Positions 1 to 64,000 of a stretch of DNA of 64,000 nucleotides are shown here, one piece after another. This stretch comes from Clostridiales bacterium (lineage in GTDB: Bacteria; Acidobacteriota; Aminicenantia; Aminicenantales; UBA8522). Position 1 is the stretch's first letter; each line of letters starts with the position of its first letter. Position numbers and translations under genes: made by a program. The stretch lies in NCBI GenBank assembly GCA_029907205.1, contig JARYMI010000002.1, forward strand, positions 59,060 to 123,059, read 5' to 3'. The notes under the pieces were generated by a model. It ran no database searches. It saw nothing but the letters and a program-made list of their open reading frames with translations, and was not told where the DNA came from.

Positions 1-1630
1 TGACCAGAGTGTGCGGCATTTGGGGCGACTTCAGGTAGAACACATAAGCGACATAAATTCCGCAGATAGCCACAGCCACGGAAACCAATATCAGCGTCCA
101 CTCCGTGCCCAGGCCCAGGTGTGCCTCATGAGCCGGCTCGAGGACAGGCTCCAGGAACCTGTTGAACAGGTTGGCCTTCTCGCCGAAAACAACCGGAAGC
201 CCGACATACCCAGCGACGACAGAGAAGAACGCGAGGATGACAAGCGGCACGGTCATCACCCTCGGCGACTCATGGAGATGTCTCTTGGCCTCGGCCTCGA
301 TCCGCTCCTCGCCGTGGAACGTGAGGAAGATCAGCCGGAACATGTAAAAAGCCGTAAGCACCGCGCCCATGATGCCCAGAGCCCAGACAAAATACTGTCC
401 ATGAGCAAAAGCCTGGGTCAGGATGGCGTCTTTGGAGAAAAACCCCGAGAGAAATGGGACTCCAGCGATGGCGATCGCGCCGATGAGGAAAGTCGGGTAG
501 GTGAGGGGAAGATACTTGCGCAGCCCTCCCATCTTGCGCATGTCGAGCTCACCGGAGAGGGCATGCATGACGCTTCCCGCCGCAAGAAAGAGCAAGCTCT
601 TAAAAAAGGCGTGCGTGTAGAGGTGGAACATCCCGGCGGCGTACGCGCCGACCCCGCAGCCGATAAACATGTAGCCTATCTGGCTGATTGTGGAGTAGGC
701 CAGGACCCGTTTGATGTCGTTCTGCGTTAAAGCCATGGTTGCCGCATAAATAGCGGTCAACGCGCCCACGACAGCCACGATCTGGGCTGCTTCGCCTGAA
801 AGCGTGTAGAGGACATTCATCCTGCTTACCATATAAACGCCGGCCGTAACCATGGTCGCGGCGTGGATGAGGGCGCTCACCGGCGTCGGGCCTTCCATGG
901 CGTCGGGCAGCCAGACGTAGAGAGGAATCTGGGCCGATTTGCCCGTCGCTCCAATAAAGAGAAGAATCGCGATGAGCGTGACCAGGCCCGCTCCTAAATG
1001 CCCGCTGTGGACGGCCTCGTTGATCGCCCGGAACTCGCCGGTTCCAACGTGGACGATGAGGAAGAAAATACCTAAGATGAAGGCGGCATCTCCTATCCTG
1101 TTGACGATAAACGCCTTTTTCCCGGCACTGGCCGCCGAGTGCTTTTCGAACCAGAACCCGATCAGAAGATAGGAGCACAGGCCGACGCCCTCCCATCCGA
1201 CAAACATCAGGACGATGTTTGAAGCCATGACCAGAATGAGCATCGCAAAGGTGAAAAGATTAAGGTAGGCAAAGTATCTGGTGTAGCCTTTGTCGTGGCC
1301 CATGTACCCGACTGAATACACGTGGATAAGAAAACCCACGCCCGTAACGACCAGGGCCATGACAGAAGAAAGAGGGTCCAACTGAAGCGAAAGGTTGGCG
1401 CTAAAGCTTCCGGAGGCAATCCAGGTAAAAAGCGTCTTGACCAAGGGTAAGCTCTCATGGTCAACCTTGAGCAAGCCAAGCCAGGCGACTACGGAAATCA
1501 CGAAAGAGGCGAAGACCGAAACGCAGGCCTGGAAGGAAACCCATTTTTTGGGCAGCCATCTCCCGAAAACAGCCAGGACGAAAGCACTGGCTCCGGGGAT
1601 GAACGGTATGAGCCAGAAGGATTCGGTCAT
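1..1630 (-). CDS. nuoL: NADH-quinone oxidoreductase subunit L (N-terminal ~543 aa; C-terminus beyond window start)
   Basis: It is absent from the ORF track only because there is no in-window stop. My minus-strand translation from the ATG at 1630 is open down to position 1. It reads MTESFWLIPFIPGASAFVLAVFG...GWEGVGLCSYLLIGFW...TPVSALIHAATMVTAGVYM...AYSTISQIGYM, the classic NuoL/ND5 antiporter-like signatures. It directly follows nuoK. The + strand track ORFs 11..730 and 1395..2018 are antisense artefacts. Confidence 0.8.
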   Translation of the reverse strand, partial: MTESFWLIPFIPGASAFVLAVFGRWLPKKWVSFQACVSVFASFVISVVAWLGLLKVDHESLPLVKTLFTWIASGSFSANLSLQLDPLSSVMALVVTGVGFLIHVYSVGYMGHDKGYTRYFAYLNLFTFAMLILVMASNIVLMFVGWEGVGLCSYLLIGFWFEKHSAASAGKKAFIVNRIGDAAFILGIFFLIVHVGTGEFRAINEAVHSGHLGAGLVTLIAILLFIGATGKSAQIPLYVWLPDAMEGPTPVSALIHAATMVTAGVYMVSRMNVLYTLSGEAAQIVAVVGALTAIYAATMALTQNDIKRVLAYSTISQIGYMFIGCGVGAYAAGMFHLYTHAFFKSLLFLAAGSVMHALSGELDMRKMGGLRKYLPLTYPTFLIGAIAIAGVPFLSGFFSKDAILTQAFAHGQYFVWALGIMGAVLTAFYMFRLIFLTFHGEERIEAEAKRHLHESPRVMTVPLVILAFFSVVAGYVGLPVVFGEKANLFNRFLEPVLEPAHEAHLGLGTEWTLILVSVAVAICGIYVAYVFYLKSPQMPHTLV

Positions 1631-1631
1631 G

Positions 1632-1934
1632 TTAGCCCTTCATCAGGCGGAATTCTTCAACCTTGATCGTCTTCTTCTGCCTAAAGACAAGCAGGATAAT
1701 GGCCAGCCCGATCGCTGCTTCAGCCGCCGCCACGGTGATGATGAAAAAGACAATGACCTGTCCGGAGAGAGAACCGGAGGCCTTGGCGAGAGAGATGAAA
1801 GCCAGGTTGGCCGCGTTGAGCATGACCTCGACCGCCATAAACATGGTGATGAGGTCTCTCTTAATGAAAAAAGCGATGATCCCGAGCGCAAAAAGGAGCA
1901 AGCTCAAGCCGAAGAAATAGCTAACCGGAATCAT
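1632..1934 (-). CDS. nuoK: NADH-quinone oxidoreductase subunit K
   Basis: 100 aa, three TM helices, ...AAAEAAIGLAIILLVFR... typical of NuoK/ND4L. Its stop abuts the nuoL start. Confidence 0.85.
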   Translation of the reverse strand: MIPVSYFFGLSLLLFALGIIAFFIKRDLITMFMAVEVMLNAANLAFISLAKASGSLSGQVIVFFIITVAAAEAAIGLAIILLVFRQKKTIKVEEFRLMKG

Positions 1935-2446
1935 CTCTCGTCCTTTTTCTTTTTAACGAGCACGATGGCGCCGACCAGAGCAGCAATGATCAGGATTGAG
2001 GTGATTTCAAAGGGATAAAGATAATCGGTGAAGAGCAGCCGTCCGAGCTCGGTTGGGCTGCCGATCGCTGGTCCGGCTTCACCGCGGATAGAAGCGAGCG
2101 TCCCCTTGACTGCCAAGCCGAGCTCGATGAGCAAAAATACTGCCAGCCCCGCGGACAAGCGAATCGTCCATACCTTTCTCTCCGGCCGGATGCCCTCCTT
2201 GAGGTTGACCATCATGATGACGAATATGAATAGGACCATGATGGCGCCCGCGTAGATGATGATCTGCACGGCCGCGATAAACGGCGCGTCTAACAAGCCG
2301 AAGAGTCCGCCGAGCGAGGCGAAGGAAAGGACCAGGAGAAGGGCATTATGGGCTTGGTTTCTTGACAAAATCATGCCAAGGACTGAGCCCACACATAACA
2401 AACCTAACAGGAAGAAAAGCAAAGTACCCATTTTTTGGTCCTCCAT
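1931..2446 (-). CDS. nuoJ: NADH-quinone oxidoreductase subunit J
   Basis: 171 aa membrane protein (…AAVQIIIYAGAIMVLFIFVIMM…). ATGA overlap with nuoK. The order J-K-L is conserved. Confidence 0.8.
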   Translation of the reverse strand: MEDQKMGTLLFFLLGLLCVGSVLGMILSRNQAHNALLLVLSFASLGGLFGLLDAPFIAAVQIIIYAGAIMVLFIFVIMMVNLKEGIRPERKVWTIRLSAGLAVFLLIELGLAVKGTLASIRGEAGPAIGSPTELGRLLFTDYLYPFEITSILIIAALVGAIVLVKKKKDER

Positions 2447-2504
2447 TATATTTTTTGTATTTTGACGATGTCAAGATTTTTTCTGTCCTTTGTTTTTTGG
2501 TTCT

Positions 2505-2532
2505 TTGACAAGCGAAATAATTTTGCTATAAT
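2505..2532 (+). promoter_or_regulatory. Near-consensus sigma-70 promoter for tRNA-fMet (TTGACA, 16 nt spacer, TATAAT)
   Basis: TTGACA at 2505..2510 and TATAAT at 2527..2532. The mature tRNA 5' end at 2544 lies about 11 nt after the -10 box. Confidence 0.55.
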
Positions 2533-2543
2533 AACGGCGACAA

Positions 2544-2620
<77 letters not shown>

Positions 2621-2884
2621 CCCCCCCTTTACGCGGCTATTCAATGAACCATTTCCAAAAAAACTCCGCGTGTTGCGACTAAATCCATGGCCAGAGGGCC
2701 AAAGATATAAGCTTAGGCGTTTCCTCTGTCCCGCCGGATGCCGCTAATGTGGACGAACCGGCTTGTTGGCCCGACAATTTATCCAGGTTTGGCAAAGAAA
2801 AATTTTTCCCTGTGTTTCAATTTTATCATGGGCTCAGCGACTAAACAGATGAAGACAAAATTACGTGGGTGACGACCCTGCAGT

Positions 2885-3298
2885 GTGGAGCGAAAAGAAA
2901 TGAATAATGAAAATTTCGCAGAAAATGACGTTAAGATTCTTGTCGTCGAAGATGAGGCCATCATCGCCATGGACATTCAGCTTATTCTGCGCAAACTTGG
3001 ATTCTGGGACTCGGAGGTCGTATATTCCGGCGAAGAATCCATCCAGAGGGTCGCTGAGCGCAAACCCCACCTCGTCCTCATGGATATCAAATTAAAGGGA
3101 AAGTTGGACGGCATCGAGGCCGCCACGCACATTTTCTACGACTATAAAGTTCCCGTGATTTACATTACGGCCTTCGGCGATGAGGACACGTTGAAAAGGG
3201 CCAACGGGAGCGCCCGTTACGGCTTCATTACCAAGCCTTTCGAGGAGGCCGACCTCCAATCCACCATCCAGAACGCCCTCCACAAGGCTTATAATTAG
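2885..3298 (+). CDS. Stand-alone response regulator receiver domain (CheY-like)
   Basis: KILVVEDEAIIAMDIQ...LVLMDIKLKGKLDGIEAA...ITAFGDE...TKPF: phospho-acceptor Asp and the conserved T and K are present. There is no output domain. The likely true start is the ATG at 2900. Confidence 0.7.
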   Translation: MERKEMNNENFAENDVKILVVEDEAIIAMDIQLILRKLGFWDSEVVYSGEESIQRVAERKPHLVLMDIKLKGKLDGIEAATHIFYDYKVPVIYITAFGDEDTLKRANGSARYGFITKPFEEADLQSTIQNALHKAYN

Positions 3299-3398
3299 CT
3301 CTTATAATCATTCCGCTCAATTTCCGGATCAAAGGAAATTCGTGTTTAATTTGGAACGCTTCCTTCATTTCTCTTTTCCTGGCCGATGGAAAAAGAAG

Positions 3399-4427
3399 CT
3401 ATCGCAGAAGAAACCCGCGTCGGAGAGGGTCATCGGGGTCGATCAGGAACTCGTTTCTTCCCGTGATATGAGCGCTTCCTGTCACTTCGGGAGTGACCGC
3501 CTCGTATGGCCCGAATCGTGTTGTCTCAACAATCCGACACGCGAAGCACGTTCCTAAGATGCTTTCTGTGACAAAAGAATCGCCGACCGTCAACTCTCCT
3601 CTTGCATAGTGAAGAGCAGCCCTGGCGCTCAAGCCGGTTCCGGTCGGGCTGCGGTCAACCTCCCCGTCGGCGAAAACGCAGACATTCCGGCTATGATGGG
3701 CAGGATCCTCGGGCTCGCCAACAATGATTGTTCCGTAGAGAAACTCTAAATCCTCCTCAAATGGATGTCTGATGGGCAGCTCTGCCATGACCGCCCTCTT
3801 GACCAGCATGCCCGCCTCGATCAGACACCTAAATTCTTCGGGCACAAGGCGGACACCGAGGTCCTCTGCCAGGCACAACGCATAAAAAGCGCCTCCAAAA
3901 GCGACATCATACTTCACTCTTCCAACCCCGGCTACATTCACCTCTTTGTCGAGGGCATAAACAAAGGATGGGACGTTGAGGAAAGAGACAGATTTTACCT
4001 TGCCGCCTGAAATTTCAGCGGACGCCCTGACCTGCCCGGCCGGCGTGTCGATCTTGAGGACGACCGGTTCGCCCTTGACTCTAACCAATCCGGTTTCGAA
4101 CGCCACCGTCACCAGGCCAATGATCCCGTGCCCGCACATCGTGCTGAATCCCTCATTATGGAGGAAAAGAACTCCGAAGTGGCTATCTGGCGAAACGGGC
4201 TCGGTCAGGATGCACCCGTACATATCGGCGTGGCCCCGCGGCTCCCACATGAGCGCTGTGCGCACCTCATCAAGATGCTCGCGGGCATAGCGACGTTTCT
4301 CGACAATTGTCCTGCCAGGAATAGGGGAGAGGCCTTCGGTGATGACGCGCAACGGTTCGCCTGCCACATGGGCGTCGATCGTCCTGACGATGAGCCAGTT
4401 GGGCGGTGGTTTCCAGTTAATGGCCAT
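3399..4427 (-). CDS. Proline racemase superfamily protein, probable trans-3-hydroxy-L-proline dehydratase (Cys/Thr active-site pair)
   Basis: First catalytic motif MCGHG present. The second motif is DRSPTGTG, with Thr where racemases and epimerases have Cys. That Cys/Thr pattern is the dehydratase-type signature of this family. I set the start at the internal MAINWKPP (ATG 4427), because the upstream track extension is Arg-rich low complexity. Confidence 0.6.
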   Translation of the reverse strand: MAINWKPPPNWLIVRTIDAHVAGEPLRVITEGLSPIPGRTIVEKRRYAREHLDEVRTALMWEPRGHADMYGCILTEPVSPDSHFGVLFLHNEGFSTMCGHGIIGLVTVAFETGLVRVKGEPVVLKIDTPAGQVRASAEISGGKVKSVSFLNVPSFVYALDKEVNVAGVGRVKYDVAFGGAFYALCLAEDLGVRLVPEEFRCLIEAGMLVKRAVMAELPIRHPFEEDLEFLYGTIIVGEPEDPAHHSRNVCVFADGEVDRSPTGTGLSARAALHYARGELTVGDSFVTESILGTCFACRIVETTRFGPYEAVTPEVTGSAHITGRNEFLIDPDDPLRRGFLLR

Positions 4428-4542
4428 TTTTCTGTATTTTATCAATTGGCCCGCTCGCCGGCAACATCTTCGTTTTCTTGAATTCAACCCCGTAATTTGA
4501 TATACGGAAATAGCCACTCAATTTTTTTGTTAAGGAGTACAC

Positions 4543-5937
4543 ATGTTTAACGCAAGCACATACATCAAAAGGCGAAAACTTTTGCGCCAGCAGTTCAAGT
4601 CCGGCCTCATTCTTTTTCTGGGCAACGAAGAGAGCCCGATGAATTATCCTGCCAACACCTACCGCTTCCGGCAGGACAGCTCTTTTCTCTACTTTTTCGG
4701 CCTTAACACACCCTCTCTTGCTGCCGTCATCGACATCGACGCCGGCAGGGAAATGGTTTTCGGCGATGACGTCAGCCTTGAGGATGTCATCTGGATGGGC
4801 TACCTCCCGAGCCTCAAGGAACGGGCCCAGGTTGCCGGCATCCGCCACACGGCCTCACTTTCCCGCCTCGAGGAGCCGATCGCCAGGGCGCTGAAGCAAG
4901 GAAGGACGATTCATTATCTTCCGCCTTACCGGGCAGAGACAGCGGTCAGGCTCTCCACGCTCCTCAAAAAACCGGCTGCCAGGATCAAGAAGGCCGCCTC
5001 AGTCGAACTCATCAAAGCTGTTGTCAGCTTGCGTTCGACCAAGAGCGCCGAGGAAGTTGCTGAAATCGAGAAGGCCCTCGAGGTCAGCCGCGAGATGTAC
5101 CGGGTTGCTTTGAGGCTGGCCAGGCCCGGCCTTTATGAACGCGAGATTGTTGGCGCCATCGAAGGGATTGCCCTGGCCCGGGGCTACGAGACGGCCTTCC
5201 CGATCATTCTGACCATAAACGGCCAGATCCTCCACAACCACTACCATGGCAACAAGCTCGAAAAAGGCCGGCTGCTTGTCATTGATGCCGGCGCCTCCTC
5301 GCCGCTCGGTTACGCCTCGGACATCACGCGAACGGTTCCGGTGGGCGGCGAGTTCACACCCAAGCAGCGAGGCGTTTACGAGGTCGTTCTGCGCGGTCAG
5401 CTCAAAGCCATTGAATCCATCGCGCCCGGCATCAAATATAGAGACGTCCATTTAGCTACGGCCAGGGCCATGGCTCTCGGCCTTAAAGAGCTGGGGCTGA
5501 TGAAAGGCGACATCGACGAAGCCGTGGCCGAGGGCGCTCATGCCCTTTTCTTCCCCCATGGTCTTGGACATATGCTCGGTCTTGACGTCCATGATATGGA
5601 AGGCTTGGGCGAGAATTACGTCGGCTACGATAAAACTGTCGAGCGCAGCAAACAATTCGGCCTGGCCTATTTGCGGCTGGCCCGTGAGCTGCGTCCAGGG
5701 TTCGTCCTCACCGTCGAGCCGGGCATCTATTTCATCCCGCCGCTCATTGACAAGTGGAAGGCCGAGAATAAATTCAAGAGCTTTATCAATTACGCCCGGG
5801 TGGAAGGCTATCGAAACTTCGGCGGCATTCGCATCGAGGATGACGTTCTTGTCACTGACGACGGCTGCCGGGTCCTGGGAAAGCCCATCCCCAAGACTGT
5901 GAGGGATATAGAGACGGCGATGGCGGGGAAAAAATGA
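4543..5937 (+). CDS. Xaa-Pro aminopeptidase / prolidase (M24B)
   Basis: N-terminal creatinase/prolidase domain plus C-terminal pita-bread domain with HGLGHMLGLDVHD and the Asp/Glu metal ligands (…DAGASS…VEPGIYF…IEDDVLV). Confidence 0.75.
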   Translation: MFNASTYIKRRKLLRQQFKSGLILFLGNEESPMNYPANTYRFRQDSSFLYFFGLNTPSLAAVIDIDAGREMVFGDDVSLEDVIWMGYLPSLKERAQVAGIRHTASLSRLEEPIARALKQGRTIHYLPPYRAETAVRLSTLLKKPAARIKKAASVELIKAVVSLRSTKSAEEVAEIEKALEVSREMYRVALRLARPGLYEREIVGAIEGIALARGYETAFPIILTINGQILHNHYHGNKLEKGRLLVIDAGASSPLGYASDITRTVPVGGEFTPKQRGVYEVVLRGQLKAIESIAPGIKYRDVHLATARAMALGLKELGLMKGDIDEAVAEGAHALFFPHGLGHMLGLDVHDMEGLGENYVGYDKTVERSKQFGLAYLRLARELRPGFVLTVEPGIYFIPPLIDKWKAENKFKSFINYARVEGYRNFGGIRIEDDVLVTDDGCRVLGKPIPKTVRDIETAMAGKK

Positions 5938-6767
5938 AAATTGCCCTCGTCCAGCAGCACTCCACCGCAGACCGCAATGAAAACTTGGCGCGGGGCGTTG
6001 AGGCATTTCGCGAGGCTGCACGGCAGGGAGTGGATCTCGTCGCTTTTTCGGAGCTGGCGTTTCTTCGATTCCTGCCGCAGAGGCCGGCAACCCAGGAAGC
6101 GCTTGCGGTGGCCGAGCCAATCCCGGGCCCGACGACTGAGACGTTTGTTGAGCTCTGCCGAGAGCACGGGATCGTGGCTGTCCTCAACCTTTTCGAGCGA
6201 TGTTCGATCGATGGCAAAACATACGATTCCTCGCCTGTCATCGACGCCGATGGCCGGCTCGTCGGCGTCACACGCATGGCTCATATCATGGAAGGCCCCG
6301 GGTTTCACGAAAAAGGTTACTACGCGCCTTCGCCGGAAGGGCCGCGCGTCTACGAGACGGCAGCCGGCCGGGTCGGCGTGGCCATCTGCTACGACCGCCA
6401 TTTCCCCGAGTACTTGCGCGCTCTCGGCCTTTCAGGTGCCGAGATTGTCGTCGTGCCCCAGGCTGGCGCGGTGGGCGAGTGGACTGAGGGTATCTTCGAG
6501 GCTGAACTTCAAGTAGCGGCTTTCCAGAACGGCTATTTCGCGGCGCTTGTCAACCGTGTCGGAAGGGAGGAGGTCGTCTATTTTGCCGGTGAATCTTACG
6601 TCGTCGACCCCGACGGCCGGGTTATTGCCCGGGCGCCCCGAGACCGGGATTGTATCCTTTACGCTGACTGCGATTTGAGCAGGATCGCATCCTCGTTCGC
6701 CCGCAAGCATTTCCTCCCGGACCGGCGGCCCAGGTTTTACAGGTCTTTCGGGATAATCGAGGAATAG
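5934..6767 (+). CDS. Carbon-nitrogen hydrolase (nitrilase superfamily amidase)
   Basis: MKIALVQ...FSELAF (Glu), ...GVAICYDRHFPE (Cys nucleophile). ATGA overlap with the prolidase gene. Confidence 0.75.
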   Translation: MKIALVQQHSTADRNENLARGVEAFREAARQGVDLVAFSELAFLRFLPQRPATQEALAVAEPIPGPTTETFVELCREHGIVAVLNLFERCSIDGKTYDSSPVIDADGRLVGVTRMAHIMEGPGFHEKGYYAPSPEGPRVYETAAGRVGVAICYDRHFPEYLRALGLSGAEIVVVPQAGAVGEWTEGIFEAELQVAAFQNGYFAALVNRVGREEVVYFAGESYVVDPDGRVIARAPRDRDCILYADCDLSRIASSFARKHFLPDRRPRFYRSFGIIEE

Positions 6768-6797
6768 AAACGAAAGAAGAGAAGCTGGTCTCTGCCC

Positions 6798-7280
6798 ATG
6801 AAAAGCTGGTTCGTCATCAACACCAAGCCCAAAAAGGAATTCCAGGTGAAAATGATTTTCCAGGAGGCTGGGTTCAACTACTACAACCCGGTTTACGAGA
6901 GCGAGGGCAAAGTAAAGCCCTTTTTCCCGGGATATGGATTCCTCTTTTTCGACTTTCCTGGCCAGTACCAGCTCGTCCGGTTCACGCGCGGGGTCAAGAG
7001 AGTCGTCGGCAACCGCGAAGGCCCCATTCCCATCCCGGAAGACATGATCCAGGAAATCAAGAGGCGCGAGGTCAACGGCCTGATCGAGCTGGCCAAATAC
7101 GGCGAGGAGCCCGAAGTAGGGGACGAGGTCGAGATTGCCGAGGGCCCATGGAAAGGCTTGCGCGGAATTTTCAAAAAGGAGCTCAGCGACAGGAACAGAG
7201 TCATGATCCTGCTCAGCTACGTTTCCTTCCAGGGCCAGCTTCTGATTGAAAAGAAGAAGCTCAAGAAAGTGGCCAAATAA
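6798..7280 (+). CDS. NusG-paralog transcription antiterminator (UpxY/LoaP-like, KOW domain)
   Basis: WFVINTKPKKEF...GYGFLFF...GDEVEIAEGPWKGLRGIF: an NGN domain plus a KOW motif. It sits immediately in front of a sugar aminotransferase gene. Confidence 0.6.
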   Translation: MKSWFVINTKPKKEFQVKMIFQEAGFNYYNPVYESEGKVKPFFPGYGFLFFDFPGQYQLVRFTRGVKRVVGNREGPIPIPEDMIQEIKRREVNGLIELAKYGEEPEVGDEVEIAEGPWKGLRGIFKKELSDRNRVMILLSYVSFQGQLLIEKKKLKKVAK

Positions 7281-7302
7281 TGCGCACAGGAGGAGTGCAG
7301 AG

Positions 7303-8574
7303 ATGAAAAGTCCGGCGATGAATATCCCCATCCTCGACCTTAAAGCCCAGTATGCAGCGATAAGGGAGGAAATTAACCAAAAAGTTCTTGCCATCCTGGA
7401 TTCGCAAAACTTCATCCTTGGCGCAGAGGTGAGGGCGCTGGAGGAGGAGATCGCGTCCTTGAGCGGGACGCGGTTTGCCGTGGGCGTCTCGTCTGGTTCG
7501 GATGCGCTAATTATCTCGCTCATGGCGTTAGGAGTTGGTGCCGGAGACGCTGTCATCACGACGCCCTTCACGTTCTTCGCCACAGCCGGAGCCATCGCCC
7601 GGGTTGGAGCTGAGCTTGTCTTCTGTGATATCGATGAGCGCACCTTTAACCTCGACTCGGAGCGGCTCCGGGAGGTCATAGAAAGGCGGATGAAGAGAAA
7701 GCCGGGGAGGGCAGGGAGCAGAGGCAAAAAAGGGAGAGGAGGGAAGCGCACTTTGAGGGCGACTGGAAGGAGGACAGGGAGGGAGCAGGCAGGCCAGCTC
7801 AAGGCCGTCATTCCAGTCCACCTCTATGGCCAGTGTGCTGACATGGACCCGATCCTGGCAGTGGCGAAGGAATACGGGCTGGCCGTGGTCGAGGATGCCG
7901 CTCAAGCCATCGGGTCGGAATACCCATCCCAGCGAGGAGTCAAGAAGGCCGGGACAATGGGCGCTCTGGGCACACTGTCTTTCTACCCTTCAAAAAACCT
8001 GGGGGGCTGCGGCGACGGCGGCATGGTCCTGACTGAGAGCCAAAAGCTCGCTGATAAACTGCGGTGTCTCAGGCAACACGGAGATACAAAAAAATATTAT
8101 TATAAAATGCTGGGAGGGAATTTTCGGCTCGATGCGCTCCAGGCAGCCATTTTGAGAGTCAAGCTAAGGCACCTAAATGCCTGGCAGGCGATGCGGCGAG
8201 AGAGGGCCACTACCTACGACCGGAGATTCGCTGAGAGCGGCCTCGTCGCTGCCGGCCTTGTAAAGCCCCCCGTTGCAGTTTACAAAAATTGCGGTATTAC
8301 CAATTATCATACCTTCCATCAGTACGTGGTGAGAGCAAAGAAGCGGGACGCGCTTCAGGCTTTCCTGAAAGAAAAAGGAGTGGGGACGTCAGTCTTCTAC
8401 CCGCTGCCGCTCCACCTCCAGAAATGCTTTGCTTACCTGGGCTACAAGAGAGGCGATTTTCCGGTGTCGGAAAGGGCGGCAAAAGAGGTGCTGGCCCTGC
8501 CCATGTACGCCGAGCTCACTCCAGACCAACAGGATTACATCATCTCCTGTTTCAAGCAATTCTACGGTAATTAA
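7303..8574 (+). CDS. DegT/DnrJ/EryC1-family PLP sugar aminotransferase with ~40-aa basic insertion
   Basis: MKSPAMNIPILDLKAQY...GAEV..LE.E...VSSGSDAL...VIPVHLYGQ.ADMD...DAAQAIGS (PLP Lys region). AGGAG RBS 8 nt upstream of the ATG at 7303. The track ORF starts earlier at a TTG that overlaps the nusG-like gene. Confidence 0.75.
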   Translation: MKSPAMNIPILDLKAQYAAIREEINQKVLAILDSQNFILGAEVRALEEEIASLSGTRFAVGVSSGSDALIISLMALGVGAGDAVITTPFTFFATAGAIARVGAELVFCDIDERTFNLDSERLREVIERRMKRKPGRAGSRGKKGRGGKRTLRATGRRTGREQAGQLKAVIPVHLYGQCADMDPILAVAKEYGLAVVEDAAQAIGSEYPSQRGVKKAGTMGALGTLSFYPSKNLGGCGDGGMVLTESQKLADKLRCLRQHGDTKKYYYKMLGGNFRLDALQAAILRVKLRHLNAWQAMRRERATTYDRRFAESGLVAAGLVKPPVAVYKNCGITNYHTFHQYVVRAKKRDALQAFLKEKGVGTSVFYPLPLHLQKCFAYLGYKRGDFPVSERAAKEVLALPMYAELTPDQQDYIISCFKQFYGN

Positions 8575-8755
8575 GGGGACGTCATACGTAACTCCTAAAT
8601 AATATTTTATAAGGGCAGCTTATCCTGGGCTCGGACTTCTACGGATAGCATGAATCGTGAAGTTGCCCGACTTCGTAGACGTCCTATGATGAAAGAACTG
8701 CCGTTTTCAATGACTCAGGAATTGAGCGAAATTAGGGAATTACGTATGGCGTCCC
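8575..8755 (+). repeat. 17-bp inverted repeat (GGGGACGTCATACGTAA / TTACGTATGGCGTCCCC) enclosing ~147 nt
   Basis: It starts at the first base after the DegT stop. There are 16 Watson-Crick pairs plus one G-U pair. That pair is G-U only in the + strand transcript and would be C-A on the other strand. The second copy ends 15 nt before the FmdB stop. Confidence 0.45.
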
Positions 8756-8769
8756 CCGAATACAGAGGG

Positions 8770-9012
8770 TTAGCGGCAGGTGCTGCAAGACTTACTGGAG
8801 CAGGAGGAACAGGCGCTCGATCCCGACGCAGATGCAGACGCCGACGACGTCGAGGAGCGACTTGTCCCTCCACCGATCCCAAACGTGGAGTAGAGCTTCT
8901 GGATCTCCGCGCTCCCGCAATCGGGACAGGCGACATCTTTTTCTCCGCCCATCCGGACGAGCGCCTCAAAGTGGCGGCAGCATTTCTTGCAGACAAACTC
9001 ATAGATCGGCAT
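8770..9012 (-). CDS. FmdB-family zinc-ribbon protein with Ser/Cys-rich C-terminal tail
   Basis: MPIYEFVCKKCCRHFE...ACPDCGS matches the FmdB CxxC...CxxC ribbon. This is followed by ...GGGTSRSSTSSASASASGSSACSSCSSKSCSTCR. Confidence 0.7.
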   Translation of the reverse strand: MPIYEFVCKKCCRHFEALVRMGGEKDVACPDCGSAEIQKLYSTFGIGGGTSRSSTSSASASASGSSACSSCSSKSCSTCR

Positions 9013-9157
9013 CTTAGATCAATATTTTAGCCCGATAGCTCTGTATTGTCCAGGCTGAGTGCAATCCGCTCAGCGCCTTTTATTTCTATTCTCAAGGAAT
9101 TCTGGGAAGCAAAATAGGGAGAAAAAAATCAGGTAATCGCGTAAGCTATCCCCAATT

Positions 9158-9679
9158 TTATAGAATGGCGATGGCCTCGATCTCCACCTTGACGTCGCGC
9201 GGCAGACGGGCCACCTGGACAGTCGCCCGCGCCGGAAACGGCGCATTGAAGAATTCGGCATAAACCTGGTTCATCCGGCTAAAGTCGTTCATGTCCTGAA
9301 GAAAAACCGTGCACTTGACGACCTTATCGTATGAACTTCCTGCGGCCTCTAACACCGCGCCCACATTCTTGAGAACAAGCCGCGTCTGCTCCTCGATCGT
9401 CCCGGTGTTGAGCTCGCCCGTTGCCGGGTCGAGCGGAATCTGCCCTGAGGCGAAAACAAACCCGTTGGCGATGATTCCCTGGGAATAAGGGCCAATCGCC
9501 TTGGGCGCCTTGTCGGTTTTTACTTCCTGTTTCATGCCTTTTTCTCCTTTCTTTTGCGCGGGAATTTTCTTGGGCTCACCGGAGGGCGAAACTCCAGCCG
9601 CGGAAAAAGAGGAGGCGATGGACAAATTGCCAACCGCAGCCAGCGAGCCTAGCGCCACAAGCGCTTCTCGTCTTTTCAT
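9158..9679 (-). CDS. RidA/YjgF-family protein with N-terminal signal peptide (RR-containing)
   Basis: [29 protein letters not shown] then a RidA core (…[20 protein letters not shown]…VKCTVFL…[11 protein letters not shown]…VEIEAIA). GGAGAT RBS before the ATG at 9679. Confidence 0.75.
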
Positions 9680-9699
9680 GATTTTATCTCCTTGCGCGC

Positions 9700-12141
9700 T
9701 CAGTTCAGCACCTGAATCCTGACCGGACGGCTTTCGCAGGTTTCTGTCCCGCATACGAATTTCGCTTTGATTGTATACGTTCCGGGCTTAAGATTCCAGA
9801 AAAAAACAAAGGGCTGCGAAGAAGATTCGCCGGTTTTTTGCCCGTTGATGACCCATTCGACGACGCCGTCCCCGGCCAGCGCAGTGAGAAAAACCGCCGC
9901 GCGGAGCTTGATCCGCTGGTGCTCGAGCCGAAGCACGGGGTCAATCTTGAAGACATCCCCATCGCCGGGAAAAGTGATTTCAACTTGGAATGTTTGCGTT
10001 GGACTCAGGGCCGTTGAAGAAGAAAAATTGGCTGCGGTGGTGGAGCCATACCATGGCTCTCGTGCCAGAATATGACTTGTCACATCCGAAAGTGGCGCGC
10101 CGGAATGGCGAGAGCAGGCGGCGCGCGGCTCCGTTCCCGCGATGAAAATCTCCTCGACGGCGCCCGGGCAGAATTCCATCGGAAGCTCTCCTGACTCGGG
10201 GCAGACAGATTGCCTGACGATTCCCTCTGGCTCCTCAAAAGCTGCCCATCCTTCCTTCCGGTTAAGAAGAAACATGATGTCGCGGAAGAGAGGGCCACAG
10301 CCCGTTATGCCAGAGACGCTTTGCATGGGCTTTCCGTCGAAATTTCCTACCCAGACCCCGACCGTGTAGCGGGACGTGTATCCCACAGTCCAGTTGTCCC
10401 GAAAATCCTTGGATGTCCCCGTCTTCGCTGCGACAGGAAAGGGAAAAGAAAGAGGCGTCACGTATCCGAAGCTCGGGACCCGCGCATCCCTGTCGGAAAG
10501 GATACTTGTGATAATGTATGCCACCTGGTCAGAGAAAATGCGTCTGCTCCCGAGCGAGGGGCTTTGCGACTCTTTCTGTTTTTCTTTTTTCCTTTCTTTT
10601 TCTCTTTCTATTTTTTTAGATAGCGCTCCGCTCTTGTCCGTTTTCGCCACGACGGCGAGCACCGCCTTTTCCGGCCTGTACATGCCCTGCCTCGCCAGCG
10701 CCGCATACGCCCGCACAAGCTCTAAGAGCGTCACCTCGCCGTTCCCCAGTGTCAATCCCAGCCCGTAATACCCCGGGCTCTCCTCGAGGCTCTCGAACCC
10801 GAGCGCCTTGAGACGGCGGTAAAGGAGGTCTGGCCCTATCTTTTCGAGGAGCGAGACCGCTGGGATGTTGTAGGAGCAGGCGAGCGCGGCCCTCAGGCTC
10901 ATCGGACCGTGGTATTTACGGTCAAAGTTAAGCGGGATGTACGCGCCCGTATCCGTGGGAAAAGCCGATGGAGAATCTTCGACAATCGAGGTTGCGGTCA
11001 GGCCTTTCTCTATTGCCAGGGCGTAGGTGAAAGGCTTGAGCGTCGAGCCGGGCTGGCGCCTGGCCAGAGCGCCGTTCACCTGGCCGGCTCTGGCCTCGTC
11101 AAAAAAGTTTTTCGAGCCGACGAGGCTCAGCACCTCGTCTGTGGCGTTATCGAGGACGACGACAGCGCCGTTGGTGATGCCGCGGCTCGATAGCGAATCG
11201 AGGTATTTGCAGAGCATGGCCTCGATTTTTTCCTGGAGGGCGAAATCGAGCGTTGTCTGGATGAAGCTGATCTCTCGGCGCCGCTCTTGCGGAATCCGGC
11301 CGAGCACCCAGTCACAGAAATGGGGCGCCAGAAAAGCGACCTCAGCGGGAACTATCCGCGGCTCCTCGCCAAGTGCCCGCGTCATCTCCTCTTCAGTGCA
11401 AAACCCGAGCTTTGCCATCCTGTGAAGAATGGCGCGCTGGCGGCCTTTCGAAGCGTCCCGAGCTTCGTCGGAGCGGTAGGGATTAAAGAGAGACGGCGCG
11501 CGCGGCAGCCCGGCCAGAAACGCCGACTCTGCCAGGCTGAGCTCAGAACACGGCTTGCCGAAATAAAGGCGAGAGGCGGCCTCAGCGCCGTACGCCTGGT
11601 TACCGTAAAAGATGCGGTTCAGGTACTGGACCAAGATTTCTTCCTTGGAAAGCGTCCGTTCGAGCCTCAGAGCATACCAGGCCTCCCGGAATTTCGAACC
11701 CACGGTGCGCGGGCCGGGCCAGATATTCCGCGCCAGTTGCTGGCTGATAGTTGACGCGCCGGAGACAACGCGGCCGCTCCTCAGATTCTGGACAGAGGCA
11801 CGGACGACGGCCAGGACATTCAAGCCCGAGTGGAAAGGAAAACGCCTGTCTTCAGCAGCGATTGTAGCCTTGATGAGGTGCGGAGAAACATCTTCAAGTT
11901 CGACCCATCGGCACCGTCCTCCTTCATCAGAAAGAACTTCACGCAAGAGCTTGCCGTTGCGGTCACGGATTTCGAGCGATACGACCGGCGCCGGGCTGAG
12001 TCTTGAGCGAGGCACAGGGATGAACGCAGAGAGAAGAAAAAGCAAGGTAAGCACAACGGCAAAGACAAAAGCCACGAAGCCAGCGAAGAAAAAAATGCGG
12101 GGGGAGCGCAAGCAGGGGGAAAGCAGCTTCTTTATGGTCAT
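9700..12141 (-). CDS. pbpC: Penicillin-binding protein 1C (glycosyltransferase + transpeptidase + PbpC C-terminal domain)
   Basis: TM anchor; GT51 motifs ([12 protein letters not shown]...[12 protein letters not shown]...RKxxE); transpeptidase domain; C-terminal beta-sandwich. Start placed at MTIKKLL (ATG 12141), 2 nt after the A2M stop. The track ORF has an Arg-rich extension that overlaps A2M. Confidence 0.8.
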
Positions 12142-12143
12142 TT

Positions 12144-15100
12144 TCACTTCACGATATTGACGAGCGTTTCCTGGCTTCGTCCAAAGACTTCGGGAGAGTA
12201 CATCTCCTCGGCCTTCGTGCCAGGCAGGACATACGCGCCGAAATTGAGAGCCCGCGCCAGGTAACGATGCGTATGGAGACCCGGTGCGAGGGAATCGGCA
12301 AAAAGAAGAACGCGGTCGTCGTGCATTTCGATGTGGCTGAACCCGTGCCACCATGGCGAAGGCGTGCTGTCCGAGGCGATGATCTCCCCGAGCCGGCGCG
12401 CCGCTTCCTCGCTTTCGGTGATGAAGTTAGGGTTGACCGCATCAAACCCGGCCGGGAGAGGGTCGTCAACGACGACGTAGAGAGATTCCTGCGGCACAGC
12501 CACCTCGACCGTGACCACGACGAGTGAGCCGGCTTTTATCGTTTCAGTGGGCTTGCCACCGCGGTCAAGCGGCTCGATTTTCTTCACGACGGCGATTCCC
12601 TCGTCGCGAGGAACGCCCGGACGAGCCGGCGCATAAGTCAGCCGTGCGCCGTAGTACAAAATCCCTTCTCCTTCCTTACGGATTCTTAGGGGGAGTTCGC
12701 GCTGTCCGCCAGTCGTATCCTCATCACGGGTCTTGAACTCCCTGAAGCCGAAACGGGCGGTCTTGATTTCTCGGCTGGCCGAACTAAATCGTTCTTCCAG
12801 GAGAGTACGACCGGCCAAAGTGACTTTTCCTATAAAATCGGCTGGAACGCGCTCACGGGAGCTGTAAAACTCGTTCAGGCCATAGAAAACATAAAAATTC
12901 TCCTGGGTGGAGCCGAAACGTCCTGAGGATTCCCTCTGTTTGCTCACGAGCCAGCGGGCGACTGAACCGAGAAGCGGATGGTCTTGGCCGGTTTCTATGA
13001 GCGTCTGGAGGATGAGGGCTGTCGTCCGGCTGTTGGATGAGTAGATCCAGCGGCCTTCGCTTCCCTCGTCGTCCTCAAAGTGTGCGCCGCTGGGGCTGAC
13101 CTTGATTTTGTTGAGAAGATCCTGGAGCAGCGTGGCGAGCGCGGCGGGCGAGCCCTTTCCGTGGTGGAGCGCCTTGAGGAGGAGGGTCCGCGCGAAAAGC
13201 GATAGCCTGTCTTTTTCGGCGTAGAGACGTTCAGCAAAGGCGGGCTGGGGTTTCCCTAACAGGCTGAGGACATAGAGGGCATAGGCGCGGGTCGTTTTCC
13301 AGGCACGCTGGCCGAAGGGCTGGCGGCCTTGGCTCCACTCGGTCCGCAAGAAACTGATGAGGTAACCGGCAGCTCTGTCGAGGCGGTCGCGGTCAACCTC
13401 AAACCCCGCTTCCTGGGCCTGGATGAGGGTGAAGGCAGCGTAACAGGTGAGGAAGGGAGACTCGAAGGAGGAATCTGGCCAAGAACTGAACCCGCCGTTT
13501 TCTTTCTGGAAAGCAGCAACCTCGTTCAGGCCTTTGCGGACGAGTATGTCAATATCCTTTTCTTGGAGCGAAGTCAGCTTGAAATCAACGAGGACGCGCC
13601 GGGCAACAACATAAGGAAGGATGGCCGACAGGCGCTGTTCCAGGCAGGCATAGGGGTAGTCTGTGAGATAGTCAAAGCTGCCCTTGAGACTTAGCAGGGC
13701 AGACGAAGCGGCATGCACTTCAAGGCGGCTCTCCTCTGGATAAACGTCATCCGGGACCAAGACCTTCTCCTCGGCGGCCTCTTCGGTTTCGCCAGAAAGA
13801 GCGACTGTTTCTGTCGGCCGGGGAAGATAAACGGGAAGCTTGAGCTCAACGCCGTCGGTCTCGTCGGCCAGGCGGCCTCTGAAGGAGAAAGTGGCGACCC
13901 CCGGCCTATCGGCCTCCAGGCGGAAGAGGACCTCGCGGCTTTCTCCATGCTTGAGGATGAAGCGGCGCGCTTTTGTTTTATCGAGGAGGCGAATGCCAGA
14001 TGCCTCCACGCCAAGGTTGACATCGCCCTTGACTGAGGAGAAGTTGTGGATAACGACCCCTGCCTCAAACATGTCGCCAACACGGCAGAAGCGGGGGAAC
14101 GAAGGCAGGAGGAGGAGCTTCTTGGACACGCGGAAGGAAGTCTCGCTCCGGCCGAAATGAGACTCTCTGGTCTGCGCCACCGCCATGACACGGAAAGTGG
14201 TGAGGTTATCGGGAAGCGTAAAGGTGACGCTGGCTTCTCCGTTTTCATCGGTGAGCAGGGAGGGATTCCAGTATGCAGTCGATTTGAAATCTCCGCGCAG
14301 CTCGACTTCGGTCAGGCCCGGAGCTGCAGCCATTTCTTTCTCTGTGCCAACTCCGCCTCCCGGCTCTTCGCCCTTTTCGCCGTAATCGCGCTGGCCGACG
14401 ACATGAAGCCGGGTTTCTGATGTGCGGACTGAAAGCGGGCGCTCGCCGTAGAAGAACGAGAAGGGGTCGGGAGTCTCGTAGCCGATCAGGTTGAGCACAC
14501 CGAGGTCAACGACAGCGACCGAAAGGCAAGCAGGCAAGCCGGCATCCGAAGAAGAGCTTGCAGAGACCCTGAATTTCAACCTGACGGTCTCCCTTGGCTT
14601 GTATTCGGTCCTGGGGTTTTCAATACTGACCGAGAGCCTCTTCAGAGCTGGGTTTACACTGAGGTTAACATAGCCAATTTTGAAAGAAGGCTGGCCGAGG
14701 TCTTTAAGTCCAACAGCAGAAGTTTCAACGCGGCCATAGACGAGCAGGACGGAGATAAAAACATTCGGGATGTATTCTCGAAGGATGGGGATTTCAATAT
14801 GGCTGGCCGTGCCCTCGATGTCCAAAACCCTGGCTTCTAAAATCGACTCGCGCTCGATGGTAACCAGAGCTTTAGCCCGTTCGTAAGGCGATTTCACCAG
14901 AATTCTGGCGCGGTCGCCAGGCCTGTAGGATTCAGCGTCAGCCACGAGTTCTATGGCATCGTCGTCAGTGCGTTCCCAGGGAACGAAATCACGACCTGTT
15001 ACGTAGAACGAGGTCGTGGTTGTGATCGTATTTTTAAGGCTGTCCAGGGAAGAGGCGAGCAGCAAATAGAAGCCCGATTTGTCGGGAGCCAAGGAGACGG

Positions 15101-18008
15101 TTGCGGCTGACATCCCGGTCAGGACGTCGCGGCTTTCGACCTCCACATCCTCGCGCTCGGTGAGCCAGCGGAAGAGGCCGCCGACGCCCGCCTGGCGGAC
15201 CGACCGCCACTCGCGCCGGACGAGCTTGAGGTTGATTGTGCGGCCGGGAAGGAGAGTGCCATCAGGCAAGGCGGCGATAACATCGACCGAGATGGCCTCT
15301 CCTTTCTTGAGAAAGGAAGTCGATGGCTTGAGCCCGATGGTGAACTCGCCTCGGTGAACCAGAGTCTGGATGCGGTTGGAGATGGTGCGGCGACTCGGGC
15401 TCGTGACTGTGGCTTCGAGGGTGGCAAGGACCGAATCTTTTTCTTTTTCCGGGAGAAGCGGCACCTTGAGGGTGAGTTTGCCTTGATCATTGAGCCTGGT
15501 TTCAGCAGAAGCCAGGAGGCGGCTTTCGGCTGGCGAGGTCTCTTCCTCTCCCCAGTCAATCTCATTGCCGAAAATATAGCCCTCATGGCCAGGCGGAGCG
15601 AAGGAGGTTCGGTTGAGACGGAGATGCCAGGTGACGTCCTGGCCGGCCATGGCTCCCCCGAAGAGATAATTCGCTCGGATTTCGGCTCTGTAGTCGCGGC
15701 TGAAGACGAAGCTTTTCTCAGCGGCCCGGAGGTGAAGTTCAAACTCTGCCGGACGGAAGGCCTCAACACGAAATGAGCCTGAGAACAATACCGGCTTTTC
15801 GCCCGGCAGGCGCGGCCGAAGCTTGGCCGTGATCTGATAATAGCCGAGTGAGGAGTCCTCAGACGTCGTGAAATCAAGGGCAAAAGACCCGAACTTATCC
15901 AGAGGAATCGTGCTTTTAAAGATCCGTTTTTCGAAGGGATCCAGGATTTCGCAATCCAGGGAGAGCGGAGAAGAAGCAGGAGGAGGGGCTGACGGGATCT
16001 GCCACTGACCCTTGACGCTTTCCCTGATGATGCCCTTGATATGGACTTTTTCGCCAGCCCGGTAGATACCTCGTTCGGTAAAAATATATCCTTGCCAGAC
16101 GGCCGGCTCAGGGAACCAGTCGTACGATATCCTGAAGCGGTAGGGGTCGATCCCCGTGCCCCATTCGGACGAGGAGAGGGCCGTGTCGGCGCCCCGGGAG
16201 GCAAAGACCCACTGGCGCGGCTCGGCGTATTCGTCTCGGCTTGAAATGCCGAGTTTCTTCCAGCCGGGCGTTTCGGCCTTGCCAAAGGCGTCGGTTTTGC
16301 CCCGCCATTTAACTGTATTGGCGTCGTCGCGGAGCTCAACGGCTGCATCGGGCACGGGCAGACCGGTCTTAAGCTCGGTGACCCAGATGATGTTGTTATC
16401 AGCTGAGAACTTGGCGCTGATGCCGAGTTCTGTAACCTGAAGGAAGGCTTTTTTATAGCGGTCCCATTTATCTTCAGGGCAATTGGTGTCGACCTGGAGA
16501 AAAAGCAGCCCGGGAGTGTTGGGCGCGGGAAACAGCTCAGAAAGGTCAATGGGAACGGTGCGGCGCTTGTTCCGACCGAGGTTAAGGTTGAGAGTCTTTT
16601 CAACCTGGAAAAACCCGGCGGGAGCGGAAAATTTCTCATCCGGCCAAAAAACCTTGGGCTGACGGAGCAAAGGGATAACAGCGTCTTTGGCGAGGCGAGT
16701 CGCCTGGATGAAGACGCTCTCCTGATTGATAGCCTGGAGGGGATACCGAGGGCCGGGAGCAATCGTGGCTTCGATGACACCGTGGCCGGTGACCATGGAA
16801 ACAGAGGGAGGGAAGGAGCCCGTCGAGAAACGGAGAGAAACGGCCTCGCCCAGCGAGTTGCCAAACTCGTCGGCCAGGTCTGGAGAGAGACGCACCGAGT
16901 AAGATGAGTCCGGCTCGAGCGGGAGAGAAAAATAGAGCACATCGCTGCTGTATTCCCATTCGGAGTAATAATCGGGAATCTCAACAGGCGGGTCGAACGT
17001 GATTTTAGAGACGAAATCTTTGTAAAAAACCTGGTTGGTGAACTTGAATTGAACGGGTTCGCTTGGGGGAAGGTTTTCCGCGTTCTCAAGGCCTATGAAC
17101 CGAAAAGGAGCGAAGGTTTCGAAGCTAAAGGAATGATCTTTTTCCAAGCCAAGAGGGCCTTCTTTGGCAGCTAAGCCCCGTTTGAGGGTGATGAGGCAGG
17201 TTGATCCTGGCGTAAGTTTTTGTCCAGACGACAGAGTGAGGAGCAGGCCATGATCGGGCGGAAGTTCAAGCCTCTCGCTCTTGAGTTTTTCCGCCGGAGG
17301 GTGAGCAATATCGAAGGGGAGAGCTCTCGGCCGACCGGGTTCAGCGCAAGCAGTGGCGGTTGGCGCTTCTGTCCATGAAATGAAACGCGCTGCTTTGTCC
17401 CTATCAATCGGCTGGTTGAAGAGAAGTAGAACTTGGGTATCGAGTTTGACCCATCGCTGTCCATCGACAGGAAAATTCCTGACGAGGCGAGGTTCGATCG
17501 TCTTGAATGACCATATGAAATCGCGCGGAAGAGTGCTGCCGTCGAGGGCAGAAGTTCCTGCCGGCACAGTGACGTTAATTTCAGAGGCAAAAGGGAAGCG
17601 TTTGTCGGGAGCAAAAGCCAATGTCCGACTGCCGATCCACCGGTGCTTGCCGGCTGCTGGAGGGTCGAACCTGAGGAGAGAACGATCTAATGGGGCTTTT
17701 TTTTCGATGGCTTGAAGAGCGACCATTGGCCGGTCGAAAGTGACGACGACAGTCTCGGATTCGTGGGGCGCCGCCGTTCGTCCCTGGGGAGTCGCGCTGA
17801 GGACACGCAGGTCAGTGACAGCCGCGGCAGGAGGTGGCTTCAATGGATTATTTATATTATCCCGATAGGCTCGATCGATTTTATCCGTGCGGGCCGATTG
17901 TCCCGCTTTCCCTGGCTCCTCCTGTTTGCAGCGTTGAAGAGTGAGGACGAAAACGAAAGCGATGAAGAGCCAGGTCATCAGGACAGAAGTGAACTTTATT
18001 TTTCCCAT
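12144..18008 (-). CDS. Bacterial alpha-2-macroglobulin family protein (thioester-containing, 1954 aa)
   Basis: N-terminal signal ending ...LTLQRC; MG domains; thioester motif YPYACLEQ; receptor-binding-like C-terminus. GGAGGTG RBS before the ATG at 18008. Adjacent to pbpC as in the yfhM-pbpC pair. Confidence 0.85.
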   Translation of the reverse strand: MGKIKFTSVLMTWLFIAFVFVLTLQRCKQEEPGKAGQSARTDKIDRAYRDNINNPLKPPPAAAVTDLRVLSATPQGRTAAPHESETVVVTFDRPMVALQAIEKKAPLDRSLLRFDPPAAGKHRWIGSRTLAFAPDKRFPFASEINVTVPAGTSALDGSTLPRDFIWSFKTIEPRLVRNFPVDGQRWVKLDTQVLLLFNQPIDRDKAARFISWTEAPTATACAEPGRPRALPFDIAHPPAEKLKSERLELPPDHGLLLTLSSGQKLTPGSTCLITLKRGLAAKEGPLGLEKDHSFSFETFAPFRFIGLENAENLPPSEPVQFKFTNQVFYKDFVSKITFDPPVEIPDYYSEWEYSSDVLYFSLPLEPDSSYSVRLSPDLADEFGNSLGEAVSLRFSTGSFPPSVSMVTGHGVIEATIAPGPRYPLQAINQESVFIQATRLAKDAVIPLLRQPKVFWPDEKFSAPAGFFQVEKTLNLNLGRNKRRTVPIDLSELFPAPNTPGLLFLQVDTNCPEDKWDRYKKAFLQVTELGISAKFSADNNIIWVTELKTGLPVPDAAVELRDDANTVKWRGKTDAFGKAETPGWKKLGISSRDEYAEPRQWVFASRGADTALSSSEWGTGIDPYRFRISYDWFPEPAVWQGYIFTERGIYRAGEKVHIKGIIRESVKGQWQIPSAPPPASSPLSLDCEILDPFEKRIFKSTIPLDKFGSFALDFTTSEDSSLGYYQITAKLRPRLPGEKPVLFSGSFRVEAFRPAEFELHLRAAEKSFVFSRDYRAEIRANYLFGGAMAGQDVTWHLRLNRTSFAPPGHEGYIFGNEIDWGEEETSPAESRLLASAETRLNDQGKLTLKVPLLPEKEKDSVLATLEATVTSPSRRTISNRIQTLVHRGEFTIGLKPSTSFLKKGEAISVDVIAALPDGTLLPGRTINLKLVRREWRSVRQAGVGGLFRWLTEREDVEVESRDVLTGMSAATVSLAPDKSGFYLLLASSLDSLKNTITTTTSFYVTGRDFVPWERTDDDAIELVADAESYRPGDRARILVKSPYERAKALVTIERESILEARVLDIEGTASHIEIPILREYIPNVFISVLLVYGRVETSAVGLKDLGQPSFKIGYVNLSVNPALKRLSVSIENPRTEYKPRETVRLKFRVSASSSSDAGLPACLSVAVVDLGVLNLIGYETPDPFSFFYGERPLSVRTSETRLHVVGQRDYGEKGEEPGGGVGTEKEMAAAPGLTEVELRGDFKSTAYWNPSLLTDENGEASVTFTLPDNLTTFRVMAVAQTRESHFGRSETSFRVSKKLLLLPSFPRFCRVGDMFEAGVVIHNFSSVKGDVNLGVEASGIRLLDKTKARRFILKHGESREVLFRLEADRPGVATFSFRGRLADETDGVELKLPVYLPRPTETVALSGETEEAAEEKVLVPDDVYPEESRLEVHAASSALLSLKGSFDYLTDYPYACLEQRLSAILPYVVARRVLVDFKLTSLQEKDIDILVRKGLNEVAAFQKENGGFSSWPDSSFESPFLTCYAAFTLIQAQEAGFEVDRDRLDRAAGYLISFLRTEWSQGRQPFGQRAWKTTRAYALYVLSLLGKPQPAFAERLYAEKDRLSLFARTLLLKALHHGKGSPAALATLLQDLLNKIKVSPSGAHFEDDEGSEGRWIYSSNSRTTALILQTLIETGQDHPLLGSVARWLVSKQRESSGRFGSTQENFYVFYGLNEFYSSRERVPADFIGKVTLAGRTLLEERFSSASREIKTARFGFREFKTRDEDTTGGQRELPLRIRKEGEGILYYGARLTYAPARPGVPRDEGIAVVKKIEPLDRGGKPTETIKAGSLVVVTVEVAVPQESLYVVVDDPLPAGFDAVNPNFITESEEAARRLGEIIASDSTPSPWWHGFSHIEMHDDRVLLFADSLAPGLHTHRYLARALNFGAYVLPGTKAEEMYSPEVFGRSQETLVNIVK

Positions 18009-18094
18009 GATCCACCTCCAATAGTCGCTTCAGACCAATCCGCGCGGGCAACTATTATCAAAAAAAATTTCAGGCGATTGACAGCGCACAGCGC

Positions 18095-19555
18095 TCAGGC
18101 AAGCTCTTGGAGGCAAGCGGTCAGAAACTTCCAGAATTTCTCCACCGACCCCACGTTGACCCTTTCTTCCGGAGAATGAGGATGCTCGATGGTCGGCCCA
18201 AAGGAGATCATGTCCATGCCAGGGAATTTCTCGCCGATGATCCCGCACTCGAGTCCGGCATGGACGGCTTTGACCACAGGAGCCTTATCAAAAGTCTTGG
18301 CGTAGACCGTGGTGAGCTTTTTGAGCAGCTCAGATTGAAGGTTTGGCTCCCAGCCCGGGTAGCCCCCCGGCTGGGCCACGCGGGCGCGGGCGAGTTCGGC
18401 CGTCGCCCTGATGGAGTCCTTGACAGCCTTCAGGGCTGTGGCAACTGAACTCCGGCTGCTGCAGATGATCCGGGCTGTCTTCTTCTCACAGCGGATAATG
18501 GCCAGGTTTGTCGAGGTTTCAACTAGTCCGGCGATCTCGGGATGCATGGCGATAACGCCGTGGGGCAGGCTGAGAAGGAGTTGGAGAAGCGTCTTCTGGG
18601 AAGCTGCGGTCAGGGGGTCGGCAATCCGGGAAACACCCTCAATTTTCTCGAAAGAACAGCTGGCCTCTTTCTCGACGGCCCTGTATTCATTCCTGATGCC
18701 ATCAAAATGGCTCTTGAAGAAGACGTCCAGTTTTTTGGCGACGCGCCGGTCGATGGACAAGTCCGCCCTGGCTTCTCGCGGAATCGCGTTTCTCTTGTTG
18801 CCGCCTTCCACTTCGATGAGCTCGAAGGCAAACTTCTCTTGGGCGTTGTAGAGAAGCCGGGCAAGAAAGCGGATGGCGTTCCCCCGGCCTTGGTTGATGT
18901 CAAGACCGGAATGGCCGCCCCGGAGTCCATAGAGCTTGAGACGGTATGTGTCTCTAAGGCTCCGCTTTTTCCTTTCCAGGGGAAGCGTGATTTCAGTGTC
19001 TCCGCCCCCGCTGCAGCCGATGGTGAATGTCCCTTCTTCTTCGCTGTCCAGGTTGAGCAGTTCCTTCCCTTGAAGGAAACCCTTCTTCAGCTTGTTGGCG
19101 CCGGTAAGGCCGGTTTCCTCATCAACCGTGAACAGGCATTCCAAAGGCCCATGGACAAGAGTATTATCCTCAAGAGCAGCCAGGGCAGCAGCAACGCCAA
19201 TCCCGTTGTCAGAGCCGAGGGTTGTCCCGACAGCCTGGATCCAGTCACCTCGTCTCTCTGCTCGAATCGGGTCTTTGGAAAAATCATGCTCAACATCCGA
19301 GTTCTTTTCGCAGACCATGTCTATGTGGCTCTGCAGGATGACGCCGGCTGCGTTTTCATGGCCGGGCGTGGCCGGCTTCCCGACGACGACGTTTCCGACC
19401 TTGTCCCGCTTCCAGGATAGGCTAAGTCTTTCGGCAACAGAAATGATATAGTCACCGAGAGGTTTTTCATTTCCCGAGCAGTGGGGAAGTTTCAAGATTT
19501 CGGAAAAATGTTTCCAGAGGAGAGCGGGTTTAAGCTCATCAAAAATAGCTGTCAT
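18095..19555 (-). CDS. pepD: Aminoacyl-histidine (Xaa-His) dipeptidase, M20C family
   Basis: MTAIFDELKPALLWKHFSEILKLPHCSGNEKPL...QSHIDMVCEKN...: PepD-type M20 signatures. GGGAGG RBS before the ATG at 19555. The track start at 19660 is an upstream extension. Confidence 0.75.
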   Translation of the reverse strand: MTAIFDELKPALLWKHFSEILKLPHCSGNEKPLGDYIISVAERLSLSWKRDKVGNVVVGKPATPGHENAAGVILQSHIDMVCEKNSDVEHDFSKDPIRAERRGDWIQAVGTTLGSDNGIGVAAALAALEDNTLVHGPLECLFTVDEETGLTGANKLKKGFLQGKELLNLDSEEEGTFTIGCSGGGDTEITLPLERKKRSLRDTYRLKLYGLRGGHSGLDINQGRGNAIRFLARLLYNAQEKFAFELIEVEGGNKRNAIPREARADLSIDRRVAKKLDVFFKSHFDGIRNEYRAVEKEASCSFEKIEGVSRIADPLTAASQKTLLQLLLSLPHGVIAMHPEIAGLVETSTNLAIIRCEKKTARIICSSRSSVATALKAVKDSIRATAELARARVAQPGGYPGWEPNLQSELLKKLTTVYAKTFDKAPVVKAVHAGLECGIIGEKFPGMDMISFGPTIEHPHSPEERVNVGSVEKFWKFLTACLQELA

Positions 19556-19719
19556 ATATTCCTCCCTGAAAATGGTTAAAGATAGGCTGAGTTTTTTTGA
19601 AAAAGCTCGAACCATCCATTGGAAGGTCTGAATCATGCCATAACTCAGGGCCCAATTCAAGGGGATTATGCGCCGGCTGATTCAACAGGAGTTGCCCCAA
19701 AAATAGGGGCTGATTTTTG

Positions 19720-20567
19720 CTAGATGGTTCTGATATCATATCCGTTTTCAAAAAGATGCGTTGCAAAGCTGTGCCTCAATGTATGCACTGACGCTTGCTT
19801 TGTAATCCCCGCTTTCCCCACAGCAACCTTGAACGCCTTCTGAAGTAAAGCGGGATGGACATGGTGCCTTCTGACAATATTGCTTCTTTGGTCAATGGAG
19901 AGCGATTTCGATGGAAAAACCCAGAACCATCCCCATTCCTTCCCGGCATTGGGATATTTTTTCTCCAGGGCATCGGGAGGCGTAGTACCCCCATATCCTT
20001 TCGCCAAATCCTGGTCATGCATCTTCTTTATTCTCTGCAGATGTAATTTAAGAGACTCCTTAATCTTGTCAGGCATTATGGTGGTTCTATCTTTCTCTCC
20101 TTTTCCCGAGCGGATGATCAGGAGATTATTGGCGAAATCGATGTCCTTGATTCTTAAGCGGATGCATTCCAGAAGGCGGAGGCCGCTTCCATAAAGCAAT
20201 TGAGCCATAAGCAGATATGGCCCCTCAAGAAAAGAAAGGAGCCGATTAACCTCTTCGCGAGTCAAGACAACGGGGAGTCTTCTCTTTTGCCGCGCCCTTT
20301 CGGTGTCAGACAGGTCGCACAGGTTTTTCTGCAGGATATTCCGGAAAAGAAACAATAAGGTCTGTTTTGAAAATATTTGAGAAACCTAACCACCCAGTAG
20401 ACATAGAATCTGGCTTTTTCCAGGGGGACAAATCGATGGCGCCTGAGAAAGTCTTCAAAATCGGAGAGGTTTTTTTGATGGTCCAATCGGCACCCCCAGG
20501 GCGGTTTGCAATTTAATATGGATAATTCTAAGATAATATTGCAATTTTGCGAGGATATTAAATGCAA
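19720..20567 (-). pseudogene. Integron integrase (intI) remnant: frameshifted and lacking the C-terminal Tyr box
   Basis: Frame A (20262..20567) reads ...FLRRHRFVPLEKARFYVYWVVRFLKYF..., the IntI N-terminal region. Frame B (19720..20355) reads ...RLPVVLTREEVNRLLSF...GKGEKDRTTIMP...PPDALEKKYPNAGKEWGWFWVFPS...HTLRHSFATHLFENGYDIRTI*. The KYP..W.WVFP patch is the IntI-specific additional domain absent from XerC/D. The stop comes before the LLGH...Y catalytic tyrosine box. Confidence 0.65.
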
Positions 20568-20574
20568 TCACGTA

Positions 20575-20639
20575 ATATACGACGGTCATCGGGGCAAATT
20601 TGTATCAAAGACAGCACGCTGTATATTAATAGTTAGGCG
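20575..20639 (+). other. Candidate attI: three TGCAAT-containing repeats followed by perfect core site GTTAGGC (20633..20639)
   Basis: ttgcaatttaata / ttgcaattttgcg / atgcaatcacg, then aatAGTTAGGCg. GTTRRRY core consensus. Position and orientation relative to intI are as expected for attI. Confidence 0.4.
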
Positions 20640-20689
20640 GTGCGTGAGGGCAAAAGACGCCTCAGTCAAAGTAGAAGTGCGAGGTAAGA

Positions 20690-21916
20690 TTGGCAATGCT
20701 AAATCTGGAGTCCGCAGATAACCTTTTTCAGACGGGAGATTTCACAAAGGCGGAGAGGCTCTATGCTGAAGCGCTGACTGGGGATCCGAGGAATTTCCAT
20801 GCTGTCGTTCGCTTAGGCTACATTGCTCTACTTGCTAATCGTCTGGACGATGCGCAGAAGTGGCTAACTGAGGCAATGGACCTCAAGCCTGAAGATGCCA
20901 CGCCAAAAACCTTACTGGCAGAGACTTTCTATCGCCGTGACGATTTCCAACAGGCAGCCCCATTACTGCGTGCCCTTGGCAGAGAGGCCATGGCAAAGAA
21001 ATTGGAAAGTTTCAATGGTGCTATGCCATACCAAATCGAGGGCAAGGCTGAAGTCACATATCTGAAGTTCGTTATGACCGACCCATTGCCTGTTATCCAA
21101 GTGCAAGTCAACCGCAGCGAGCCTGTCAACCTTTTCATTGATACAGGCGGAGCAGAGGTGATCATTGATACGGAGTTTGCCGAAGAAGTGGGCGGAGCGC
21201 AGTTTGGGACGGAGAGAGGCACTTTTGCAGGGGGGCAACAGGCAGGCTACCAACAGGGACGAATAGACTCCTTAACGCTCGGTGATTTCATTATCAAGAA
21301 TGTGCCTGTGCATATGATGGATGTCTGCCGTTTCTCTTCTGTCTTTGGAGGAAAACGAGTAGACGGCGTTATCGGGACGGTTTTGCTATATCACTTCTTG
21401 GCTACCTTGGACTATCCCCAAGGCGAACTGATTTTGCGACGCAAGACGAAGGAGACCCTGCAGCACTTTGATCAGGACGAAAAGGAGCAAAAGCATATCG
21501 TGGTTCCCTTTTGGATGGCTGGCGATCATTACATGGTAGCGTGGGGGACAATTAACAAAAGCCAACCGATGCTTTTCTTTGTGGACACGGGGTTAGCAGG
21601 CGGTGGATTCACATGCCCAGAATCCACGTTGAAGGAAGCAGGCATTCAGTTACGGGAAGGCCTTGCAGATGAGGGAATCGGCGGCGGAGGGAAAGTGAAA
21701 GCCGTTCCGTTCGTGGTGGAGGAATTGACGTTTGGGGGTGCCAGGGAGCACAACGTTCGGGGGGTGTATGCAGGCGCTTTTCCTTTTGAAAATGCCTTCG
21801 GGTTTCGCATTGGAGGCTTGATATCGCATGGATTCTTCAGGCCCTATGCTCTGACCCTCGATTTTACTAGCATGAGATATTTTCTGGAGAGAAAAGAATT
21901 CGCAGAGGCCGCCTAA
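20690..21916 (+). CDS. Cassette 1 ORF: TPR repeats + two-lobed retropepsin-like aspartyl protease
   Basis: N-terminal TPR (…AERLYAEALTGDPRNFHAVVRLGYIALLANRLDDAQKWL…), then two DTG lobes: LFIDTGGAEVIID and FFVDTGLAGGGFTC. TTG start. Confidence 0.6.
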   Translation: MAMLNLESADNLFQTGDFTKAERLYAEALTGDPRNFHAVVRLGYIALLANRLDDAQKWLTEAMDLKPEDATPKTLLAETFYRRDDFQQAAPLLRALGREAMAKKLESFNGAMPYQIEGKAEVTYLKFVMTDPLPVIQVQVNRSEPVNLFIDTGGAEVIIDTEFAEEVGGAQFGTERGTFAGGQQAGYQQGRIDSLTLGDFIIKNVPVHMMDVCRFSSVFGGKRVDGVIGTVLLYHFLATLDYPQGELILRRKTKETLQHFDQDEKEQKHIVVPFWMAGDHYMVAWGTINKSQPMLFFVDTGLAGGGFTCPESTLKEAGIQLREGLADEGIGGGGKVKAVPFVVEELTFGGAREHNVRGVYAGAFPFENAFGFRIGGLISHGFFRPYALTLDFTSMRYFLERKEFAEAA

Positions 21917-22024
21917 CAAGCTGCTGGAGCCGACCGCGCCAACGCGCGCGGCAATTCAAGCGCTCATTTCCATTCGTGCCATTCTGGGAAGAGGGCGCGG
22001 CGGCTCAGGCGCAGGCCGTTATGC
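21911..22024 (+). repeat. attC-like recombination site 1 (114 bp)
   Basis: Starts with inverse core GCCTAAC (the ORF stop TAA is inside it) and ends with GTTATGC. The ends form an imperfect inverted repeat with unpaired bases (GCCTAACAAGCTGCTGGAGCC vs revcomp GCATAACGGCCTGCGCCTGAGCC). Internal GC-rich palindrome GACCGCGCC…GGCGCGGCGGC. The next ORF's RBS follows immediately. Confidence 0.55.
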
Positions 22025-22044
22025 AGAAAAGGAGGTAAATTGCT

Positions 22045-23019
22045 ATGATAAGCATGAACATGAAATGGAGGATGTTTTGGCTGATAGGGATGTTGCTATT
22101 GGCAACCAGCATCACCTTTGCCCAGGAAGAAGATGTGGAAGGGAGTAAAGACCATCCATTGATTTCACGGTATCCGGGGTTGGTCATCAAATATTACGAT
22201 GTGAAAGAGTTTAACGAATATGTTCTTCCATTGGGTAAACTCGAAGAAAAAAAACTGACAAAGAGCCAAAGGTTGGAAGGAAAAGTGACACAAATCACAT
22301 ATTCCGCTCCAGCGGGCAGGTCAACACTTGAGATATATCGTAACTACGAGTTAGCCCTGAAGAAGGCTGGCTTTGAAACTTTATTTACTGTGACAAGTAA
22401 GGAATTAGGAGAATGGGGATGGGATCCATTTGCAAATGCATTTGCTGCTGCTACTTCTCCTCGATCTACAGAGTACTTAGGTGCCTTCTTAGGTGGTGAA
22501 GGACGATATCTTGCTGCAAAATTGACTCGTCCAGAAGGAGATATTTATGTAGCTCTTTGTATGGCGATAGGGTGGTACTCCAATGCAATGGTCCAACTTG
22601 ATGTAATTGAACTCAAACCAATGGAGACAGGATTGGTAACAGTGAATGCAGAGGCATTGGCACAAGATATTACAAGAACCGGACATGTGGCTATCTATGG
22701 CATCTACTTCGACGCAGGTAAGACAGATGTAAAGCCTGAATCTGAGCCGACCTTAAAAGAGATTGCCAAGCTCCTCCAACAGAACCTCGAACTTAAACTG
22801 TATGTTGTAGGTCATACTGATAATATTGGCACCTTGACTGGCAATATGGAACTCTCAAAACTCAGAGCTGAGGCAGTGGTGAAGACGCTTATTTCCAAGC
22901 ACGGTATAGACTCAAAAAGACTCCATCCTGTTGGGGTGGGACCTTTGGCTCCGGTCATTTCTAACAAAACCGACGAAGGTCGGGCAAAGAATCGCCGCGT
23001 AGAGTTAGTGGAACAGTAA
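22045..23019 (+). CDS. Cassette 2 ORF: secreted protein with C-terminal OmpA-family peptidoglycan-binding domain
   Basis: Signal peptide MKWRMFWLIGMLLLATSITFAQE. C-terminus LYVVGHTDNIGTLTGNMELSKLRAEAV…NRRVELV is OmpA/MotB-like. AAGGAGG RBS. Visibly AT-richer codon usage than neighbours. Confidence 0.7.
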   Translation: MISMNMKWRMFWLIGMLLLATSITFAQEEDVEGSKDHPLISRYPGLVIKYYDVKEFNEYVLPLGKLEEKKLTKSQRLEGKVTQITYSAPAGRSTLEIYRNYELALKKAGFETLFTVTSKELGEWGWDPFANAFAAATSPRSTEYLGAFLGGEGRYLAAKLTRPEGDIYVALCMAIGWYSNAMVQLDVIELKPMETGLVTVNAEALAQDITRTGHVAIYGIYFDAGKTDVKPESEPTLKEIAKLLQQNLELKLYVVGHTDNIGTLTGNMELSKLRAEAVVKTLISKHGIDSKRLHPVGVGPLAPVISNKTDEGRAKNRRVELVEQ

Positions 23020-23049
23020 TGTTGAAAAGAAGGGTTTTGATTTTTGCTC

Positions 23050-23109
23050 TGCCTAACCAGTCGCTGAAGCTGACGGCGTAAACGCCGCAGCTCAGCTCTA
23101 TCGTTCAGG
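23050..23109 (+). repeat. attC-like recombination site 2 (60 bp)
   Basis: GCCTAAC CAGTCG CTGAAGC TGACGGCG TAAA CGCCGCAGCTCAGC TCTATC GTTCAGGC. This is the R''-spacer-L''-stem-L'-spacer-R' layout and length of short attC sites, with extrahelical bases. It starts 30 nt after the ORF stop. Confidence 0.6.
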
Positions 23110-23216
23110 CGAATTATTCGACGGGATTACCTCTTAGAAAATTTTGGGGTAACTCCTGGCTGATTCAAGCCTTGCGTTGGCCCGAGGTCTCATACTAAAA
23201 TGCTTATAGTCTGAAC

Positions 23217-24383
23217 ATGCCTGAAGAGGAACAAACACTTTTTCTCAAGCTTTACGGCCGAGCCGCTGAAGTTCTGGCCTCAGCTCCGGGAAGGATCAAT
23301 ATTATCGGGGAGCACACCGATTACAACAACGGTTATGTTCTGCCGGCTGCCATCCATCTCCGCAATCACTTCCTGGCCTCCCGGCGGACTGATCATGAGG
23401 TCCATGTTTGGGCAAAAAATTTCAGCGAGACCGACGTGTTCTCACTCGAGGAGCTGCAGCCTCTGCCTGACAAAAGATGGGCCAATTACATCAGGGGCAT
23501 TTTCTGGGCGCTCGTTGAAGAGGGCGCGGCCCTGGGCGGCGTCGACGGACTTGTCTGGGGCGACGTGCCGATCGAGGCAGGGCTGAGCTCATCGGCGGCG
23601 CTCGAGGTGAGCGTCATCAAAGGCGTAACCGAGCTATTCGGTCTGAGCATGGAGCCGGAGAAGCTGGCCAAGCTCGCCCAGAAGGCTGAGCACGAATTCG
23701 GCGGCGTCAAGTGCGGGCTGATGGACCAGTTCATCGCCGTCTTTGGCCAGGAGAACAGCGCTCTTTTCCTGGACTGCGAGACTCTCGCCTTCGACCTCAT
23801 TCCCCTCAACCTCGATAAGGCTGGGCTTGAAATCCTGGTCTGCGACACCCGCGTCAAGAGGGAGCTTGCCTCTTCGGAATACAACAGGAGGCGAGAGGAG
23901 TCTGCGGCTGCTCTCATTGTCCTGGGGAAGAGAGGTATCCGCACGTATAAAGAAGCGACCCTCGACCTTCTCGATGAAGCGAAAGCCGTCCTTGACGATG
24001 TCAGTTTCAGGCGGGCCAGGCATGTCATCAGCGAAAACCAACGGGTCAAAGACTCGGCTGAGGCGCTGAGGGTTGATGATTTCATCCTCTTGGGCCGCCT
24101 CCTCTTTCAGTCCCACGAAAGCCTCAGAGACGATTACGAGGTCTCTTGCCCGGAGCTCGACTTGGTCTACGAAACGGGAAAAGAGTTCAAGGAGTGTTTG
24201 GGCGCACGGTTGGTCGGTGCCGGGTTCGGTGGGTCGGCGATTGCCCTTGTCACAGAAGCCAAAGCAGAAGAGTTTAAGAGGATGGTAACGGCAAGAGCGG
24301 AAGAGCGCGGGTTTCTGCGTCCCGAGTTCTACGATATCTCGGTCGGGCGCGGCGCCGCCTCAGAACGCTTGTCACCAATTTGA
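23217..24383 (+). CDS. galK: Galactokinase (GHMP kinase)
   Basis: PGRINIIGEHTDYNNGYVLPAAI galactokinase signature; GHMP ATP motif PIEAGLSSSAAL; C-terminal GAGFGG. Confidence 0.85.
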   Translation: MPEEEQTLFLKLYGRAAEVLASAPGRINIIGEHTDYNNGYVLPAAIHLRNHFLASRRTDHEVHVWAKNFSETDVFSLEELQPLPDKRWANYIRGIFWALVEEGAALGGVDGLVWGDVPIEAGLSSSAALEVSVIKGVTELFGLSMEPEKLAKLAQKAEHEFGGVKCGLMDQFIAVFGQENSALFLDCETLAFDLIPLNLDKAGLEILVCDTRVKRELASSEYNRRREESAAALIVLGKRGIRTYKEATLDLLDEAKAVLDDVSFRRARHVISENQRVKDSAEALRVDDFILLGRLLFQSHESLRDDYEVSCPELDLVYETGKEFKECLGARLVGAGFGGSAIALVTEAKAEEFKRMVTARAEERGFLRPEFYDISVGRGAASERLSPI

Positions 24384-24440
24384 GCGCGGAAAATATTCCG
24401 TTGATATGAAATATATAAGAGAAGACACGACGGGTGAGGA

Positions 24441-25394
24441 ATGAAAAGACAAATTTCTCGGATCGGTCGGCTGAGTATTGGCCTCGCCTGCGGGCTTGCT
24501 GCGGCGTTTGGGTTGGAACTTTTTGGCCGCAACTCCGCGAAAATTCGCATCGTGGCGTCTATTCTTCCTCTCTATGAGTTTGCTCGTTCTGTGGTCGGCG
24601 ACAGGGGAGAGGTGACACTCCTTTTGCCTCCAGGAGCCGGCGTTCACACCTGGCAACCGCGAGCGAGCGATATCATCCGCATCCATTCAGCTCATCTCTT
24701 TGTCTCCATCGGCGGAGGGCTCGAGCCCTGGCTGGACGACATCCTGCACAGCCTGCCGCCGCCGAAGCCCGAAGTCCTGACGGCGGCTGAATTCCTGCGT
24801 CTCATCGAGGACGAACACGATCACTCACAGAAGACAGAAGTCGAAGAAGGGAAAAAACACAGTGGCCTCGACCCCCATGTCTGGCTGGATTTTGAACTTG
24901 ACCAGGTTCTGGTCAGCCGCCTTGCCGAAGCCCTGAGCCGCCTCGACCCAAGCCACGCCGCCTTCTACCGGACAAACTCAAACCATACGATCTCACGACT
25001 CGCTGAGCTTCACCGCAAGTATGAAAAGGGTCTTCTGTCCTGCCGGCAGAGGGTTCTTCTGCTCGGAGGCCATGCCGCCTTCAGTTACCTGGCGCGCAAA
25101 TATCGTCTTGAGCAGGTCTCGCTCTATGGCCTGAGCCCAGACGCTGAGCCGGCGCCCGGCCGGATGATGTCAGCGATTCGCATGGCCAGGGAGAAGGGCA
25201 TCAAGGCTGTATTCGTCGAGGCCAACACGAACGACAGAATGGCGAGGGTTCTCGCCCGGGAAATCGGCGCCGAGTTGCTCGTCCTTAATCCCGGCTCTAA
25301 CCTCACAAGAAAAGAGCTCACCTCGGGCCTGACATTTTTTGCTATCATGGAAGAGAACCTCAGGACTATGAGAAAGGGACTCGGCTGTGAGTGA
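24441..25394 (+). CDS. Metal (Zn/Mn) ABC transporter substrate-binding protein, ZnuA/TroA-like
   Basis: Signal or lipoprotein-like N-terminus. His/acidic-rich loop EDEHDHSQKTEVEEGKKHSGLDPHVWLD, typical of ZnuA. Followed by the ATPase and permease. Confidence 0.7.
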   Translation: MKRQISRIGRLSIGLACGLAAAFGLELFGRNSAKIRIVASILPLYEFARSVVGDRGEVTLLLPPGAGVHTWQPRASDIIRIHSAHLFVSIGGGLEPWLDDILHSLPPPKPEVLTAAEFLRLIEDEHDHSQKTEVEEGKKHSGLDPHVWLDFELDQVLVSRLAEALSRLDPSHAAFYRTNSNHTISRLAELHRKYEKGLLSCRQRVLLLGGHAAFSYLARKYRLEQVSLYGLSPDAEPAPGRMMSAIRMAREKGIKAVFVEANTNDRMARVLAREIGAELLVLNPGSNLTRKELTSGLTFFAIMEENLRTMRKGLGCE

Positions 25395-26178
25395 AGAGAA
25401 GGAAGCGCAATCATCGAGCGGAACAAAGAATGCCCTGGAACTCGTCCGCGTTGACGGCGTGAGCTTCAAGTATGATGCGGGCCCGAATGTCCTCGAAGAA
25501 ATAAGCCTGACGATTCAGGCGGGGGACTTCTTAGCCCTGCTCGGCCCCAACGGTTCGGGCAAAACCACGCTTGTGAAGCTCATCCTTGGCCTGCTCAAAC
25601 CTTTGGCGGGGAACGTTTTCATCAAGGGGCGGCCGGTCGAGGAGTTTGAGGAGTGGCCAAAGATCGGCTATGTGCCACAGAAGGCAACCCACGTCGACCC
25701 GTTTTTCCCGGCCTCAGTCAGAGAGGTTGTGGCCATGGCCCTTTTTTCGCGAAGGGGGGCCTCCCTGAAGAAAAGCAAGGAAGAAGAGAAGGCCATCGCA
25801 ACAGCCCTGCAGAGCGTGGGGATGGAGGATTTCATGGGCCGGCCTGTCAGCCGCCTCTCTGGAGGACAGCAGCAGCGGGTCTTCATCGCCCGCGCCATCG
25901 TTCACTCGCCCGAACTCCTCATCCTGGACGAGCCAACAGCCGGCGTTGACGCCGTGACGCAGGAACGCTTTTATGAGATGCTCTACCAACTGAACAAGCA
26001 AAGGGCTATCACGATCCTGCTGGTCACACACGACATCGGGGTTGTCACCATGCACGTCAATAAGGTGGCTTGTGTCAACCAGCGGTTGACCTACCACGGC
26101 ACCCATGAAGACTTCTGTCAGTCGGAAGCGTTCAAAGCCATGTTAGCGGCTGGCCATCTCGTTTCCCACAGGCACTGA
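25387..26178 (+). CDS. Metal ABC transporter ATP-binding protein (ZnuC-like)
   Basis: Walker A LLGPNGSGKTTL, signature LSGGQQQRVFIARA, Walker B LLILDEPTAGVD. Confidence 0.8.
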   Translation: MSEEKEAQSSSGTKNALELVRVDGVSFKYDAGPNVLEEISLTIQAGDFLALLGPNGSGKTTLVKLILGLLKPLAGNVFIKGRPVEEFEEWPKIGYVPQKATHVDPFFPASVREVVAMALFSRRGASLKKSKEEEKAIATALQSVGMEDFMGRPVSRLSGGQQQRVFIARAIVHSPELLILDEPTAGVDAVTQERFYEMLYQLNKQRAITILLVTHDIGVVTMHVNKVACVNQRLTYHGTHEDFCQSEAFKAMLAAGHLVSHRH

Positions 26179-26181
26179 ACA

Positions 26182-26988
26182 ATGGAGGCTTTTTTCACTT
26201 ACGGGTTCTTGCAGCGGGCTCTTTTCGCCGGAATATTCGTGGCCGTTGCCTGTTCCATGCTGGGCCTTTTCCTTATTTTACGGCGTGACGCCATGATCGG
26301 CCATGGTCTGGCTCATGTCGCTTTTGGCGGGGTCGCTTTCGGGCTTTTCCTGAACATGATGCCGCTCGCCACAGCCCTGGGAGTGACGGTGTTAGCCTCC
26401 TGGGCTGTCATTAAACTCAAGGAGAAAGCCGGGCTGCACGGCGACTCAGCCATTGCCGTCTTCAGCAGCGTCGGCATGGCCATCGGGATTCTTCTTGCAA
26501 CTCTGGCCCATAACCTCAACGTCGACTTGCTGAGCTTTCTTTTCGGCGACATCCTGGCTATTGAACCGATTGAAGTCTGGCTTTCTATCGGCCTGGCCGC
26601 TGCAGTGGTCGCTTCCATCCTTATCAATTACCATCAATTGATGTTCCTGACCTTTGACAGGGAAGCAGCTCGCGCAGCGGGGATCCGCCCGCAGGGCCTT
26701 GATTTCCAGCTCACTGTCCTGACGGCAATCACGGTCGTCCTGGGAATGAAGGTCGTGGGGATTCTGCTCGTGACAGCTCTTCTTGTCATGCCGGCTGCAG
26801 CCGGTCTGCAGCTGGCCTCGAATTTCAAGCAGGCGCTGTGGATTTCCGCTGTGGTGGCTTTCCTTTCGGTCACAGGCGGGCTGGCGGCTGCCTTTGCGTT
26901 CGACCTCCCCGCATCGGCAGCAATCGTCCTTCTTGCCTTTTCCATCTTCGGGGCCTTGTTCCTGTTGCGGCGCAGGAAGAGGTTCTGA
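26182..26988 (+). CDS. Metal ABC transporter permease (ABC-3 family, ZnuB-like)
   Basis: 268 aa, ~8 TM helices. Position in the SBP-ATPase-permease operon. Confidence 0.75.
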   Translation: MEAFFTYGFLQRALFAGIFVAVACSMLGLFLILRRDAMIGHGLAHVAFGGVAFGLFLNMMPLATALGVTVLASWAVIKLKEKAGLHGDSAIAVFSSVGMAIGILLATLAHNLNVDLLSFLFGDILAIEPIEVWLSIGLAAAVVASILINYHQLMFLTFDREAARAAGIRPQGLDFQLTVLTAITVVLGMKVVGILLVTALLVMPAAAGLQLASNFKQALWISAVVAFLSVTGGLAAAFAFDLPASAAIVLLAFSIFGALFLLRRRKRF

Positions 26989-27021
26989 AAAAAAGAGCCG
27001 GCGAACGAGAAATAGCAAGAA

Positions 27022-27552
27022 TCAGCAGGCGAGCTTTTCCAGGGTCTTTTCGAACACGGAAAAGGCTTCCTGCCCGTAAAGGCAGAAGATGATTTCCCGG
27101 GGATAGTCATTTTTTTTCAGGAAATCCACGGCAGTCTGGAGCATGATCTCGCTGCACCTCTGGAGGGGAAATCCGAAGATGCCGGTGCTGATGGCTGGGA
27201 AAGCGATGCCCCCGACCATCCTGTCCCTGGCGATCGTCAGGCTGCTCAGGGTGGCCGCCGCCAGCTTGGCATCCTCATGGCCCTCCCCCTGGATGGGCCC
27301 CACGGCATGGATCACATAGCGTGCTTTGAGGTTTCCGCCGCCAGTGATAACGGCCTGGCCCACTTCGATAGGGCTCAGGCGATCGCATTCTTCCTGGATG
27401 GCCGGGCCGCCGAAGGTGCGGATGGCGCCGGCCACGCCGCCGCCAAGCTTGAGGCTTTTATTGGCGGCATTCACGATGGCTTCGACATCAAAAAGGGCGA
27501 TATTGCCTTCGACGATTTTTATTTTCTTTCCGTCAACGGTCAATTCGGTCAT
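27022..27552 (-). CDS. Macro domain protein (O-acetyl-ADP-ribose deacetylase / ADP-ribose binding, YmdB-like)
   Basis: ...DVEAIVNAAN..L..GGGVAGAI...GQAVITGGGNL.ARYVIHAVGP...GIFGFP... canonical macro domain motifs. Confidence 0.75.
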   Translation of the reverse strand: MTELTVDGKKIKIVEGNIALFDVEAIVNAANKSLKLGGGVAGAIRTFGGPAIQEECDRLSPIEVGQAVITGGGNLKARYVIHAVGPIQGEGHEDAKLAAATLSSLTIARDRMVGGIAFPAISTGIFGFPLQRCSEIMLQTAVDFLKKNDYPREIIFCLYGQEAFSVFEKTLEKLAC

Positions 27553-27678
27553 TCTTGCCTCCCAGAGAACCCTGAGGTCAAGCCTCCAATATTTCTAAGT
27601 TATCATGAACGCAAGATATAACAAAATACCACCCCATGGGCGTCCCGCGCGTTTTTCAGATCACTGATGATGTCTGTA

Positions 27679-28194
27679 TCAAATAACGATGGCGCCGTAA
27701 ACCTTCTCCATCCGGCGCAGCGAAAAACGGTGCGCGTCGGGGTCAAAATCAGCCACCCCGCCCGTGTGAACGACGACCGGATAATCACGATTCCTGAGGT
27801 CGCCCACTGTATCCATGACACAGATCGACGTGCACACGCCGACAACGTGGACTTCGGTGACGGCCCGGTCTTTGAGGACTTGCTCAATGTTGGTGCCGTA
27901 GAAAGCGCTGTAGCGGGTTTTATCGACGATGACATCGCCTTCTGCTACAGGAAGCTCATCGATGATTTCCGCACCTCTCGTTCCTTTGACGCAGTGCGGC
28001 GGGAACATCCTGAACTCCGCGTCGTCCTGGCGGTGAGAATCCTTGATAAAAATGACCAAGCCGCCGGAACAGTGGAAATCTTCGATTTTCTTCTTGATGA
28101 AAGGGATGATCCGCCGCGACTCGTCGCCGCAGCACAGCGCTCCGCTCTTCTCGATGAAATCCTTCAACATGTCAATGACTAACAGAGCCTTCAT
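27679..28194 (-). CDS. Isochorismatase-family cysteine hydrolase (nicotinamidase/PncA-like)
   Basis: MKALLVIDMLKDF...D.H... then the catalytic Cys in VVGVCTSICV. 171 aa. Confidence 0.65.
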   Translation of the reverse strand: MKALLVIDMLKDFIEKSGALCCGDESRRIIPFIKKKIEDFHCSGGLVIFIKDSHRQDDAEFRMFPPHCVKGTRGAEIIDELPVAEGDVIVDKTRYSAFYGTNIEQVLKDRAVTEVHVVGVCTSICVMDTVGDLRNRDYPVVVHTGGVADFDPDAHRFSLRRMEKVYGAIVI

Positions 28195-28324
28195 TAACCT
28201 CTCCCTGCTTTCGTTTTGGGAAACGCATCCACCAATGTCGCTTTCATTTTAGCTTGAATGGAGTTGGATGAAAAGGCCTTCCGCGGCGGAAGCTCACAGA
28301 GAGGGAATCCTGAGAATTGAACGC

Positions 28325-29059
28325 TTAGTTGGAGGCGTAGACGGCGACCTTGTTCTTGCTGTTTCTCTTGGCTTCGGAGAGAGCAATATCAGCGAGAGTA
28401 ATGAGCTCATCGGCGCTCTGGCCCGCCTCGGGATAAGCGCTCACGCCGATGCTGATGGTGAACTGAATATCCTCCTGCCGCGAGTCAATCCGGAACGGAG
28501 ACAGCACGATTCTTTTCTGGAGACGCTCGGCCACAACCTCGGCTTCCTGTCGGCTGGTCTCGGGAAGGATGATCAGGAATTCTCCGCCGCTGAAGCGGGC
28601 AGCAATATCCGAAGGCCGGATCGTCTCATGAATCAGGCGGGCGAAATACTTCAACAAATGGTCTCCGGCTGCGCGGCCGTACTGCCTGTTCAGTGTTCTA
28701 AAATTGTCCAGGCCGATCAACAACAAACTGAGCGGGTGGTCATACCGTTTGGAGCGGTAGAATTCTTCCTCCAGCCTCTGCCGGATGTAGCTTTGGTTGA
28801 ACAACCCAGTCAACCCTTCTTTTGTGATCAAGCTGGTCATCCTTTCTGAAATAGCCAGGCCGCTCAGGCAGATGAGCAGGATGACAACCATCCCAAGAGT
28901 CAATATTGAACGGCGCAGCGGCTCAAAACCAATCTTCTCCCAGTAATAAGGAATGAAATCGGCCAGGGAGGAATAAACGAGGTAAGCGACAACGATGATA
29001 ATGATCGCCCAGAGCCTGGTCCGGAGCCCCGTGGTCGAGAGAGGCAGTCTTCTTCGCAT
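28325..29059 (-). CDS. Membrane-anchored GGDEF-domain protein with degenerate active-site motif (RFSGGEF)
   Basis: Two N-terminal TM helices, then a GGDEF fold (…LTGLFNQSYIRQRLEEE…LSLLLIGLDNFRTLNRQYGRAAGD…RFSGGEFLIIL…). The signature reads SGGEF rather than GG[DE]EF. Confidence 0.65.
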   Translation of the reverse strand: MRRRLPLSTTGLRTRLWAIIIIVVAYLVYSSLADFIPYYWEKIGFEPLRRSILTLGMVVILLICLSGLAISERMTSLITKEGLTGLFNQSYIRQRLEEEFYRSKRYDHPLSLLLIGLDNFRTLNRQYGRAAGDHLLKYFARLIHETIRPSDIAARFSGGEFLIILPETSRQEAEVVAERLQKRIVLSPFRIDSRQEDIQFTISIGVSAYPEAGQSADELITLADIALSEAKRNSKNKVAVYASN

Positions 29060-29156
29060 GGCTGTTTCTTTCGTTCATTCCCAGGATGGAAGAAAAGACT
29101 CCCTCCCGCAATAGCCACCAAAGGTGAAATTCAGGGTGATTTTTAGCCCTGCCGTC

Positions 29157-30830
29157 TCACCGCAAGAGATGAGAGGCAACCGTTGCTCTCAACTCTGCGC
29201 CGGCTTTGGCCACTTCATTCCTTAAGGTCTTGGCCCGGCCGCCGATTTCCTCTTTGAAGGCGGCATCCTTGATGTTAAGCAGGTTGATCATTACATTATA
29301 GTAAGCACCCTCGGCAGCAGCCTCGGCCAGCAAACCGCTCACGCCGGCGTCGCTCAATGAATTCTTGTTGCCTTTCTCAGCGACCAACCTGGCTGCTTCC
29401 ATTAGCCCGACGCATTTCTCCAGCACGCCAAAGGGAACCAGGGATGCTCCTTGAGAGGTCATCTCGATGGCCGCCTCCCTTTCTTTGGCCTGCTCCTCCG
29501 TGTTCTTGGGCATTCGGCAAGCATCCATGACCCTGTTGAAGGCCCTGGAGTCCTCATCAACGGCCCTGAGCATCTCGTCTTTAAGCTGCTGGGCCCTCAC
29601 GGCAACTTTTTTCATCTCTTCCTCTGCTTCCTCATAGCCTTTTCTCCCGACTGTCAGGTTGGCCACCATTGCTGTGAGTGAAGCAGACAAGGCGGCCGCA
29701 AGAGCGGCAGCGCTTCCGCCGCCAGGAGTGGGTGAATCGGCAGAAAGTCTGTTGGCAAACTCCTTCAAATTGAGACGGAGGAGCGAAGGCCCGGCCTCCT
29801 TGATTTGGTATTCGATGATCTTTTTGCCCGGGTCAAAAGGCGCAACATCATTGAGTCCGAGCGATAAAACGGCTGTTCTGATGAGTTCCTCCTCGGGCAG
29901 GCCCGGGCTTTTTCCCTGTTTTTCCAGATAATATCGTCCCGCCATGAGTAAGGCCTCTTTTGGGATCAGCCCGACGAGTTCGCTTCCCGTGACACGCAAT
30001 CCCAGCTTCTCCGCCTCTTTAATCGCCTCGTCGAAAACGACATGAACCGGCGTTATTTTGTAATTCGTGAAGTTGATCGATATCTGGGCCATTCCATAGT
30101 CTTCAATGTACCAGCCCACAGCTTTGATGTGTTTGAATTTTCCTGGCACCATCACGCTGTTTCCATCAGCATCCTTGACGATATTTCCTTCAGCATCTCT
30201 TTTGGCCCGTCCGCTCTCGCGCAGGTTAAGGGCGATCTCATTGGCCAGCCGCCGGTCTCTTGTGTTGAGGTTGATGTTGTACGCAATCAGGAACTCTCGC
30301 GCTCCGATGACGGTCGCTCCTGACTTGGCGTTGAATACCGGCTCGCCGTAATCTGGAGCCCATTCCGGGTCTTTGAGCTTCTCTGGCAGGCCTTCGTACT
30401 CGCCAACCCGGATCGTCGCCAAGTTCCGTCTTTCAGCCTTCTGGGCAGCTTCCTCATAAAGGTAGACGGGAATCCCAAGTTCCTCGGCCACCCGCTGGCC
30501 GAGCTCATGAGCCAGCTGAACGCACTCCTCCATTGTCACACCTGAGACAGGGACGAACGGGCAGACGTCAGTCGCGCCGATGCGGCTGTGCGCCCCCTTG
30601 TGCTTGCCCATGTCAATGACCTCGGCTGCTTTGCGGATGGCTCTGAACGCTGCCTCTTTCACGGCCTCGGGCGGGCCGATGAATGTCACTACAGTCCGGT
30701 TTGTGCTCTCGCCGGGGTCGACATCGAGCAGCTTGATGCCCGGCGTTTGTTCAACCTCCCGGGTGATGGCTTTTATTTTTTCAGGGTCTCTCCCTTCGCT
30801 GAAATTCGGCACGCACTCAACAATCTTCAT
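29157..30830 (-). CDS. Bifunctional glutamate formimidoyltransferase / formimidoyl-THF cyclodeaminase
   Basis: MKIVECVPNFSEGRD, the N-terminal formiminotransferase hallmark, followed by a C-terminal cyclodeaminase-like helical domain. 557 aa, as in two-domain FTCD. Confidence 0.75.
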   Translation of the reverse strand: MKIVECVPNFSEGRDPEKIKAITREVEQTPGIKLLDVDPGESTNRTVVTFIGPPEAVKEAAFRAIRKAAEVIDMGKHKGAHSRIGATDVCPFVPVSGVTMEECVQLAHELGQRVAEELGIPVYLYEEAAQKAERRNLATIRVGEYEGLPEKLKDPEWAPDYGEPVFNAKSGATVIGAREFLIAYNINLNTRDRRLANEIALNLRESGRAKRDAEGNIVKDADGNSVMVPGKFKHIKAVGWYIEDYGMAQISINFTNYKITPVHVVFDEAIKEAEKLGLRVTGSELVGLIPKEALLMAGRYYLEKQGKSPGLPEEELIRTAVLSLGLNDVAPFDPGKKIIEYQIKEAGPSLLRLNLKEFANRLSADSPTPGGGSAAALAAALSASLTAMVANLTVGRKGYEEAEEEMKKVAVRAQQLKDEMLRAVDEDSRAFNRVMDACRMPKNTEEQAKEREAAIEMTSQGASLVPFGVLEKCVGLMEAARLVAEKGNKNSLSDAGVSGLLAEAAAEGAYYNVMINLLNIKDAAFKEEIGGRAKTLRNEVAKAGAELRATVASHLLR

Positions 30831-32293
30831 TCCACCACTCCCTTTGTTAAGGTATAGCGATACTCCCCCTTGGCGTCGAAAACTTCGATTTTTTCGAAGC
30901 GGTCGATGAAATCGATAACCACACTTCTGTCCCCGACGATGACGATCACCGGCGGGTGAAGAAGGTACTTGCGGGCTACATCGTAGACTCTCTCAGCATC
31001 GACGCCCATGACACTCTCATAAAACCGGCCCCAATAGGCGCTCCCCAGGGAATGTGTCGCTATCCTGAAGGTGCAGGCGGCCAGGTCGTCCAGCTTTTCC
31101 ACCAGAATGGGAAAATTGCCGATGAGGTAAGACTTGGCCTGCTCGAGCTCAAACGTCGAGACTCTTTCCCGGGCTATTCTGTCCAGCTCCTTGAGAATTT
31201 CTTGGACCGCGTCGTGGCAGGCAGATGGCCTCACTCTTGCCTTTACGGCGTAGACGCCGCAGCAACGGAAGAACTCTATCTCGCTGAAAGCAAAATAAGC
31301 AAGCTGTCTGGTCTCCCTAAGGTTCATGAACAGGCGGCTGTGGAGAGCCCCTCCTAAGACCTGGTTGAGCACGGAAAAAGCGAAATAGTCTGGGTCGTCG
31401 AGCGGAAAAATCACGTTCCCCAGGAAAAGAGTCACATCTTTGGCTTGAGGGAGGTCAACGAAACAAACCCGCCTCTCTGTATTTGGGAGCGGCGCCGTTA
31501 GGGCTGGCCTTTCGAGTTCGCTCTTCCGCCACGTGTTGAAATAGTGGCTGACCTTCCTCGAAGCTGTCGCCAGGTTCAAGTTTCCTGTCAGGACGATGAT
31601 CGCGTTATTAGGCCGGTAGGTGGCTTGGAAAAAAGCAAGGACGTCTTTCCGGCTGATGTTCTTGATAACATCCTCATTGTAGAAGCCCCGTGCATAAGGA
31701 TGTCCTTTGAATAGAAGGCGCAGGAGCTGGCGCCTGGCCAATTGATCCTGATCACGGCGCTTCTCCAGGAAATCATAGAACTGGATTCTCTTGACATTTA
31801 CGATCTCCCTTTCGGTGAAAGCCGGCTGCAGGACCATCTGGCTCAGGAGGTCCAGCGCCTGGTCGAGGTACTCATCCAGGAAAATGAAGGAAAAGCGCGT
31901 CTGATCGAGTGACACGGTTGTGGTCAGGCTGCCGCCGATAAACTCAACCCGTTCTTCGATATCCGCCGCCGAAATCGCGACCGTGCCACGGTTTATCATT
32001 TCTGCTGTGAAGCTGGCCAGGCCAGGGAGCTCCGGTGGAGAAGAGCTTTCGCCTGTCTGGATGACTAGCTCCAGGCTGATGAAAGGATGGCTGTTCTCGA
32101 AAACGGCAGCCACGCTGAGTCCGTTGCTGAGCCGGACGGACTCGACGGAGGGAAGCCGGAGCTTGCCAAGTGGCTCAGGAATGGGCGCTGATTTCCTGAA
32201 CCGTTCCTGGGCAAGGGAGGCCGGCGCCAGAAGCAGGACCAAGCCGCAGCAGACAACAATTATCTTGATTATGTTCGTCCTCATCAGGTTCAT
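30827..32293 (-). CDS. M16-family peptidase homolog, secreted, zinc-binding motif absent (non-catalytic subunit-like)
   Basis: Signal peptide. M16 fold. The HxxEH position reads ...GLASFTAEMINRGT... Confidence 0.6.
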   Translation of the reverse strand: MNLMRTNIIKIIVVCCGLVLLLAPASLAQERFRKSAPIPEPLGKLRLPSVESVRLSNGLSVAAVFENSHPFISLELVIQTGESSSPPELPGLASFTAEMINRGTVAISAADIEERVEFIGGSLTTTVSLDQTRFSFIFLDEYLDQALDLLSQMVLQPAFTEREIVNVKRIQFYDFLEKRRDQDQLARRQLLRLLFKGHPYARGFYNEDVIKNISRKDVLAFFQATYRPNNAIIVLTGNLNLATASRKVSHYFNTWRKSELERPALTAPLPNTERRVCFVDLPQAKDVTLFLGNVIFPLDDPDYFAFSVLNQVLGGALHSRLFMNLRETRQLAYFAFSEIEFFRCCGVYAVKARVRPSACHDAVQEILKELDRIARERVSTFELEQAKSYLIGNFPILVEKLDDLAACTFRIATHSLGSAYWGRFYESVMGVDAERVYDVARKYLLHPPVIVIVGDRSVVIDFIDRFEKIEVFDAKGEYRYTLTKGVVE

Positions 32294-33633
32294 TATCTTA
32301 TCCTGACAATCAAGCTAACGCTGTTTTCCGGCCCGAGGTAGCGGCTGGCGGCCCCAACGACCTCAGAAGGCGTGACCTTGAGATACTTATCTATCTCACC
32401 CGTTGCGTATTCGAGGCCAACAGACGAAAAATGCATCTCAGCCAGGAACAGGGCCGTCTCCATGGTCGTGGAAAAGCGGCGCAAGTAGTCTCTTTTAAAA
32501 AGATTCTTCGCTTTCTGAAGCTCGGCATCAAGAACAAAACTCGTCCTCAATTTCTGAACCTCTGAGAAGATGGCCTTTTGACAAATATCAATCATGGTCT
32601 CATTATTAACCATCGCAAAAATTTTGAGCGCGGCCACATCTTTTCTTTTTTCTATCCCGCCGCTCAGCGAGAGGGACAGGTTATCTCGCCTCATAATCCG
32701 ACTGTACAGGCGAGAACTCTTGCCTTTGAGGAGGATGTAATCAAGAATAGTGAGCGGATAGAAATCAGCAGAATACGGTGCCGCCATCCGGTAGCCCAGG
32801 TGAATGGCTGGTGACGGCGCGAGCAGCTCTCGGAAGGACTGGACGATTTCCTTTTTCTCAGCCGGCTTGGGCGGCTCGTAAGGCGGGAGCTCTTTGCCCG
32901 GGGGGATGCTTCCAAAATATTTCTCAACAAGGTCTCTTGCCCTGGCCAAGTTGAAGCTCCCGACAATACAGAGAACAGCGTTGTTCGGCACATAATACGT
33001 TTGATAAAAATTATTGATATCCTCGAGACTGAGTCTCCGGATATCCTCTTCCTTGCCCAAAATAGGATGGCTGTGGGCCACATCGGGATAGATGAGGCGG
33101 TCAAAAGCCCATGAGCTCTCCAGATATGGCTCTGTCGATCGGCGTTGGGCGATCTCGTCGAGGAGGGACGCTTTTGCTTCCTCAACCTTGGCGACGTTTA
33201 TTTCGAGCGATCTCATGCGGTCAGACTCGAGCCAGAGAGCCAGAGCAAGCTGGTTGGAAGGCACCGTCTGGTAGAAGTAGGTGATATCTTCGGTCGTGTT
33301 GGCGTTCGCCACTCCACCGATCCTGTTGATGTGGCCGATGTGCTGCATCGGGCCGATGTTCGCCGAGCCCTGGAACATCATGTTCTCCAGGAAATACGCC
33401 AGTCCCGTTTTCCCTGGCTCTTCATAGATCGATCCAGCGCCGAAGGCGACGACCACAGAAACGATGGGGAGAGAATAGTTCTCAGACAGAACAACCTCAA
33501 GGCCGTTTTTAAGCTTATACCGGGAGAAGGATAAAATTGGGCTCTTGGTTTCCTGCACCCCCTCAAGGAAAACCGAACCAGAGACAGCGATCAACAGGAA
33601 TAAGCTCCACGCGCCGAGAATTTTTATTTTCAT
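32293..33633 (-). CDS. M16-family peptidase homolog, secreted, HxxEH replaced by YFLEN
   Basis: Signal peptide MKIKILGAWSLFLLIAVSGS. ...GLAYFLENMMFQGS... where active M16 enzymes have GxAHFLEHMxFKGT. Confidence 0.6.
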   Translation of the reverse strand: MKIKILGAWSLFLLIAVSGSVFLEGVQETKSPILSFSRYKLKNGLEVVLSENYSLPIVSVVVAFGAGSIYEEPGKTGLAYFLENMMFQGSANIGPMQHIGHINRIGGVANANTTEDITYFYQTVPSNQLALALWLESDRMRSLEINVAKVEEAKASLLDEIAQRRSTEPYLESSWAFDRLIYPDVAHSHPILGKEEDIRRLSLEDINNFYQTYYVPNNAVLCIVGSFNLARARDLVEKYFGSIPPGKELPPYEPPKPAEKKEIVQSFRELLAPSPAIHLGYRMAAPYSADFYPLTILDYILLKGKSSRLYSRIMRRDNLSLSLSGGIEKRKDVAALKIFAMVNNETMIDICQKAIFSEVQKLRTSFVLDAELQKAKNLFKRDYLRRFSTTMETALFLAEMHFSSVGLEYATGEIDKYLKVTPSEVVGAASRYLGPENSVSLIVRIR

Positions 33634-33781
33634 AACCTTTTTTTAATAGGAGCATTTTATAAATAACACAAATAAAAGGAAAAATTCAACGCGCGCCTCG
33701 CTTTCCCATTGAAAATCCGAAGCTTTTGGTATAACATGTCGCTTAATTTAACGAACGAGCGTGTTGAAGGAGAGAGAGATT

Positions 33782-34948
33782 ATGAGCAAGGCCGGAAAAC
33801 ATTTGTTCTCCTCGGAGTCTGTGACCGAAGGCCATCCCGATAAAATCTGCGACCAGATCTCCGACGCCATCCTCGACGACCTCATCGCACAGGACCCGAA
33901 AAGCCGCGTGGCGTGCGAAACGCTTGTCACCACTGGCCTCGTCTTCATCGCCGGCGAAATCACGACCGACGGCTATTGTGACTTCCAGAAGCTCATCCGC
34001 AACGTGGTTAAGGATATCGGCTACACAAAGGCCATCTACGGCTTTGACTACGAAACCTGCAGCGTCATCTCCTCGATACACGAGCAATCAGCAGACATAG
34101 CCATCGGCGTTATCGAAACAGAAGACCACGAGCAAGGCGCAGGAGACCAGGGCATCATGTTCGGCTATGCCTGCCGAGAAACCAAGGAACTGATGCCGTT
34201 GCCGATCATCATGGCCCACGGCCTGGTCAGAAGGTTAAGCCAGGTCCGTCGGGAAAAGATCCTGCCTTACTTGAGGCCAGACGGAAAGTCCCAGGTAACT
34301 GTCGAGTACGAGGGCGACACACCCAAGCGCGTTCAGGCTGTCGTCATCGCGGCCCAACACAACGCCACAGTTAAGATGGAAGACTTGAGAGAGGACATCA
34401 AGCAGGCTGTCATTAAAAAAGTCGTTCCCTCTGGCATGTTGGATAAAAACACCAAGATCATCATCAACGGCACTGGCCGGTTCGAACAAGGCGGCCCGCT
34501 GGCGGACACCGGGATGACCGGCCGCAAGATCATTGTCGATACCTATGGCGGCGTTGGCAGCCACGGTGGCGGTTGCTTTTCCGGCAAGGACCCCTCCAAG
34601 GTTGACCGTTCCGGCTCCTACATGGCCCGTTACATCGCCAAGAATCTCGTGGCTGCCGGGATCGCCGACAAGCTCGAGGTGCAGTTGGCCTATGCCATCG
34701 GTGTGGCCGAGCCCGTCTCGATCATGGTCGATTCTTTCGGAACGGCTAAGATCGACGAGGACAAAATTAAGGAGCTCATCCGGGCTCATTTCCCGCTCAA
34801 GCCCAAGGGCATGATCAGCTATCTGAACCTTCTGCGGCCGATCTACAGAAAAACCGCCTGCTACGGCCACTTTGGCCGAAACGACGAGGATTTTACTTGG
34901 GAAAGAACAGATAAGGCCGAGGCCCTGCGACGAGAGGCCGGGCTTTAG
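33782..34948 (+). CDS. metK: S-adenosylmethionine synthetase
   Basis: [28 protein letters not shown]...GAGDQG...[37 protein letters not shown]. The track ORF begins at an upstream GTG. Confidence 0.9.
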
Positions 34949-35032
34949 CCGGAAGAGACGAGGTGGCATGATCCCCGTTTCAGGAGATTCGATCATGTCT
35001 CCCGGTCTCAAGGTTTAAAAAAGGAAAGGATA

Positions 35033-36289
35033 ATGGACTACGATGTCAAAGAGTTGAGACTGGCTGCGCAGGGAAGGCGCAAGGTCGAATGGGCCAGCCG
35101 GTTTATGCCCGTCCTGGAATCCATCAAGAAGAAATTCGCCAGGGAGAAGCCTCTCCGTGATATCAAGATATCGGCCTGCCTCCACGTCACCAGCGAGACA
35201 GCCAACCTGATGGAAGCTCTCAAACTGGCTGGGGCCCGGGTGGCCCTGACCGCCTCAAACCCGCTGAGCACTCAAGACGATGTCGCCGCCTCGCTGGTCA
35301 AGGATTTCCGCATCCCCGTCTTTGCCGTCAAGGGCGAGGACAACAAAACCTATTATCGGCACATCAACCAGGCCCTCGACCACGGCCCGCAGATCACCAT
35401 GGACGACGGGGCGGACCTCGTCTGCTCCGTCCACTCCCGGCGGAAGGACTTGCTCGGCAACATCATCGGCGGGACCGAAGAAACAACGACAGGAGTTATC
35501 CGGCTGAAGAGCATGGCCATGAAGGGGGTCCTCCACTATCCCATCGTTGCCGTTAACGACGCAAACACAAAACATCTCTTCGACAACCGTTACGGGACAG
35601 GACAAAGCACGGTGGACGGCATTCTCCGGGCCACAAACATCCTCCTGGCCGGGCTGAAGTTCGTTATCTCCGGTTACGGATGGTGTGGCCGCGGCGTGGC
35701 CATGCGGGCCAAGGGCGCGGGGGCTAACGTCATCATCACGGAAGTTGACCCGCTTCGCGCACTGGAAGCAGTCATGGACGGGTTTGGCATCATGTCGCTC
35801 GAGCAAGCGGCCTCTTGCGGCGACATCTTTGTCACTGTGACAGGGGATAAAAATGTTATCACCCGACGCCATTTCTTGAAAATGAAGGACGGCGCCATCG
35901 TCGCCAATGCTGGCCATTTCAACGTTGAGATCGACATTCCAGCTCTGGAAAAATTGTCCCGGAGAAAAAGAAAGATTCGGGATTTCGTCGATGAATACGA
36001 ACTTAAAAACGGAAAGAAACTTTTCCTCCTTGCTGAAGGCCGGCTGATCAACCTGGCTGCTGCTGAAGGTCACCCGGCCATGGTTATGGACATGAGCTTT
36101 GCCAACCAGGCGCTCGCCGTCCTTTACCTCAGCCGGAAAGGCCGCTCGCTCGATAAAAATGTTCACCCCGTGCCACGATCAATCGACGAGCAGATCGCCA
36201 GGATGAAGCTCCGCTCGATGGGAGCGCGGATCGACACGCTCACTCCCGATCAGAAAAAATACCTGGAAGCTTGGGAAGAGGGGACTTAA
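35033..36289 (+). CDS. ahcY: Adenosylhomocysteinase
   Basis: ...TTETTTGV..L...[18 protein letters not shown]...[29 protein letters not shown]... SAH hydrolase NAD-binding and catalytic motifs. Adjacent to metK. Confidence 0.9.
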
Positions 36290-37071
36290 GCAGCGGAAAA
36301 CCCGCGGTTCTTCATTGTCTTCAGGTAGGAATCGAGTTTTTCTTTTGTCTTGGGCTCGACGACGAGCGGCGCGATCTTCTCAAGGATTTCGAGGGCCCGG
36401 CTGAAATCGCCGTTCTTGAAGTGCGCCTCGCCAAGGTTGAAATTGTAGTTCACGTCACCAGGGACAATCCTGAGCGCTTGGCGGAAGGAGTCGATCGCTT
36501 CGTCCAACCGGTTCTTGTTCTCCAGGATCAACCCTTTGAGATTGTAACCCATGTGAAAACGATTGTTCAACTTGATGGCGTTTTCGACGTAAAAAAGGGC
36601 CTTTTCCGTGTCATCCCGGATAAAAGACAACCTCGCCAGGTTGTAGTAAGGCAGCTCCTTGTGGCGATAGCCCGGGTCTTCGATCACCCTTCCAAATGCC
36701 TCTTCAGCCTTATCGATGTAACCGAGCTCCTGGTAGACCGTTCCCAGGTTGTTTCGGGCTTCAGAAAATGCGGGGGCGATCTCCAGGCACCTGAGGTAGT
36801 GCTTCACGGCCTCCTCGAGGTTTCCCTTCATTGACTGCGCCAGGCCCAGGGCGTTCAGAGCCAGGTGGTAGCGAGGGTTGAGCGCCAGAGATCTGTTCAG
36901 GTGCTTGATGGCTTCATCCACGTTGTTGCTGTTCAAGTAGAAAAGCCCGACGTTGTACTGATACTGGGGATCCTTCTCCCTTGCCTGCTGGAGCTTTTTC
37001 TGCGACGAAGCACAGGACACAAGGCTGACCAAAACCACTATCCCCAAAAGCCTTCGCATTTTCATCGCCAA
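36286..37071 (-). CDS. TPR-repeat lipoprotein
   Basis: Lipobox LVSLVSC after the signal. Multiple TPR units (…[28 protein letters not shown]…). Confidence 0.6.
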
Positions 37072-37144
37072 CCTCCGTTTTTTATTTCCATTTTACGCTC
37101 CTCAGAAGAAAGGTCAACCTTGCTCCAAAAAGTTTCCAGGCCTT

Positions 37145-38143
37145 TTACTCCACCTTAAGCTCTCGCGACATGAGATATCGCAGCGAATCCCTCGGGCTTT
37201 TGTTTTCGTGGAGGACTTTGCATATTTCGGCTGAGATGGGCATGTCCACGCCTTCGCGCTCGGCGAGGCGGCGGACAGAGGTCGCTGTCGTGATGCCCTC
37301 AGCCACCGTTTTCATCGAGGCGAGGACGACGGAAAGGCTCTTGCCTTGTCCCAGCTCAAACCCGACATGATAATTGCGACTCATCCTGGCCGTGCATGTG
37401 AGAACCAGGTCACCCAGGCCGGCGAGTCCGAGGAATGTTTCCTTGTTGGCCCCGAGTTTGAGACCGAGACGGGTGATCTCAGCAAGCCCCCGGGTGATCA
37501 GAGCGGCCCTGGAATTGTGACCGAACCGCAGGGCATCTGAAATGCCTGCGGCCAAAGCGATGACGTTTTTGAGCGCGCCGGCGAGCTCAACGCCGGCAAC
37601 GTCCTCGCTTGTATACACCCGGAAGGTTAGATCCGATACCAAGCGCTGGATCGATCTGGCGACATCTCTGTCAGACGACGCCGCGACAACCGCGGTCGGA
37701 TGGCGCTCGGCCACTTCCCGGGCGAAGCTCGGGCCAGAGAGCACAGCGATCCGGGGACGCGATAAGGCCGGAAAAACCTCGGCCATTATCTCGGTCATTC
37801 TCTTAAGCGAACCTTCCTCAATGCCCTTGGTCAGGCTGACGACAATCTGGGTTGCTCGGACCGAAGAGGCCATCTTCGTGTAGACGTGGCGGCAAAACCG
37901 AGAGGGCACGGCAATGAAAACGACATCTGCCGTTCGAACAGCTTCGGCAACGTCCCCAGAGAAGCTAACCTTGGCAGGAAGGACAAATCCTGGAAGGAAG
38001 AGGCGATTCTCGCGTGCGGATCGTAGCTCCTCGAGGATTTCAGGTTCGCGAACCCAAAGCGTCGTCTCGATGCCAAGGCGGCCGAGATGAAGGGCAAAGG
38101 TTGTTCCCCAGCTTCCTCCGCCGACAACTGCGGCTTTCATCAA
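37145..38143 (-). CDS. gpsA: NAD(P)H-dependent glycerol-3-phosphate dehydrogenase
   Basis: MMKAAVVGGGSWGTTFALHL Rossmann start; GpsA core (…GLAGLGDLVLTC…). Confidence 0.85.
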   Translation of the reverse strand: MMKAAVVGGGSWGTTFALHLGRLGIETTLWVREPEILEELRSARENRLFLPGFVLPAKVSFSGDVAEAVRTADVVFIAVPSRFCRHVYTKMASSVRATQIVVSLTKGIEEGSLKRMTEIMAEVFPALSRPRIAVLSGPSFAREVAERHPTAVVAASSDRDVARSIQRLVSDLTFRVYTSEDVAGVELAGALKNVIALAAGISDALRFGHNSRAALITRGLAEITRLGLKLGANKETFLGLAGLGDLVLTCTARMSRNYHVGFELGQGKSLSVVLASMKTVAEGITTATSVRRLAEREGVDMPISAEICKVLHENKSPRDSLRYLMSRELKVE

Positions 38144-38739
38144 CGCTTAACCTCCATGCGCTGGCCGAATTTTCTCTCCTGGCCGCGGCAAAGCCGCCTG
38201 ATATTTCCTGCGTGGCGAAGAGCAATAAGGAGAAAAACAGCCAGCCCCACAAGCGCAAGCTCTCTGTCGCGTTCGATGACCAGGGCGAGAGCGGGAAAAG
38301 AAAAAGTAGCCAGGAGCGAACCGAGCGAAACGTACCGAGTCCAGGCGATGACGCCGACAAAAATGGCCAGGCTCAAGCCGAACGGAAGCGGCGCCAGCAC
38401 GGCGTAAGAGCCCATGGCCGTAGACACACCTTTTCCGCCCCTGAACCTGAGGAAAACGGGAAAACAATGTCCCAGCACAGCCATGAAAGCAGAGGCAAGC
38501 GCCACTCGCCGGTCATCGAACAGCTCGAGCGCCAGCCAGACCGGAAGAGCTGCTTTGCAAACATCGAAGACGACGACAGGCGCCGCGTACTTCCAACCTT
38601 TGAGCCTTAAAACATTTGTGGCGCCTGTGCTCTGACTGCCGAATAGGCGGATGTCTTTTTTTTCGCTCATCCGGAAAAAAATATAGCCAAACGGCACAGC
38701 CCCAAGACAATAGGTCAGGACAATGAATAGAGCTTTCAC
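38140..38739 (-). CDS. plsY: Glycerol-3-phosphate acyltransferase PlsY
   Basis: …FGSQSTGATNVLRLKGWK… PlsY signature. ~5 TM. Overlaps gpsA by 4 nt. Confidence 0.8.
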   Translation of the reverse strand: MKALFIVLTYCLGAVPFGYIFFRMSEKKDIRLFGSQSTGATNVLRLKGWKYAAPVVVFDVCKAALPVWLALELFDDRRVALASAFMAVLGHCFPVFLRFRGGKGVSTAMGSYAVLAPLPFGLSLAIFVGVIAWTRYVSLGSLLATFSFPALALVIERDRELALVGLAVFLLIALRHAGNIRRLCRGQERKFGQRMEVKR

Positions 38740-39290
38740 CCCAGCGGGTACTCCCCAAGAATGCTGTATTCTGCGCCCGTCGGCTTGAGAATGCTCTGAA
38801 ATAAGGTCAAACGCAAAACTTCTGTTTCGCCGAAAACCGTGGCTGCCTCTTTCTGGAATTCCTCGATCACTGGCCCAAGGCCATGGGAGGATTTGACCCG
38901 GCCCAAGGTCAAATGCGGCTGAAAGCCGCGCTTTTCCCTGAGAAATCCCAGTCTTTCCATTTCCTTTTCCAGGTCCTCTTGAAGCTCTCTCAGGTCAGAG
39001 ATGTCCTTGATGCCGACCCAAAGGACGCGCGCCTTGCGGCCGGGAGGAAAGGTGCCCGTGCCCTGAAAATTTAGGACGAAGGGCTTATGCCGCCTGGCCA
39101 AAACACCGAGGGCGCTCTTGACCTTTTCCGCCGTTTCCTCTCTGATTTCGCCGAGGAACTTAAGCGTCAAGTGCATTCCTTCCGTCCTAACCCATCGGAT
39201 ATCCCCGCCCCGACGGCGGAGCTGGCAGATTAACCCCCCCAGCTTTTCTTTCAGGGGTTTATCCAGGTCACAAGCGATAAAAGCCCTCAT
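38736..39290 (-). CDS. RNA 2',3'-cyclic phosphodiesterase (2H phosphoesterase, ThpR/LigT-like)
   Basis: Two H-x-T/S-x motifs: HLTLKFLG and HLTLGRV. Confidence 0.7.
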   Translation of the reverse strand: MRAFIACDLDKPLKEKLGGLICQLRRRGGDIRWVRTEGMHLTLKFLGEIREETAEKVKSALGVLARRHKPFVLNFQGTGTFPPGRKARVLWVGIKDISDLRELQEDLEKEMERLGFLREKRGFQPHLTLGRVKSSHGLGPVIEEFQKEAATVFGETEVLRLTLFQSILKPTGAEYSILGEYPLG

Positions 39291-40573
39291 TTTTTTGTTT
39301 TTTCTCCTCTGAAGACAGACAGGCCGAGAAGACGGCGACGCAGCATGTCCAGGGCCTTTTGGGTGGACTGAAATTTTATCTGCCGTCTGCTGCCCAGAAA
39401 AAGATTTTTCTCGACTTCTGTTCCCTCAGACGAATCTAAGGCAACAAAGACAAGCCCGACGGGCTTGCGCAGGGTGCCACCAGCAGGGCCAGCGATGCCG
39501 GTGATAGCGAGACCATAGCTGGCCCTTGCACGCTGGCGAATGCCTCTGGCCATAGCCAGGGCAGCCTCAAAACTAACCGCTCCGTGTTTGGCCAGAAGAG
39601 AAGGGTCAACAGCCAAAACGTCGGTTTTTGCTTCGTTTGAGTAGACGACAACGCCTTCCAGAAAATAATCAGAGCTTCCCGGGACGTTGGTCAGTCTGTG
39701 GCCGAGCAAACCGCCGCTGCAGGACTCGGCCACGGCCAATGTCTTTTTTTTTCCTCTGAGCAGGTTCCCGACCACTTCTTCGAGCTCTTGGCCGCCTTCA
39801 GAAAAAATATGATCCCTGAGCCGGACGGAAATTTTTTTCCTAAGCCTTTCGAGTTTTATCTCAGCCTGGCTCTGGCTTTTGACAGAGACGGCAGAAAGGT
39901 GGACCTCGATCTGCCCGGGGCGGGCAAGGAGGGTGACTTTCACATCGCCTTTCCTCGGGTAGAGGTCCCTGATCAGGCTTTCTACTCTTGACTCAGTCAT
40001 TCCGGTCGTCTTGAGCACTTTCCGCGCCAGATGCTTATACCGCTGCGCTTCGAGCCGTGGCCGGACAAACTCCTCGAACATCGGCTTCAGCTCATGCGGG
40101 GGACCAGGAAGGAGAACGATTTTATTTGTCCCGGCCTCAACCCATTGGCCAGGCGCGGTCCCTCTCCGGTTGGGAAGCGCGACGGCCCCTTCGATGAGGT
40201 ACGCTTGCTTGATAGCGGAGGAAGGCATGGCGATTTTTCTTTTTTTGAACCGCAACCTGATCCGCCTCAAGACGTCTTTATTTAAGACCAGCTTCCTCTT
40301 TAAGACCTTGGCGAACGCCAGGGAGGTCAGGTCGTCAGCCGTTGGGCCAAGCCCTCCCACAGCAAGAAGGAGGCTGGCCCGGTCGAGCGCCAAGGTGATG
40401 CAGAGAAGGAGGTTCTCCAAGTCATCGCCAACGATCGTTTTGAAAGAAACCTCGTAGCCGAAGTCGTTAAGCTGTTGCGTAAGGTAAAGTGAGTTCGTGT
40501 CCAGGTAGTAAGGGGTGAGGAGCTCGGAACCGATAGCCAATATTTCGACTCGATCAAGGAATTTCTTCTTCAC
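39287..40573 (-). CDS. cinA: CinA-family protein (MoCF-like N-domain + nicotinamide-nucleotide amidohydrolase PncC domain)
   Basis: MKKKFLDRVEILAIGSELLTPYYLDTNSLYL…, a C-terminal CinA domain …LAVAESCSGGLLG…. Confidence 0.8.
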   Translation of the reverse strand: MKKKFLDRVEILAIGSELLTPYYLDTNSLYLTQQLNDFGYEVSFKTIVGDDLENLLLCITLALDRASLLLAVGGLGPTADDLTSLAFAKVLKRKLVLNKDVLRRIRLRFKKRKIAMPSSAIKQAYLIEGAVALPNRRGTAPGQWVEAGTNKIVLLPGPPHELKPMFEEFVRPRLEAQRYKHLARKVLKTTGMTESRVESLIRDLYPRKGDVKVTLLARPGQIEVHLSAVSVKSQSQAEIKLERLRKKISVRLRDHIFSEGGQELEEVVGNLLRGKKKTLAVAESCSGGLLGHRLTNVPGSSDYFLEGVVVYSNEAKTDVLAVDPSLLAKHGAVSFEAALAMARGIRQRARASYGLAITGIAGPAGGTLRKPVGLVFVALDSSEGTEVEKNLFLGSRRQIKFQSTQKALDMLRRRLLGLSVFRGEKTKK

Positions 40574-41022
40574 ATCAGAGCCCTAAAAACGAAAAAAAGA
40601 AAGACCCGGGCTATCAGCCCGGCCAATAAGTCATCAGCCATAATACCCCATCCGCCTGGAAGCCTTTCTGCCCTTCGGATCGGATAAGGCTTAACGATGT
40701 CGAAAAACCGGAAAAGGAAAAAAGAAAGGCCAACTGCTGTCCAGCTTGCCGGCACGGCGAAGAGGGAGATGAGCTGGCCTGAGGCTTCGTCCACAACGAT
40801 CCGGCGTGGATCATCGCGGCCGAGTTCGGCCGCATAGACAGCCGAGGCAACCAGCCCGAGGCCGCCGAGGAGGACAAAAAGCACAAGATAAAATGGCCAG
40901 GACAGCCGGAAAAGGAAGAATTTATACATCAAGGCGACGGCCAGGCTGGCCGCGGTGCCGGGAGCGACAGGGATAAACCCGATGCCGCAGCAGGTAGCAA
41001 CGACTTTCCAGATAGCTTTCAT
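40570..41022 (-). CDS. pgpA: Phosphatidylglycerophosphatase A
   Basis: …TCCGIGFIPVAPGTAASL… PgpA signature. 150 aa membrane protein. Confidence 0.7.
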   Translation of the reverse strand: MKAIWKVVATCCGIGFIPVAPGTAASLAVALMYKFFLFRLSWPFYLVLFVLLGGLGLVASAVYAAELGRDDPRRIVVDEASGQLISLFAVPASWTAVGLSFFLFRFFDIVKPYPIRRAERLPGGWGIMADDLLAGLIARVFLFFVFRALM

Positions 41023-42389
41023 CTGCTGATCATGCCGTGTAAATCATATACATCCACGGCTGTGATTTCAACTTTCTCGATAACGCGAAGGCGCCTGCCA
41101 CAAGGCGATGGAGCACGGACATAGATGACGCCGTCCACTTCAGGCGCCTGGAATCGCCCCCGTCCGCGGAGAGCCAACCCGTCGCGGCGAAGGAAAGCAG
41201 ACGGAGACGTGGATTCAATCAAGACGTCAACACGCTGGCCCAAGTATCTCTTGTTATTGGCAAAAGATATCTCCGCCTGCAGGTCCATGATTTCTTGTTG
41301 CCGCCTGATCTTGACGCCTTCCGCAACCGGGTCACCAAGGCGGAAAGCCGGCGTCCCTTCTTCAGGAGAATAGGTGAAGACGCCGAGGTGGTCAAACCTT
41401 GCCTCTCGGACAAAATCTTTCAGCCTCAAGAACTCCCTCTTCCCTTCCCCCGGAAACCCGACGATGAGGGACGTGCGTATCGACGCGTCGGAGACCCTGC
41501 TGCGGATTCTGTCCAAGAGAGCCATGGCCCGCCGGCTGTCCATGCTCCGCCCCATCACTTTAAGGATGGAGGGGTCAGCATGTTGAAACGGAAGGTCGAA
41601 GTAAGAACAGATTTTTGTTGCCGTCATCACATCAAGAAGGTTTATAGAAATTTCTTCGGGATAGCCATAGAGGATCCGAATCCAGCCGAGTCGCGGGAGA
41701 GAAGAGAGTTTTTCCAACAGCTTGGCCAGGCCGTTTTTCATGCCGCGGTCGCGGCCGTAAGAGGTCGTGTCTTGGGAAATCAGGTTGATTTCCCTGACGC
41801 CGAGGTGAACGAGCTGGCGCGCTTCTTCGATGATCGAGTCGATGGGACGGGACCGGTACGGACCCTTGATCAGCGGGATAGCGCAGAATGAGCACTTGTG
41901 GGAACATCCCTCGGAGATTTTAATATAGGCCCAGGAAGAAGGAGTGGAGAGGAGGCGGGGTGTCGTGTGGCTGCAGAGAAAAGTCCTGCGGCCTGCACGA
42001 AAAGGCTTGCCCTCGATAGCTTGAACGATTTTATCGTAATCTTTGACGCCGAGCCAGATATCAACCTCAGGAAATGCCTGCTCAAGGCTGTTCTTGTACC
42101 GCTCCACGTAGCAGCCAGCAGCAACAACGAGAGGCCTTTTTTTCCTTTTTTTTAAGCTGAGGGCATCCTCGATGGCCCGAGCCGCTTCTTCCCGTGCAGG
42201 CGTGATGAACCCGCACGTGTTGAGGATGACAACGTCGGCTTTTTCAGGCTCTGGCAGGATGGCGTAGCCGGCCCCGCTGAGATACCCAAGCATGACTTCG
42301 CTGTCAACCAGGTTCTTCGCGCAGCCGTAGCTAATAAGGGCGACGCTCTTTCGTTTATGGGAATGAGGCCAGGACATGAGGGCCATCAA
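41019..42389 (-). CDS. rimO: Ribosomal protein S12 methylthiotransferase (MiaB-family radical SAM)
   Basis: MTTase N-domain …[13 protein letters not shown]…; radical [11 protein letters not shown]; C-terminal TRAM domain. Confidence 0.7.
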
Positions 42390-43684
42390 GGATAAATTCT
42401 ATACAGCAAACGAGGGAAGGGGATCGTCTCACGGATGTGCTTGATTCGGCACAGCCAGGCCAGAGTCCGCTCCACGCCAAGGCCAAACCCGGCGTGAGGG
42501 ACGCTGCCGTATTGCCGAAGGTCGATATACCACTCGTAGGCCTGGCGAGGCAAGTTGTGCTCCTTGAGCCGTTTCTCCAGGAGCCCGAGGTCGTGAATGC
42601 GCTGCCCGCCGCCGATGATTTCGCCGAAGCCTTCTGAGGCCAGCATGTCCACGCCTAGGACAACGTCGGGCCTTTCCGGTGCGGGTTGCATATAGAAGGC
42701 CTTGATCGCGGCAGGAAAATGAGTGACACAGACCGGGAGGTCGAAAATCTCAGACATCATCGTTTCTTCGGGCGCGCCGAAATCATTCCCCCAAGTGATG
42801 GCTGACCCTTTTTGTTTAAGCAGCTGGACGGCTTCATCGTATGTAATACGGGGAAAAGGCTTTTTTATCCGCTCAAGCGGCTTTGTGTCTCGCTCGAGGA
42901 TATCGAGCTCCTGGCGTCGGCGCGACAGCACTCGCCCAAGGATGAAGAGGACCAGGTCCTCTGCGAGCTCTATGATGTCTTCAAGGCTGGCAAAGGCAAC
43001 TTCCGGCTCGACCATCCAGAATTCAATCAGGTGACGCCGAGTCTTGGATTTTTCGGCCCGGAAAGTAGGCCCGAAACAGTAGACTTTGCCGAAGGCCATG
43101 GCTGTGGCCTCGTTGTAAAGCTGGCCGCTCTGGCTGAGAAAGGCTTTCTGGTCAAAGTACTGAGTTTCGAAGAGGGTCGTCGTTCCCTCGCAAGCGCTCG
43201 GTGTCAGGATGGGGGTGTCCATGAGCCGGAACCCACGGCCGTCGAAGAAATCACGGATGGCCCGGATGAGCTCAGCTCGGACCTGAAGAACAGCGTGCTG
43301 CTTGCGGGAGCGGAGCCAGAGATGGCGGTGCTCCATCAAGAAGGCTGTGCTGTGCTCTTTCGGGGAGATCGGATAATCTCTGGCGATCTGAACAGTTTCC
43401 ATATCGGCGATCTCAAGCTCATAGCCGCCGGGCGCTCTTTTGTCCTGGCGAACCCGGCCCCTGACGATAAGCGAAGACTCCTGGGTCAGAGCGTCAAATT
43501 GAGCAAACAGGGGATGGCATTTTTCTGGGCTGAAGATGGTGGCCTGGAGGACTCCTGTGCCGTCGCGGATGAGCAGGAATCGGATCTTGCCGCTCGACCG
43601 CTTGTTGAACAACCATCCGCGGACCTCGACGTCCTCGCCAGCGTGCCGGGAGACATCTTCGATGTAAACCCACTTCCATCTCAT
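42386..43684 (-). CDS. Class IIb aminoacyl-tRNA synthetase, asparaginyl- (or archaeal-type aspartyl-) tRNA ligase
   Basis: N-terminal OB anticodon-binding domain (…[26 protein letters not shown]…). Class II motifs 2 and 3 (…FRAE…, …[13 protein letters not shown]…IPFPR). 432 aa. Confidence 0.65.
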
Positions 43685-43776
43685 TGTTCATCCATTATAG
43701 GGAAATCCTTCGACCAAAATCAAATTCCACTAGCGAATCTTGCAATGCGCCGATGTTTTGTTTATGTTGAAAGCAA

Positions 43777-44322
43777 ATGGCCGAACCAAGACCTTTCGCC
43801 CGAGCAAAATTAATCTGTGGCATCATCTCATCAGAGGCCCTCATCTTCCAAAAGGCGGAGGAGGAGCTTAAAGCTTTTTATGGACCAGTCGATTTGAAGA
43901 GCCAGTCGTTTCCCTTTGACCAGACCAGTTACTATGAACAGGAAATGGGAAAGGGCTTACGAAGGCAATTCCTGAGTTTCGAGAATCTGGTGGCGCCGGA
44001 AAGACTGAGCGCGATCAAGTTGGAGACGAATGCTCTAGAAAAAAAACTCCGAGAGGAGCTTGATTCAAGTCGGCGGGTTGCCAACATTGACCCGGGCATT
44101 CTGACAGCATCGTCCTTGATCATGGCCACAACAAAAGATTTTTCCCACCGCATCCCGCTGGCTAACGGAATTTATGCTCACCTTGAGCTTCTGTTCAGCA
44201 ACACCGGCGTCAGGCTTCTCGACTGGACTTACCCTGATTTCAGGCAGGAGGGTTATCAGAGATTCTTCCTCGAAGCCAGACGCCTTTACTTGCGTCAGGT
44301 CAAAACCCGCTGCCCGGGCTGA
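43777..44322 (+). CDS. Hypothetical protein (recalled as DUF4416-like, ~180 aa)
   Basis: No catalytic motif recognised. The assignment is from memory of the family only. Confidence 0.4.
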   Translation: MAEPRPFARAKLICGIISSEALIFQKAEEELKAFYGPVDLKSQSFPFDQTSYYEQEMGKGLRRQFLSFENLVAPERLSAIKLETNALEKKLREELDSSRRVANIDPGILTASSLIMATTKDFSHRIPLANGIYAHLELLFSNTGVRLLDWTYPDFRQEGYQRFFLEARRLYLRQVKTRCPG

Positions 44323-44326
44323 ATAC

Positions 44327-45130
44327 TTAATGTCCTCCCGATCCTTTGCGTTCACGATAGAAGCGGAGAAAATCCTTGAGAAGGGGGTCTCGGCCGAGGA
44401 GAGCTGAGGCGGCAGCCAACGCCGCCCTGAGTTCCTTATCCAGAGGATCGCATATGGCTGCGTCCAACCCCGTTTTCATGGCCAGGACCAGCAGAGTTCT
44501 GTTCAAGAGGCCGCGTTCAGGCAAGCCGAACGAGACATTGCTCAGCCCGGCCACTGTCTTTATACCAGGAAGCGTTTTTTTGATTGTTTTCAAGGATTCA
44601 AGAAAAAGCGATCCTGCCTTCGAATCCACGCCCAACGGCCGGACAAGCGGATCAATAAAGATGTCTTGTTCGCTAATCCCATGCCGGCTCAGCAGCTCCA
44701 CCATCCGTTGGGCTACAGCCAACGCCTGACGGGCATCAACCGGCAATCCCGTATCATCCAGGCAAAGGACAATGACCTGGGGCCTGAAATTCCGGATGAG
44801 TGGCAGGAGACTCTCGACCTTCGCTTTTTCGCCGGTCAGCGAGTTGAGCAGTGGCCGCCCTTTATAGAGCTCCATCGCGGCCTCCATGGCTCGCGCGTCG
44901 GGCGTGTCAAGAGCAAGGGGAACGCTAATATTTTTCTGGAGGAGCGGCACAGCCCAGCGCAAGGCTTCTAGTTCTCTATCCATCAAGGCAGAAGCGTTGA
45001 GGTCAATGTAGTCAGCTCCGGCTTGTTCTTGTAGCCTGGCCTCTTCGACAAAATAGGTCTCGTCTCTTCTGACGAGCGCATCGTGGACTGTTCGACGGCT
45101 CGAGTTCAGGCGCTCACCGATGATAATCAT
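44327..45130 (-). CDS. Pterin-binding (methyltetrahydrofolate-binding) domain protein, MetH domain-2-like / corrinoid methyltransferase-like
   Basis: MIIIGERLNSSRR…DYIDLNAS…GLSNVSFGLP…LNRTLLVLAMKTGLDAAICDP: the TIM-barrel pterin-binding signatures of MetH/AcsE/MtrH. Confidence 0.7.
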   Translation of the reverse strand: MIIIGERLNSSRRTVHDALVRRDETYFVEEARLQEQAGADYIDLNASALMDRELEALRWAVPLLQKNISVPLALDTPDARAMEAAMELYKGRPLLNSLTGEKAKVESLLPLIRNFRPQVIVLCLDDTGLPVDARQALAVAQRMVELLSRHGISEQDIFIDPLVRPLGVDSKAGSLFLESLKTIKKTLPGIKTVAGLSNVSFGLPERGLLNRTLLVLAMKTGLDAAICDPLDKELRAALAAASALLGRDPLLKDFLRFYRERKGSGGH

Positions 45131-46041
45131 GAGGGTTTGATAATTCCGGCCATCCGGCGGATGAACTCAGGGGTGGTGCCGCAGCAACCTCCGATGATGT
45201 TGGCTCCGCTGGCGATGATCTCAGGGATGTGCTGGACATAATCATCGATTTCCTGAGTGTATGTCACCGTGTCCCCGGCCGCCAGGACAGGCTGGCCAGC
45301 ATTAGGCTGGGCGATAAGGGGGAAAGATGTTTCTTTTTTCATTTCCTGGATGAGCGCAACCATGTCGGAGCTGTTCAGGGTGCAGTTCGCGCCAATAGCT
45401 CGCAGGCCGCCGCAGTCCACAATCTCGCGGATGCACTGCTTGACTCCGTTTCCCATGAGGGTAAAAAACCCGCGCGGCGTCCTGTTAAAAGTCATTGTTA
45501 CAAAAATCGGAAGAGGGGAGACCTTTTTGGCTGCTCTCAGAGCGCACAGGGCTTCTCTCAGGTCGTACATTGTTTCGATAAGCAAAAAGTCGACTTTTCC
45601 CGCGGTCAGGGCTTCGGCCTGAACCGCATAAGCCTCTTCGAACTCACGCTCCTCGTACTCGCCCTGAGGCTTGAGAAATTTTCCTGTCGGGCCTATGCTG
45701 CCCCCGACAAAAGTCCCTGGTTTTTTCGTTTCTCGGGCAATGCTCGCCGCAGCAAAGTTGAGCTCGTAACACCTCCCCTCAAGCCCGTGCGAACCGAGCT
45801 TGATCTTGTTCCCGCCGAAGGAGTTGGTCGAGACCGCATCCGCGCCCGCCTCGAAATAGCGGCGGTGGATTTCTCTGACCGCTTCAGGCCTGTCCACATT
45901 CCAAAGCTCTGGGCAGCCTCCTTGGGGAAGCCCGGCCCGGATGAGCTCGGTCCCCATTGCGCCGTCTAACAGGATGGTCCTTTCTCCAAGAAGTTGCCAG
46001 AACTTTTCCATCGGTGCTTTCTTATTATTCCTCTGGATCAA
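45127..46041 (-). CDS. Homocysteine S-methyltransferase domain protein (MetH domain-1-like)
   Basis: …LLDGAMGTEL…GADAVSTNSFG… and the C-terminal Zn-binding GGCCGTTPEFI. Confidence 0.7.
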   Translation of the reverse strand: MIQRNNKKAPMEKFWQLLGERTILLDGAMGTELIRAGLPQGGCPELWNVDRPEAVREIHRRYFEAGADAVSTNSFGGNKIKLGSHGLEGRCYELNFAAASIARETKKPGTFVGGSIGPTGKFLKPQGEYEEREFEEAYAVQAEALTAGKVDFLLIETMYDLREALCALRAAKKVSPLPIFVTMTFNRTPRGFFTLMGNGVKQCIREIVDCGGLRAIGANCTLNSSDMVALIQEMKKETSFPLIAQPNAGQPVLAAGDTVTYTQEIDDYVQHIPEIIASGANIIGGCCGTTPEFIRRMAGIIKPS

Positions 46042-47179
46042 AAGCGGAAATCTGCCTCAGTTTTTCGATGATCTCGGGAAGCTCTTTAAGGACAACATGG
46101 ACGTTCTCTTCGGTGTTGAACCTGCCCAATGATATGCGGATCGAGGAACGAGCGACTTCAGGCCGAAGGCCTATCGCGAGGAGCACATGGGAGACGTCCT
46201 CCGACTCTTCGCTGCACGCCGATCCCGTCGATACGTAGATCTCTTTCGTCGCCAAGGCAAGCAGAATCGCCTCAGCCTCAAGTCCGGGAAAAGAAAAGTT
46301 GAGCGTGTTCTTGACTCTTTTTTCAGGATGGCCGTTGAACATGGCCTTGGGGATTTTTTCTTCGATTCCTTTTTTCAGGCTATCAGCAAGCCGAGCGATT
46401 CTTTCCTTATCCCTCTTGCCTCTTTCCATCAGCAGGCGCACCGCCTCACCAAACCCGACAATGCCGATCGTGTTCTCGGTTCCGGCCCGGAGGCCTCTCT
46501 CCTGATGGCCGCCGTGGATAAACGGACAGATGTCAATTCCTTTGCGGACAAACAGCGCTCCTACACCTTTGGGGCCGTAAATCTTGTGAGCTGAGATCGA
46601 GAGGAGATCCACACCGAGTTTCTCCACGGTGAAGTCGAGTTTGCCGAAAGTCTGGACAGCGTCAGTGTGGACAAGAACACCTTTATCATGAGAGAGCTTG
46701 ACAATTTCCTCGATCGGCTGGATTGTCCCGATTTCGTTGTTGGCGTGCATGATTGAGACAAGGGCGGTCCGCGGCGTGATGGCGTCGCGGATGAAGCTGA
46801 GGTCGACCAAGCCAAACTCGTCAACCGGGGCGTAGCTTACCTTTATCCCCTTTTTTTCGAGATAATTGCCCACGCGGAGCACAGCCGGGTGCTCGATGGC
46901 CGAGGTGATGACTTCATTCTTCTCGGGATAGGTATCGAGGACGCCACGGATGGCGAAATTATCCGCCTCGGTTCCGGACCCGGTGAAGATGATCTCAGTG
47001 CGGCTGGCGCCAAGCGCTCTCGCCACAGTGTCCCTGGCCTCATTGACGATGTTCTTAACGGCTCGGCCGATCGGATAGAGCGAAGACGGGTTGCCAAAAT
47101 GCTCCCGGAGAAACCAGCACATCTTATCTGCGACAGCCGGGTCGAGCGGCGTCGTTGCATTATTGTCAAGGTAAATCAT
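46025..47179 (-). CDS. Cysteine desulfurase (NifS/IscS class V aminotransferase)
   Basis: MIYLDNNATTPLDPAV…; PLP lysine region …SISAHKIYGPKGVGAL…; …GSAC… active Cys. Confidence 0.8.
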   Translation of the reverse strand: MIYLDNNATTPLDPAVADKMCWFLREHFGNPSSLYPIGRAVKNIVNEARDTVARALGASRTEIIFTGSGTEADNFAIRGVLDTYPEKNEVITSAIEHPAVLRVGNYLEKKGIKVSYAPVDEFGLVDLSFIRDAITPRTALVSIMHANNEIGTIQPIEEIVKLSHDKGVLVHTDAVQTFGKLDFTVEKLGVDLLSISAHKIYGPKGVGALFVRKGIDICPFIHGGHQERGLRAGTENTIGIVGFGEAVRLLMERGKRDKERIARLADSLKKGIEEKIPKAMFNGHPEKRVKNTLNFSFPGLEAEAILLALATKEIYVSTGSACSEESEDVSHVLLAIGLRPEVARSSIRISLGRFNTEENVHVVLKELPEIIEKLRQISAFDPEE

Positions 47180-47188
47180 CGTCGTTCG

Positions 47189-48514
47189 TTATTCATCAAG
47201 AGGGCAGAGGACAAGCCCCGACTTCAGCTTGGGAAAGAAATCCGTAGACTTGTGAGGCATCAGCTCTCCCTTCTCAACCACCTGCCGGACTTGCTGCAGA
47301 GAACAAGGCTTGAGCAAGAAAATCATCTGCCATTCGCCCGCCTCAACCTTCTCCAGCCCTTCCTCCAGGCGCCGGATATAAGAAACGGACTCTTCCTGAA
47401 CAAAAGGCTTTGCCGTGAAGCGGCCGAGCCGGTCGATGATCAGGAAATGGAGGATGGCCACATCGAGCCTCTTCCACTCAGCCGATTTAGACCGGTCGCC
47501 CTCCTCGTCGAGGATCTCCTCATTCTTCAGGCGAAGGACAAGGAATTTCTTCAGCCCGGAGAGGAAGAGGGCGAACGTGTGTTCGTTCGTCGAAACGATC
47601 TCGCGAACTTTGGCCAGACCAGCCCGGTCGTCCAGCCCAGACCAGTCGACGCCAGAGATTTCAAACCAATCTGAAAAAGCACTCCTCAACCCTTCTTCAT
47701 CTAGTTTTTCCAGATTCTTGACCAGCCGGTAGGTTGGGAGGATGACCAGGCCAGGGTCGTTGAGGTCGAAGAGAGTCATCATGACGTAATTCCATGGCTC
47801 TATTCCCGAGCTGTAGCCGAGCTTGGTGGCCATCTCCGCCCTGTAATTGAGCGACGTCTCGTAGCGGTGGTGGCCGTCAGCTATGATCAAGATTTTATCA
47901 GCCATGGCTTGCTGAATGCGGCTGATGTCCTTTTCATCCTGGACAATCCAGAGGCAATGTCGGAATCCATCTTCGTCCCGAATGTCGGCTGCAGCTTCAA
48001 TCCTTTCTAGCGCCCGACTAATGGCCTGGTGGGCTTCCTTATCGCCGTCCGAATAAAGCAGGAAAATCTGTTCGGTGTTCGTCTGAGTCGCTCTGAGCAA
48101 ACGCAGCCGGTCTTCCTTGTGCTTGGGAAATGTCTTTTCATGAGGCAGAACTTTTTTTGAGGCGAAGTCCTCAAGTTTGACCCTGGCGATGAGCCCGAGC
48201 CGCTTTCTTTGTTCGCCGTCTGACTGAAATTCTTGTTCGTAGAGGTAGAGCGCCCTTCTCTTCTCTCTGACAAAGACACCGTCTTCCTGCCACTTTTTCA
48301 GAAGAACGTCAGCCCGCCTGTATTTGTCTTTTTCTGGATGCTCGGGATCCTCGTCCTTTCCCAGGATGACACGGACGATGTTATAAGGATTTTTCCGGTA
48401 ATATTCATCCTGCATTGCTGGCGTAATCCGGTCGTATGGCTCGGTGATCACGTCTTGGAGCCGGATTCTATCAGGGTTGTACCTCAAGCCTCTGAAGGGC
48501 TGTATCTCTGCCAT
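47189..48514 (-). CDS. DUF1015 family protein
   Basis: MAEIQPFRGLRYNPDRI… The N-terminal pattern and ~440 aa length match my recollection of DUF1015. It lies immediately upstream of serA-serC. Confidence 0.55.
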   Translation of the reverse strand: MAEIQPFRGLRYNPDRIRLQDVITEPYDRITPAMQDEYYRKNPYNIVRVILGKDEDPEHPEKDKYRRADVLLKKWQEDGVFVREKRRALYLYEQEFQSDGEQRKRLGLIARVKLEDFASKKVLPHEKTFPKHKEDRLRLLRATQTNTEQIFLLYSDGDKEAHQAISRALERIEAAADIRDEDGFRHCLWIVQDEKDISRIQQAMADKILIIADGHHRYETSLNYRAEMATKLGYSSGIEPWNYVMMTLFDLNDPGLVILPTYRLVKNLEKLDEEGLRSAFSDWFEISGVDWSGLDDRAGLAKVREIVSTNEHTFALFLSGLKKFLVLRLKNEEILDEEGDRSKSAEWKRLDVAILHFLIIDRLGRFTAKPFVQEESVSYIRRLEEGLEKVEAGEWQMIFLLKPCSLQQVRQVVEKGELMPHKSTDFFPKLKSGLVLCPLDE

Positions 48515-48554
48515 GATTTTTTTCCTTTCCGTTCAACCCTCTTTTTGTCGCGTT

Positions 48555-49466
48555 TTATTTCAGTCTTTCTTGGAGAATCTTGACCACCTCTAAGCCGGCG
48601 CGTTTCTGGCCTTCTTCAGCTGCGGCCCCGATATGAGGCGTGGCAATGACGTTGGGATGATCGATGAGGCTGTAATCGACCGGCGGCTCCTTCTCGAACA
48701 CATCGATCGCCGCTGCCCTGACCTTACCGGAATTGAGAGCTTCGAGCAGGGCGGCCTCATCGACTATTCCGCCGCGGGCGGCGTTGACGAGAATGACTCC
48801 GTCTTTCATCTTCTCGAACTCAGGCTTTCCGATCATGTGCCTGCTCTCTTTGGTTAGCGGCAGGTGCAGAGAAATAATATCGGCTTGCTCCAGAAGTTCA
48901 GCGAGGGAGACCTGCTTGACATCAAGGTCAGTCTCGATCTTGACGACATCATAGGCAATCACGTTCATCCCGAAGGCCAGGGCACGCCTGGCCACTTCCT
49001 TTCCGATCCGGCCCAAGCCGATAAGCCCAAGCGTCTTGCCGTAAAGCTCGGTGCCGGAAAGCGCTTTTTTTTCCCATTTGCGTTCCTTCATCGACAGGTT
49101 GGCGCGACCATGCTGCCGCGCGGCGGCCAGCATCAGGCCGAAGGTGTGCTCGGCCACAGAGATTGAAGTCGCGGCCGGCGTGTTGGCCACTTGAATGCCC
49201 TTCTCTTTGGCTGCTTCGCAGTCGATGTTGTCCAGCCCGATGCCCGCCCTGACAATGAGCTCAAGGTCTCGAGCCGCCTCGATAACCTTCCTCGTAATTT
49301 TAGTTGCGCTGCGGACGACGACCGCCTGAAAACCAGGGACGGTCTTGACCAGCTCGGCCTCATCCTGTCCGGTTTTCAGAGTAACATCAAACTGAGGGAG
49401 GGCCTTGAGCTTGTCGAGCGCTTCTTTATCCAATGAATCTGCCAGCAAAACTTTTTTCATTGCCAA
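48555..49466 (-). CDS. serA: D-3-phosphoglycerate dehydrogenase (short form, D-isomer 2-hydroxyacid dehydrogenase)
   Basis: …GLIGLGRIGKEVARRA… NAD motif; catalytic R/E/H (…NAARGGIVDE…ATPHIGA…). Confidence 0.75.
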   Translation of the reverse strand: MAMKKVLLADSLDKEALDKLKALPQFDVTLKTGQDEAELVKTVPGFQAVVVRSATKITRKVIEAARDLELIVRAGIGLDNIDCEAAKEKGIQVANTPAATSISVAEHTFGLMLAAARQHGRANLSMKERKWEKKALSGTELYGKTLGLIGLGRIGKEVARRALAFGMNVIAYDVVKIETDLDVKQVSLAELLEQADIISLHLPLTKESRHMIGKPEFEKMKDGVILVNAARGGIVDEAALLEALNSGKVRAAAIDVFEKEPPVDYSLIDHPNVIATPHIGAAAEEGQKRAGLEVVKILQERLK

Positions 49467-50602
49467 TTCTCCTTTAGGATTTTCTCCGCCCCCCGGATGG
49501 AGCTGCCTTTCTCGAAAGCAAAATGGAGATCATCTAATGTCATCTCCAGGGCAGAGAGAGCGGTGATGATATCGAACGCGCCCATGTAACCGAGATGCGC
49601 GATGCGGAAGAATTTCCCCTTGTTTGGGTCCTGGGCACCGGCGATGTACGCCTGGTACTTGGCCTGCATTGTTTTGACGAGCTTGCTGCCGTCGATGCCG
49701 GCGGGCACCTTGACTGCTGTCAGGATGTTGCCCGGGTTCTTGGCCAAAAGCTCAAGCCCGAGCGCTTTTACACCGGCGCGTGTGGCCTCGCCGAGGACGC
49801 GGTGATGCTCGAGCAGTTTCTCCATTCCCAGGTTGCGGATGATATCCAGAGCTTTTTTCTGCTGGATGATGAGCGACACGGCCGGGGTCCAAGGAGTCGT
49901 CTGCTTCTCCAAGTTCTTCTTGGCTTTGCGGGCATCAAAATAGAACTTAGGAAGCTTGGCCGACTCGACAAGCTTCCAGGCCTTGGGGCTGAAAGCGATG
50001 TACGCGAGTCCAGGGGGAATCATGAACGACTTCTGCGAGCCAGCAACCAAAACGTCAACGCTCCACTCGTCCATCGGGCAAGGCGTGGCGCCGAGGCCTG
50101 AAATCCCGTCAACGACGAGGACGGCATCAGTCTTGGAAACGACCTCGCCGTAGCCTTTGATGTCGTAGACGGCGCCGCTCGATGTTTCAGAGAGCGTGGA
50201 GAAGACGGCCTTGACACCGGCGTTTGCTCTGAGCTCTGCGGCAAGCTGGTCTGGAGTAAAATCATCGCCCCATTCCAGGACAACCTCTTTGACTTCGACG
50301 CCGTACGCCTGGCAGATGTTGCCCCAGCGTTCGCCAAACTTGCCCCCGTTGATGGTGATGACTTTGTCGCCAGGACTCAACGTATTGACGACGGCCGCCT
50401 CCATGGCGCCGGATCCAGAAGAGGTCAGGATAAAGACATCTTCCTTGGTGCCGAAAACGTACTTAAGCCCTTCGGAGACCTGCATGAAGATTTCCGAGAA
50501 TTCCGGTGTCCTGTGATGAATGATAGGTTCAGAAGCCACAGCCAACACGTCCGGGGGGATGGGTGTCGGGCCTGGTGAGAGAAGGTAGTATTTCTTTATC
50601 AT
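49457..50602 (-). CDS. Class V aminotransferase, phosphoserine/serine-pyruvate aminotransferase type
   Basis: AGT_1 fold (…GSGSGAMEAAVVN…SQKSFMIPPGLAY…). Co-operonic with serA. Confidence 0.7.
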   Translation of the reverse strand: MIKKYYLLSPGPTPIPPDVLAVASEPIIHHRTPEFSEIFMQVSEGLKYVFGTKEDVFILTSSGSGAMEAAVVNTLSPGDKVITINGGKFGERWGNICQAYGVEVKEVVLEWGDDFTPDQLAAELRANAGVKAVFSTLSETSSGAVYDIKGYGEVVSKTDAVLVVDGISGLGATPCPMDEWSVDVLVAGSQKSFMIPPGLAYIAFSPKAWKLVESAKLPKFYFDARKAKKNLEKQTTPWTPAVSLIIQQKKALDIIRNLGMEKLLEHHRVLGEATRAGVKALGLELLAKNPGNILTAVKVPAGIDGSKLVKTMQAKYQAYIAGAQDPNKGKFFRIAHLGYMGAFDIITALSALEMTLDDLHFAFEKGSSIRGAEKILKENWQ

Positions 50603-50699
50603 ATAAGTCCTCCTTTGTTGATTGAAATATTACTGAGGTTTAAAATGCATCGCCCTTTAAATTAACAAAATTGTCCTGCCTAGTCAATTAAGACAGAGG

Positions 50700-50729
50700 G
50701 GACGGTCCTCGACGAAGACCGTCTCCATT
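50700..50729 (-). terminator. Stem-loop (GGAGACGGTC / GACCGTCCCC) downstream of the M20 peptidase gene
   Basis: 10-bp stem with a 9-nt loop, immediately 3' of the minus-strand CDS ending at 50734. The U-tract is modest. Confidence 0.35.
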
Positions 50730-50733
50730 AAGG

Positions 50734-51864
50734 TCAAACCTGGCGGAAGATTTCGGTGAGAAGCGCCGTCCGCTGGATGAGAGAGGGGAGGAGCATATAT
50801 TCAGTTTCAGAATGGATGCCGTCGCCATCTGGTCCAAGACCGTCGAGAGTGGCTATGCCCAGGTTTGCGGCTATCGATGCGTCAGACCCACCGCCTGTTT
50901 TTCCTTCTTCCAGCGTCATTTCAAGTGAAGCAGCAATTTTCCTGACTTGATGGAGGAGTGTGGCCGAAGGTTTGCTCTTTTCGAGCGGTGGCGTCAAGCT
51001 CTCAATAGAAGATTTCAGCTTGGCTCCCTGGGTTGAGGCCTTCAGCTGCCTCAAAGCATTCGTGATCCTGTTTTTTTGGCCGCTGTCCCAGAACCTGATA
51101 TCCAGGACAGCCCAGGCTGCTTCGGCCACGACGTTGGCTTTCTCTCCGCCGCCTACCTGATTGACGCTCATCGTCACGCCACCCTTGGCCAGCCTTTTCA
51201 AACGCTGGATCTGAACAATAAGCTCCTCAATGGCGTTAACGCCTTTCTCTGGTGAACCGGCATGGGCTGCCTTTCCCTTTGCTTCTAACCTGACAACAAG
51301 GCGGCCTTTGCGCTGGGTCTTAAGAGCTCCTCCAGGGAGGGCAGGCTCGAGACAGAGCACATGAGATGATTTCCTTGCGAGCGGGGCGATTATTTCGTAG
51401 GCAGCCTCACTGCCGATCTCTTCGGCAGAATTGATGAAGACCAAGACTCTTCGCCGAGGACGCAGACCAAGCTGGTGAAGCGCTTTCAAAGCAGAAATGA
51501 CCATGACCAGCCCTGCCTTCATATCCAACACCCCAGGACCATAGACTTTGCTCCCGGAGATGTAGAAGGGCATTTGGACGATCTTGCCAACCGGCCAGAC
51601 AGTGTCGATATGAGTGAGGACAAGAACCGGCCGTTCAACGTCTCCTCTTATTGCTCCTGGATACTCAACGACATAAAAATCACCGATTCCTTTCTGTGGA
51701 AAACGGCTAACGCGCGCGCCGATTTTCCGGAACTCGCTGATGACAAAGGACGCACAGGAATCCACGGCTTTCTTATCCTGTGAAGGAGATTCTCGGCTGA
51801 CTATCTGTTTCAGGAGGTTAGCCATCTCCCCTTGTCGAGATTTAAAATAAAGGTTGAAATCCAT
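50734..51864 (-). CDS. M20-family metallopeptidase (ArgE/DapE/ACY1-like)
   Basis: …LVLTHIDTVWPVG… plus metal-binding Asp/Glu/His pattern and a dimerisation domain. Confidence 0.7.
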   Translation of the reverse strand: MDFNLYFKSRQGEMANLLKQIVSRESPSQDKKAVDSCASFVISEFRKIGARVSRFPQKGIGDFYVVEYPGAIRGDVERPVLVLTHIDTVWPVGKIVQMPFYISGSKVYGPGVLDMKAGLVMVISALKALHQLGLRPRRRVLVFINSAEEIGSEAAYEIIAPLARKSSHVLCLEPALPGGALKTQRKGRLVVRLEAKGKAAHAGSPEKGVNAIEELIVQIQRLKRLAKGGVTMSVNQVGGGEKANVVAEAAWAVLDIRFWDSGQKNRITNALRQLKASTQGAKLKSSIESLTPPLEKSKPSATLLHQVRKIAASLEMTLEEGKTGGGSDASIAANLGIATLDGLGPDGDGIHSETEYMLLPSLIQRTALLTEIFRQV

Positions 51865-51939
51865 GTCGCGCCTCCGGCAGCCCTTACTTTATCACAGCGC
51901 TCCTTTTCTTTCCAGAGCTGCGCCGAATTCAGCAAAATG

Positions 51940-53133
51940 TCAGGTTCGTTTATTTAAAATAGCGCTTGCTTTTTTAAAGACGGCGTCGCCCTTGCGCAGC
52001 AGCCGCCCCAGAGGGAGCTGTTTGAGCTTAATGGCTTGATACTGGCAGATCTCGTGGCAGCAGAGACAGTGGATACAGTTCGACTCGTCTATGCAGGCCG
52101 CATCATCGAGCAAGCTGATAGCCCGAGGCGGGCATATGCTGACGCACTCCAAGCAAGCTTCACAAGCCACCCTCCGGATTTCCGGAATAAGGGTGAGCTG
52201 GTTTTGGATATAAGCGTAGAGGACGGAGGGCAGCCACCTTTTGAAAAAACTGACCGCCACAGCCGAGTGCCGGAAATCCGAAACCACCACATCCTCAAGC
52301 CTCTCGCCCGCAACCTCGATCTTGCGGAAATCGGCGGTGCCAAGGCTTCTCTCGTCGGCAAATACCGTTGTGTAGATAGCGGAGGACCCATATCCGATGA
52401 CCCTGGCCGCGGCCGCATCCAACGCCACTGCGTCGCGACTGGCCAGGATGAGCCCGACCTTCTTGGGCTTACCGGCTGAAGGGCCCTCTCCTTCCATGCC
52501 GACGACGGCATCCATGATGTTGAGCTGCGGCGGAACGCATGAAAACAGATCGACCAGCATCTGAGAAAAGACATCATTCCGGACATAACGCCGGTGATAG
52601 GCCAGCCGGAGGCCGTGAGGGATGACGCCATACATGTTTTTTATGGCTCCGGTGAAGATGGCAAAAGAATGGGTCTTCAATTTGGGGAGGTTTATGATGA
52701 CATCAGCGTCGACGACCGGCCGCGCGATGTACGTCTTTTTCAAGACTTTTCCATGGACAGCGACCTCCACGAAACCTGTCTCTTTGAGATTGACAAGGCG
52801 GACGCCCAACTCATCGCACACGGCCCGGTAGCCGCTCAGGGAAAAACCGTCAGGATGCCGGCTGTAGATATCGTCTCCAACGGTCAGCTCAGCTCCCGAG
52901 TCACTGAGCAACTGCAGGACCTCGCGGGTGAAGGAAGGATGAGTGAGGATGGCCCGCTCAGGTGGAGAAGAAGGGGAGAGATGGTTGATCTTGACGAAGA
53001 CCCGGCTGCCCTGCTTAACGACAGAGCTCAGGCCGCCGAGGCTGTCGAAGATCCGGCGCAGAGCAAGGGAAAGGTCACGGCGGTCGTAAGAAGCGCAGCG
53101 CGAGATGACTACCCTGGATCTGGCCTGCGGCAT
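51940..53133 (-). CDS. DUF362-domain protein fused to a 2x[4Fe-4S] ferredoxin domain
   Basis: …RVVISRCASYD… DUF362 start. C-terminal CEACLECVSICPPRAI…CIHCLCCHEICQYQAI, two CxxCxxCxxxCP motifs. AAGGAGAA RBS before the ATG at 53133. The track ORF begins at an earlier ATG. Confidence 0.6.
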   Translation of the reverse strand: MPQARSRVVISRCASYDRRDLSLALRRIFDSLGGLSSVVKQGSRVFVKINHLSPSSPPERAILTHPSFTREVLQLLSDSGAELTVGDDIYSRHPDGFSLSGYRAVCDELGVRLVNLKETGFVEVAVHGKVLKKTYIARPVVDADVIINLPKLKTHSFAIFTGAIKNMYGVIPHGLRLAYHRRYVRNDVFSQMLVDLFSCVPPQLNIMDAVVGMEGEGPSAGKPKKVGLILASRDAVALDAAAARVIGYGSSAIYTTVFADERSLGTADFRKIEVAGERLEDVVVSDFRHSAVAVSFFKRWLPSVLYAYIQNQLTLIPEIRRVACEACLECVSICPPRAISLLDDAACIDESNCIHCLCCHEICQYQAIKLKQLPLGRLLRKGDAVFKKASAILNKRT

Positions 53134-53316
53134 TCTCCTTGCCAACGCATCCGGCTCTCCCCGAGCCTCTTTCTTGTTCTTTTCCTGAAACATTTTTTTA
53201 TTCTATCTAATTTTAGAGGCGCAAACAAATCACCTCATGCCGCGGCATTTATTAAAAATAGTCTGCCTTTATGTTATAATAATTTAGAAAATCTAGGGCG
53301 ATCGATAAAAGGAACA

Positions 53317-54354
53317 GTGGATCACCTTTCGCGAAGAGATTTCTTGGGCCGGGCTTGGATACTTGTCGGCTCGGGCCTATTCCTGCCCAGTTTCGCGGTT
53401 GGAGCTTGGCGCTCTTTCCCGGCTTTTTCATCCAACAAGGAAAAGCCCGGAGATTATCCCTCTTATCTTTCTTTAGAAAAGTCGGGCCGCCTCGCCGAAC
53501 GAGAGGAAAAGCTTGTCGCCTTTCTCGAAAACTGCCACCTTTGTCCGCGAGACTGCAGAGTCAACAGGCTTAAAGGCGAGATCGGTGTTTGTCAGGCGAC
53601 AGCCCGGGGCAAGATCTCGAGTGCTTTCCCTCATTTTGGTGAAGAGAAGCCGCTTGTCGGCCAGAAAGGTTCAGGGACAGTCTTTTTCTCCAACTGCGGG
53701 CTGAGGTGCGTTTTTTGCCAGAACTACACGATCAGCATCGAGGGCGAAGGGGTAGAAATCTCTGATGACCAACTGGCTGAAACGATGGTCAAGATTCAGG
53801 GCTTCGGCTGCCACAACATCAACCTTGTTACGCCTACCCATTATGTCCCGCATATAGTCCGGGCGCTCCGCCGCGCCATCCGGCTTGGGCTCAAGATACC
53901 GCTTGTCTATAACACGAGCGGTTACGAGAATCTCGAAGTCCTTGGGCTTCTCGATGGTATCATCGACATTTACCTGCCCGACATCAAGTACATGCAGCCT
54001 GCTTTCGCAGCAAAGTATTCTTCTGGCGCCTACAATTATCCGTATTATGCCAAAGCGGCTGTCAAGGAAATGCACCGTCAGGTCGGGGAGCTAAAGCTTG
54101 ACGAGCGCGGCATCGCCCGAAGAGGAGTCATCCTCAGGCATCTCATCTTGCCCAACAGGGTTTCGGGGACGGAGGAATTCATCAAGTTTGTGGCCGAGGA
54201 ACTTTCGACCGCAACATATGTCAACCTCATGAGTCAGTACCGCCCCGAGTACAAGGCCGGCGAATATCCAGATATCAACCGCAGGATCAAACGGAGCGAA
54301 TATCAGGAGGCCTTAGCCTGGGCCAAGAAATACGGCTTGTCTCGTCTTGACTGA
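53317..54354 (+). CDS. Radical SAM protein, PflX / pyruvate-formate-lyase-activase-like, with N-terminal twin-arginine-type signal
   Basis: The track ORF 52594..54354 is antisense to the DUF362 gene over its first ~720 nt. The real gene most likely starts at GTG 53317, AAGGA 5 nt upstream. It reads …DHLSRRDFLGRAWILVGSGLFLPSFAVGAWRS…, then the family N-terminal Cys motif CHLCPRDCRVNR…GVC, then radical SAM CGLRCVFCQN. Confidence 0.65.
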   Translation: MDHLSRRDFLGRAWILVGSGLFLPSFAVGAWRSFPAFSSNKEKPGDYPSYLSLEKSGRLAEREEKLVAFLENCHLCPRDCRVNRLKGEIGVCQATARGKISSAFPHFGEEKPLVGQKGSGTVFFSNCGLRCVFCQNYTISIEGEGVEISDDQLAETMVKIQGFGCHNINLVTPTHYVPHIVRALRRAIRLGLKIPLVYNTSGYENLEVLGLLDGIIDIYLPDIKYMQPAFAAKYSSGAYNYPYYAKAAVKEMHRQVGELKLDERGIARRGVILRHLILPNRVSGTEEFIKFVAEELSTATYVNLMSQYRPEYKAGEYPDINRRIKRSEYQEALAWAKKYGLSRLD

Positions 54355-54392
54355 TGATAGCGCCCTGGGGAGCATCTCCAAGTCCGTGACAG

Positions 54393-54546
54393 TCCTGTGC
54401 TGATAGCAGGGGGCGGGTGGCGCGGTTCGGGGGCCCCCCGCCGCCCCGAGCGTTTGATGCCACTCATCTGCCGATTTTCTAATAAACAAGATAGTCCGCG
54501 AGGGGGCGCCGGGGGTGAACCGCGACAGGACCCGCCCGTTTCACGG
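54393..54546 (+). repeat. ~155-nt GC-rich imperfect palindrome / nested stem-loop element in the intergenic region
   Basis: GTCCGTGACAGTCCTGT…ACAGGACCCGCCCGTTTCACGGA outer pairing; inner GGCGCGGTTC…GAACCGCG; GGGGGCCCCC hairpin. Direct repeat CCCTGGGGAGC (54367) / CCCTGGGAGCG (54569) flanks it. Confidence 0.4.
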
Positions 54547-54642
54547 AAATAGAGATGCAATCCAGAGCCCTGGGAGCGTTGATTTATCATCGCATTTGCC
54601 GTACATTAAGAAGGAAACCTTGATAAAGAATGCAGCGACGAC

Positions 54643-57051
54643 ATGCATGACTTCGCAAGAAACCACATAAGAAAAATCACTAAAGAGCGAGCGGGGCTAA
54701 CCCTTTTTCTCGCTGTTTTTTTATTTTTCGCCACGACAATCACGGTCCTCCCGATACGCGCAGAGGTTTTTTATCCATGGAGAGACGTTTATATCGGAGC
54801 TCTCGAGGGAAAAGAATGGTTTGGCCTCGTCTTGGCCGCTTCTCGGGATTCCGTCTTTGGCTTCCGAATCAGGGTTGTTAAAGAGGGCCGACAAGCAGAG
54901 GGCCATGACTTGTTCTATTTGGTCTCCGAAGTTGGGCCCCACTCTCCTGACGGGCAATACTCCCGTATCAAGGCTGACCTCAGCCTGCCTTTCCACCAGG
55001 CTCAGGAGACTCCTATTCTGATTAAGCACGCTCCAAAATCGGAAACGCTGACCCTGGAATGGTCCAGACAGAATGAAAAAGCGGTTATTGGCCGGATCAG
55101 AGCACCCAAGAACATCGAGCTTCAAATCGTTCACTACTTTCCATGGAATATCAGCGGCGAGTACCGCTTGCTTGGTGACGGGCAGGTTCAAGCTGAGAGC
55201 GGAATCGATAAAAAGCTTCACTACCTCTTTTGGTCGAATAGACAGCCAGATGCCCCCCCTGTGCAAACAGAAAAAGACATCTCGCTTCCTTTTTCAATGG
55301 AGAAGGAGAGGGAACTCTATTTTGTTGCCGGGGTCGGCGAAGACCCGAAAACCCTGAGCAACCAGATCTATCGCTACAAGAACAGCAAAACAATAAACTA
55401 CTTCCTTCTTGAGGAAGGGCGCCGTTACCAGAATAAAAGAGTCAGGGCCGATGGGCTTTTTAAGGGCGTCGCGGAAGCCATAACCAACAACGTCTTCTGG
55501 ATGACCCTTTACCAGCCAGGCCACCACCGGCTCTACACGCCTGCGGGAAGGAACTGGATTTTCCAGCCCGGGGGCCTTCAAGACCACTGGACTGTCTTCG
55601 AATGGGATTCTTTCTTTAGTGCCCTGGAAGCCTCTGTAGAAAGCCCGAAACATGTCCGGGACATTATAGCGTCTGTGCTGGAGACTCAGTATCCGAACGG
55701 GAACATCCCCAACTGGAGGGGTCGGTTCAGCGGAACAGCCGACCGCTCACAGCCTCCCGTGGGTGCTTTCTGTGTGCTCAAACTGTTCGGGAAGATAGGG
55801 GACTTTGACCTTCTCAAGCTCTCTTACCCAAGCTTGAAAAAATGGCACGACTTCTGGAAAGCTCCCAAATCCAACGGCCAAGCCCGTCGTGACGGAAACG
55901 GCGACGGCCTCCTCGAGTGGGGCTCTGACGCTGACCTTGTGTCCACAGCGGTTCCTTCTTGGGAAATCAACGCCGAAGGAAAACAGCGAGCCATATGGGA
56001 ATCGGGACAGGATGACTTGCCAAACTGGGAAGAGGCCTCATTCAACGAGGAGACGGGGACTCTGATGATGAACTGCCTGGATCTCAACTCCCTCTACGCG
56101 CTTGACGCTTATTGCCTCGCCCAGATCGCCAACATCCTGAACCTTCCTGATGACTATGCCCTCTATATTGATGAATACAACCAGATGAAAAGACTTATCA
56201 ACAGCGTCCTGTGGAACGAGCGGGAAAAGTTCTACTTTGACCGGCACTGGGACGGTCGGTTTTCCCAACGCAAGGCGGCTTCAAACTTCTATCCTCTGCT
56301 GGCCCGTATTCCCGACAAAGAGCAGGCCCTGGCGATGATCAAGCGACTCCTCAACCCCAAAGAATTCTGGGGGGACTATATCCTGCCCACCATCTCTCGT
56401 GATGACCCGCTTTTCAAGGAGCAGCAGTACTGGCGCGGCGCAGTCTGGCCGCCGACTAACTATCTCGTCTACCAGGGTCTGAAGGCTTTCGGTTTTGACG
56501 CTGTGGCGGCTGAGTTCGCCCAGAAAAGCGCGGCCCTGTTTTTGCGAAGCTGGGAGAACTTCCAGCTTTGCCCGGAAAATTTTGATTCCCGGACAGGAGA
56601 GGCGGGTGGCCAGCGCTTTCAAACCTGGGGTCCGCTTTTTGCCCTCATCGCCCTCGAGGAATATATCGATTTTACGCCCTGGGAAGGCTTTCGGTTCGGC
56701 ATGCTCAAACCAGAGAAGAAGGGAAAGCTCGTCCGTTTGGCTATCCAGGGCAGGCACTACCAGGTCGAGGTCTCAAACTCCAAGATCAAGCTCATCGAGG
56801 AGGAGCGCGAAATCCTAAAGGCCAATGGTGGCGCCGTTTTCAGGCATTTTCTTTACTCGGAGAACGAAGTCTCTTTCGAAATCAAAACCCTCAAAGCGAG
56901 GGAAGTGGAAATCCATTTCCTTAAAAAAGGAAAATACCAACTCCTTGTTGACAACGAACTCAAAAGAGTTTTTACGGGCCGCTCCGAGAAAATCATAATT
57001 CCCGAAGGCGATCACACTGTCCTCATTCAACTCCTCGAAGCCTTGGAGTAG
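54643..57051 (+). CDS. Large (alpha/alpha)6-barrel glycoside hydrolase-like protein (GH63/GH37-like C-terminal domain)
   Basis: N-terminal TM/signal. The C-terminal half reads …YWRGAVWPPTNYLVYQGL…, a GH63/trehalase-type barrel signature. Confidence 0.55.
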   Translation: MHDFARNHIRKITKERAGLTLFLAVFLFFATTITVLPIRAEVFYPWRDVYIGALEGKEWFGLVLAASRDSVFGFRIRVVKEGRQAEGHDLFYLVSEVGPHSPDGQYSRIKADLSLPFHQAQETPILIKHAPKSETLTLEWSRQNEKAVIGRIRAPKNIELQIVHYFPWNISGEYRLLGDGQVQAESGIDKKLHYLFWSNRQPDAPPVQTEKDISLPFSMEKERELYFVAGVGEDPKTLSNQIYRYKNSKTINYFLLEEGRRYQNKRVRADGLFKGVAEAITNNVFWMTLYQPGHHRLYTPAGRNWIFQPGGLQDHWTVFEWDSFFSALEASVESPKHVRDIIASVLETQYPNGNIPNWRGRFSGTADRSQPPVGAFCVLKLFGKIGDFDLLKLSYPSLKKWHDFWKAPKSNGQARRDGNGDGLLEWGSDADLVSTAVPSWEINAEGKQRAIWESGQDDLPNWEEASFNEETGTLMMNCLDLNSLYALDAYCLAQIANILNLPDDYALYIDEYNQMKRLINSVLWNEREKFYFDRHWDGRFSQRKAASNFYPLLARIPDKEQALAMIKRLLNPKEFWGDYILPTISRDDPLFKEQQYWRGAVWPPTNYLVYQGLKAFGFDAVAAEFAQKSAALFLRSWENFQLCPENFDSRTGEAGGQRFQTWGPLFALIALEEYIDFTPWEGFRFGMLKPEKKGKLVRLAIQGRHYQVEVSNSKIKLIEEEREILKANGGAVFRHFLYSENEVSFEIKTLKAREVEIHFLKKGKYQLLVDNELKRVFTGRSEKIIIPEGDHTVLIQLLEALE

Positions 57052-57836
57052 GCGTGCTTCAGCGTGTCTCCGCGCAGCCCTTGCCTAAGTGCTTCCAGAG
57101 CCAACACTTCCTCGGGCGGGATATTCCCCAAGTTAACGTTGAGCCCAAAACGCAGGATAAGGTCCTGCTGCTGATTCTTGAGGGGAGCTTCCCAGATTAA
57201 ATCATCCACGGCAGTGCCCGCGGCCAGGATGCGATCGATCTCGTCCTCCTTGGTTTTCCCCTCTTGGTCAAAAATGCCGACACCCTTCCCGGCTTCGCGG
57301 GATTCGATGATGACCTTAAAAGCACCAGAATCCAGATCCTCACGGATCAGTTCATGAATAAGCTCGGCCGGAGGAGCTTCTTTGGGATCCTTCTTTCCCA
57401 CTTCTGTGATGACTTTGAAGCCCATGTCGAGGGATTTTTTTATCGCCGCTTTCCGGGCAGGCCGGTCTATCTCGATCGTGCCGTCCGAGACTTCAACTGC
57501 GCTGAACCCTAAGTCGCGCGCCTTTTCAAGATAAGCATCGAGGCTTTTTTGCCATACGGCCACTTCAAGAAAGGTTCCGCCCGGCATGACTTCGATGCCG
57601 GAAGAGACGATCAACTCATTTTTTTCTTTGAGCAGACGCCTCTCATAGAAGGCCGAGGTCCCGAAGGTCAGCTTGATGATGTCGATGTAGTCTCCAGCCG
57701 TTTGAATCAGGTCTTTGAGAAAATAAATGCCCAGGCCCTTGTCTATGACCATGGTCAAGCCTGTCCGCCTGGGTTTTTTGCTCCTCCCCAGGCATGGGAT
57801 GCGGAAGGCTCCATTCCACGCTTTATTCGCCATATT
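57027..57836 (-). CDS. (2R)-phospho-3-sulfolactate synthase (ComA family)
   Basis: MANKAWNGAFRIP…TMVIDKGLG…IDIIKLTFGTS…VEVSDGTIEI… ComA TIM-barrel family pattern. Start at the ATG at 57836. The track ORF is extended upstream. Confidence 0.65.
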   Translation of the reverse strand, partial: NMANKAWNGAFRIPCLGRSKKPRRTGLTMVIDKGLGIYFLKDLIQTAGDYIDIIKLTFGTSAFYERRLLKEKNELIVSSGIEVMPGGTFLEVAVWQKSLDAYLEKARDLGFSAVEVSDGTIEIDRPARKAAIKKSLDMGFKVITEVGKKDPKEAPPAELIHELIREDLDSGAFKVIIESREAGKGVGIFDQEGKTKEDEIDRILAAGTAVDDLIWEAPLKNQQQDLILRFGLNVNLGNIPPEEVLALEALRQGLRGDTLKHAYSKASRS

Positions 57837-58845
57837 CAGCTCCTTTTTGAGATGAGTAACGTTCTGACAGCAGGCCTCCCCAGCAGCGGTCCGGGCTGGA
57901 AAGGACAGAGGCCACAAGGCGGGTATGGCGCGAGCGCGCCAACGTCTCGGCAGCTCTGAGCCTCGCTCTGGCTAAATCGGGATTGTCCAATCCGGGCGCT
58001 GGAACCTTGTCGTAAAGGACGACCGTCTCGGCGAGCTTCTCAGATATGTTGTCGAACAGGGCTTTCGCCCGTCGAGCAGCATTATCCATCCTGCTGAGGA
58101 GAAAAGTGTCCCGGCCTTCTTCGATGCGAGGAAAGATAATCACGACATCAGGATCCTTGAGAGTGTCGAACGGACACTTATAGGAAGAAAGGTCGATAGC
58201 AATTTTCCCGTGCCATTCTGTTCCCTGGTTGGCCGGCAGGGGTGCGGGCCAAAACTCAGAAAAATGGCGCCGGATTGTTTCAATTCTGACGTTGTCCACG
58301 AGCGAACCCATGAACCAGAGAAAGCGGCCTGCCTTGATGGTGAAATGAACGGTCTCGGTCGAAAAGAGTTTTAACCCTTTGGCAAGCCCGCTGAGAAGGT
58401 AGACTGTTTTGCCGCTTCCTGCTCCACCGGCGATGACCACCAGCCTGTTTTTTTTCGCCTGGAAAAGGCCGCAGGCATGGAGGCTGTAAACCTGATGGTT
58501 TCTCTCCAAGAGATAAAGGGCAAAGCGGTAAAAAAAGCCCTGGTTTCCCCACAAGCTGTACCTCAGGTCGGAGGCCCGCCTGGTCAGGCTGACGAAGGGG
58601 CCTCGGAAAAACGCGCGCTGGCCGGAAATGCGGCAGGACGGCTTTGCCCCGGGCACCTCATAAATGCTGATCCGGCCGTCCGGGTTAGAGGGATAAGGGA
58701 TGTTTTTTATTTCTTTGAAATCTGTAAGCAGGGATTTCACTTCAAGCGGCAGGGGAAAGGATAGAAGAAGGGATTTCTCGTTGGAGACGACTCCTACCTC
58801 AGCTTTCAAGACCCTCAGGCCTTGGCGGTGCATTCTTTCAGGCAC
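57823..58845 (-). CDS. P-loop kinase-like protein, HPr-kinase C-domain-like (HprK-related)
   Basis: Walker A LVVIAGGAGSGKT in a ~340-aa protein. Layout resembles the HprK C-terminal kinase domain. Its stop is 13 nt from the comA start. Confidence 0.45.
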   Translation of the reverse strand: MPERMHRQGLRVLKAEVGVVSNEKSLLLSFPLPLEVKSLLTDFKEIKNIPYPSNPDGRISIYEVPGAKPSCRISGQRAFFRGPFVSLTRRASDLRYSLWGNQGFFYRFALYLLERNHQVYSLHACGLFQAKKNRLVVIAGGAGSGKTVYLLSGLAKGLKLFSTETVHFTIKAGRFLWFMGSLVDNVRIETIRRHFSEFWPAPLPANQGTEWHGKIAIDLSSYKCPFDTLKDPDVVIIFPRIEEGRDTFLLSRMDNAARRAKALFDNISEKLAETVVLYDKVPAPGLDNPDLARARLRAAETLARSRHTRLVASVLSSPDRCWGGLLSERYSSQKGAEYGE

Positions 58846-58901
58846 AGCAGACCTTCTTCGGTCCTCATCTTACACGAACGGCACCCAATCAACAACTCAA
58901 T

Positions 58902-59648
58902 TCATTTTTCGTATTGGGCCACATGAATAGCCGCTGCTCCGAAGAACAACGGATTTTCGTCTACCCGGGCAAACCCCGCCTGCCTGAGGAGGCGGCTGAA
59001 ATCAGCGGCCTCATAAAAACGTGGGATCGTGGAGGAGAGATAGGCGTACCCGGCTCTCGACCCTGTGAGAAAAGTGCCGACGGGCCTGACAGCCAACTTG
59101 ATATACGCATGGAAAAGTTTCTTGATAACCGGGTGTCGCGGCTGACTTGTTTCGAGGTTGATAAAGCAGCCGCCGGGCCGGAGGACACGCCGGAACTCCC
59201 GGAGGTGTTTGAGCAGGGCATCGGTCGAGGCGTTGATGTTGCGTGTGGCAAAAGAGATTGTTACCAGGCCAAAGGTTCGATCGGCAAAGGGCAGCCGGCC
59301 CGCTTCAGCGATGGTCAATAAAAAATCACGGCCTGCCGATTTGTCAGAAACCCGGGCTAACATAGCCGCGTTAAAATCGACCACAACGATTCTCGCCCGC
59401 TCATCAGAATACCGGCGCAGGCTCTCGGCCATCTCTCCCGTCCCGCTGCAGACATCGAGCCAGAGTGTGCCTCCAGCCCGGGCGGCCAGCCGGGCGGCCT
59501 GCTTTCGCCACGACCGATCCAAGCCAAAGGTCAGGATATGATTGACCAGCTCGTAGCGCTCGGCCACTTCTGAAAAAATAGCCTGAATTCCTCTGTTCAT
59601 CATTTCGCCCAGGCTTTCTATCCTATCAGAAAATCCTGTCCCTGGCAC
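58902..59648 (-). CDS. Class I SAM-dependent methyltransferase, UbiE/MenG-like
   Basis: …ERYELVNHILTFG…LDVCSGTGEMA…VVDFNAAML… UbiE/COQ5-type motifs. True start possibly at the internal MM (ATG 59603). Confidence 0.65.
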   Translation of the reverse strand: MPGTGFSDRIESLGEMMNRGIQAIFSEVAERYELVNHILTFGLDRSWRKQAARLAARAGGTLWLDVCSGTGEMAESLRRYSDERARIVVVDFNAAMLARVSDKSAGRDFLLTIAEAGRLPFADRTFGLVTISFATRNINASTDALLKHLREFRRVLRPGGCFINLETSQPRHPVIKKLFHAYIKLAVRPVGTFLTGSRAGYAYLSSTIPRFYEAADFSRLLRQAGFARVDENPLFFGAAAIHVAQYEK

Positions 59649-59860
59649 GACCTGCTCAGTTTGCTGAAAGAAGCATCTCCACGACAGGACCCCCGTCTTT
59701 CAAAAAAATGGAAATGCTTACTTGATGAAGAAAGCGGTGGACGGAAAAAACCGGTTTTGTTAAAATTTTTGACTTCATGAAAACCCGGGCAAGGGAATGG
59801 ATTTCTTATATATTTCTTCTCTGTTTATTTGATATCCTTTTTTTGCATGTAAGGAGGCCC

Positions 59861-61483
59861 ATGGCTAAAACGATTGTCAAAAACCTCATTTTCTTTATTC
59901 TGGTCCTTGTCATTGCCCCGGCGCTTGTCCAGGCTGATGTTTCTCCGACCTACGCTCTGGTCAATTGCCGGATCGTGCCGGTTGGTGGACCCCAAGTCGA
60001 AAAGGGCATCATCATCATCCGTGATGGTCTTATTGAATCTATAGGAACTATCGGAATAATAAAGATTCCCGAAGACGCTGAAGTGATAGAGGCCGAGGGC
60101 TTGACCGCTTATCCTGGATTGATCTCAGCCCACACGAATTTCTTCATTGAGCCGCCCAAGGAAGAGCGGCCGGCCGCAGAGGCCCTGCAGACTGCTGAAA
60201 GTCAGCCGGAGAAACCTGTGGCCAAACGTGGCTCGCCGGCCTTTAGCCTCCTTAAGCCCAAGAAGACGACGATTGAGGCGCTTCATCGCATCGGCATCAC
60301 AACCATCCTCGCTGCGGCCGGGTCGGGCATCTTCGCCGGCCAGAGCGTCCTCATTAACCTTAACGGCGAGGCTGTCGAACCTATGGTGGTCAAAAACCCC
60401 GTCGCCCTGCACATCAATTTCGCTACAGAAAGAGGGGCTTACCCGTCGAGCCTGATGGGCACGATGGCCCTCCTCAGGCAGTCCTTCTTGGACGCGGCTT
60501 ATTACGCTTCACATCGCACGCGCTTTGAACAGCTTGGCCGGGGGATGAAGAGACCCGAGTACAACCCTTTCCTCGAAGACCTCGTTCCGTACGTCGTCGA
60601 TAAAAAGCCGATCATTTTTACGTGCGCCAACCAGGAAGACATCAAGCGAGCTCTTCGGCTGCGCGATGAGTTCAAGCTGAACATCCTCATCAGCGGCGCC
60701 AACGAAGCCTGGCGGGTGGCTGACGCGCTTCGGAAAACTCCGGTGCCGCTTTTCATCTCTCTCGATTTTCGCCCCCCGATGAGCAGCGAATACTCCCAAA
60801 AAGGAGAGGAAGAGAAGAGAAGAGCTGAAAAAGATATCTATCCAGCCAATGCCAAAGCTCTTTCGCAAGCCGGGCTGCCCTTCGCCCTGACTTCCTTTGG
60901 CCTCAGTGATCCGGCAACAATCCAGAAAAACATCCGGGCCGCCATCTACGCCGGCCTGCCGGCAGACGAAGCCCTGAAAGCTTGGACGATCACACCGGCC
61001 AAGTTTCTGGGAGTTGACTCTATCCTGGGAAGCCTTGAACGGGGGAAAATTGCCAATATCATCCTGACCAGGGGCGAAATCTTCGACGAAAAAACAGAAA
61101 TTGAAAAGGTTTTCGTCGATGGCGTCTTTTTCCCGGTGGAGAAAAAAGCGGCTGAAGCTCAGCCTGCAGCCATAAACGTGGCCGGAACCTGGAAGGCCGC
61201 TGTGCGCAGCCCGATGGGAGAACTGGACTTGACGATGGAGCTCGAGCAGGAAGGAAGCAAGGTTAGCGGCGCTTTGACCAGCGCAATGGGCCGCTGGGAA
61301 ATCCGTGAAGGAACCCTCAGCGGAAGCAACCTTGTTTTTTCAATCGAAGCCACGATCATGGGTCAAACCATGACCATGGAGTTCAGCGGCACGGCTGAAA
61401 AGGATTCTCTTGAAGGAACGATCTCCACGGCCATGGGAAATGCCGAGCTTCGAGCCTCGCGCGTTCCTAAGACCTCACCCTGA
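59861..61483 (+). CDS. Secreted amidohydrolase-family protein (paralog 1; HxH replaced by HTN)
   Basis: Signal MAKTIVKNLIFFILVLVIAPALVQA (AAGGAGG RBS). …AYPGLISAHTNFF… at the metal-binding HxH position. Amidohydrolase fold continues. Confidence 0.7.
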   Translation: MAKTIVKNLIFFILVLVIAPALVQADVSPTYALVNCRIVPVGGPQVEKGIIIIRDGLIESIGTIGIIKIPEDAEVIEAEGLTAYPGLISAHTNFFIEPPKEERPAAEALQTAESQPEKPVAKRGSPAFSLLKPKKTTIEALHRIGITTILAAAGSGIFAGQSVLINLNGEAVEPMVVKNPVALHINFATERGAYPSSLMGTMALLRQSFLDAAYYASHRTRFEQLGRGMKRPEYNPFLEDLVPYVVDKKPIIFTCANQEDIKRALRLRDEFKLNILISGANEAWRVADALRKTPVPLFISLDFRPPMSSEYSQKGEEEKRRAEKDIYPANAKALSQAGLPFALTSFGLSDPATIQKNIRAAIYAGLPADEALKAWTITPAKFLGVDSILGSLERGKIANIILTRGEIFDEKTEIEKVFVDGVFFPVEKKAAEAQPAAINVAGTWKAAVRSPMGELDLTMELEQEGSKVSGALTSAMGRWEIREGTLSGSNLVFSIEATIMGQTMTMEFSGTAEKDSLEGTISTAMGNAELRASRVPKTSP

Positions 61484-61496
61484 AGAGGAGGCTACC

Positions 61497-62804
61497 ATGA
61501 AAAAGATGATTTTTGTCTTCTCATTTATTCTTATCCTCAGCTTCAGCGCTTCGCCGCTCTGGCCCGGCGGAAACCTGCTTATCAAAAACGGGACAATTCT
61601 GACCGTAACTAAAGGCGTTATCCCCAGGGGAGACGTCCTTATCATCGGAGGCATCATCAAGCAGATCGGGGAAAATATCCAGGCTCCGCCTGGAGTTCAG
61701 GTCATCGACGCTTCCGGAAAGTTCGTCCTTCCAGGGATCATCGATTCGCACACGCACATTGCGCTCTCCGGCACGAACGAAACCGGCGACGTTATCACCG
61801 CTGAGGTGGACATGGCCGACGTCCTGGACGCCGAGGACCTGTCCATTTTTACTGCTTTGAGCGGCGGCGTGACCATGGTCCACACAATGCACGGGTCAGC
61901 AAACCCGATCGGCGGCCGGAACGTGACCATCAAGCTTAAGAGGGCGCGTCCGTCCGAGGAGCTGGTCGTCCGCCAGGCTTATCCTACCCTCAAGTTTGCC
62001 CTTGGAGAAAATCCCAAGCAGGCGAACCGGATTGGCACAACAGGCCCGCCGCGCTACCCCCTTTCCCGAATGGGAGTAAACGCCATCATCCGAAGAGAAC
62101 TCCTCAGAGCCAGGACGTACATGAGCCAATGGGATCGGTACAACGAGCTCCGAAAATCCAAGAATCCTCCGAAAACGCTGCTTCCTCCGCGCCGCGACTT
62201 GAGGCTCGAGACGCTGGCTGAGTTGCTGCGCGGCAACCTTGTCGCCCGTTGCCACACCTACCGGGCCGACGAGACCCTGGAGTTCATCAACTTGTCCAAA
62301 GAATTCGGGTTCAAGATCGCCTGCTTCGAGCACATTCCGGAAGCCTATAAGATTGTCCCTGAACTCGTCCGCGAAGGCGTCGGCATTTCTATTTTTCTTG
62401 ATAACTGGGCTTACAAAGTCGAAGCGGCGGAAGGAATCGCTCCGATGGCCGCCTATTGCGCCCAAAATGGAATTCTCGTCTCCATCAATTCCGACGGAGC
62501 TGAGCGGACTCGTCGGCTCTTCAACGACGCTGCAAAAGCCATCAAATACGGCGGCCTTTCTGAAGAGGAAGCGCTCAAGCTCGTCACGCTCAACCCAGCC
62601 ATCCAGCTCGGCGTCGAGAAAATCGCCGGCAGCCTCGAAGTGGGCAAGCACGGCGATGTGGCCATCTTCAACGAGCATCCTCTGAGCGCCTACACTCGCT
62701 GCGAAATGACGATCATCGAAGGAGATATTTGTTTCGACCGGAGCCAGTACCTCAGCGAGCGGGAAGAGGCAGCCAAGCGGCAGAAGGAGCCGAAAAAAGG
62801 GTGA
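61497..62804 (+). CDS. Secreted amidohydrolase-family protein (paralog 2; canonical HxH)
   Basis: Signal MKKMIFVFSFILILSFSASP (GAGGAGG RBS). …LPGIIDSHTHIAL…; later …CHTYRADE…, …SINSDG…. Confidence 0.75.
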   Translation: MKKMIFVFSFILILSFSASPLWPGGNLLIKNGTILTVTKGVIPRGDVLIIGGIIKQIGENIQAPPGVQVIDASGKFVLPGIIDSHTHIALSGTNETGDVITAEVDMADVLDAEDLSIFTALSGGVTMVHTMHGSANPIGGRNVTIKLKRARPSEELVVRQAYPTLKFALGENPKQANRIGTTGPPRYPLSRMGVNAIIRRELLRARTYMSQWDRYNELRKSKNPPKTLLPPRRDLRLETLAELLRGNLVARCHTYRADETLEFINLSKEFGFKIACFEHIPEAYKIVPELVREGVGISIFLDNWAYKVEAAEGIAPMAAYCAQNGILVSINSDGAERTRRLFNDAAKAIKYGGLSEEEALKLVTLNPAIQLGVEKIAGSLEVGKHGDVAIFNEHPLSAYTRCEMTIIEGDICFDRSQYLSEREEAAKRQKEPKKG

Positions 62805-62812
62805 GGTTAACC

Positions 62813-64000
62813 ATGAAAAAACACATTTTGATTCTTTTTTCGATCCTGTTACTTGCGGCTTCGCTCATCTACGGGCAGAGCCAGAACGAGGGATACACGG
62901 CCATCAAGGGCGCTCATATCATTCCCGTCGTGGGGGAAGACATCCCTGTTGGCACCATCCTCATCAAGGATAAGCTGATCGAGGCCGTCGGCAAGGACAT
63001 CGTGATCCCGGCCAGCGCCAGAATCGTGGACGGCACCGGGCTTTACGCCTATCCCGGGATGATCGACAGTTTCTGCTTTCTCAGTCTTTCTGAAATAAGC
63101 TCCATCCCGGCCACAATCGACTATAGGGAGACCGGAAGAATTAACCCCCAGGTCAGGTCGGTCGAAGCCCTGCGGCCTGATTCGATGCACATTCCAATTA
63201 CCAGATCCAACGGCATAACGGCCGCGCTCGTGGTGCCTTCGGGCGGCCTTATCGCTGGCCAGAGCGGACTCATCAGGCTCACCGGCTGGACGCCCGGCGA
63301 AATGGTCATCAAAAGCCCTGTGGCCATGCACGTGGAATTTCCGTCGCTCGGAAGGCGTGGCTTCCAGCGAGAACAGGAGCCCAGGGAAGAAGCTTCCAAG
63401 CAAGTGATCGAGCTCAAAGACTGGCTGAACAAAGCCCGGTTTTATCAGAAAAGAAAACAAGCAGCGGCAAAAAATATGCTCCTGCAAATGCCGGAGTTTG
63501 ATGAAAAGCTGGAATTCCTCCATCCTGTTGTCAACGGAGAACTTCCTCTCATGATCTCTGTCCACGCTGATAAAGACATCCGGGCGGCTATCAAGTTTGT
63601 CCAGGAAGAAAAGATAAAAGCCATCTTCTTTGGCATGACTCAGGGATGGAAAGTTGCAGAGGAAATCGCCAAGGCCGGAATTCCCGTGGTTTTCGGCTCT
63701 CTCTATGACATGCCGCCGAGCTGGGAAGATGGTTACGACGCCCTCTACCGGAACCCGGCGGCGCTCCAAAAGGCCGGAGTCAAGATCGCCTTTTCCTCCC
63801 AGAGTGCCAGCTTGGCCAAAGACCTTCCTTACCATGCCGCTAAGGCGGCAGCCTTTGGCCTCGAAAAGCGAGAGGCGCTAAAGGCCGTGACCATCAACCC
63901 AGCAGAGATATTGGGAGTAGCCGACATCATGGGCAGCCTGGAGAAAGGAAAGCTGGCCAACATCGTCCTGGCGAACGGCGACATCCTCGAGCTCCGGACC
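62813..64000 (+). CDS. Secreted amidohydrolase-family protein (paralog 3; partial, runs off window end; HxH replaced by SFCF)
   Basis: ATG 62813. Signal MKKHILILFSILLLAASLIYGQ. …AYPGMIDSFCFLSL…. Open to position 64000. Same architecture as paralogs 1-2. Confidence 0.7.
   Translation, partial: MKKHILILFSILLLAASLIYGQSQNEGYTAIKGAHIIPVVGEDIPVGTILIKDKLIEAVGKDIVIPASARIVDGTGLYAYPGMIDSFCFLSLSEISSIPATIDYRETGRINPQVRSVEALRPDSMHIPITRSNGITAALVVPSGGLIAGQSGLIRLTGWTPGEMVIKSPVAMHVEFPSLGRRGFQREQEPREEASKQVIELKDWLNKARFYQKRKQAAAKNMLLQMPEFDEKLEFLHPVVNGELPLMISVHADKDIRAAIKFVQEEKIKAIFFGMTQGWKVAEEIAKAGIPVVFGSLYDMPPSWEDGYDALYRNPAALQKAGVKIAFSSQSASLAKDLPYHAAKAAAFGLEKREALKAVTINPAEILGVADIMGSLEKGKLANIVLANGDILELRT

Follow-up and report, generated by a model that had tools for sequence, protein, structure and literature searches.

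The locus described here raises the question of why a gene for a two-lobed aspartyl protease-like protein should sit in the first cassette of an integron, and whether what it encodes is a working enzyme or only the stranded copy of one. By the window we mean the whole stretch of DNA that was analysed (64 kb). Taking all the evidence together, the product is best explained as an aspartic endopeptidase of clan AA (the retropepsin/pepsin superfamily) that is intact and made of a single chain, a reading that we consider probable.

The gene is real and its coding region intact. The predicted protein is matched by full-length homologs with 58-85% identity, and exact-sequence look-ups returned no existing record of it. 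The open reading frame delimited in the sequence-only reading, from a TTG at 20690 to 21916 on the plus strand (408 aa), was found exactly so and lies inside the first cassette. The choice of that TTG as the start holds less well, since an ATG two codons further on (20696) is as good or better; the start called in an 84%-identical homolog (P0001) is the counterpart of this ATG. A GAGG (20681-20684) precedes the ATG by 11 nt and the TTG by 5 nt. There is an in-frame stop five codons upstream of the ATG, and the distance from the cassette boundary to the gene start is only about 60 nt (58-64 nt from the GTTAGGC core).

20696-21916, plus strand: protease coding sequence, 406 aa from the ATG, with the stop codon TAA at 21914-21916.

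The surroundings of the gene contain the following elements.

19679-23161, no strand assigned: lineage-specific insertion of 3.48 kb (intI remnant and two cassettes) between pepD and galK.
19720-20355, minus strand: remnant of the integron integrase, a pseudogene that covers model positions 73-282 of 315.
20632-20638, plus strand: attI-like core GTTAGGC, which fits GTTRRRY; start of cassette 1.
21911-22024, plus strand: attC-like site of cassette 1 (R'' GCCTAAC at 21911-21917, R' GTTATGC at 22018-22024).
22045-23019, plus strand: gene of cassette 2, for a protein of the OmpA family / DUF4892 whose N terminus has a signal-like segment.
23051-23110, plus strand: attC-like site of cassette 2 (R'' GCCTAAC at 23051-23057, R'-like GTTCAGGC at 23103-23110).

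The integrase remnant scores 292 bits against the NCBIfam model TIGR02249 (cutoff 265) and is devoid of the N-terminal ~65-72 residues and of the C-terminal ~33, including the region of the catalytic tyrosine. A continuation of the C terminus was sought in all frames and is absent. A 101-aa open reading frame on the minus strand (20262-20567) was considered as a frameshifted IntI N terminus and discarded, as the conceptual fusion left the HMM match unextended. With its integrase truncated at both ends, the integron is dead. The protease gene adjoins the remnant on the opposite strand and is transcribed away from it, downstream of the attI-like core, which is placed between the remnant and the first cassette gene. 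The heptamers GCCTAAC/GTTAGGC occur only three times in the window, always at predicted cassette boundaries. At the attC-like site of cassette 1, R'' is perfect and overlaps the stop codon of the protease gene and R' has one mismatch to GTTRRRY; its arms pair in the single-strand fold with an energy no better than that of shuffled sequences (z -0.65), and it is the sole candidate between 19001 and 25000 whose cores have no more than one mismatch and whose ends pair. The bottom strand of the second site folds into a bulged hairpin (-18 kcal/mol, z -3.64) that none of 200 shuffles equalled, and the gene preceding it was identified by Pfam matches to OmpA (E 6.8e-21) and to DUF4892. A strict RYYYAAC...GTTRRRY scan of the whole window retrieved only an unrelated palindrome (44630-44713), the attC-like sites deviating from that pattern in R', by one mismatch or by a single inserted nucleotide.

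The whole inserted block is missing from close relatives (L084-L089) whose flanks align at 82-85% nucleotide identity up to 19674/19678 and resume at 23162/23163, with only ~220-335 bp in place of the 3.48 kb. Together with the integrase remnant, the attI-like core and the two attC-like sites, this bears out the location of the gene in the first cassette of an integron that had been proposed from the letters alone, and the cassette context can be taken as real. A second copy of the cassette exists elsewhere. The locus L119 is 95% identical to the window between 21155 and 22020 and consists of unrelated DNA from 22021 onwards, its homology ending exactly after the GTT at 22020, that is, at the attC crossover (G|TT). 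L119 shares the attC-bounded cassette with the window, which documents that such proteases are moved between genomes by integron cassettes in uncultured Aminicenantes-like bacteria. As to whether homologs recur in other integron cassettes, a check that had been suggested beforehand, the answer was negative: a tblastn search with the IntI fragment found an integron integrase within 4-5 kb at none of 122 other loci (82 from genomes or assemblies and 40 from metagenomes), and one near-identical copy, that of L119, shares the cassette. The nearest intact homolog, L001, has a GTTAGAC 12 nt upstream of its start codon and a GCCTAAC past its stop; no attC-like hairpin passed the scan there and it was not called a cassette.

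Outside this setting the gene belongs to a large, catalogued and unstudied family. A single search retrieved more than 1,763 homologs, and at 50% identity the family comprises 428 clusters with E<1e-30, which is far beyond chance. It is present in at least 163 species-level genomes from many bacterial phyla and from archaea, including Asgard lineages, and is found widely in lineages from sediment and soil that have been seen only in metagenomes. The architecture had been called uncommon in the sequence-only reading, a description that does not survive these numbers, given also that NCBI and JGI already label members of the family as aspartyl protease (the NCBI name is "aspartyl protease family protein"). 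For annotation purposes the gene is therefore ordinary, and existing pipelines would give it that same name. The accompanying description as functionally uncharacterised does stand. In the searchable literature we found no functional study or description of the family, nor a paper on its structural match 9IY9 (see below), and searches for PF13650 in prokaryotes, for TPR plus retropepsin and for tandem retropepsins did not return a description of it either. Clustering by BLASTP of the open reading frames at 82 loci revealed no family-wide gene partner, the sharing of neighbourhoods being limited to synteny among close Acidobacteriota. A defence or phage origin was indicated only by a weak domain-level PADLOC match (PDC-M08B, E 3e-6), with no meaningful PHROG match.

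What is unusual here is the decayed-integron cassette setting and the missing export signal that is typical of the bacterial relatives. Of the 65 bacterial genome copies about 60 have an N-terminal hydrophobic, signal-like segment, against one of 13 archaeal copies. The window copy has no signal peptide, as had been noticed before, in keeping with the upstream in-frame stop and the ~60 nt available to the cassette boundary. The signal-less state is common to the window copy and L001, and in archaea and Chloroflexi such members make up stable clades whose active sites are conserved. The window enzyme thus probably acts in the cytoplasm, as far as the N terminus tells. The earlier description of the protein as cytoplasmic fits the minority clade to which the window copy belongs but not the bacterial family at large; as most bacterial members bear a signal, the cytoplasmic reading is limited to that clade.

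The most serious alternative sees in the cassette copy a silent or mislocalised passenger: a protease, formerly periplasmic, whose signal peptide was lost and which was captured by an integron that then died. It would bring no benefit to the host and be still intact only for lack of time. The truncation of the integrase and the prevalence of signal peptides among bacterial homologs are in line with this; moreover, the host is probably a diderm, where a copy lacking the signal of a mostly exported family could be mislocalised and not adapted. A scan upstream of the cassette detected no sigma-70-type promoter above chance and, the integron being dead, expression of the gene is only putative. Besides, the 95%-identical copy in L119 carries a frameshift and a nonsense codon (TAG), which shows that this cassette can decay, and dN/dS between the two copies, compared in register across the frameshift, is comparatively high (0.32). 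On the other hand, most of the non-synonymous differences between them at conserved sites fall on the L119 side, and dN/dS between the window copy and L001, which is also signal-less, is 0.21 at a dS of 0.40. The window copy has kept all the family-invariant residues and departs from the consensus at 3 of 126 conserved columns, fewer than the median of the other members (5). Judged from these substitutions the window copy is under purifying selection and, with stable signal-less clades known elsewhere in the family, we regard the passenger scenario as unlikely, if far from negligible.

The features of the protein itself are the following, with the secondary structure elements taken from an AF2 model (pLDDT 94.2, pTM 0.91).

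20699-21007, plus strand: TPR domain (residues 2-104), seven helices.
21032-21439, plus strand: protease lobe 1 (residues 113-248), delimited by the strand pattern in the AF2 model, with the best Asp_protease_2 stretch at 136-230.
21449-21484, plus strand: inter-lobe linker helix (residues 252-263), from the AF2 secondary structure.
21497-21892, plus strand: protease lobe 2 (residues 268-399), the second Asp_protease_2 stretch.

The N-terminal TPR domain that had been recognised by eye is matched in Pfam by TPR_19 at residues 12-77 (E 3.2e-11, 43.8 bits, cutoff 25) and also above cutoffs by TPR_16 and TPR_2, the matches spanning overall residues 7-77. The helices of the model (2-12, 16-29, 34-46, 50-63, 68-80, 84-93 and 97-104) can be read as three TPR pairs plus a capping helix, and the domain matches consensus TPR structures. 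Asp_protease_2 (PF13650) was matched twice (E 2.7e-21, 76.5 bits, cutoff 24.3) and gag-asp_proteas in both lobes (52.7 bits, cutoff 28.2), so that TPR and protease models alike were found above their cutoffs. The predicted structure has a beta-barrel fold with two units about a pseudo-twofold axis, and each unit of the bilobal single chain contributes one catalytic Asp, which is the layout of pepsin. Pfam, AF2, Foldseek and hhalign agree that one chain contains two DTG lobes, which form a pepsin-like pseudo-dimer, as the sequence-only reading had proposed, and both of the motifs that it quoted are present. The first catalytic triplet, D149-T150-G151 (21140-21148), lies within LFIDTGGAEVII and is accompanied by a Gly-rich hairpin, FAGG (residues 177-180), that is a putative flap, and by the hydrophobic-hydrophobic-Gly motif V225-I226-G227. 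The equivalents in lobe 2 are D297-T298-G299 (21584-21592) within FFVDTGLAGGGFTC, GGGG (residues 329-332, 21680-21691) and I372-G373-G374.

We have examined the conservation of these residues in two alignments, A1 (89 sequences) and A2 (76 sequences, 46-86% identity). In both, D149-T150-G151, D297, G299 and H278 are invariant and the hydrophobic-hydrophobic-Gly motifs of the two lobes (V/I-I-G227 and I-G373-G374) conserved; T298 is invariant in A1 and is Thr or Ser in A2, and the linker segment (252-263) varies across the alignments. At 79 of 80 genome loci both D[TS]G motifs are retained. This bears on a second alternative, a non-catalytic protein of pepsin fold whose cleft would serve for binding, like the plant xylanase inhibitor TAXI or basic 7S globulin, both of which are among the fold matches of the window protein. 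However, the invariance of both Asp, the Gly of the DTG and both hydrophobic-hydrophobic-Gly motifs, across 76-89 divergent members from two domains of life, is the pattern expected of an active enzyme, which makes such a binding role very unlikely. That the protein is a true member of pepsin family A1, a bacterial pepsin homolog (cf. Rawlings and Bateman 2009) instead of a tandem retropepsin, is hardly tenable, since neither Asp (PF00026) nor TAXi is among the 17 Pfam families found at E<=0.1, the lobes matching instead Asp_protease_2 and gag-asp_proteas, each lobe has a Gly-rich hairpin, and the lobes are still recognisable as copies of each other by hhalign (probability 97.9%, E 2.5e-12 over 136 columns, DTG on DTG), whereas in pepsins the inter-lobe similarity is confined to the active-site and hydrophobic-hydrophobic-Gly motifs (PMC2761423).

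The tandem, retropepsin-type aspartic endopeptidase that we favour would work as follows. Its two beta-barrel lobes would derive from an internal duplication and pack like the subunits of the retroviral protease dimer, with Asp149 and Asp297 forming a single catalytic dyad in the inter-lobe cleft of the model, an Asp-Asp arrangement deduced from whole-chain superpositions. The FAGG and GGGG hairpins, one per lobe, would probably be flaps over an extended peptide substrate. The three-repeat TPR domain is predicted to pack on the protease body in a fixed orientation, its position relative to the cleft being deduced from the same superpositions, and its most likely role is to bring in or position the substrate, be it a protein or a peptide. 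The TPR targeting named in the sequence-only reading is likewise an inference. The family appears to act as a stand-alone gene without conserved partners, exported via its signal peptide in most bacteria and probably cytoplasmic in archaea, in Chloroflexi and in the window copy. The latter would have arrived in an Aminicenantes-like chromosome as the first cassette of a small integron that has since lost its functional integrase.

To our knowledge, the bacterial retropepsin-like proteases characterised so far (APRc, RimB and RloA) are all single-domain homodimers, and pepsins are the textbook case of a fused and diverged dimer. A fused retropepsin pair with clearly homologous halves is a natural intermediate for the origin of bilobal aspartic proteases. 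APRc of Rickettsia (PMC4140852; PDB 5C9B), RloA of Pseudomonas aeruginosa (PMC12239564) and RimB (PMC11957791) are homodimeric retropepsins, a type whose single-domain members must homodimerise according to PMC12239564; the present family is not of this kind, the halves (~135 residues each, 25% identical to each other) being fused behind a TPR domain, with no rim/rlo-like operon and no conserved neighbour. Compared with pepsin family A1 (PMC2761423), the lobes are smaller, of retropepsin size, the internal duplication is still obvious and an N-terminal TPR domain stands at the place of the propeptide. At the sequence level the protein does not belong with the C-terminal aspartic protease domain of mycobacterial PE-PGRS proteins (PDB 4EHC), with scores of 16.9 bits for PE-PGRS_C (PF20729, cutoff 33) and 18.9 bits for PecA (NF038019, cutoff 150). 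Foldseek matched the model of the window protein to PDB 9IY9 (E 1e-18, TM 0.70), an 'exported protein / putative endopeptidase' of Bacteroides fragilis whose crystal structure was released on 2025-08-06; this protein is only 13-14% identical and is labelled exported, unlike the window protein, which lacks a signal peptide. Since a full-length profile was swamped by TPR proteins, a protease-only profile was run against the PDB. A segment of lobe 1 aligns to the DTG of Ddi1, 9IY9 and PE-PGRS, residue by residue in the first two, and the lobe 2 profile matched no solved structure by sequence, the second lobe of 9IY9 included.

The signal-less TPR-protease has its closest working analogy in Ddi1/DDI2. 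These are eukaryotic cytoplasmic shuttle proteases (UBL-retropepsin-UBA) in which the extra domains recruit substrates. Among solved retropepsin domains they are the best sequence match of lobe 1 (PDB 2I1A, 4Z2Z; profile E 2e-4). Ddi1 differs from the window protein in being a eukaryotic, single-domain homodimer targeted through UBL/UBA. A wider reading would join an independent and comparatively recent pepsin-like duplication-fusion, transfer between Bacteria and Archaea, repeated switching of export and TPR-guided processing in the cytoplasm. The ancestor would be retropepsin-like, hence lobes that are still homologous, the spread would include Heimdall- and Promethearchaeota, gain or loss of the signal peptide would switch between exported and cytoplasmic forms, and the cytoplasmic forms would be, by analogy, a prokaryotic counterpart of Ddi1 as opposed to nutritional or envelope proteases. 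Taken jointly we find this rather doubtful; a bolder version would relate the Asgard members to the ancestor of the eukaryotic A1 pepsins. The built-in TPR domain and the natural pairs of exported and non-exported forms lead in any case to testable predictions on substrate recruitment and location.

BepA is a periplasmic M48 metalloprotease whose TPR domain positions it on its clients. The likeness of the window protein to it is one of design only, that of an envelope protease standing alone and fused to a TPR domain, since the catalytic class and the fold are different, the domain order is reversed and the protease part is not homologous. The TPR part of the window protein does give a weak match (NCBIfam NF052400, E 0.036).

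The gene proposed at 20690-21916 (+) by the sequence-only reading is present as an open reading frame of 408 aa opening at a TTG. The choice of that TTG as the start is less secure, since an ATG two codons 3' of it (20696; 406 aa) is the counterpart of the start called for an 84%-identical homolog (P0001); a GAGG at 20681-20684 suits either codon. Counting residues from the ATG (406 aa), the two DTG motifs predicted for the single chain are located as follows:

nt 21140-21148 (+): D149-T150-G151, lobe 1 motif (LFIDTGGAEVII)
nt 21584-21592 (+): D297-T298-G299, lobe 2 motif (FFVDTGLAGGGFTC)

Among the Pfam models, Asp_protease_2 matched twice along the chain (E 2.7e-21, 76.5 bits, cutoff 24.3), gag-asp_proteas matched as well, and the expected N-terminal TPR domain was recovered at residues 7-77 (TPR_19, TPR_16, TPR_2). 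The domain-level matches in NCBIfam were all sub-threshold (e.g., clan_AA_DTGA, 29.8 bits, cutoff 58). Both motifs and the Pfam matches together indicate that the gene is real and the domain reading correct. A weak PADLOC match (E 2.9e-6) links lobe 1 (residues 124-242) to PDC-M08B, a candidate defence component that is itself a retropepsin-like protein of one domain; the homology probably goes no further than that domain.

In addition to an alignment of 89 full-length homologs, 58-85% identical, a structure was predicted (mean pLDDT 94.2, pTM 0.91), which is organized in four parts:

residues 2-104: TPR domain, seven helices, read as three TPRs and a capping helix
residues ~113-248: lobe 1, beta-rich
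residues 252-263: linker helix
residues ~268-399: lobe 2, beta-rich

Structure matches of the predicted model, with the two values recorded for each.
9IY9, "exported protein / putative endopeptidase" of Bacteroides fragilis: 29.1; 353
Pepsin-family enzymes: 14-16; ~230
Mycobacterial PE-PGRS aspartic protease domain (4EHC): 15.0; 219
Chemically linked "covalent dimer" of HIV-1 protease (3KA2): 11.5; 178 of 192
Rickettsia APRc (5C9B), one lobe: 10.5; 115

Foldseek was concordant (9IY9, E 1e-18, TM 0.70; pepsins, ~1e-10). When the model is superposed, the whole chain fits both subunits of the retroviral dimer simultaneously, and likewise both pepsin lobes; the predicted lobes therefore form a pseudo-dimer around an inter-lobe cleft, across which we infer the Asp-Asp distance. 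On the question put to structure prediction, whether the two lobes form one pepsin-like cleft, these superpositions favour a single cleft. At the sequence level, the lobe 1 DTG aligns with the catalytic DTG of Ddi1, 9IY9 and PE-PGRS.

We consider it reasonably probable that the protein is an intramolecular pseudo-dimeric aspartic endopeptidase, in which D149 and D297 would provide the catalytic dyad, two Gly-rich hairpins would serve as flaps and the rigidly packed TPR domain would recruit or position the substrate. The pTM of 0.91 and the co-alignment with 9IY9 point to a fixed orientation of this domain. No conserved neighbour gene was found among the homolog loci, and for this lack of conserved partners the protein would be self-sufficient. 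Most bacteria would export the enzyme, and the window copy would be cytoplasmic; for the signal-less forms, processing or quality control appears somewhat more likely than bulk nutrition.

The claimed absence of a signal peptide holds for the window copy, in which an in-frame stop five codons 5' of the ATG and the mere ~60 nt between the cassette boundary and the start codon make one impossible. For the rest of the family, each genome locus was extended 5' to the preceding stop and scored for hydrophobicity (a heuristic, not SignalP). By this measure a basic-then-hydrophobic N-terminal segment, in some cases with lipobox-like motifs, is found in ~60 of 65 assessable bacterial copies, and is absent from 12 of 13 archaeal ones, from four Chloroflexi and from one other bacterial copy. 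Its presence follows lineage, nearly all diderm bacteria having it (loci L004-L083). The nearest intact homolog (L001) is the partner of the window copy in a rough NJ tree; the window copy falls within a mixed clade, where signal-bearing and signal-less copies are interleaved, implying several gains or losses. A cytoplasmic location may fairly be deduced for this copy and its clade, but does not extend to the bacterial family. The sole signal-bearing archaeal copy comes from a Hadarchaeum MAG (L005), which also has an in-frame stop, and an Anaerolineaceae copy (L008) looks as if the hydrophobic core had been precisely deleted (MSAFKVV/QSSQ).

The integron cassette setting was also corroborated, by the following components and by the comparisons described below:

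19720-20567 region (-): integron integrase fragment, upstream of the gene on the opposite strand
20632-20638: GTTAGGC, between intI and the protease gene
21911-21917: heptamer GCCTAAC/GTTAGGC, overlapping the protease gene stop codon
22045-23019 (+): cassette 2 gene, OmpA-family / DUF4892 protein with an N-terminal signal-like segment
23051-23057: heptamer GCCTAAC/GTTAGGC, after the cassette 2 gene

The heptamer has no further occurrence in the 64 kb window. Segment 21911-22024 has pairing arms, ends in GTTATGC and has an unexceptional fold energy; the attC-like segment 23051-23110 (~60 nt) folds as a bulged hairpin (z -3.64) with a 1-nt insertion in its R' box (GTTCAGGC). The integrase fragment matches TIGR02249 (292 bits, cutoff 265) and encodes model positions ~66/73-282 of 315; the C-terminal ~33 residues, which would hold the catalytic tyrosine region, are absent from all frames, and the N-terminus was not detected, conceptual frame fusion included. 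It is a remnant, and the integron has lost the ability to mobilise its cassettes by itself. In relatives of the host (GalK 85-87% identical; those bearing organism names are Aminicenantes) pepD directly adjoins galK. The alignment to them stops at 19674/19678 and restarts at 23162/23163, so that 19679-23161 is a 3.48 kb insertion, comprising the intI remnant and two cassettes between pepD (M20 dipeptidase) and galK; in L084-L089, whose flanks show 82-85% nt identity, it is replaced by a mere ~220-335 bp. Along with these relatives, a metagenome contig (L119, Ga0129301_1013004) offers an independent comparison: its positions 1-865 are 95% identical to window 21155-22020, covering the cassette's 3' two-thirds and attC-like site, and from 22021 on the DNA is unrelated, giving another downstream context. 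Position 22021 directly follows the R' box GTT, the point at which integron recombination crosses over. The two comparisons confirm, from sequence, a mobile block. In the attC-like site of L119 a T to G change in the 5' arm is matched by G to C in the 3' arm, which would keep pairing. A strict attC core search also picked 44630-44713 (84 nt, perfect inverted heptamers GCCCAAC ... GTTGGGC), probably by chance; it lies inside an ORF (44327-45130, -) without integron context.

The main alternative, which we regard as rather doubtful, is that the cassette copy rides in this dead integron as a silent, mislocalised passenger. In the L119 copy the reading frame shifts near residue 180 and meets a TAG at residue 260 (in the inter-lobe linker), and the non-synonymous differences at conserved sites are mostly on its side, indicating that it is decaying and the window copy intact. 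The latter is off-consensus at 3 of 126 strongly conserved columns (median of 5 for the other members of the 89-sequence alignment), and its dN/dS against L001 is 0.21, similar to the 0.15 of signal-peptide-bearing pairs. A protease-part alignment of 76 sequences, taken from genomes at species level and 46-86% identical to the window copy, shows no variation at D149, T150, G151, D297, G299 or H278, nor at the glycines of the two hydrophobic-hydrophobic-Gly motifs, and 79 of 80 genome loci retain two D[TS]G motifs. Such conservation and dN/dS bear the signature of a presumably active enzyme under purifying selection, and argue against a decayed relic as well as against a pseudo-protease; a non-catalytic binding protein seems very unlikely. 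Five of the 80 species-level copies (L005, L021, L039, L055, L060) carry an in-frame stop inside the protease region and could be pseudogenes, assembly errors or cases of recoding. True membership of the pepsin family (A1), whose enzymes appear among the structure matches, is the least credible reading, as no Pfam A1 model matched the window protein.

Lobes 1 and 2 align with each other profile to profile (probability 97.9%, E 2.5e-12, 136 columns), pairing DTG with DTG, the FAGG with the GGGG hairpin and IIGT with IGGLISH. In pepsin lobes the active-site and hydrophobic-hydrophobic-Gly motifs are the only shared parts (PMC2761423), and by that account the internal duplication is far more visible here. 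The protein is, judging by these profiles, a fused retropepsin pair outside the pepsin family.

The description of such a protease as uncommon did not survive wider searches. One word-indexed search gave >1,763 homologs, and HMMER, run exhaustively over 1.84 billion cluster representatives, gave 6,040 matches at E<=1e-3, of which 428 reached E<=1e-30; almost all have the complete TPR and two-lobe architecture and a length of ~400-440 aa. Pattern-based scanning, with one genome for each GTDB species, led to 163 confirmed loci, 44-73% identical to the window protein. The hosts are bacteria (Aminicenantes, Acidobacteriota, Planctomycetota, Ignavibacteria, Zixibacteria, Chloroflexi, Gemmatimonadetes, Alphaproteobacteria, one Synechococcus) and archaea (Bathyarchaeia, Nitrososphaerota, Hadarchaeum, Heimdallarchaeota, Promethearchaeota). 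Existing NCBI/JGI names are "aspartyl protease family protein", "predicted aspartyl protease" and "TPR repeat protein", and standard pipelines would name the window copy correctly. The family was rightly called functionally uncharacterised, as no functional study of it was found in the searchable literature. The bacterial retropepsin-like enzymes already characterised, APRc (PMC4140852), RloA (PMC12239564) and RimB (PMC11957791), are single-domain homodimers, unlike the two fused lobes and TPR found here. The gene is a further member of a catalogued, structurally sampled (9IY9) and unstudied family, of which the fused pair with its visible duplication, the TPR fusion, the presence in both prokaryotic domains and the repeated signal-peptide switching merit experiments.

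Recurrence of homologs in other integron cassettes was not borne out: no IntI was found within 4-5 kb in 122 loci, L119 being the sole exception to the lack of a cassette context. At L001 (84% aa identity), GTTAGAC lies 12 nt before the start codon and GCCTAAC 28 nt after the stop (5980-6000; 7234-7240), sequence hints of a former cassette; an attC-like hairpin or integrase was not found on that contig. A further gene pair lies just on the far side of pepD from the integron:

9700-18008 (-): alpha-2-macroglobulin and PBP1C-type gene pair

The bacterial alpha-2-macroglobulin (1,954 aa; MG, bait-region, TED and MG10 domains) and the adjoining PBP1C-type bifunctional penicillin-binding protein (884 aa) are a periplasmic protease-inhibitor / cell-wall repair pair, also present in the relative L084.

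Follow-up and report, generated by a model that had tools for sequence, protein, structure and literature searches.

Can a radical SAM enzyme carry a genuine export signal and, if so, where would it do its chemistry? To our knowledge, enzymes of this class are taken to be confined to the cytoplasm; they depend on SAM, on an electron donor of very low potential and on shielding from oxygen. The question is raised by a locus in a 64,000-nucleotide stretch of DNA from a bacterium assigned to the Aminicenantales (the window, as we call this whole stretch), where a predicted radical SAM protein opens with MDHLSRRDFLG, continues with a 19-residue uncharged stretch and then reaches its Cys motifs. 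The original prediction described this N-terminus as a twin-arginine-type signal and left two options, export of the folded enzyme with its clusters or a cryptic or regulatory N-terminus.

The radical SAM gene and its start codon

The gene occupies positions 53317..54354 of the + strand and encodes 345 amino acids, from a GTG start to a TGA stop at 54352-54354. In the ORF reading its frame is open from 52594, for the sole reason that it runs antisense through the DUF362 gene on the opposite strand. From the start of that gene (53193) to the Cys motif, the frame offers just two canonical start codons, GTG 53317 and TTG 53344; there is no in-frame ATG, and no second GTG, ahead of the motif. The TTG is codon 10 and lies inside the signal, and its use would still keep the hydrophobic region. 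It does not coincide with the start of the homologues, which begin M-x-x-x-S-R-R at the same place as the GTG. The GTG originally proposed was therefore the right call, and the sole alternative downstream does not refute the signal.

A Shine-Dalgarno-like AGGA (53310..53313, + strand) ends 3 nt before the GTG, which is a short spacing. Further upstream is a promoter-like TTAAAA-17 nt-(TG)TATAAT with 10 of 12 matches (53252..53280, + strand). The predicted TATAAT box is present, although its hexamer lies at 53275-53280, one base off the 53274 given for it. Since the region holds one such promoter-like site and 1.1 are expected by chance from shuffled sequences, we note it as a position only. 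On the other side of the gene, 55 nt past the stop, there is a GC-rich hairpin with 13-nt arms and an 11-nt loop and without a T tract (54409..54445, + strand). An Rfam scan of positions 50000-58000 found no RNA family.

Radical SAM core and family identity

The protein is a member of the radical SAM superfamily by motif, by PF04055 and by fold. The motif C127-G-L-R-C131-V-F-C134 (CX3CX2C, within CGLRCVFCQN) is encoded at 53695..53718 on the + strand, and PF04055 matches the protein with 44.1 bits against a cutoff of 29.5. The AF2 model (pLDDT 79, pTM 0.80) is a partial TIM barrel, for which Foldseek returned PFL-AE, LIAS, viperin and HydE. The best solved fold is PFL-AE (3c8f/3cb8; E 1e-8, TM 0.72 on target) at 15% identity; a sequence search of the PDB found no close solved structure. 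Ahead of the core lies a four-Cys motif, C73-x2-C76-x3-C80...C92 (CHLCPRDCRVNR; 53533..53592, + strand), a putative auxiliary [4Fe-4S] site whose cysteines probably bind a second cluster. Both Cys clusters (CxxCPRDCxVNR and CGLRCVFCQN) are thus found as originally described. The four N-terminal cysteines and the CX3CX2C motif are each kept in 50/50 signal-bearing and 31/31 signal-less relatives, and the CX3CX2C motif is also invariant in 52 homologues; conservation of all 8 Cys is 100% with and without the signal.

The homologue search returned 8000 sequences at E<=1e-10, and many homologues of 64-84% identity carry the JGI label 'putative pyruvate formate lyase activating enzyme' (PflX-type). 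Assignment to the glycyl-radical activases (PflA, PflC, NrdG) is not supported by the NCBIfam models, with which the protein stays far under the cutoffs: it scores 16.5 versus 231.75 with TIGR02493 and 28 versus 131 with TIGR02495, and lower with the others. No glycyl-radical enzyme gene was found among 21 window ORFs searched against Pfam, the ten nearest flanking ones included, or among the called genes of three related loci (L001-L003). The AmmeMemoRadiSam identity that had been suggested does not hold either: TIGR04337 gives 19.8 bits against a cutoff of 220, and only over the N-terminal Cys region. AMMECR1 and MEMO1, named as partners to look for, were absent from the window neighbours scanned with Pfam and from the called genes of L001-L003.

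The N-terminal twin-arginine signal

The sequence S5-R6-R7-D8-F9-L10-G11 (53329..53349, + strand; R6 and R7 are cga and aga at 53332-53337) matches the Tat consensus S/T-R-R-x-F-L-K near the N-terminus. The hydrophobic (h) region that follows, A13-W31 (AWILVGSGLFLPSFAVGAW; 53353..53409, + strand), is uncharged and runs up to R32, as expected of a moderately hydrophobic Tat h-region (about 12-20 residues) and a c-region that often includes a basic residue. V28-G29-A30, just before R32, is a possible signal-peptidase site. A variable polar linker, R32-D46 (53410..53454, + strand), connects the signal to the core, which starts at Y47-P48-S49-Y50-L51. In the AF2 model, residues 11-42 have pLDDT <50 and form no helix. 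The TIGR01409 Tat HMM scores 16.0 bits on the protein against a cutoff of 16.7, while the PF10518 Tat HMM finds no match on it and reaches 16.5 against a cutoff of 22.7 on one homologue. There is no Cys ahead of C73, and the lipobox pattern [LVI][ASTVI][GAS]C is absent. A search for other RR-type N-termini across the whole window found none.

Close homologues, a set of 120 Aminicenantes sequences of 64-89% identity, of which 100 are full-length, carry the signal, of the form [ST]RRxFL, near residue 6 in 100 cases; the remaining 20 are shorter calls that start inside or after it. Among the full-length sequences RR is present in 100/100, with Ser at -1 in 77 (Ser or Thr in 83), Phe at +3 in 94 and Leu at +4 in 77 (Leu or Ile in 86), and a 52-sequence alignment shows no change at R6 or R7. 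The residues flanking the RR motif and the next ~30 vary freely. Uncharged runs span a median of 15 residues, with R or K at the end in 82 of the 100; helix-breaking Pro/Gly is kept, and the extension as a whole ranges from 37 to 61 residues (median 45). Within the Aminicenantes clade, no clear AxA cleavage site is conserved. Judged from these alignments, the pattern shows a signal that is translated, conserved and under selection rather than present by chance. Whether homologues share the extension had been posed as a check, and the orthologues do carry the same one. The description of the N-terminus as a signal of the twin-arginine type, here carried by a radical SAM protein, is thus supported; the alternative of a cryptic or regulatory N-terminus found no support.

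Signal-less and lipobox forms in the wider family

More distant family members, represented by sequences chosen at 50% identity and by 31 genome loci, lack the extension and start 3-10 residues ahead of the YPSYL block. This absence marks the extension as an add-on to a cytoplasmic-type core and does not make it spurious; at the level of sequence, the comparison shows the signal to be a clean addition to an otherwise ordinary PflX-type core that exists elsewhere without it. We considered that the signal might be confined to Aminicenantes and rejected this, as hundreds of signal-bearing relatives occur in more than ten phyla, including Acidobacteriota, Gemmatimonadota, Latescibacterota, Ignavibacteriales, Bacteroidota, Omnitrophota, Calditrichota, Planctomycetota, Thermodesulfobacteriota, Anaerolineae and others. 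These forms fall into two clades of a rough neighbour-joining tree.

One multi-phylum subclade (L061-type) has RR or KR in 115 of 116 members, and in 98 of the 116 a [GAS]C (CAGC, LAGC, FAGC, FSAC) follows 12-34 residues after it, succeeded by a polar tether rich in K, P, S and E. A lipobox is also present in about 20 genome loci of relatives. Lipid modification at a lipobox occurs solely after translocation, so the lipobox Cys and tether of these 98 relatives would be meaningful only once the protein has crossed the membrane.

Neighbouring genes and Tat machinery

The divergent gene (51940..53193, - strand) encodes a protein of 417 amino acids without a signal peptide, in which a DUF362 domain (PF04015, 201.8 bits against a cutoff of 24) is joined to a 2x[4Fe-4S] ferredoxin with two CxxCxxCxxxC motifs and Fer4 matches at residues 336-391. 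The fusion and the divergent layout are as predicted, but the standing of this protein as a constant partner is not: it recurs as a neighbour in 6 loci from Aminicenantes and once in a Bacteroidales locus (L057), is separated from the radical SAM gene by a class-V aminotransferase gene in L001 and L002, and is absent from L003. We therefore downgraded it as a dedicated partner. The aminotransferase, with an RR signal of its own, lies just upstream in L001, L002, L013 and L015. Downstream of the radical SAM gene, a GH63/MGH1-like glycoside hydrolase of 802 amino acids has a Sec-type signal peptide (54643..57051, + strand; PF22422, 166.8 bits), and a gene of this kind comes after the radical SAM gene in 9 further loci, all grouping with the signal-bearing Aminicenantes.

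Among 87 loci, 6 have the gene next to a second radical SAM enzyme with an RR signal, of the AmmeMemoRadiSam type, and next to a membrane protein, the 'fused MFS/spermidine synthase', whose SAM-binding domain falls on the outer face in a rough topology count. True TIGR04337 members adjoin relatives of the gene in L025, L040, L049, L058, L066, L072, L027 and L007; these adjacent proteins score 320-367 bits and have RR or KR signals, some with a lipobox. When the MFS/spermidine synthase fusion and the AmmeMemoRadiSam neighbour were compared with the window by tblastn, there was no match. A partner or substrate gene common to all signal-bearing loci was sought and not found, and three such loci (L005, L090, L091) have no neighbours in common with the others.

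In L019, a locus that falls into the signal-bearing clade of the window protein, a TatA/E gene is found at a distance of 7 kb from the radical SAM gene; it was the one hit that tblastn gave for TatA and was then confirmed (PF02416, 67 bits). Because of this gene and the upstream aminotransferases with RR signals, the Aminicenantes lineage appears to use Tat. The window has no Tat machinery genes, and tblastn with an approximate E. coli TatC query found no TatC in the 1.3 Mb of DNA searched.

Discussion

The conserved twin-arginine signal, together with the lipoprotein-like relatives, suggests that this enzyme is probably sent outside the cytoplasm. On balance we favour the reading that the first ~31 residues are a genuine Tat signal and that the enzyme would travel folded and loaded with its clusters; the export itself, the cleavage and the site of the chemistry are what we infer. 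According to this model, the protein would fold in the cytoplasm and there receive its radical SAM [4Fe-4S] cluster (C127/C131/C134) and probably the second cluster (C73/C76/C80/C92). The presence of two Fe-S clusters is the usual reason for export by Tat over Sec. The Tat translocase would then recognise S-R-R-D-F-L and the protein would cross the cytoplasmic membrane, after which signal peptidase may free the Aminicenantes form, perhaps by cutting after A30, or an uncleaved signal may hold it at the membrane. In many other phyla, the lipobox Cys and its long polar tether would lead to a lipid anchor on the outer face. For the chemistry of the exported enzyme there are two most likely options. 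It may take place on the far side of the cytoplasmic membrane, with SAM either travelling along in the active site or coming from a membrane partner, or the enzyme may act on a bound partner before export and the two may then be exported jointly. Radical SAM chemistry requires SAM and a reductant near -450 mV, neither of which we know to be present outside the cytoplasm, and [4Fe-4S] clusters are oxygen-labile.

It is this difficulty with SAM and reductant that disappears if the leader is Tat-like but serves no export, and is instead a binding site for a maturation chaperone or a membrane tether, so that the enzyme works on the side of the cytoplasm, where both are available. The vestigial twin-arginine leader of the cytoplasmic nitrate reductase NarG offers a precedent: there, too, a cofactor enzyme that could remain in the cytoplasm has an N-terminus of the RR type. 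The scores just below the curated Tat HMM cutoffs, the lack of a conserved AxA site in the Aminicenantes clade and the signal-less DUF362-ferredoxin, a possible electron donor, would all fit. However, vestigial twin-arginine motifs lose the hydrophobic region, the helix breakers and the trailing basic residue, and here, unlike in NarG, all of these are retained, with the hydrophobic region and, in relatives, the lipobox intact and conserved. The lipobox and tether at the same position in the subclade described above also argue against a leader that serves no export. As for a tether, an N-side RR signal-anchor would put the C-terminal domain outside, and the hydrophobic stretch, with a median of 15 uncharged residues that include G, S and P, lacks the length and strength that a stable transmembrane helix needs. 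We consider a leader of this kind unlikely, while regarding it as the most serious of the rivals.

Periplasmic SAM would not be needed either if the enzyme modified or activated a tightly bound, signal-less partner in the cytoplasm and carried it through Tat, as an escort spent after one turnover. Co-transport of signal-less partners by Tat is established (hydrogenase large subunits, DmsB), the closest fold is that of the PFL-activating enzyme, which has a protein substrate, and signal-less Fe-S neighbours such as the DUF362-ferredoxin exist. Nevertheless, no signal-less partner gene is conserved over the signal-bearing loci, the window ORFs scanned yielded no glycyl-radical enzyme, and a lipid anchor on an already spent enzyme seems wasteful; this idea appears to us distinctly less probable than a leader without export. 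Least credible by far is a miscalled start, in which translation would begin downstream of the RR and the apparent signal would be an untranslated leader. The 3-nt spacing between AGGA and GTG might hint at it, but the only other in-frame start, the TTG at codon 10, retains the hydrophobic region, RR, F and L are conserved as protein in 100 homologues while their neighbours drift, and most homologues begin with ATG four codons ahead of SRR.

Among known systems, PflA (3c8f, 3cb8) and related activases are the best structural match and have the CX3CX2C at a similar place, close to the N-terminal end of the partial TIM barrel, but the window protein has an extra four-Cys motif ahead of the core. 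The known glycyl-radical enzyme activases are, as far as we know, cytoplasmic and without a signal. With the AmmeMemoRadiSam enzyme (TIGR04337) it has in common an N-terminal CxxCPxxC...C motif and an activase-like core, yet it lacks the C-terminal CxxC...CxxC ribbon present in the TIGR04337 neighbours. Hydrogenase small subunits, NrfC, DmsA/DmsB and Rieske proteins likewise have S/T-R-R-x-F-L and clusters loaded in the cytoplasm, and among such Tat-exported Fe-S proteins cleaved, anchor and lipoprotein variants all exist. These are electron-transfer or molybdo-enzyme subunits, however, and we know of none among them that needs SAM as a co-substrate or a low-potential one-electron donor on the far side of the membrane.

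In the literature searched, no paper dealt with radical SAM enzymes that bear a signal or with the MFS/spermidine synthase fusion in the membrane. A related case among radical SAM maturases of exported substrates is the HXS anti-phage system, in which the periplasmic component is reported to be an effector matured by a radical SAM enzyme (PMC13128918). There, too, radical SAM chemistry is linked with a periplasmic end product, but the component reported as periplasmic is the effector, whereas here the signal sits on the radical SAM enzyme itself.

With the neighbouring genes in mind, one may tentatively speculate further, although we hold this broader reading to be doubtful, that radical SAM enzymes of a widespread group carry out their reactions beyond the cytoplasm. 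According to this speculation, the window family and the signal-bearing AmmeMemoRadiSam branch would be exported by Tat with their clusters, often lipid-anchored, and the adjacent 'fused MFS/spermidine synthase' protein would bring SAM, or a group derived from it, across the membrane. If true, SAM-dependent radical chemistry would have its first periplasmic pathway here, with a substrate in the envelope or outside the cell. Export signals are conserved in two distinct radical SAM families over many anaerobic phyla. Either SAM-radical chemistry can be sustained in the periplasm of these bacteria, in which case a SAM supply, an electron supply and an envelope substrate must exist there, or Tat is used in an unrecognised way, for a one-shot enzyme or the escort of a modified partner. 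Both outcomes would alter the annotation of such genes and where their substrates are sought.

Results

The signal-bearing N-terminus and its conservation

The plus-strand reading frame of the radical SAM gene is open as far back as 52594, because it lies antisense to the neighbouring DUF362 gene. Only two canonical start codons, GTG 53317 and TTG 53344, lie in frame between the beginning of that neighbour (53193) and the cysteine motifs. A Shine-Dalgarno-like AGGA (53310-53313, plus strand) precedes GTG 53317, from which 345 residues are encoded (53317-54354). The protein opens with M-D-H-L-S-R-R-D-F-L-G (residues 1-11) and continues through the uncharged stretch AWILVGSGLFLPSFAVGAW (A13-W31, with R32 next) and a polar linker to D46 into a conserved core with YPSYL at its front, which carries a four-cysteine motif (C73-x2-C76-x3-C80...C92) and the radical SAM motif (C127-x3-C131-x2-C134). 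The original prediction of a radical SAM gene with a twin-arginine (RR) N-terminus and cysteine motifs, divergent from a DUF362-ferredoxin gene, thus describes what is present in the sequence. The proposed upstream TATAAT box also exists, with the position 53274 wrong by one base; it belongs to a promoter-like TTAAAA-17-TATAAT ending at 53280, and the one such site found in this region equals the chance expectation. A GC-rich inverted repeat (54409-54445; 13-nt arms, 85% complementary, 11-nt loop) begins 55 nt 3' of the stop codon, with no T tract after it and no Rfam match.

Searching 5.8 billion proteins gave 8000 matches, the best 120 of which share 64-89% identity with the window protein; those that are named are Aminicenantes. 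The original question of whether homologs share the extension is answered by [ST]RRxFL in 100 of these 120, with the first arginine at residue 6 in 75; the remaining 20 are shorter gene calls beginning within or past the signal. Among the 100 motif-bearing sequences RR is universal, preceded by S (77) or T (6) and followed by F at +3 (94) and L at +4 (77). The uncharged stretch that follows has a median length of 15 residues, with R or K at its end in 82 sequences, and the extension ahead of YPSYL (37-61 residues) is variable apart from the motif features. When 52 sequences are aligned, no position ahead of P48 is invariant except R6 and R7. An AlphaFold model has a confident core (pLDDT 79, pTM 0.80) and disordered residues 11-42, and the curated Tat model TIGR01409 falls just short of its cutoff (16.0 vs 16.7). 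Together these features form the pattern of a signal peptide followed by a linker. Its conservation agrees with the start proposed at GTG 53317 and fixes the start codon, so that a miscalled start as the origin of the motif is scarcely credible.

Family assignment

The sole Pfam match is Radical_SAM (44.1 bits). The best match among solved folds is pyruvate formate-lyase activating enzyme (E 1e-8, 15% identity); a sequence search of the PDB returned no relative, and all curated activase models score far under cutoff. The suggested AmmeMemoRadiSam identity does not hold (TIGR04337 19.8 vs cutoff 220). In JGI annotation, homologs carry the PflX name 'putative pyruvate formate lyase activating enzyme', and no glycyl-radical enzyme gene occurs among 21 window ORFs scanned with Pfam, the ten nearest flanking genes included. 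We class the protein among uncharacterised radical SAM enzymes of the PflX type, with a putative extra four-cysteine site.

Spread of the signal

Most of the best 150 representatives at 50% identity have about 300 residues and begin 3-10 residues ahead of YPSYL, so the core exists as a plain cytoplasmic-type protein; three carry an N-terminal signal (two RR, one Sec-like). A scan of genomes in which each species was represented once yielded 80 loci, about 49 with an RR-type N-terminus and 31 without. Signal-bearing MAGs are labelled Aminicenantes, other Acidobacteriota, Gemmatimonadota, Latescibacterota, Ignavibacteriales, Bacteroidota, Omnitrophota, Caldithrix, Pirellulales, Deltaproteobacteria/Syntrophorhabdaceae and Anaerolineae. 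Thermodesulfobacteriota, Dehalococcoidia and Nitrospirota supply the forms that lack the signal, together with one Aminicenantes MAG, whose paralogue (locus L052, 2942-3832) means that the phylum can hold both forms. In a rough neighbour-joining tree the Aminicenantes signal clade is separate from a large multi-phylum signal clade, and the signal-less clade sits near the former; this crude placement implies two gains of the signal, or a loss. All eight cysteines are kept in 50 of 50 signal-bearing and 31 of 31 signal-less sequences, so the two forms are unlikely to differ in chemistry. One family member, P0124 (L009, 6864-9083), has a Sec-like rather than RR signal (MKSCFRWAALGLCPFLPGVLAAG...), and its gene adjoins a divergent EamA-family transporter gene.

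In many members of the multi-phylum clade a cysteine stands precisely where the hydrophobic stretch ends, in lipobox context: ...LAPLLAGC-DQG (L061), ...SALAAC (L054), ...VLAGC (L032, L041), LLKGC (L037, L049), LLKAC (L066, L072) and LQLTGC (L053). Behind it runs a long tether rich in P, S, T, E and K. A second database search, seeded with the L061 protein, gave 120 further clusters, 116 with an N-terminal extension. RR or its variant KR is present in 115 of these 116, and [GAS]C follows it by 12-34 residues in 98 (CAGC, LAGC, FAGC, FSAC and others), with K after the cysteine in most.

Neighbouring genes

The DUF362 protein, fused to two ferredoxin-type cysteine motifs (51940-53193, minus strand), had been taken for a partner. 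This is weakly supported at best: in six signal loci of the Aminicenantes clade its gene and the radical SAM gene are 0.2-4.6 kb apart, and L003 lacks it. In a Bacteroidales MAG (L057, 7807-8904, minus strand) a DUF362 protein has an RR signal of its own (MNKINRRNFILTSVTGAAGIFF), 7 bp from a signal-bearing radical SAM gene; unlike it, the DUF362-ferredoxin of the window has none. Downstream, a GH63/MGH1-like glycoside hydrolase of 802 aa with a Sec-type signal peptide (54643-57051, plus strand) and a conserved mature N-terminus, E(I/V)xYPWK, recurs in 10 loci including the window, all grouping with the Aminicenantes signal-bearing clade. Since these genomes are closely related, their synteny says little on function. 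ComA (phosphosulfolactate synthase, 300 bits) and then a 340-aa protein that matches no Pfam family (57027-58845, minus strand) are kept downstream of the glycosidase in related loci of the clade. Elsewhere in the window (9700-18008, minus strand), a 1954-aa bacterial alpha-2-macroglobulin adjoins an 884-aa PBP1c-type transglycosylase/transpeptidase, a familiar, periplasmic pairing.

In four loci the radical SAM gene is preceded on its own strand, at a distance of 120-290 bp, by a gene for a class-V (PLP) aminotransferase of 437-453 aa that has an RR signal itself, e.g. MNLTTDRRSFLKSLGLAVGSL (L001 6547-7860; L002 6568-7881; L013 7138-8499; L015 8567-9880); the corresponding place in the window has no such gene. 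These signals also show the motif in use on other cofactor enzymes of the lineage. The window itself holds no evidence of Tat machinery. A 69-aa TatA/E gene (L019 3012-3221, plus strand; PF02416, 67 bits) does lie 7 kb away from the family member in L019, a locus that falls with the Aminicenantes signal clade and whose radical SAM protein is 61% identical to that of the window; no TatC turned up in the 1.3 Mb of DNA searched.

Across phyla, two kinds of gene recur, with signal-bearing members only. One encodes a polytopic membrane protein of 760-860 residues with a spermidine-synthase domain (NCBIfam 'fused MFS/spermidine synthase' 44.7 and 61.5 vs cutoff 40; Pfam Spermine_synth 89-99 bits). 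The other encodes a further radical SAM protein, a true AmmeMemoRadiSam enzyme (320-367 bits). Both accompany the radical SAM gene as a three-gene module in six loci (L025, L040, L049, L058, L066, L072; for example L040 3772-8441). The membrane protein is found in these and in L020, L056 and L064, nine in all, and an RR/KR signal on the AmmeMemoRadiSam enzyme in the same six, L027 and L007, with a lipobox also in three of the eight. A second AmmeMemoRadiSam copy in L051 has a short MRRFF... N-terminus, that of L059 has no clear signal, and that of L037 ends at a contig edge. Neither gene is present in the window, and L005, L090 and L091 have none of the neighbours common to other signal-bearing loci. 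By a crude hydropathy and positive-inside count, the membrane protein has 7 helices, a soluble domain and 7 helices, with its N-terminus inside; its (decarboxylated-)SAM-binding domain would therefore face outside the cytoplasm, which is a lead, not a result.

Discussion

We consider it probable that the N-terminus is a genuine Tat signal and that the enzyme is moved across the membrane. It would fold and take up its clusters in the cytoplasm and then cross, loaded. In Aminicenantes it would afterwards be soluble or held by its signal, and elsewhere anchored by lipid. That the signals are functional is argued most strongly by the lipoprotein-type variants, since a lipobox is put to use only once a protein has passed through the membrane. 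Twin arginines, lipobox and tether together would be hard to explain on a cytoplasmic protein.

The main objection to export is biochemical, because we know of no source of SAM outside the cytoplasm, nor of low-potential electrons. A leader without export function, like that of NarG, would avoid this difficulty; by that analogy the window protein would stay inside, a reading we think unlikely. SAM might instead leave in the active site, to serve a single turnover or to be regenerated as a cofactor, or it might come from a partner in the membrane, for instance the spermidine-synthase fusion. Chemistry might also precede export, on a partner with which the enzyme is then exported jointly; this escort variant appears more doubtful still.

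In the full-text literature, a scope with most subscription journals outside it, we found no description of a radical SAM enzyme that itself carries an export signal, and annotation pipelines may already flag such N-termini silently. The nearest system (PMC13128918) has a radical SAM enzyme mature an effector which then works in the periplasm; there the periplasmic part is the effector, whereas in the window family the signal is on the enzyme itself. For this family of exported enzymes, if such they are, enzyme and signal each belong to a familiar class; what is unfamiliar is their combination, its breadth and its companion genes.
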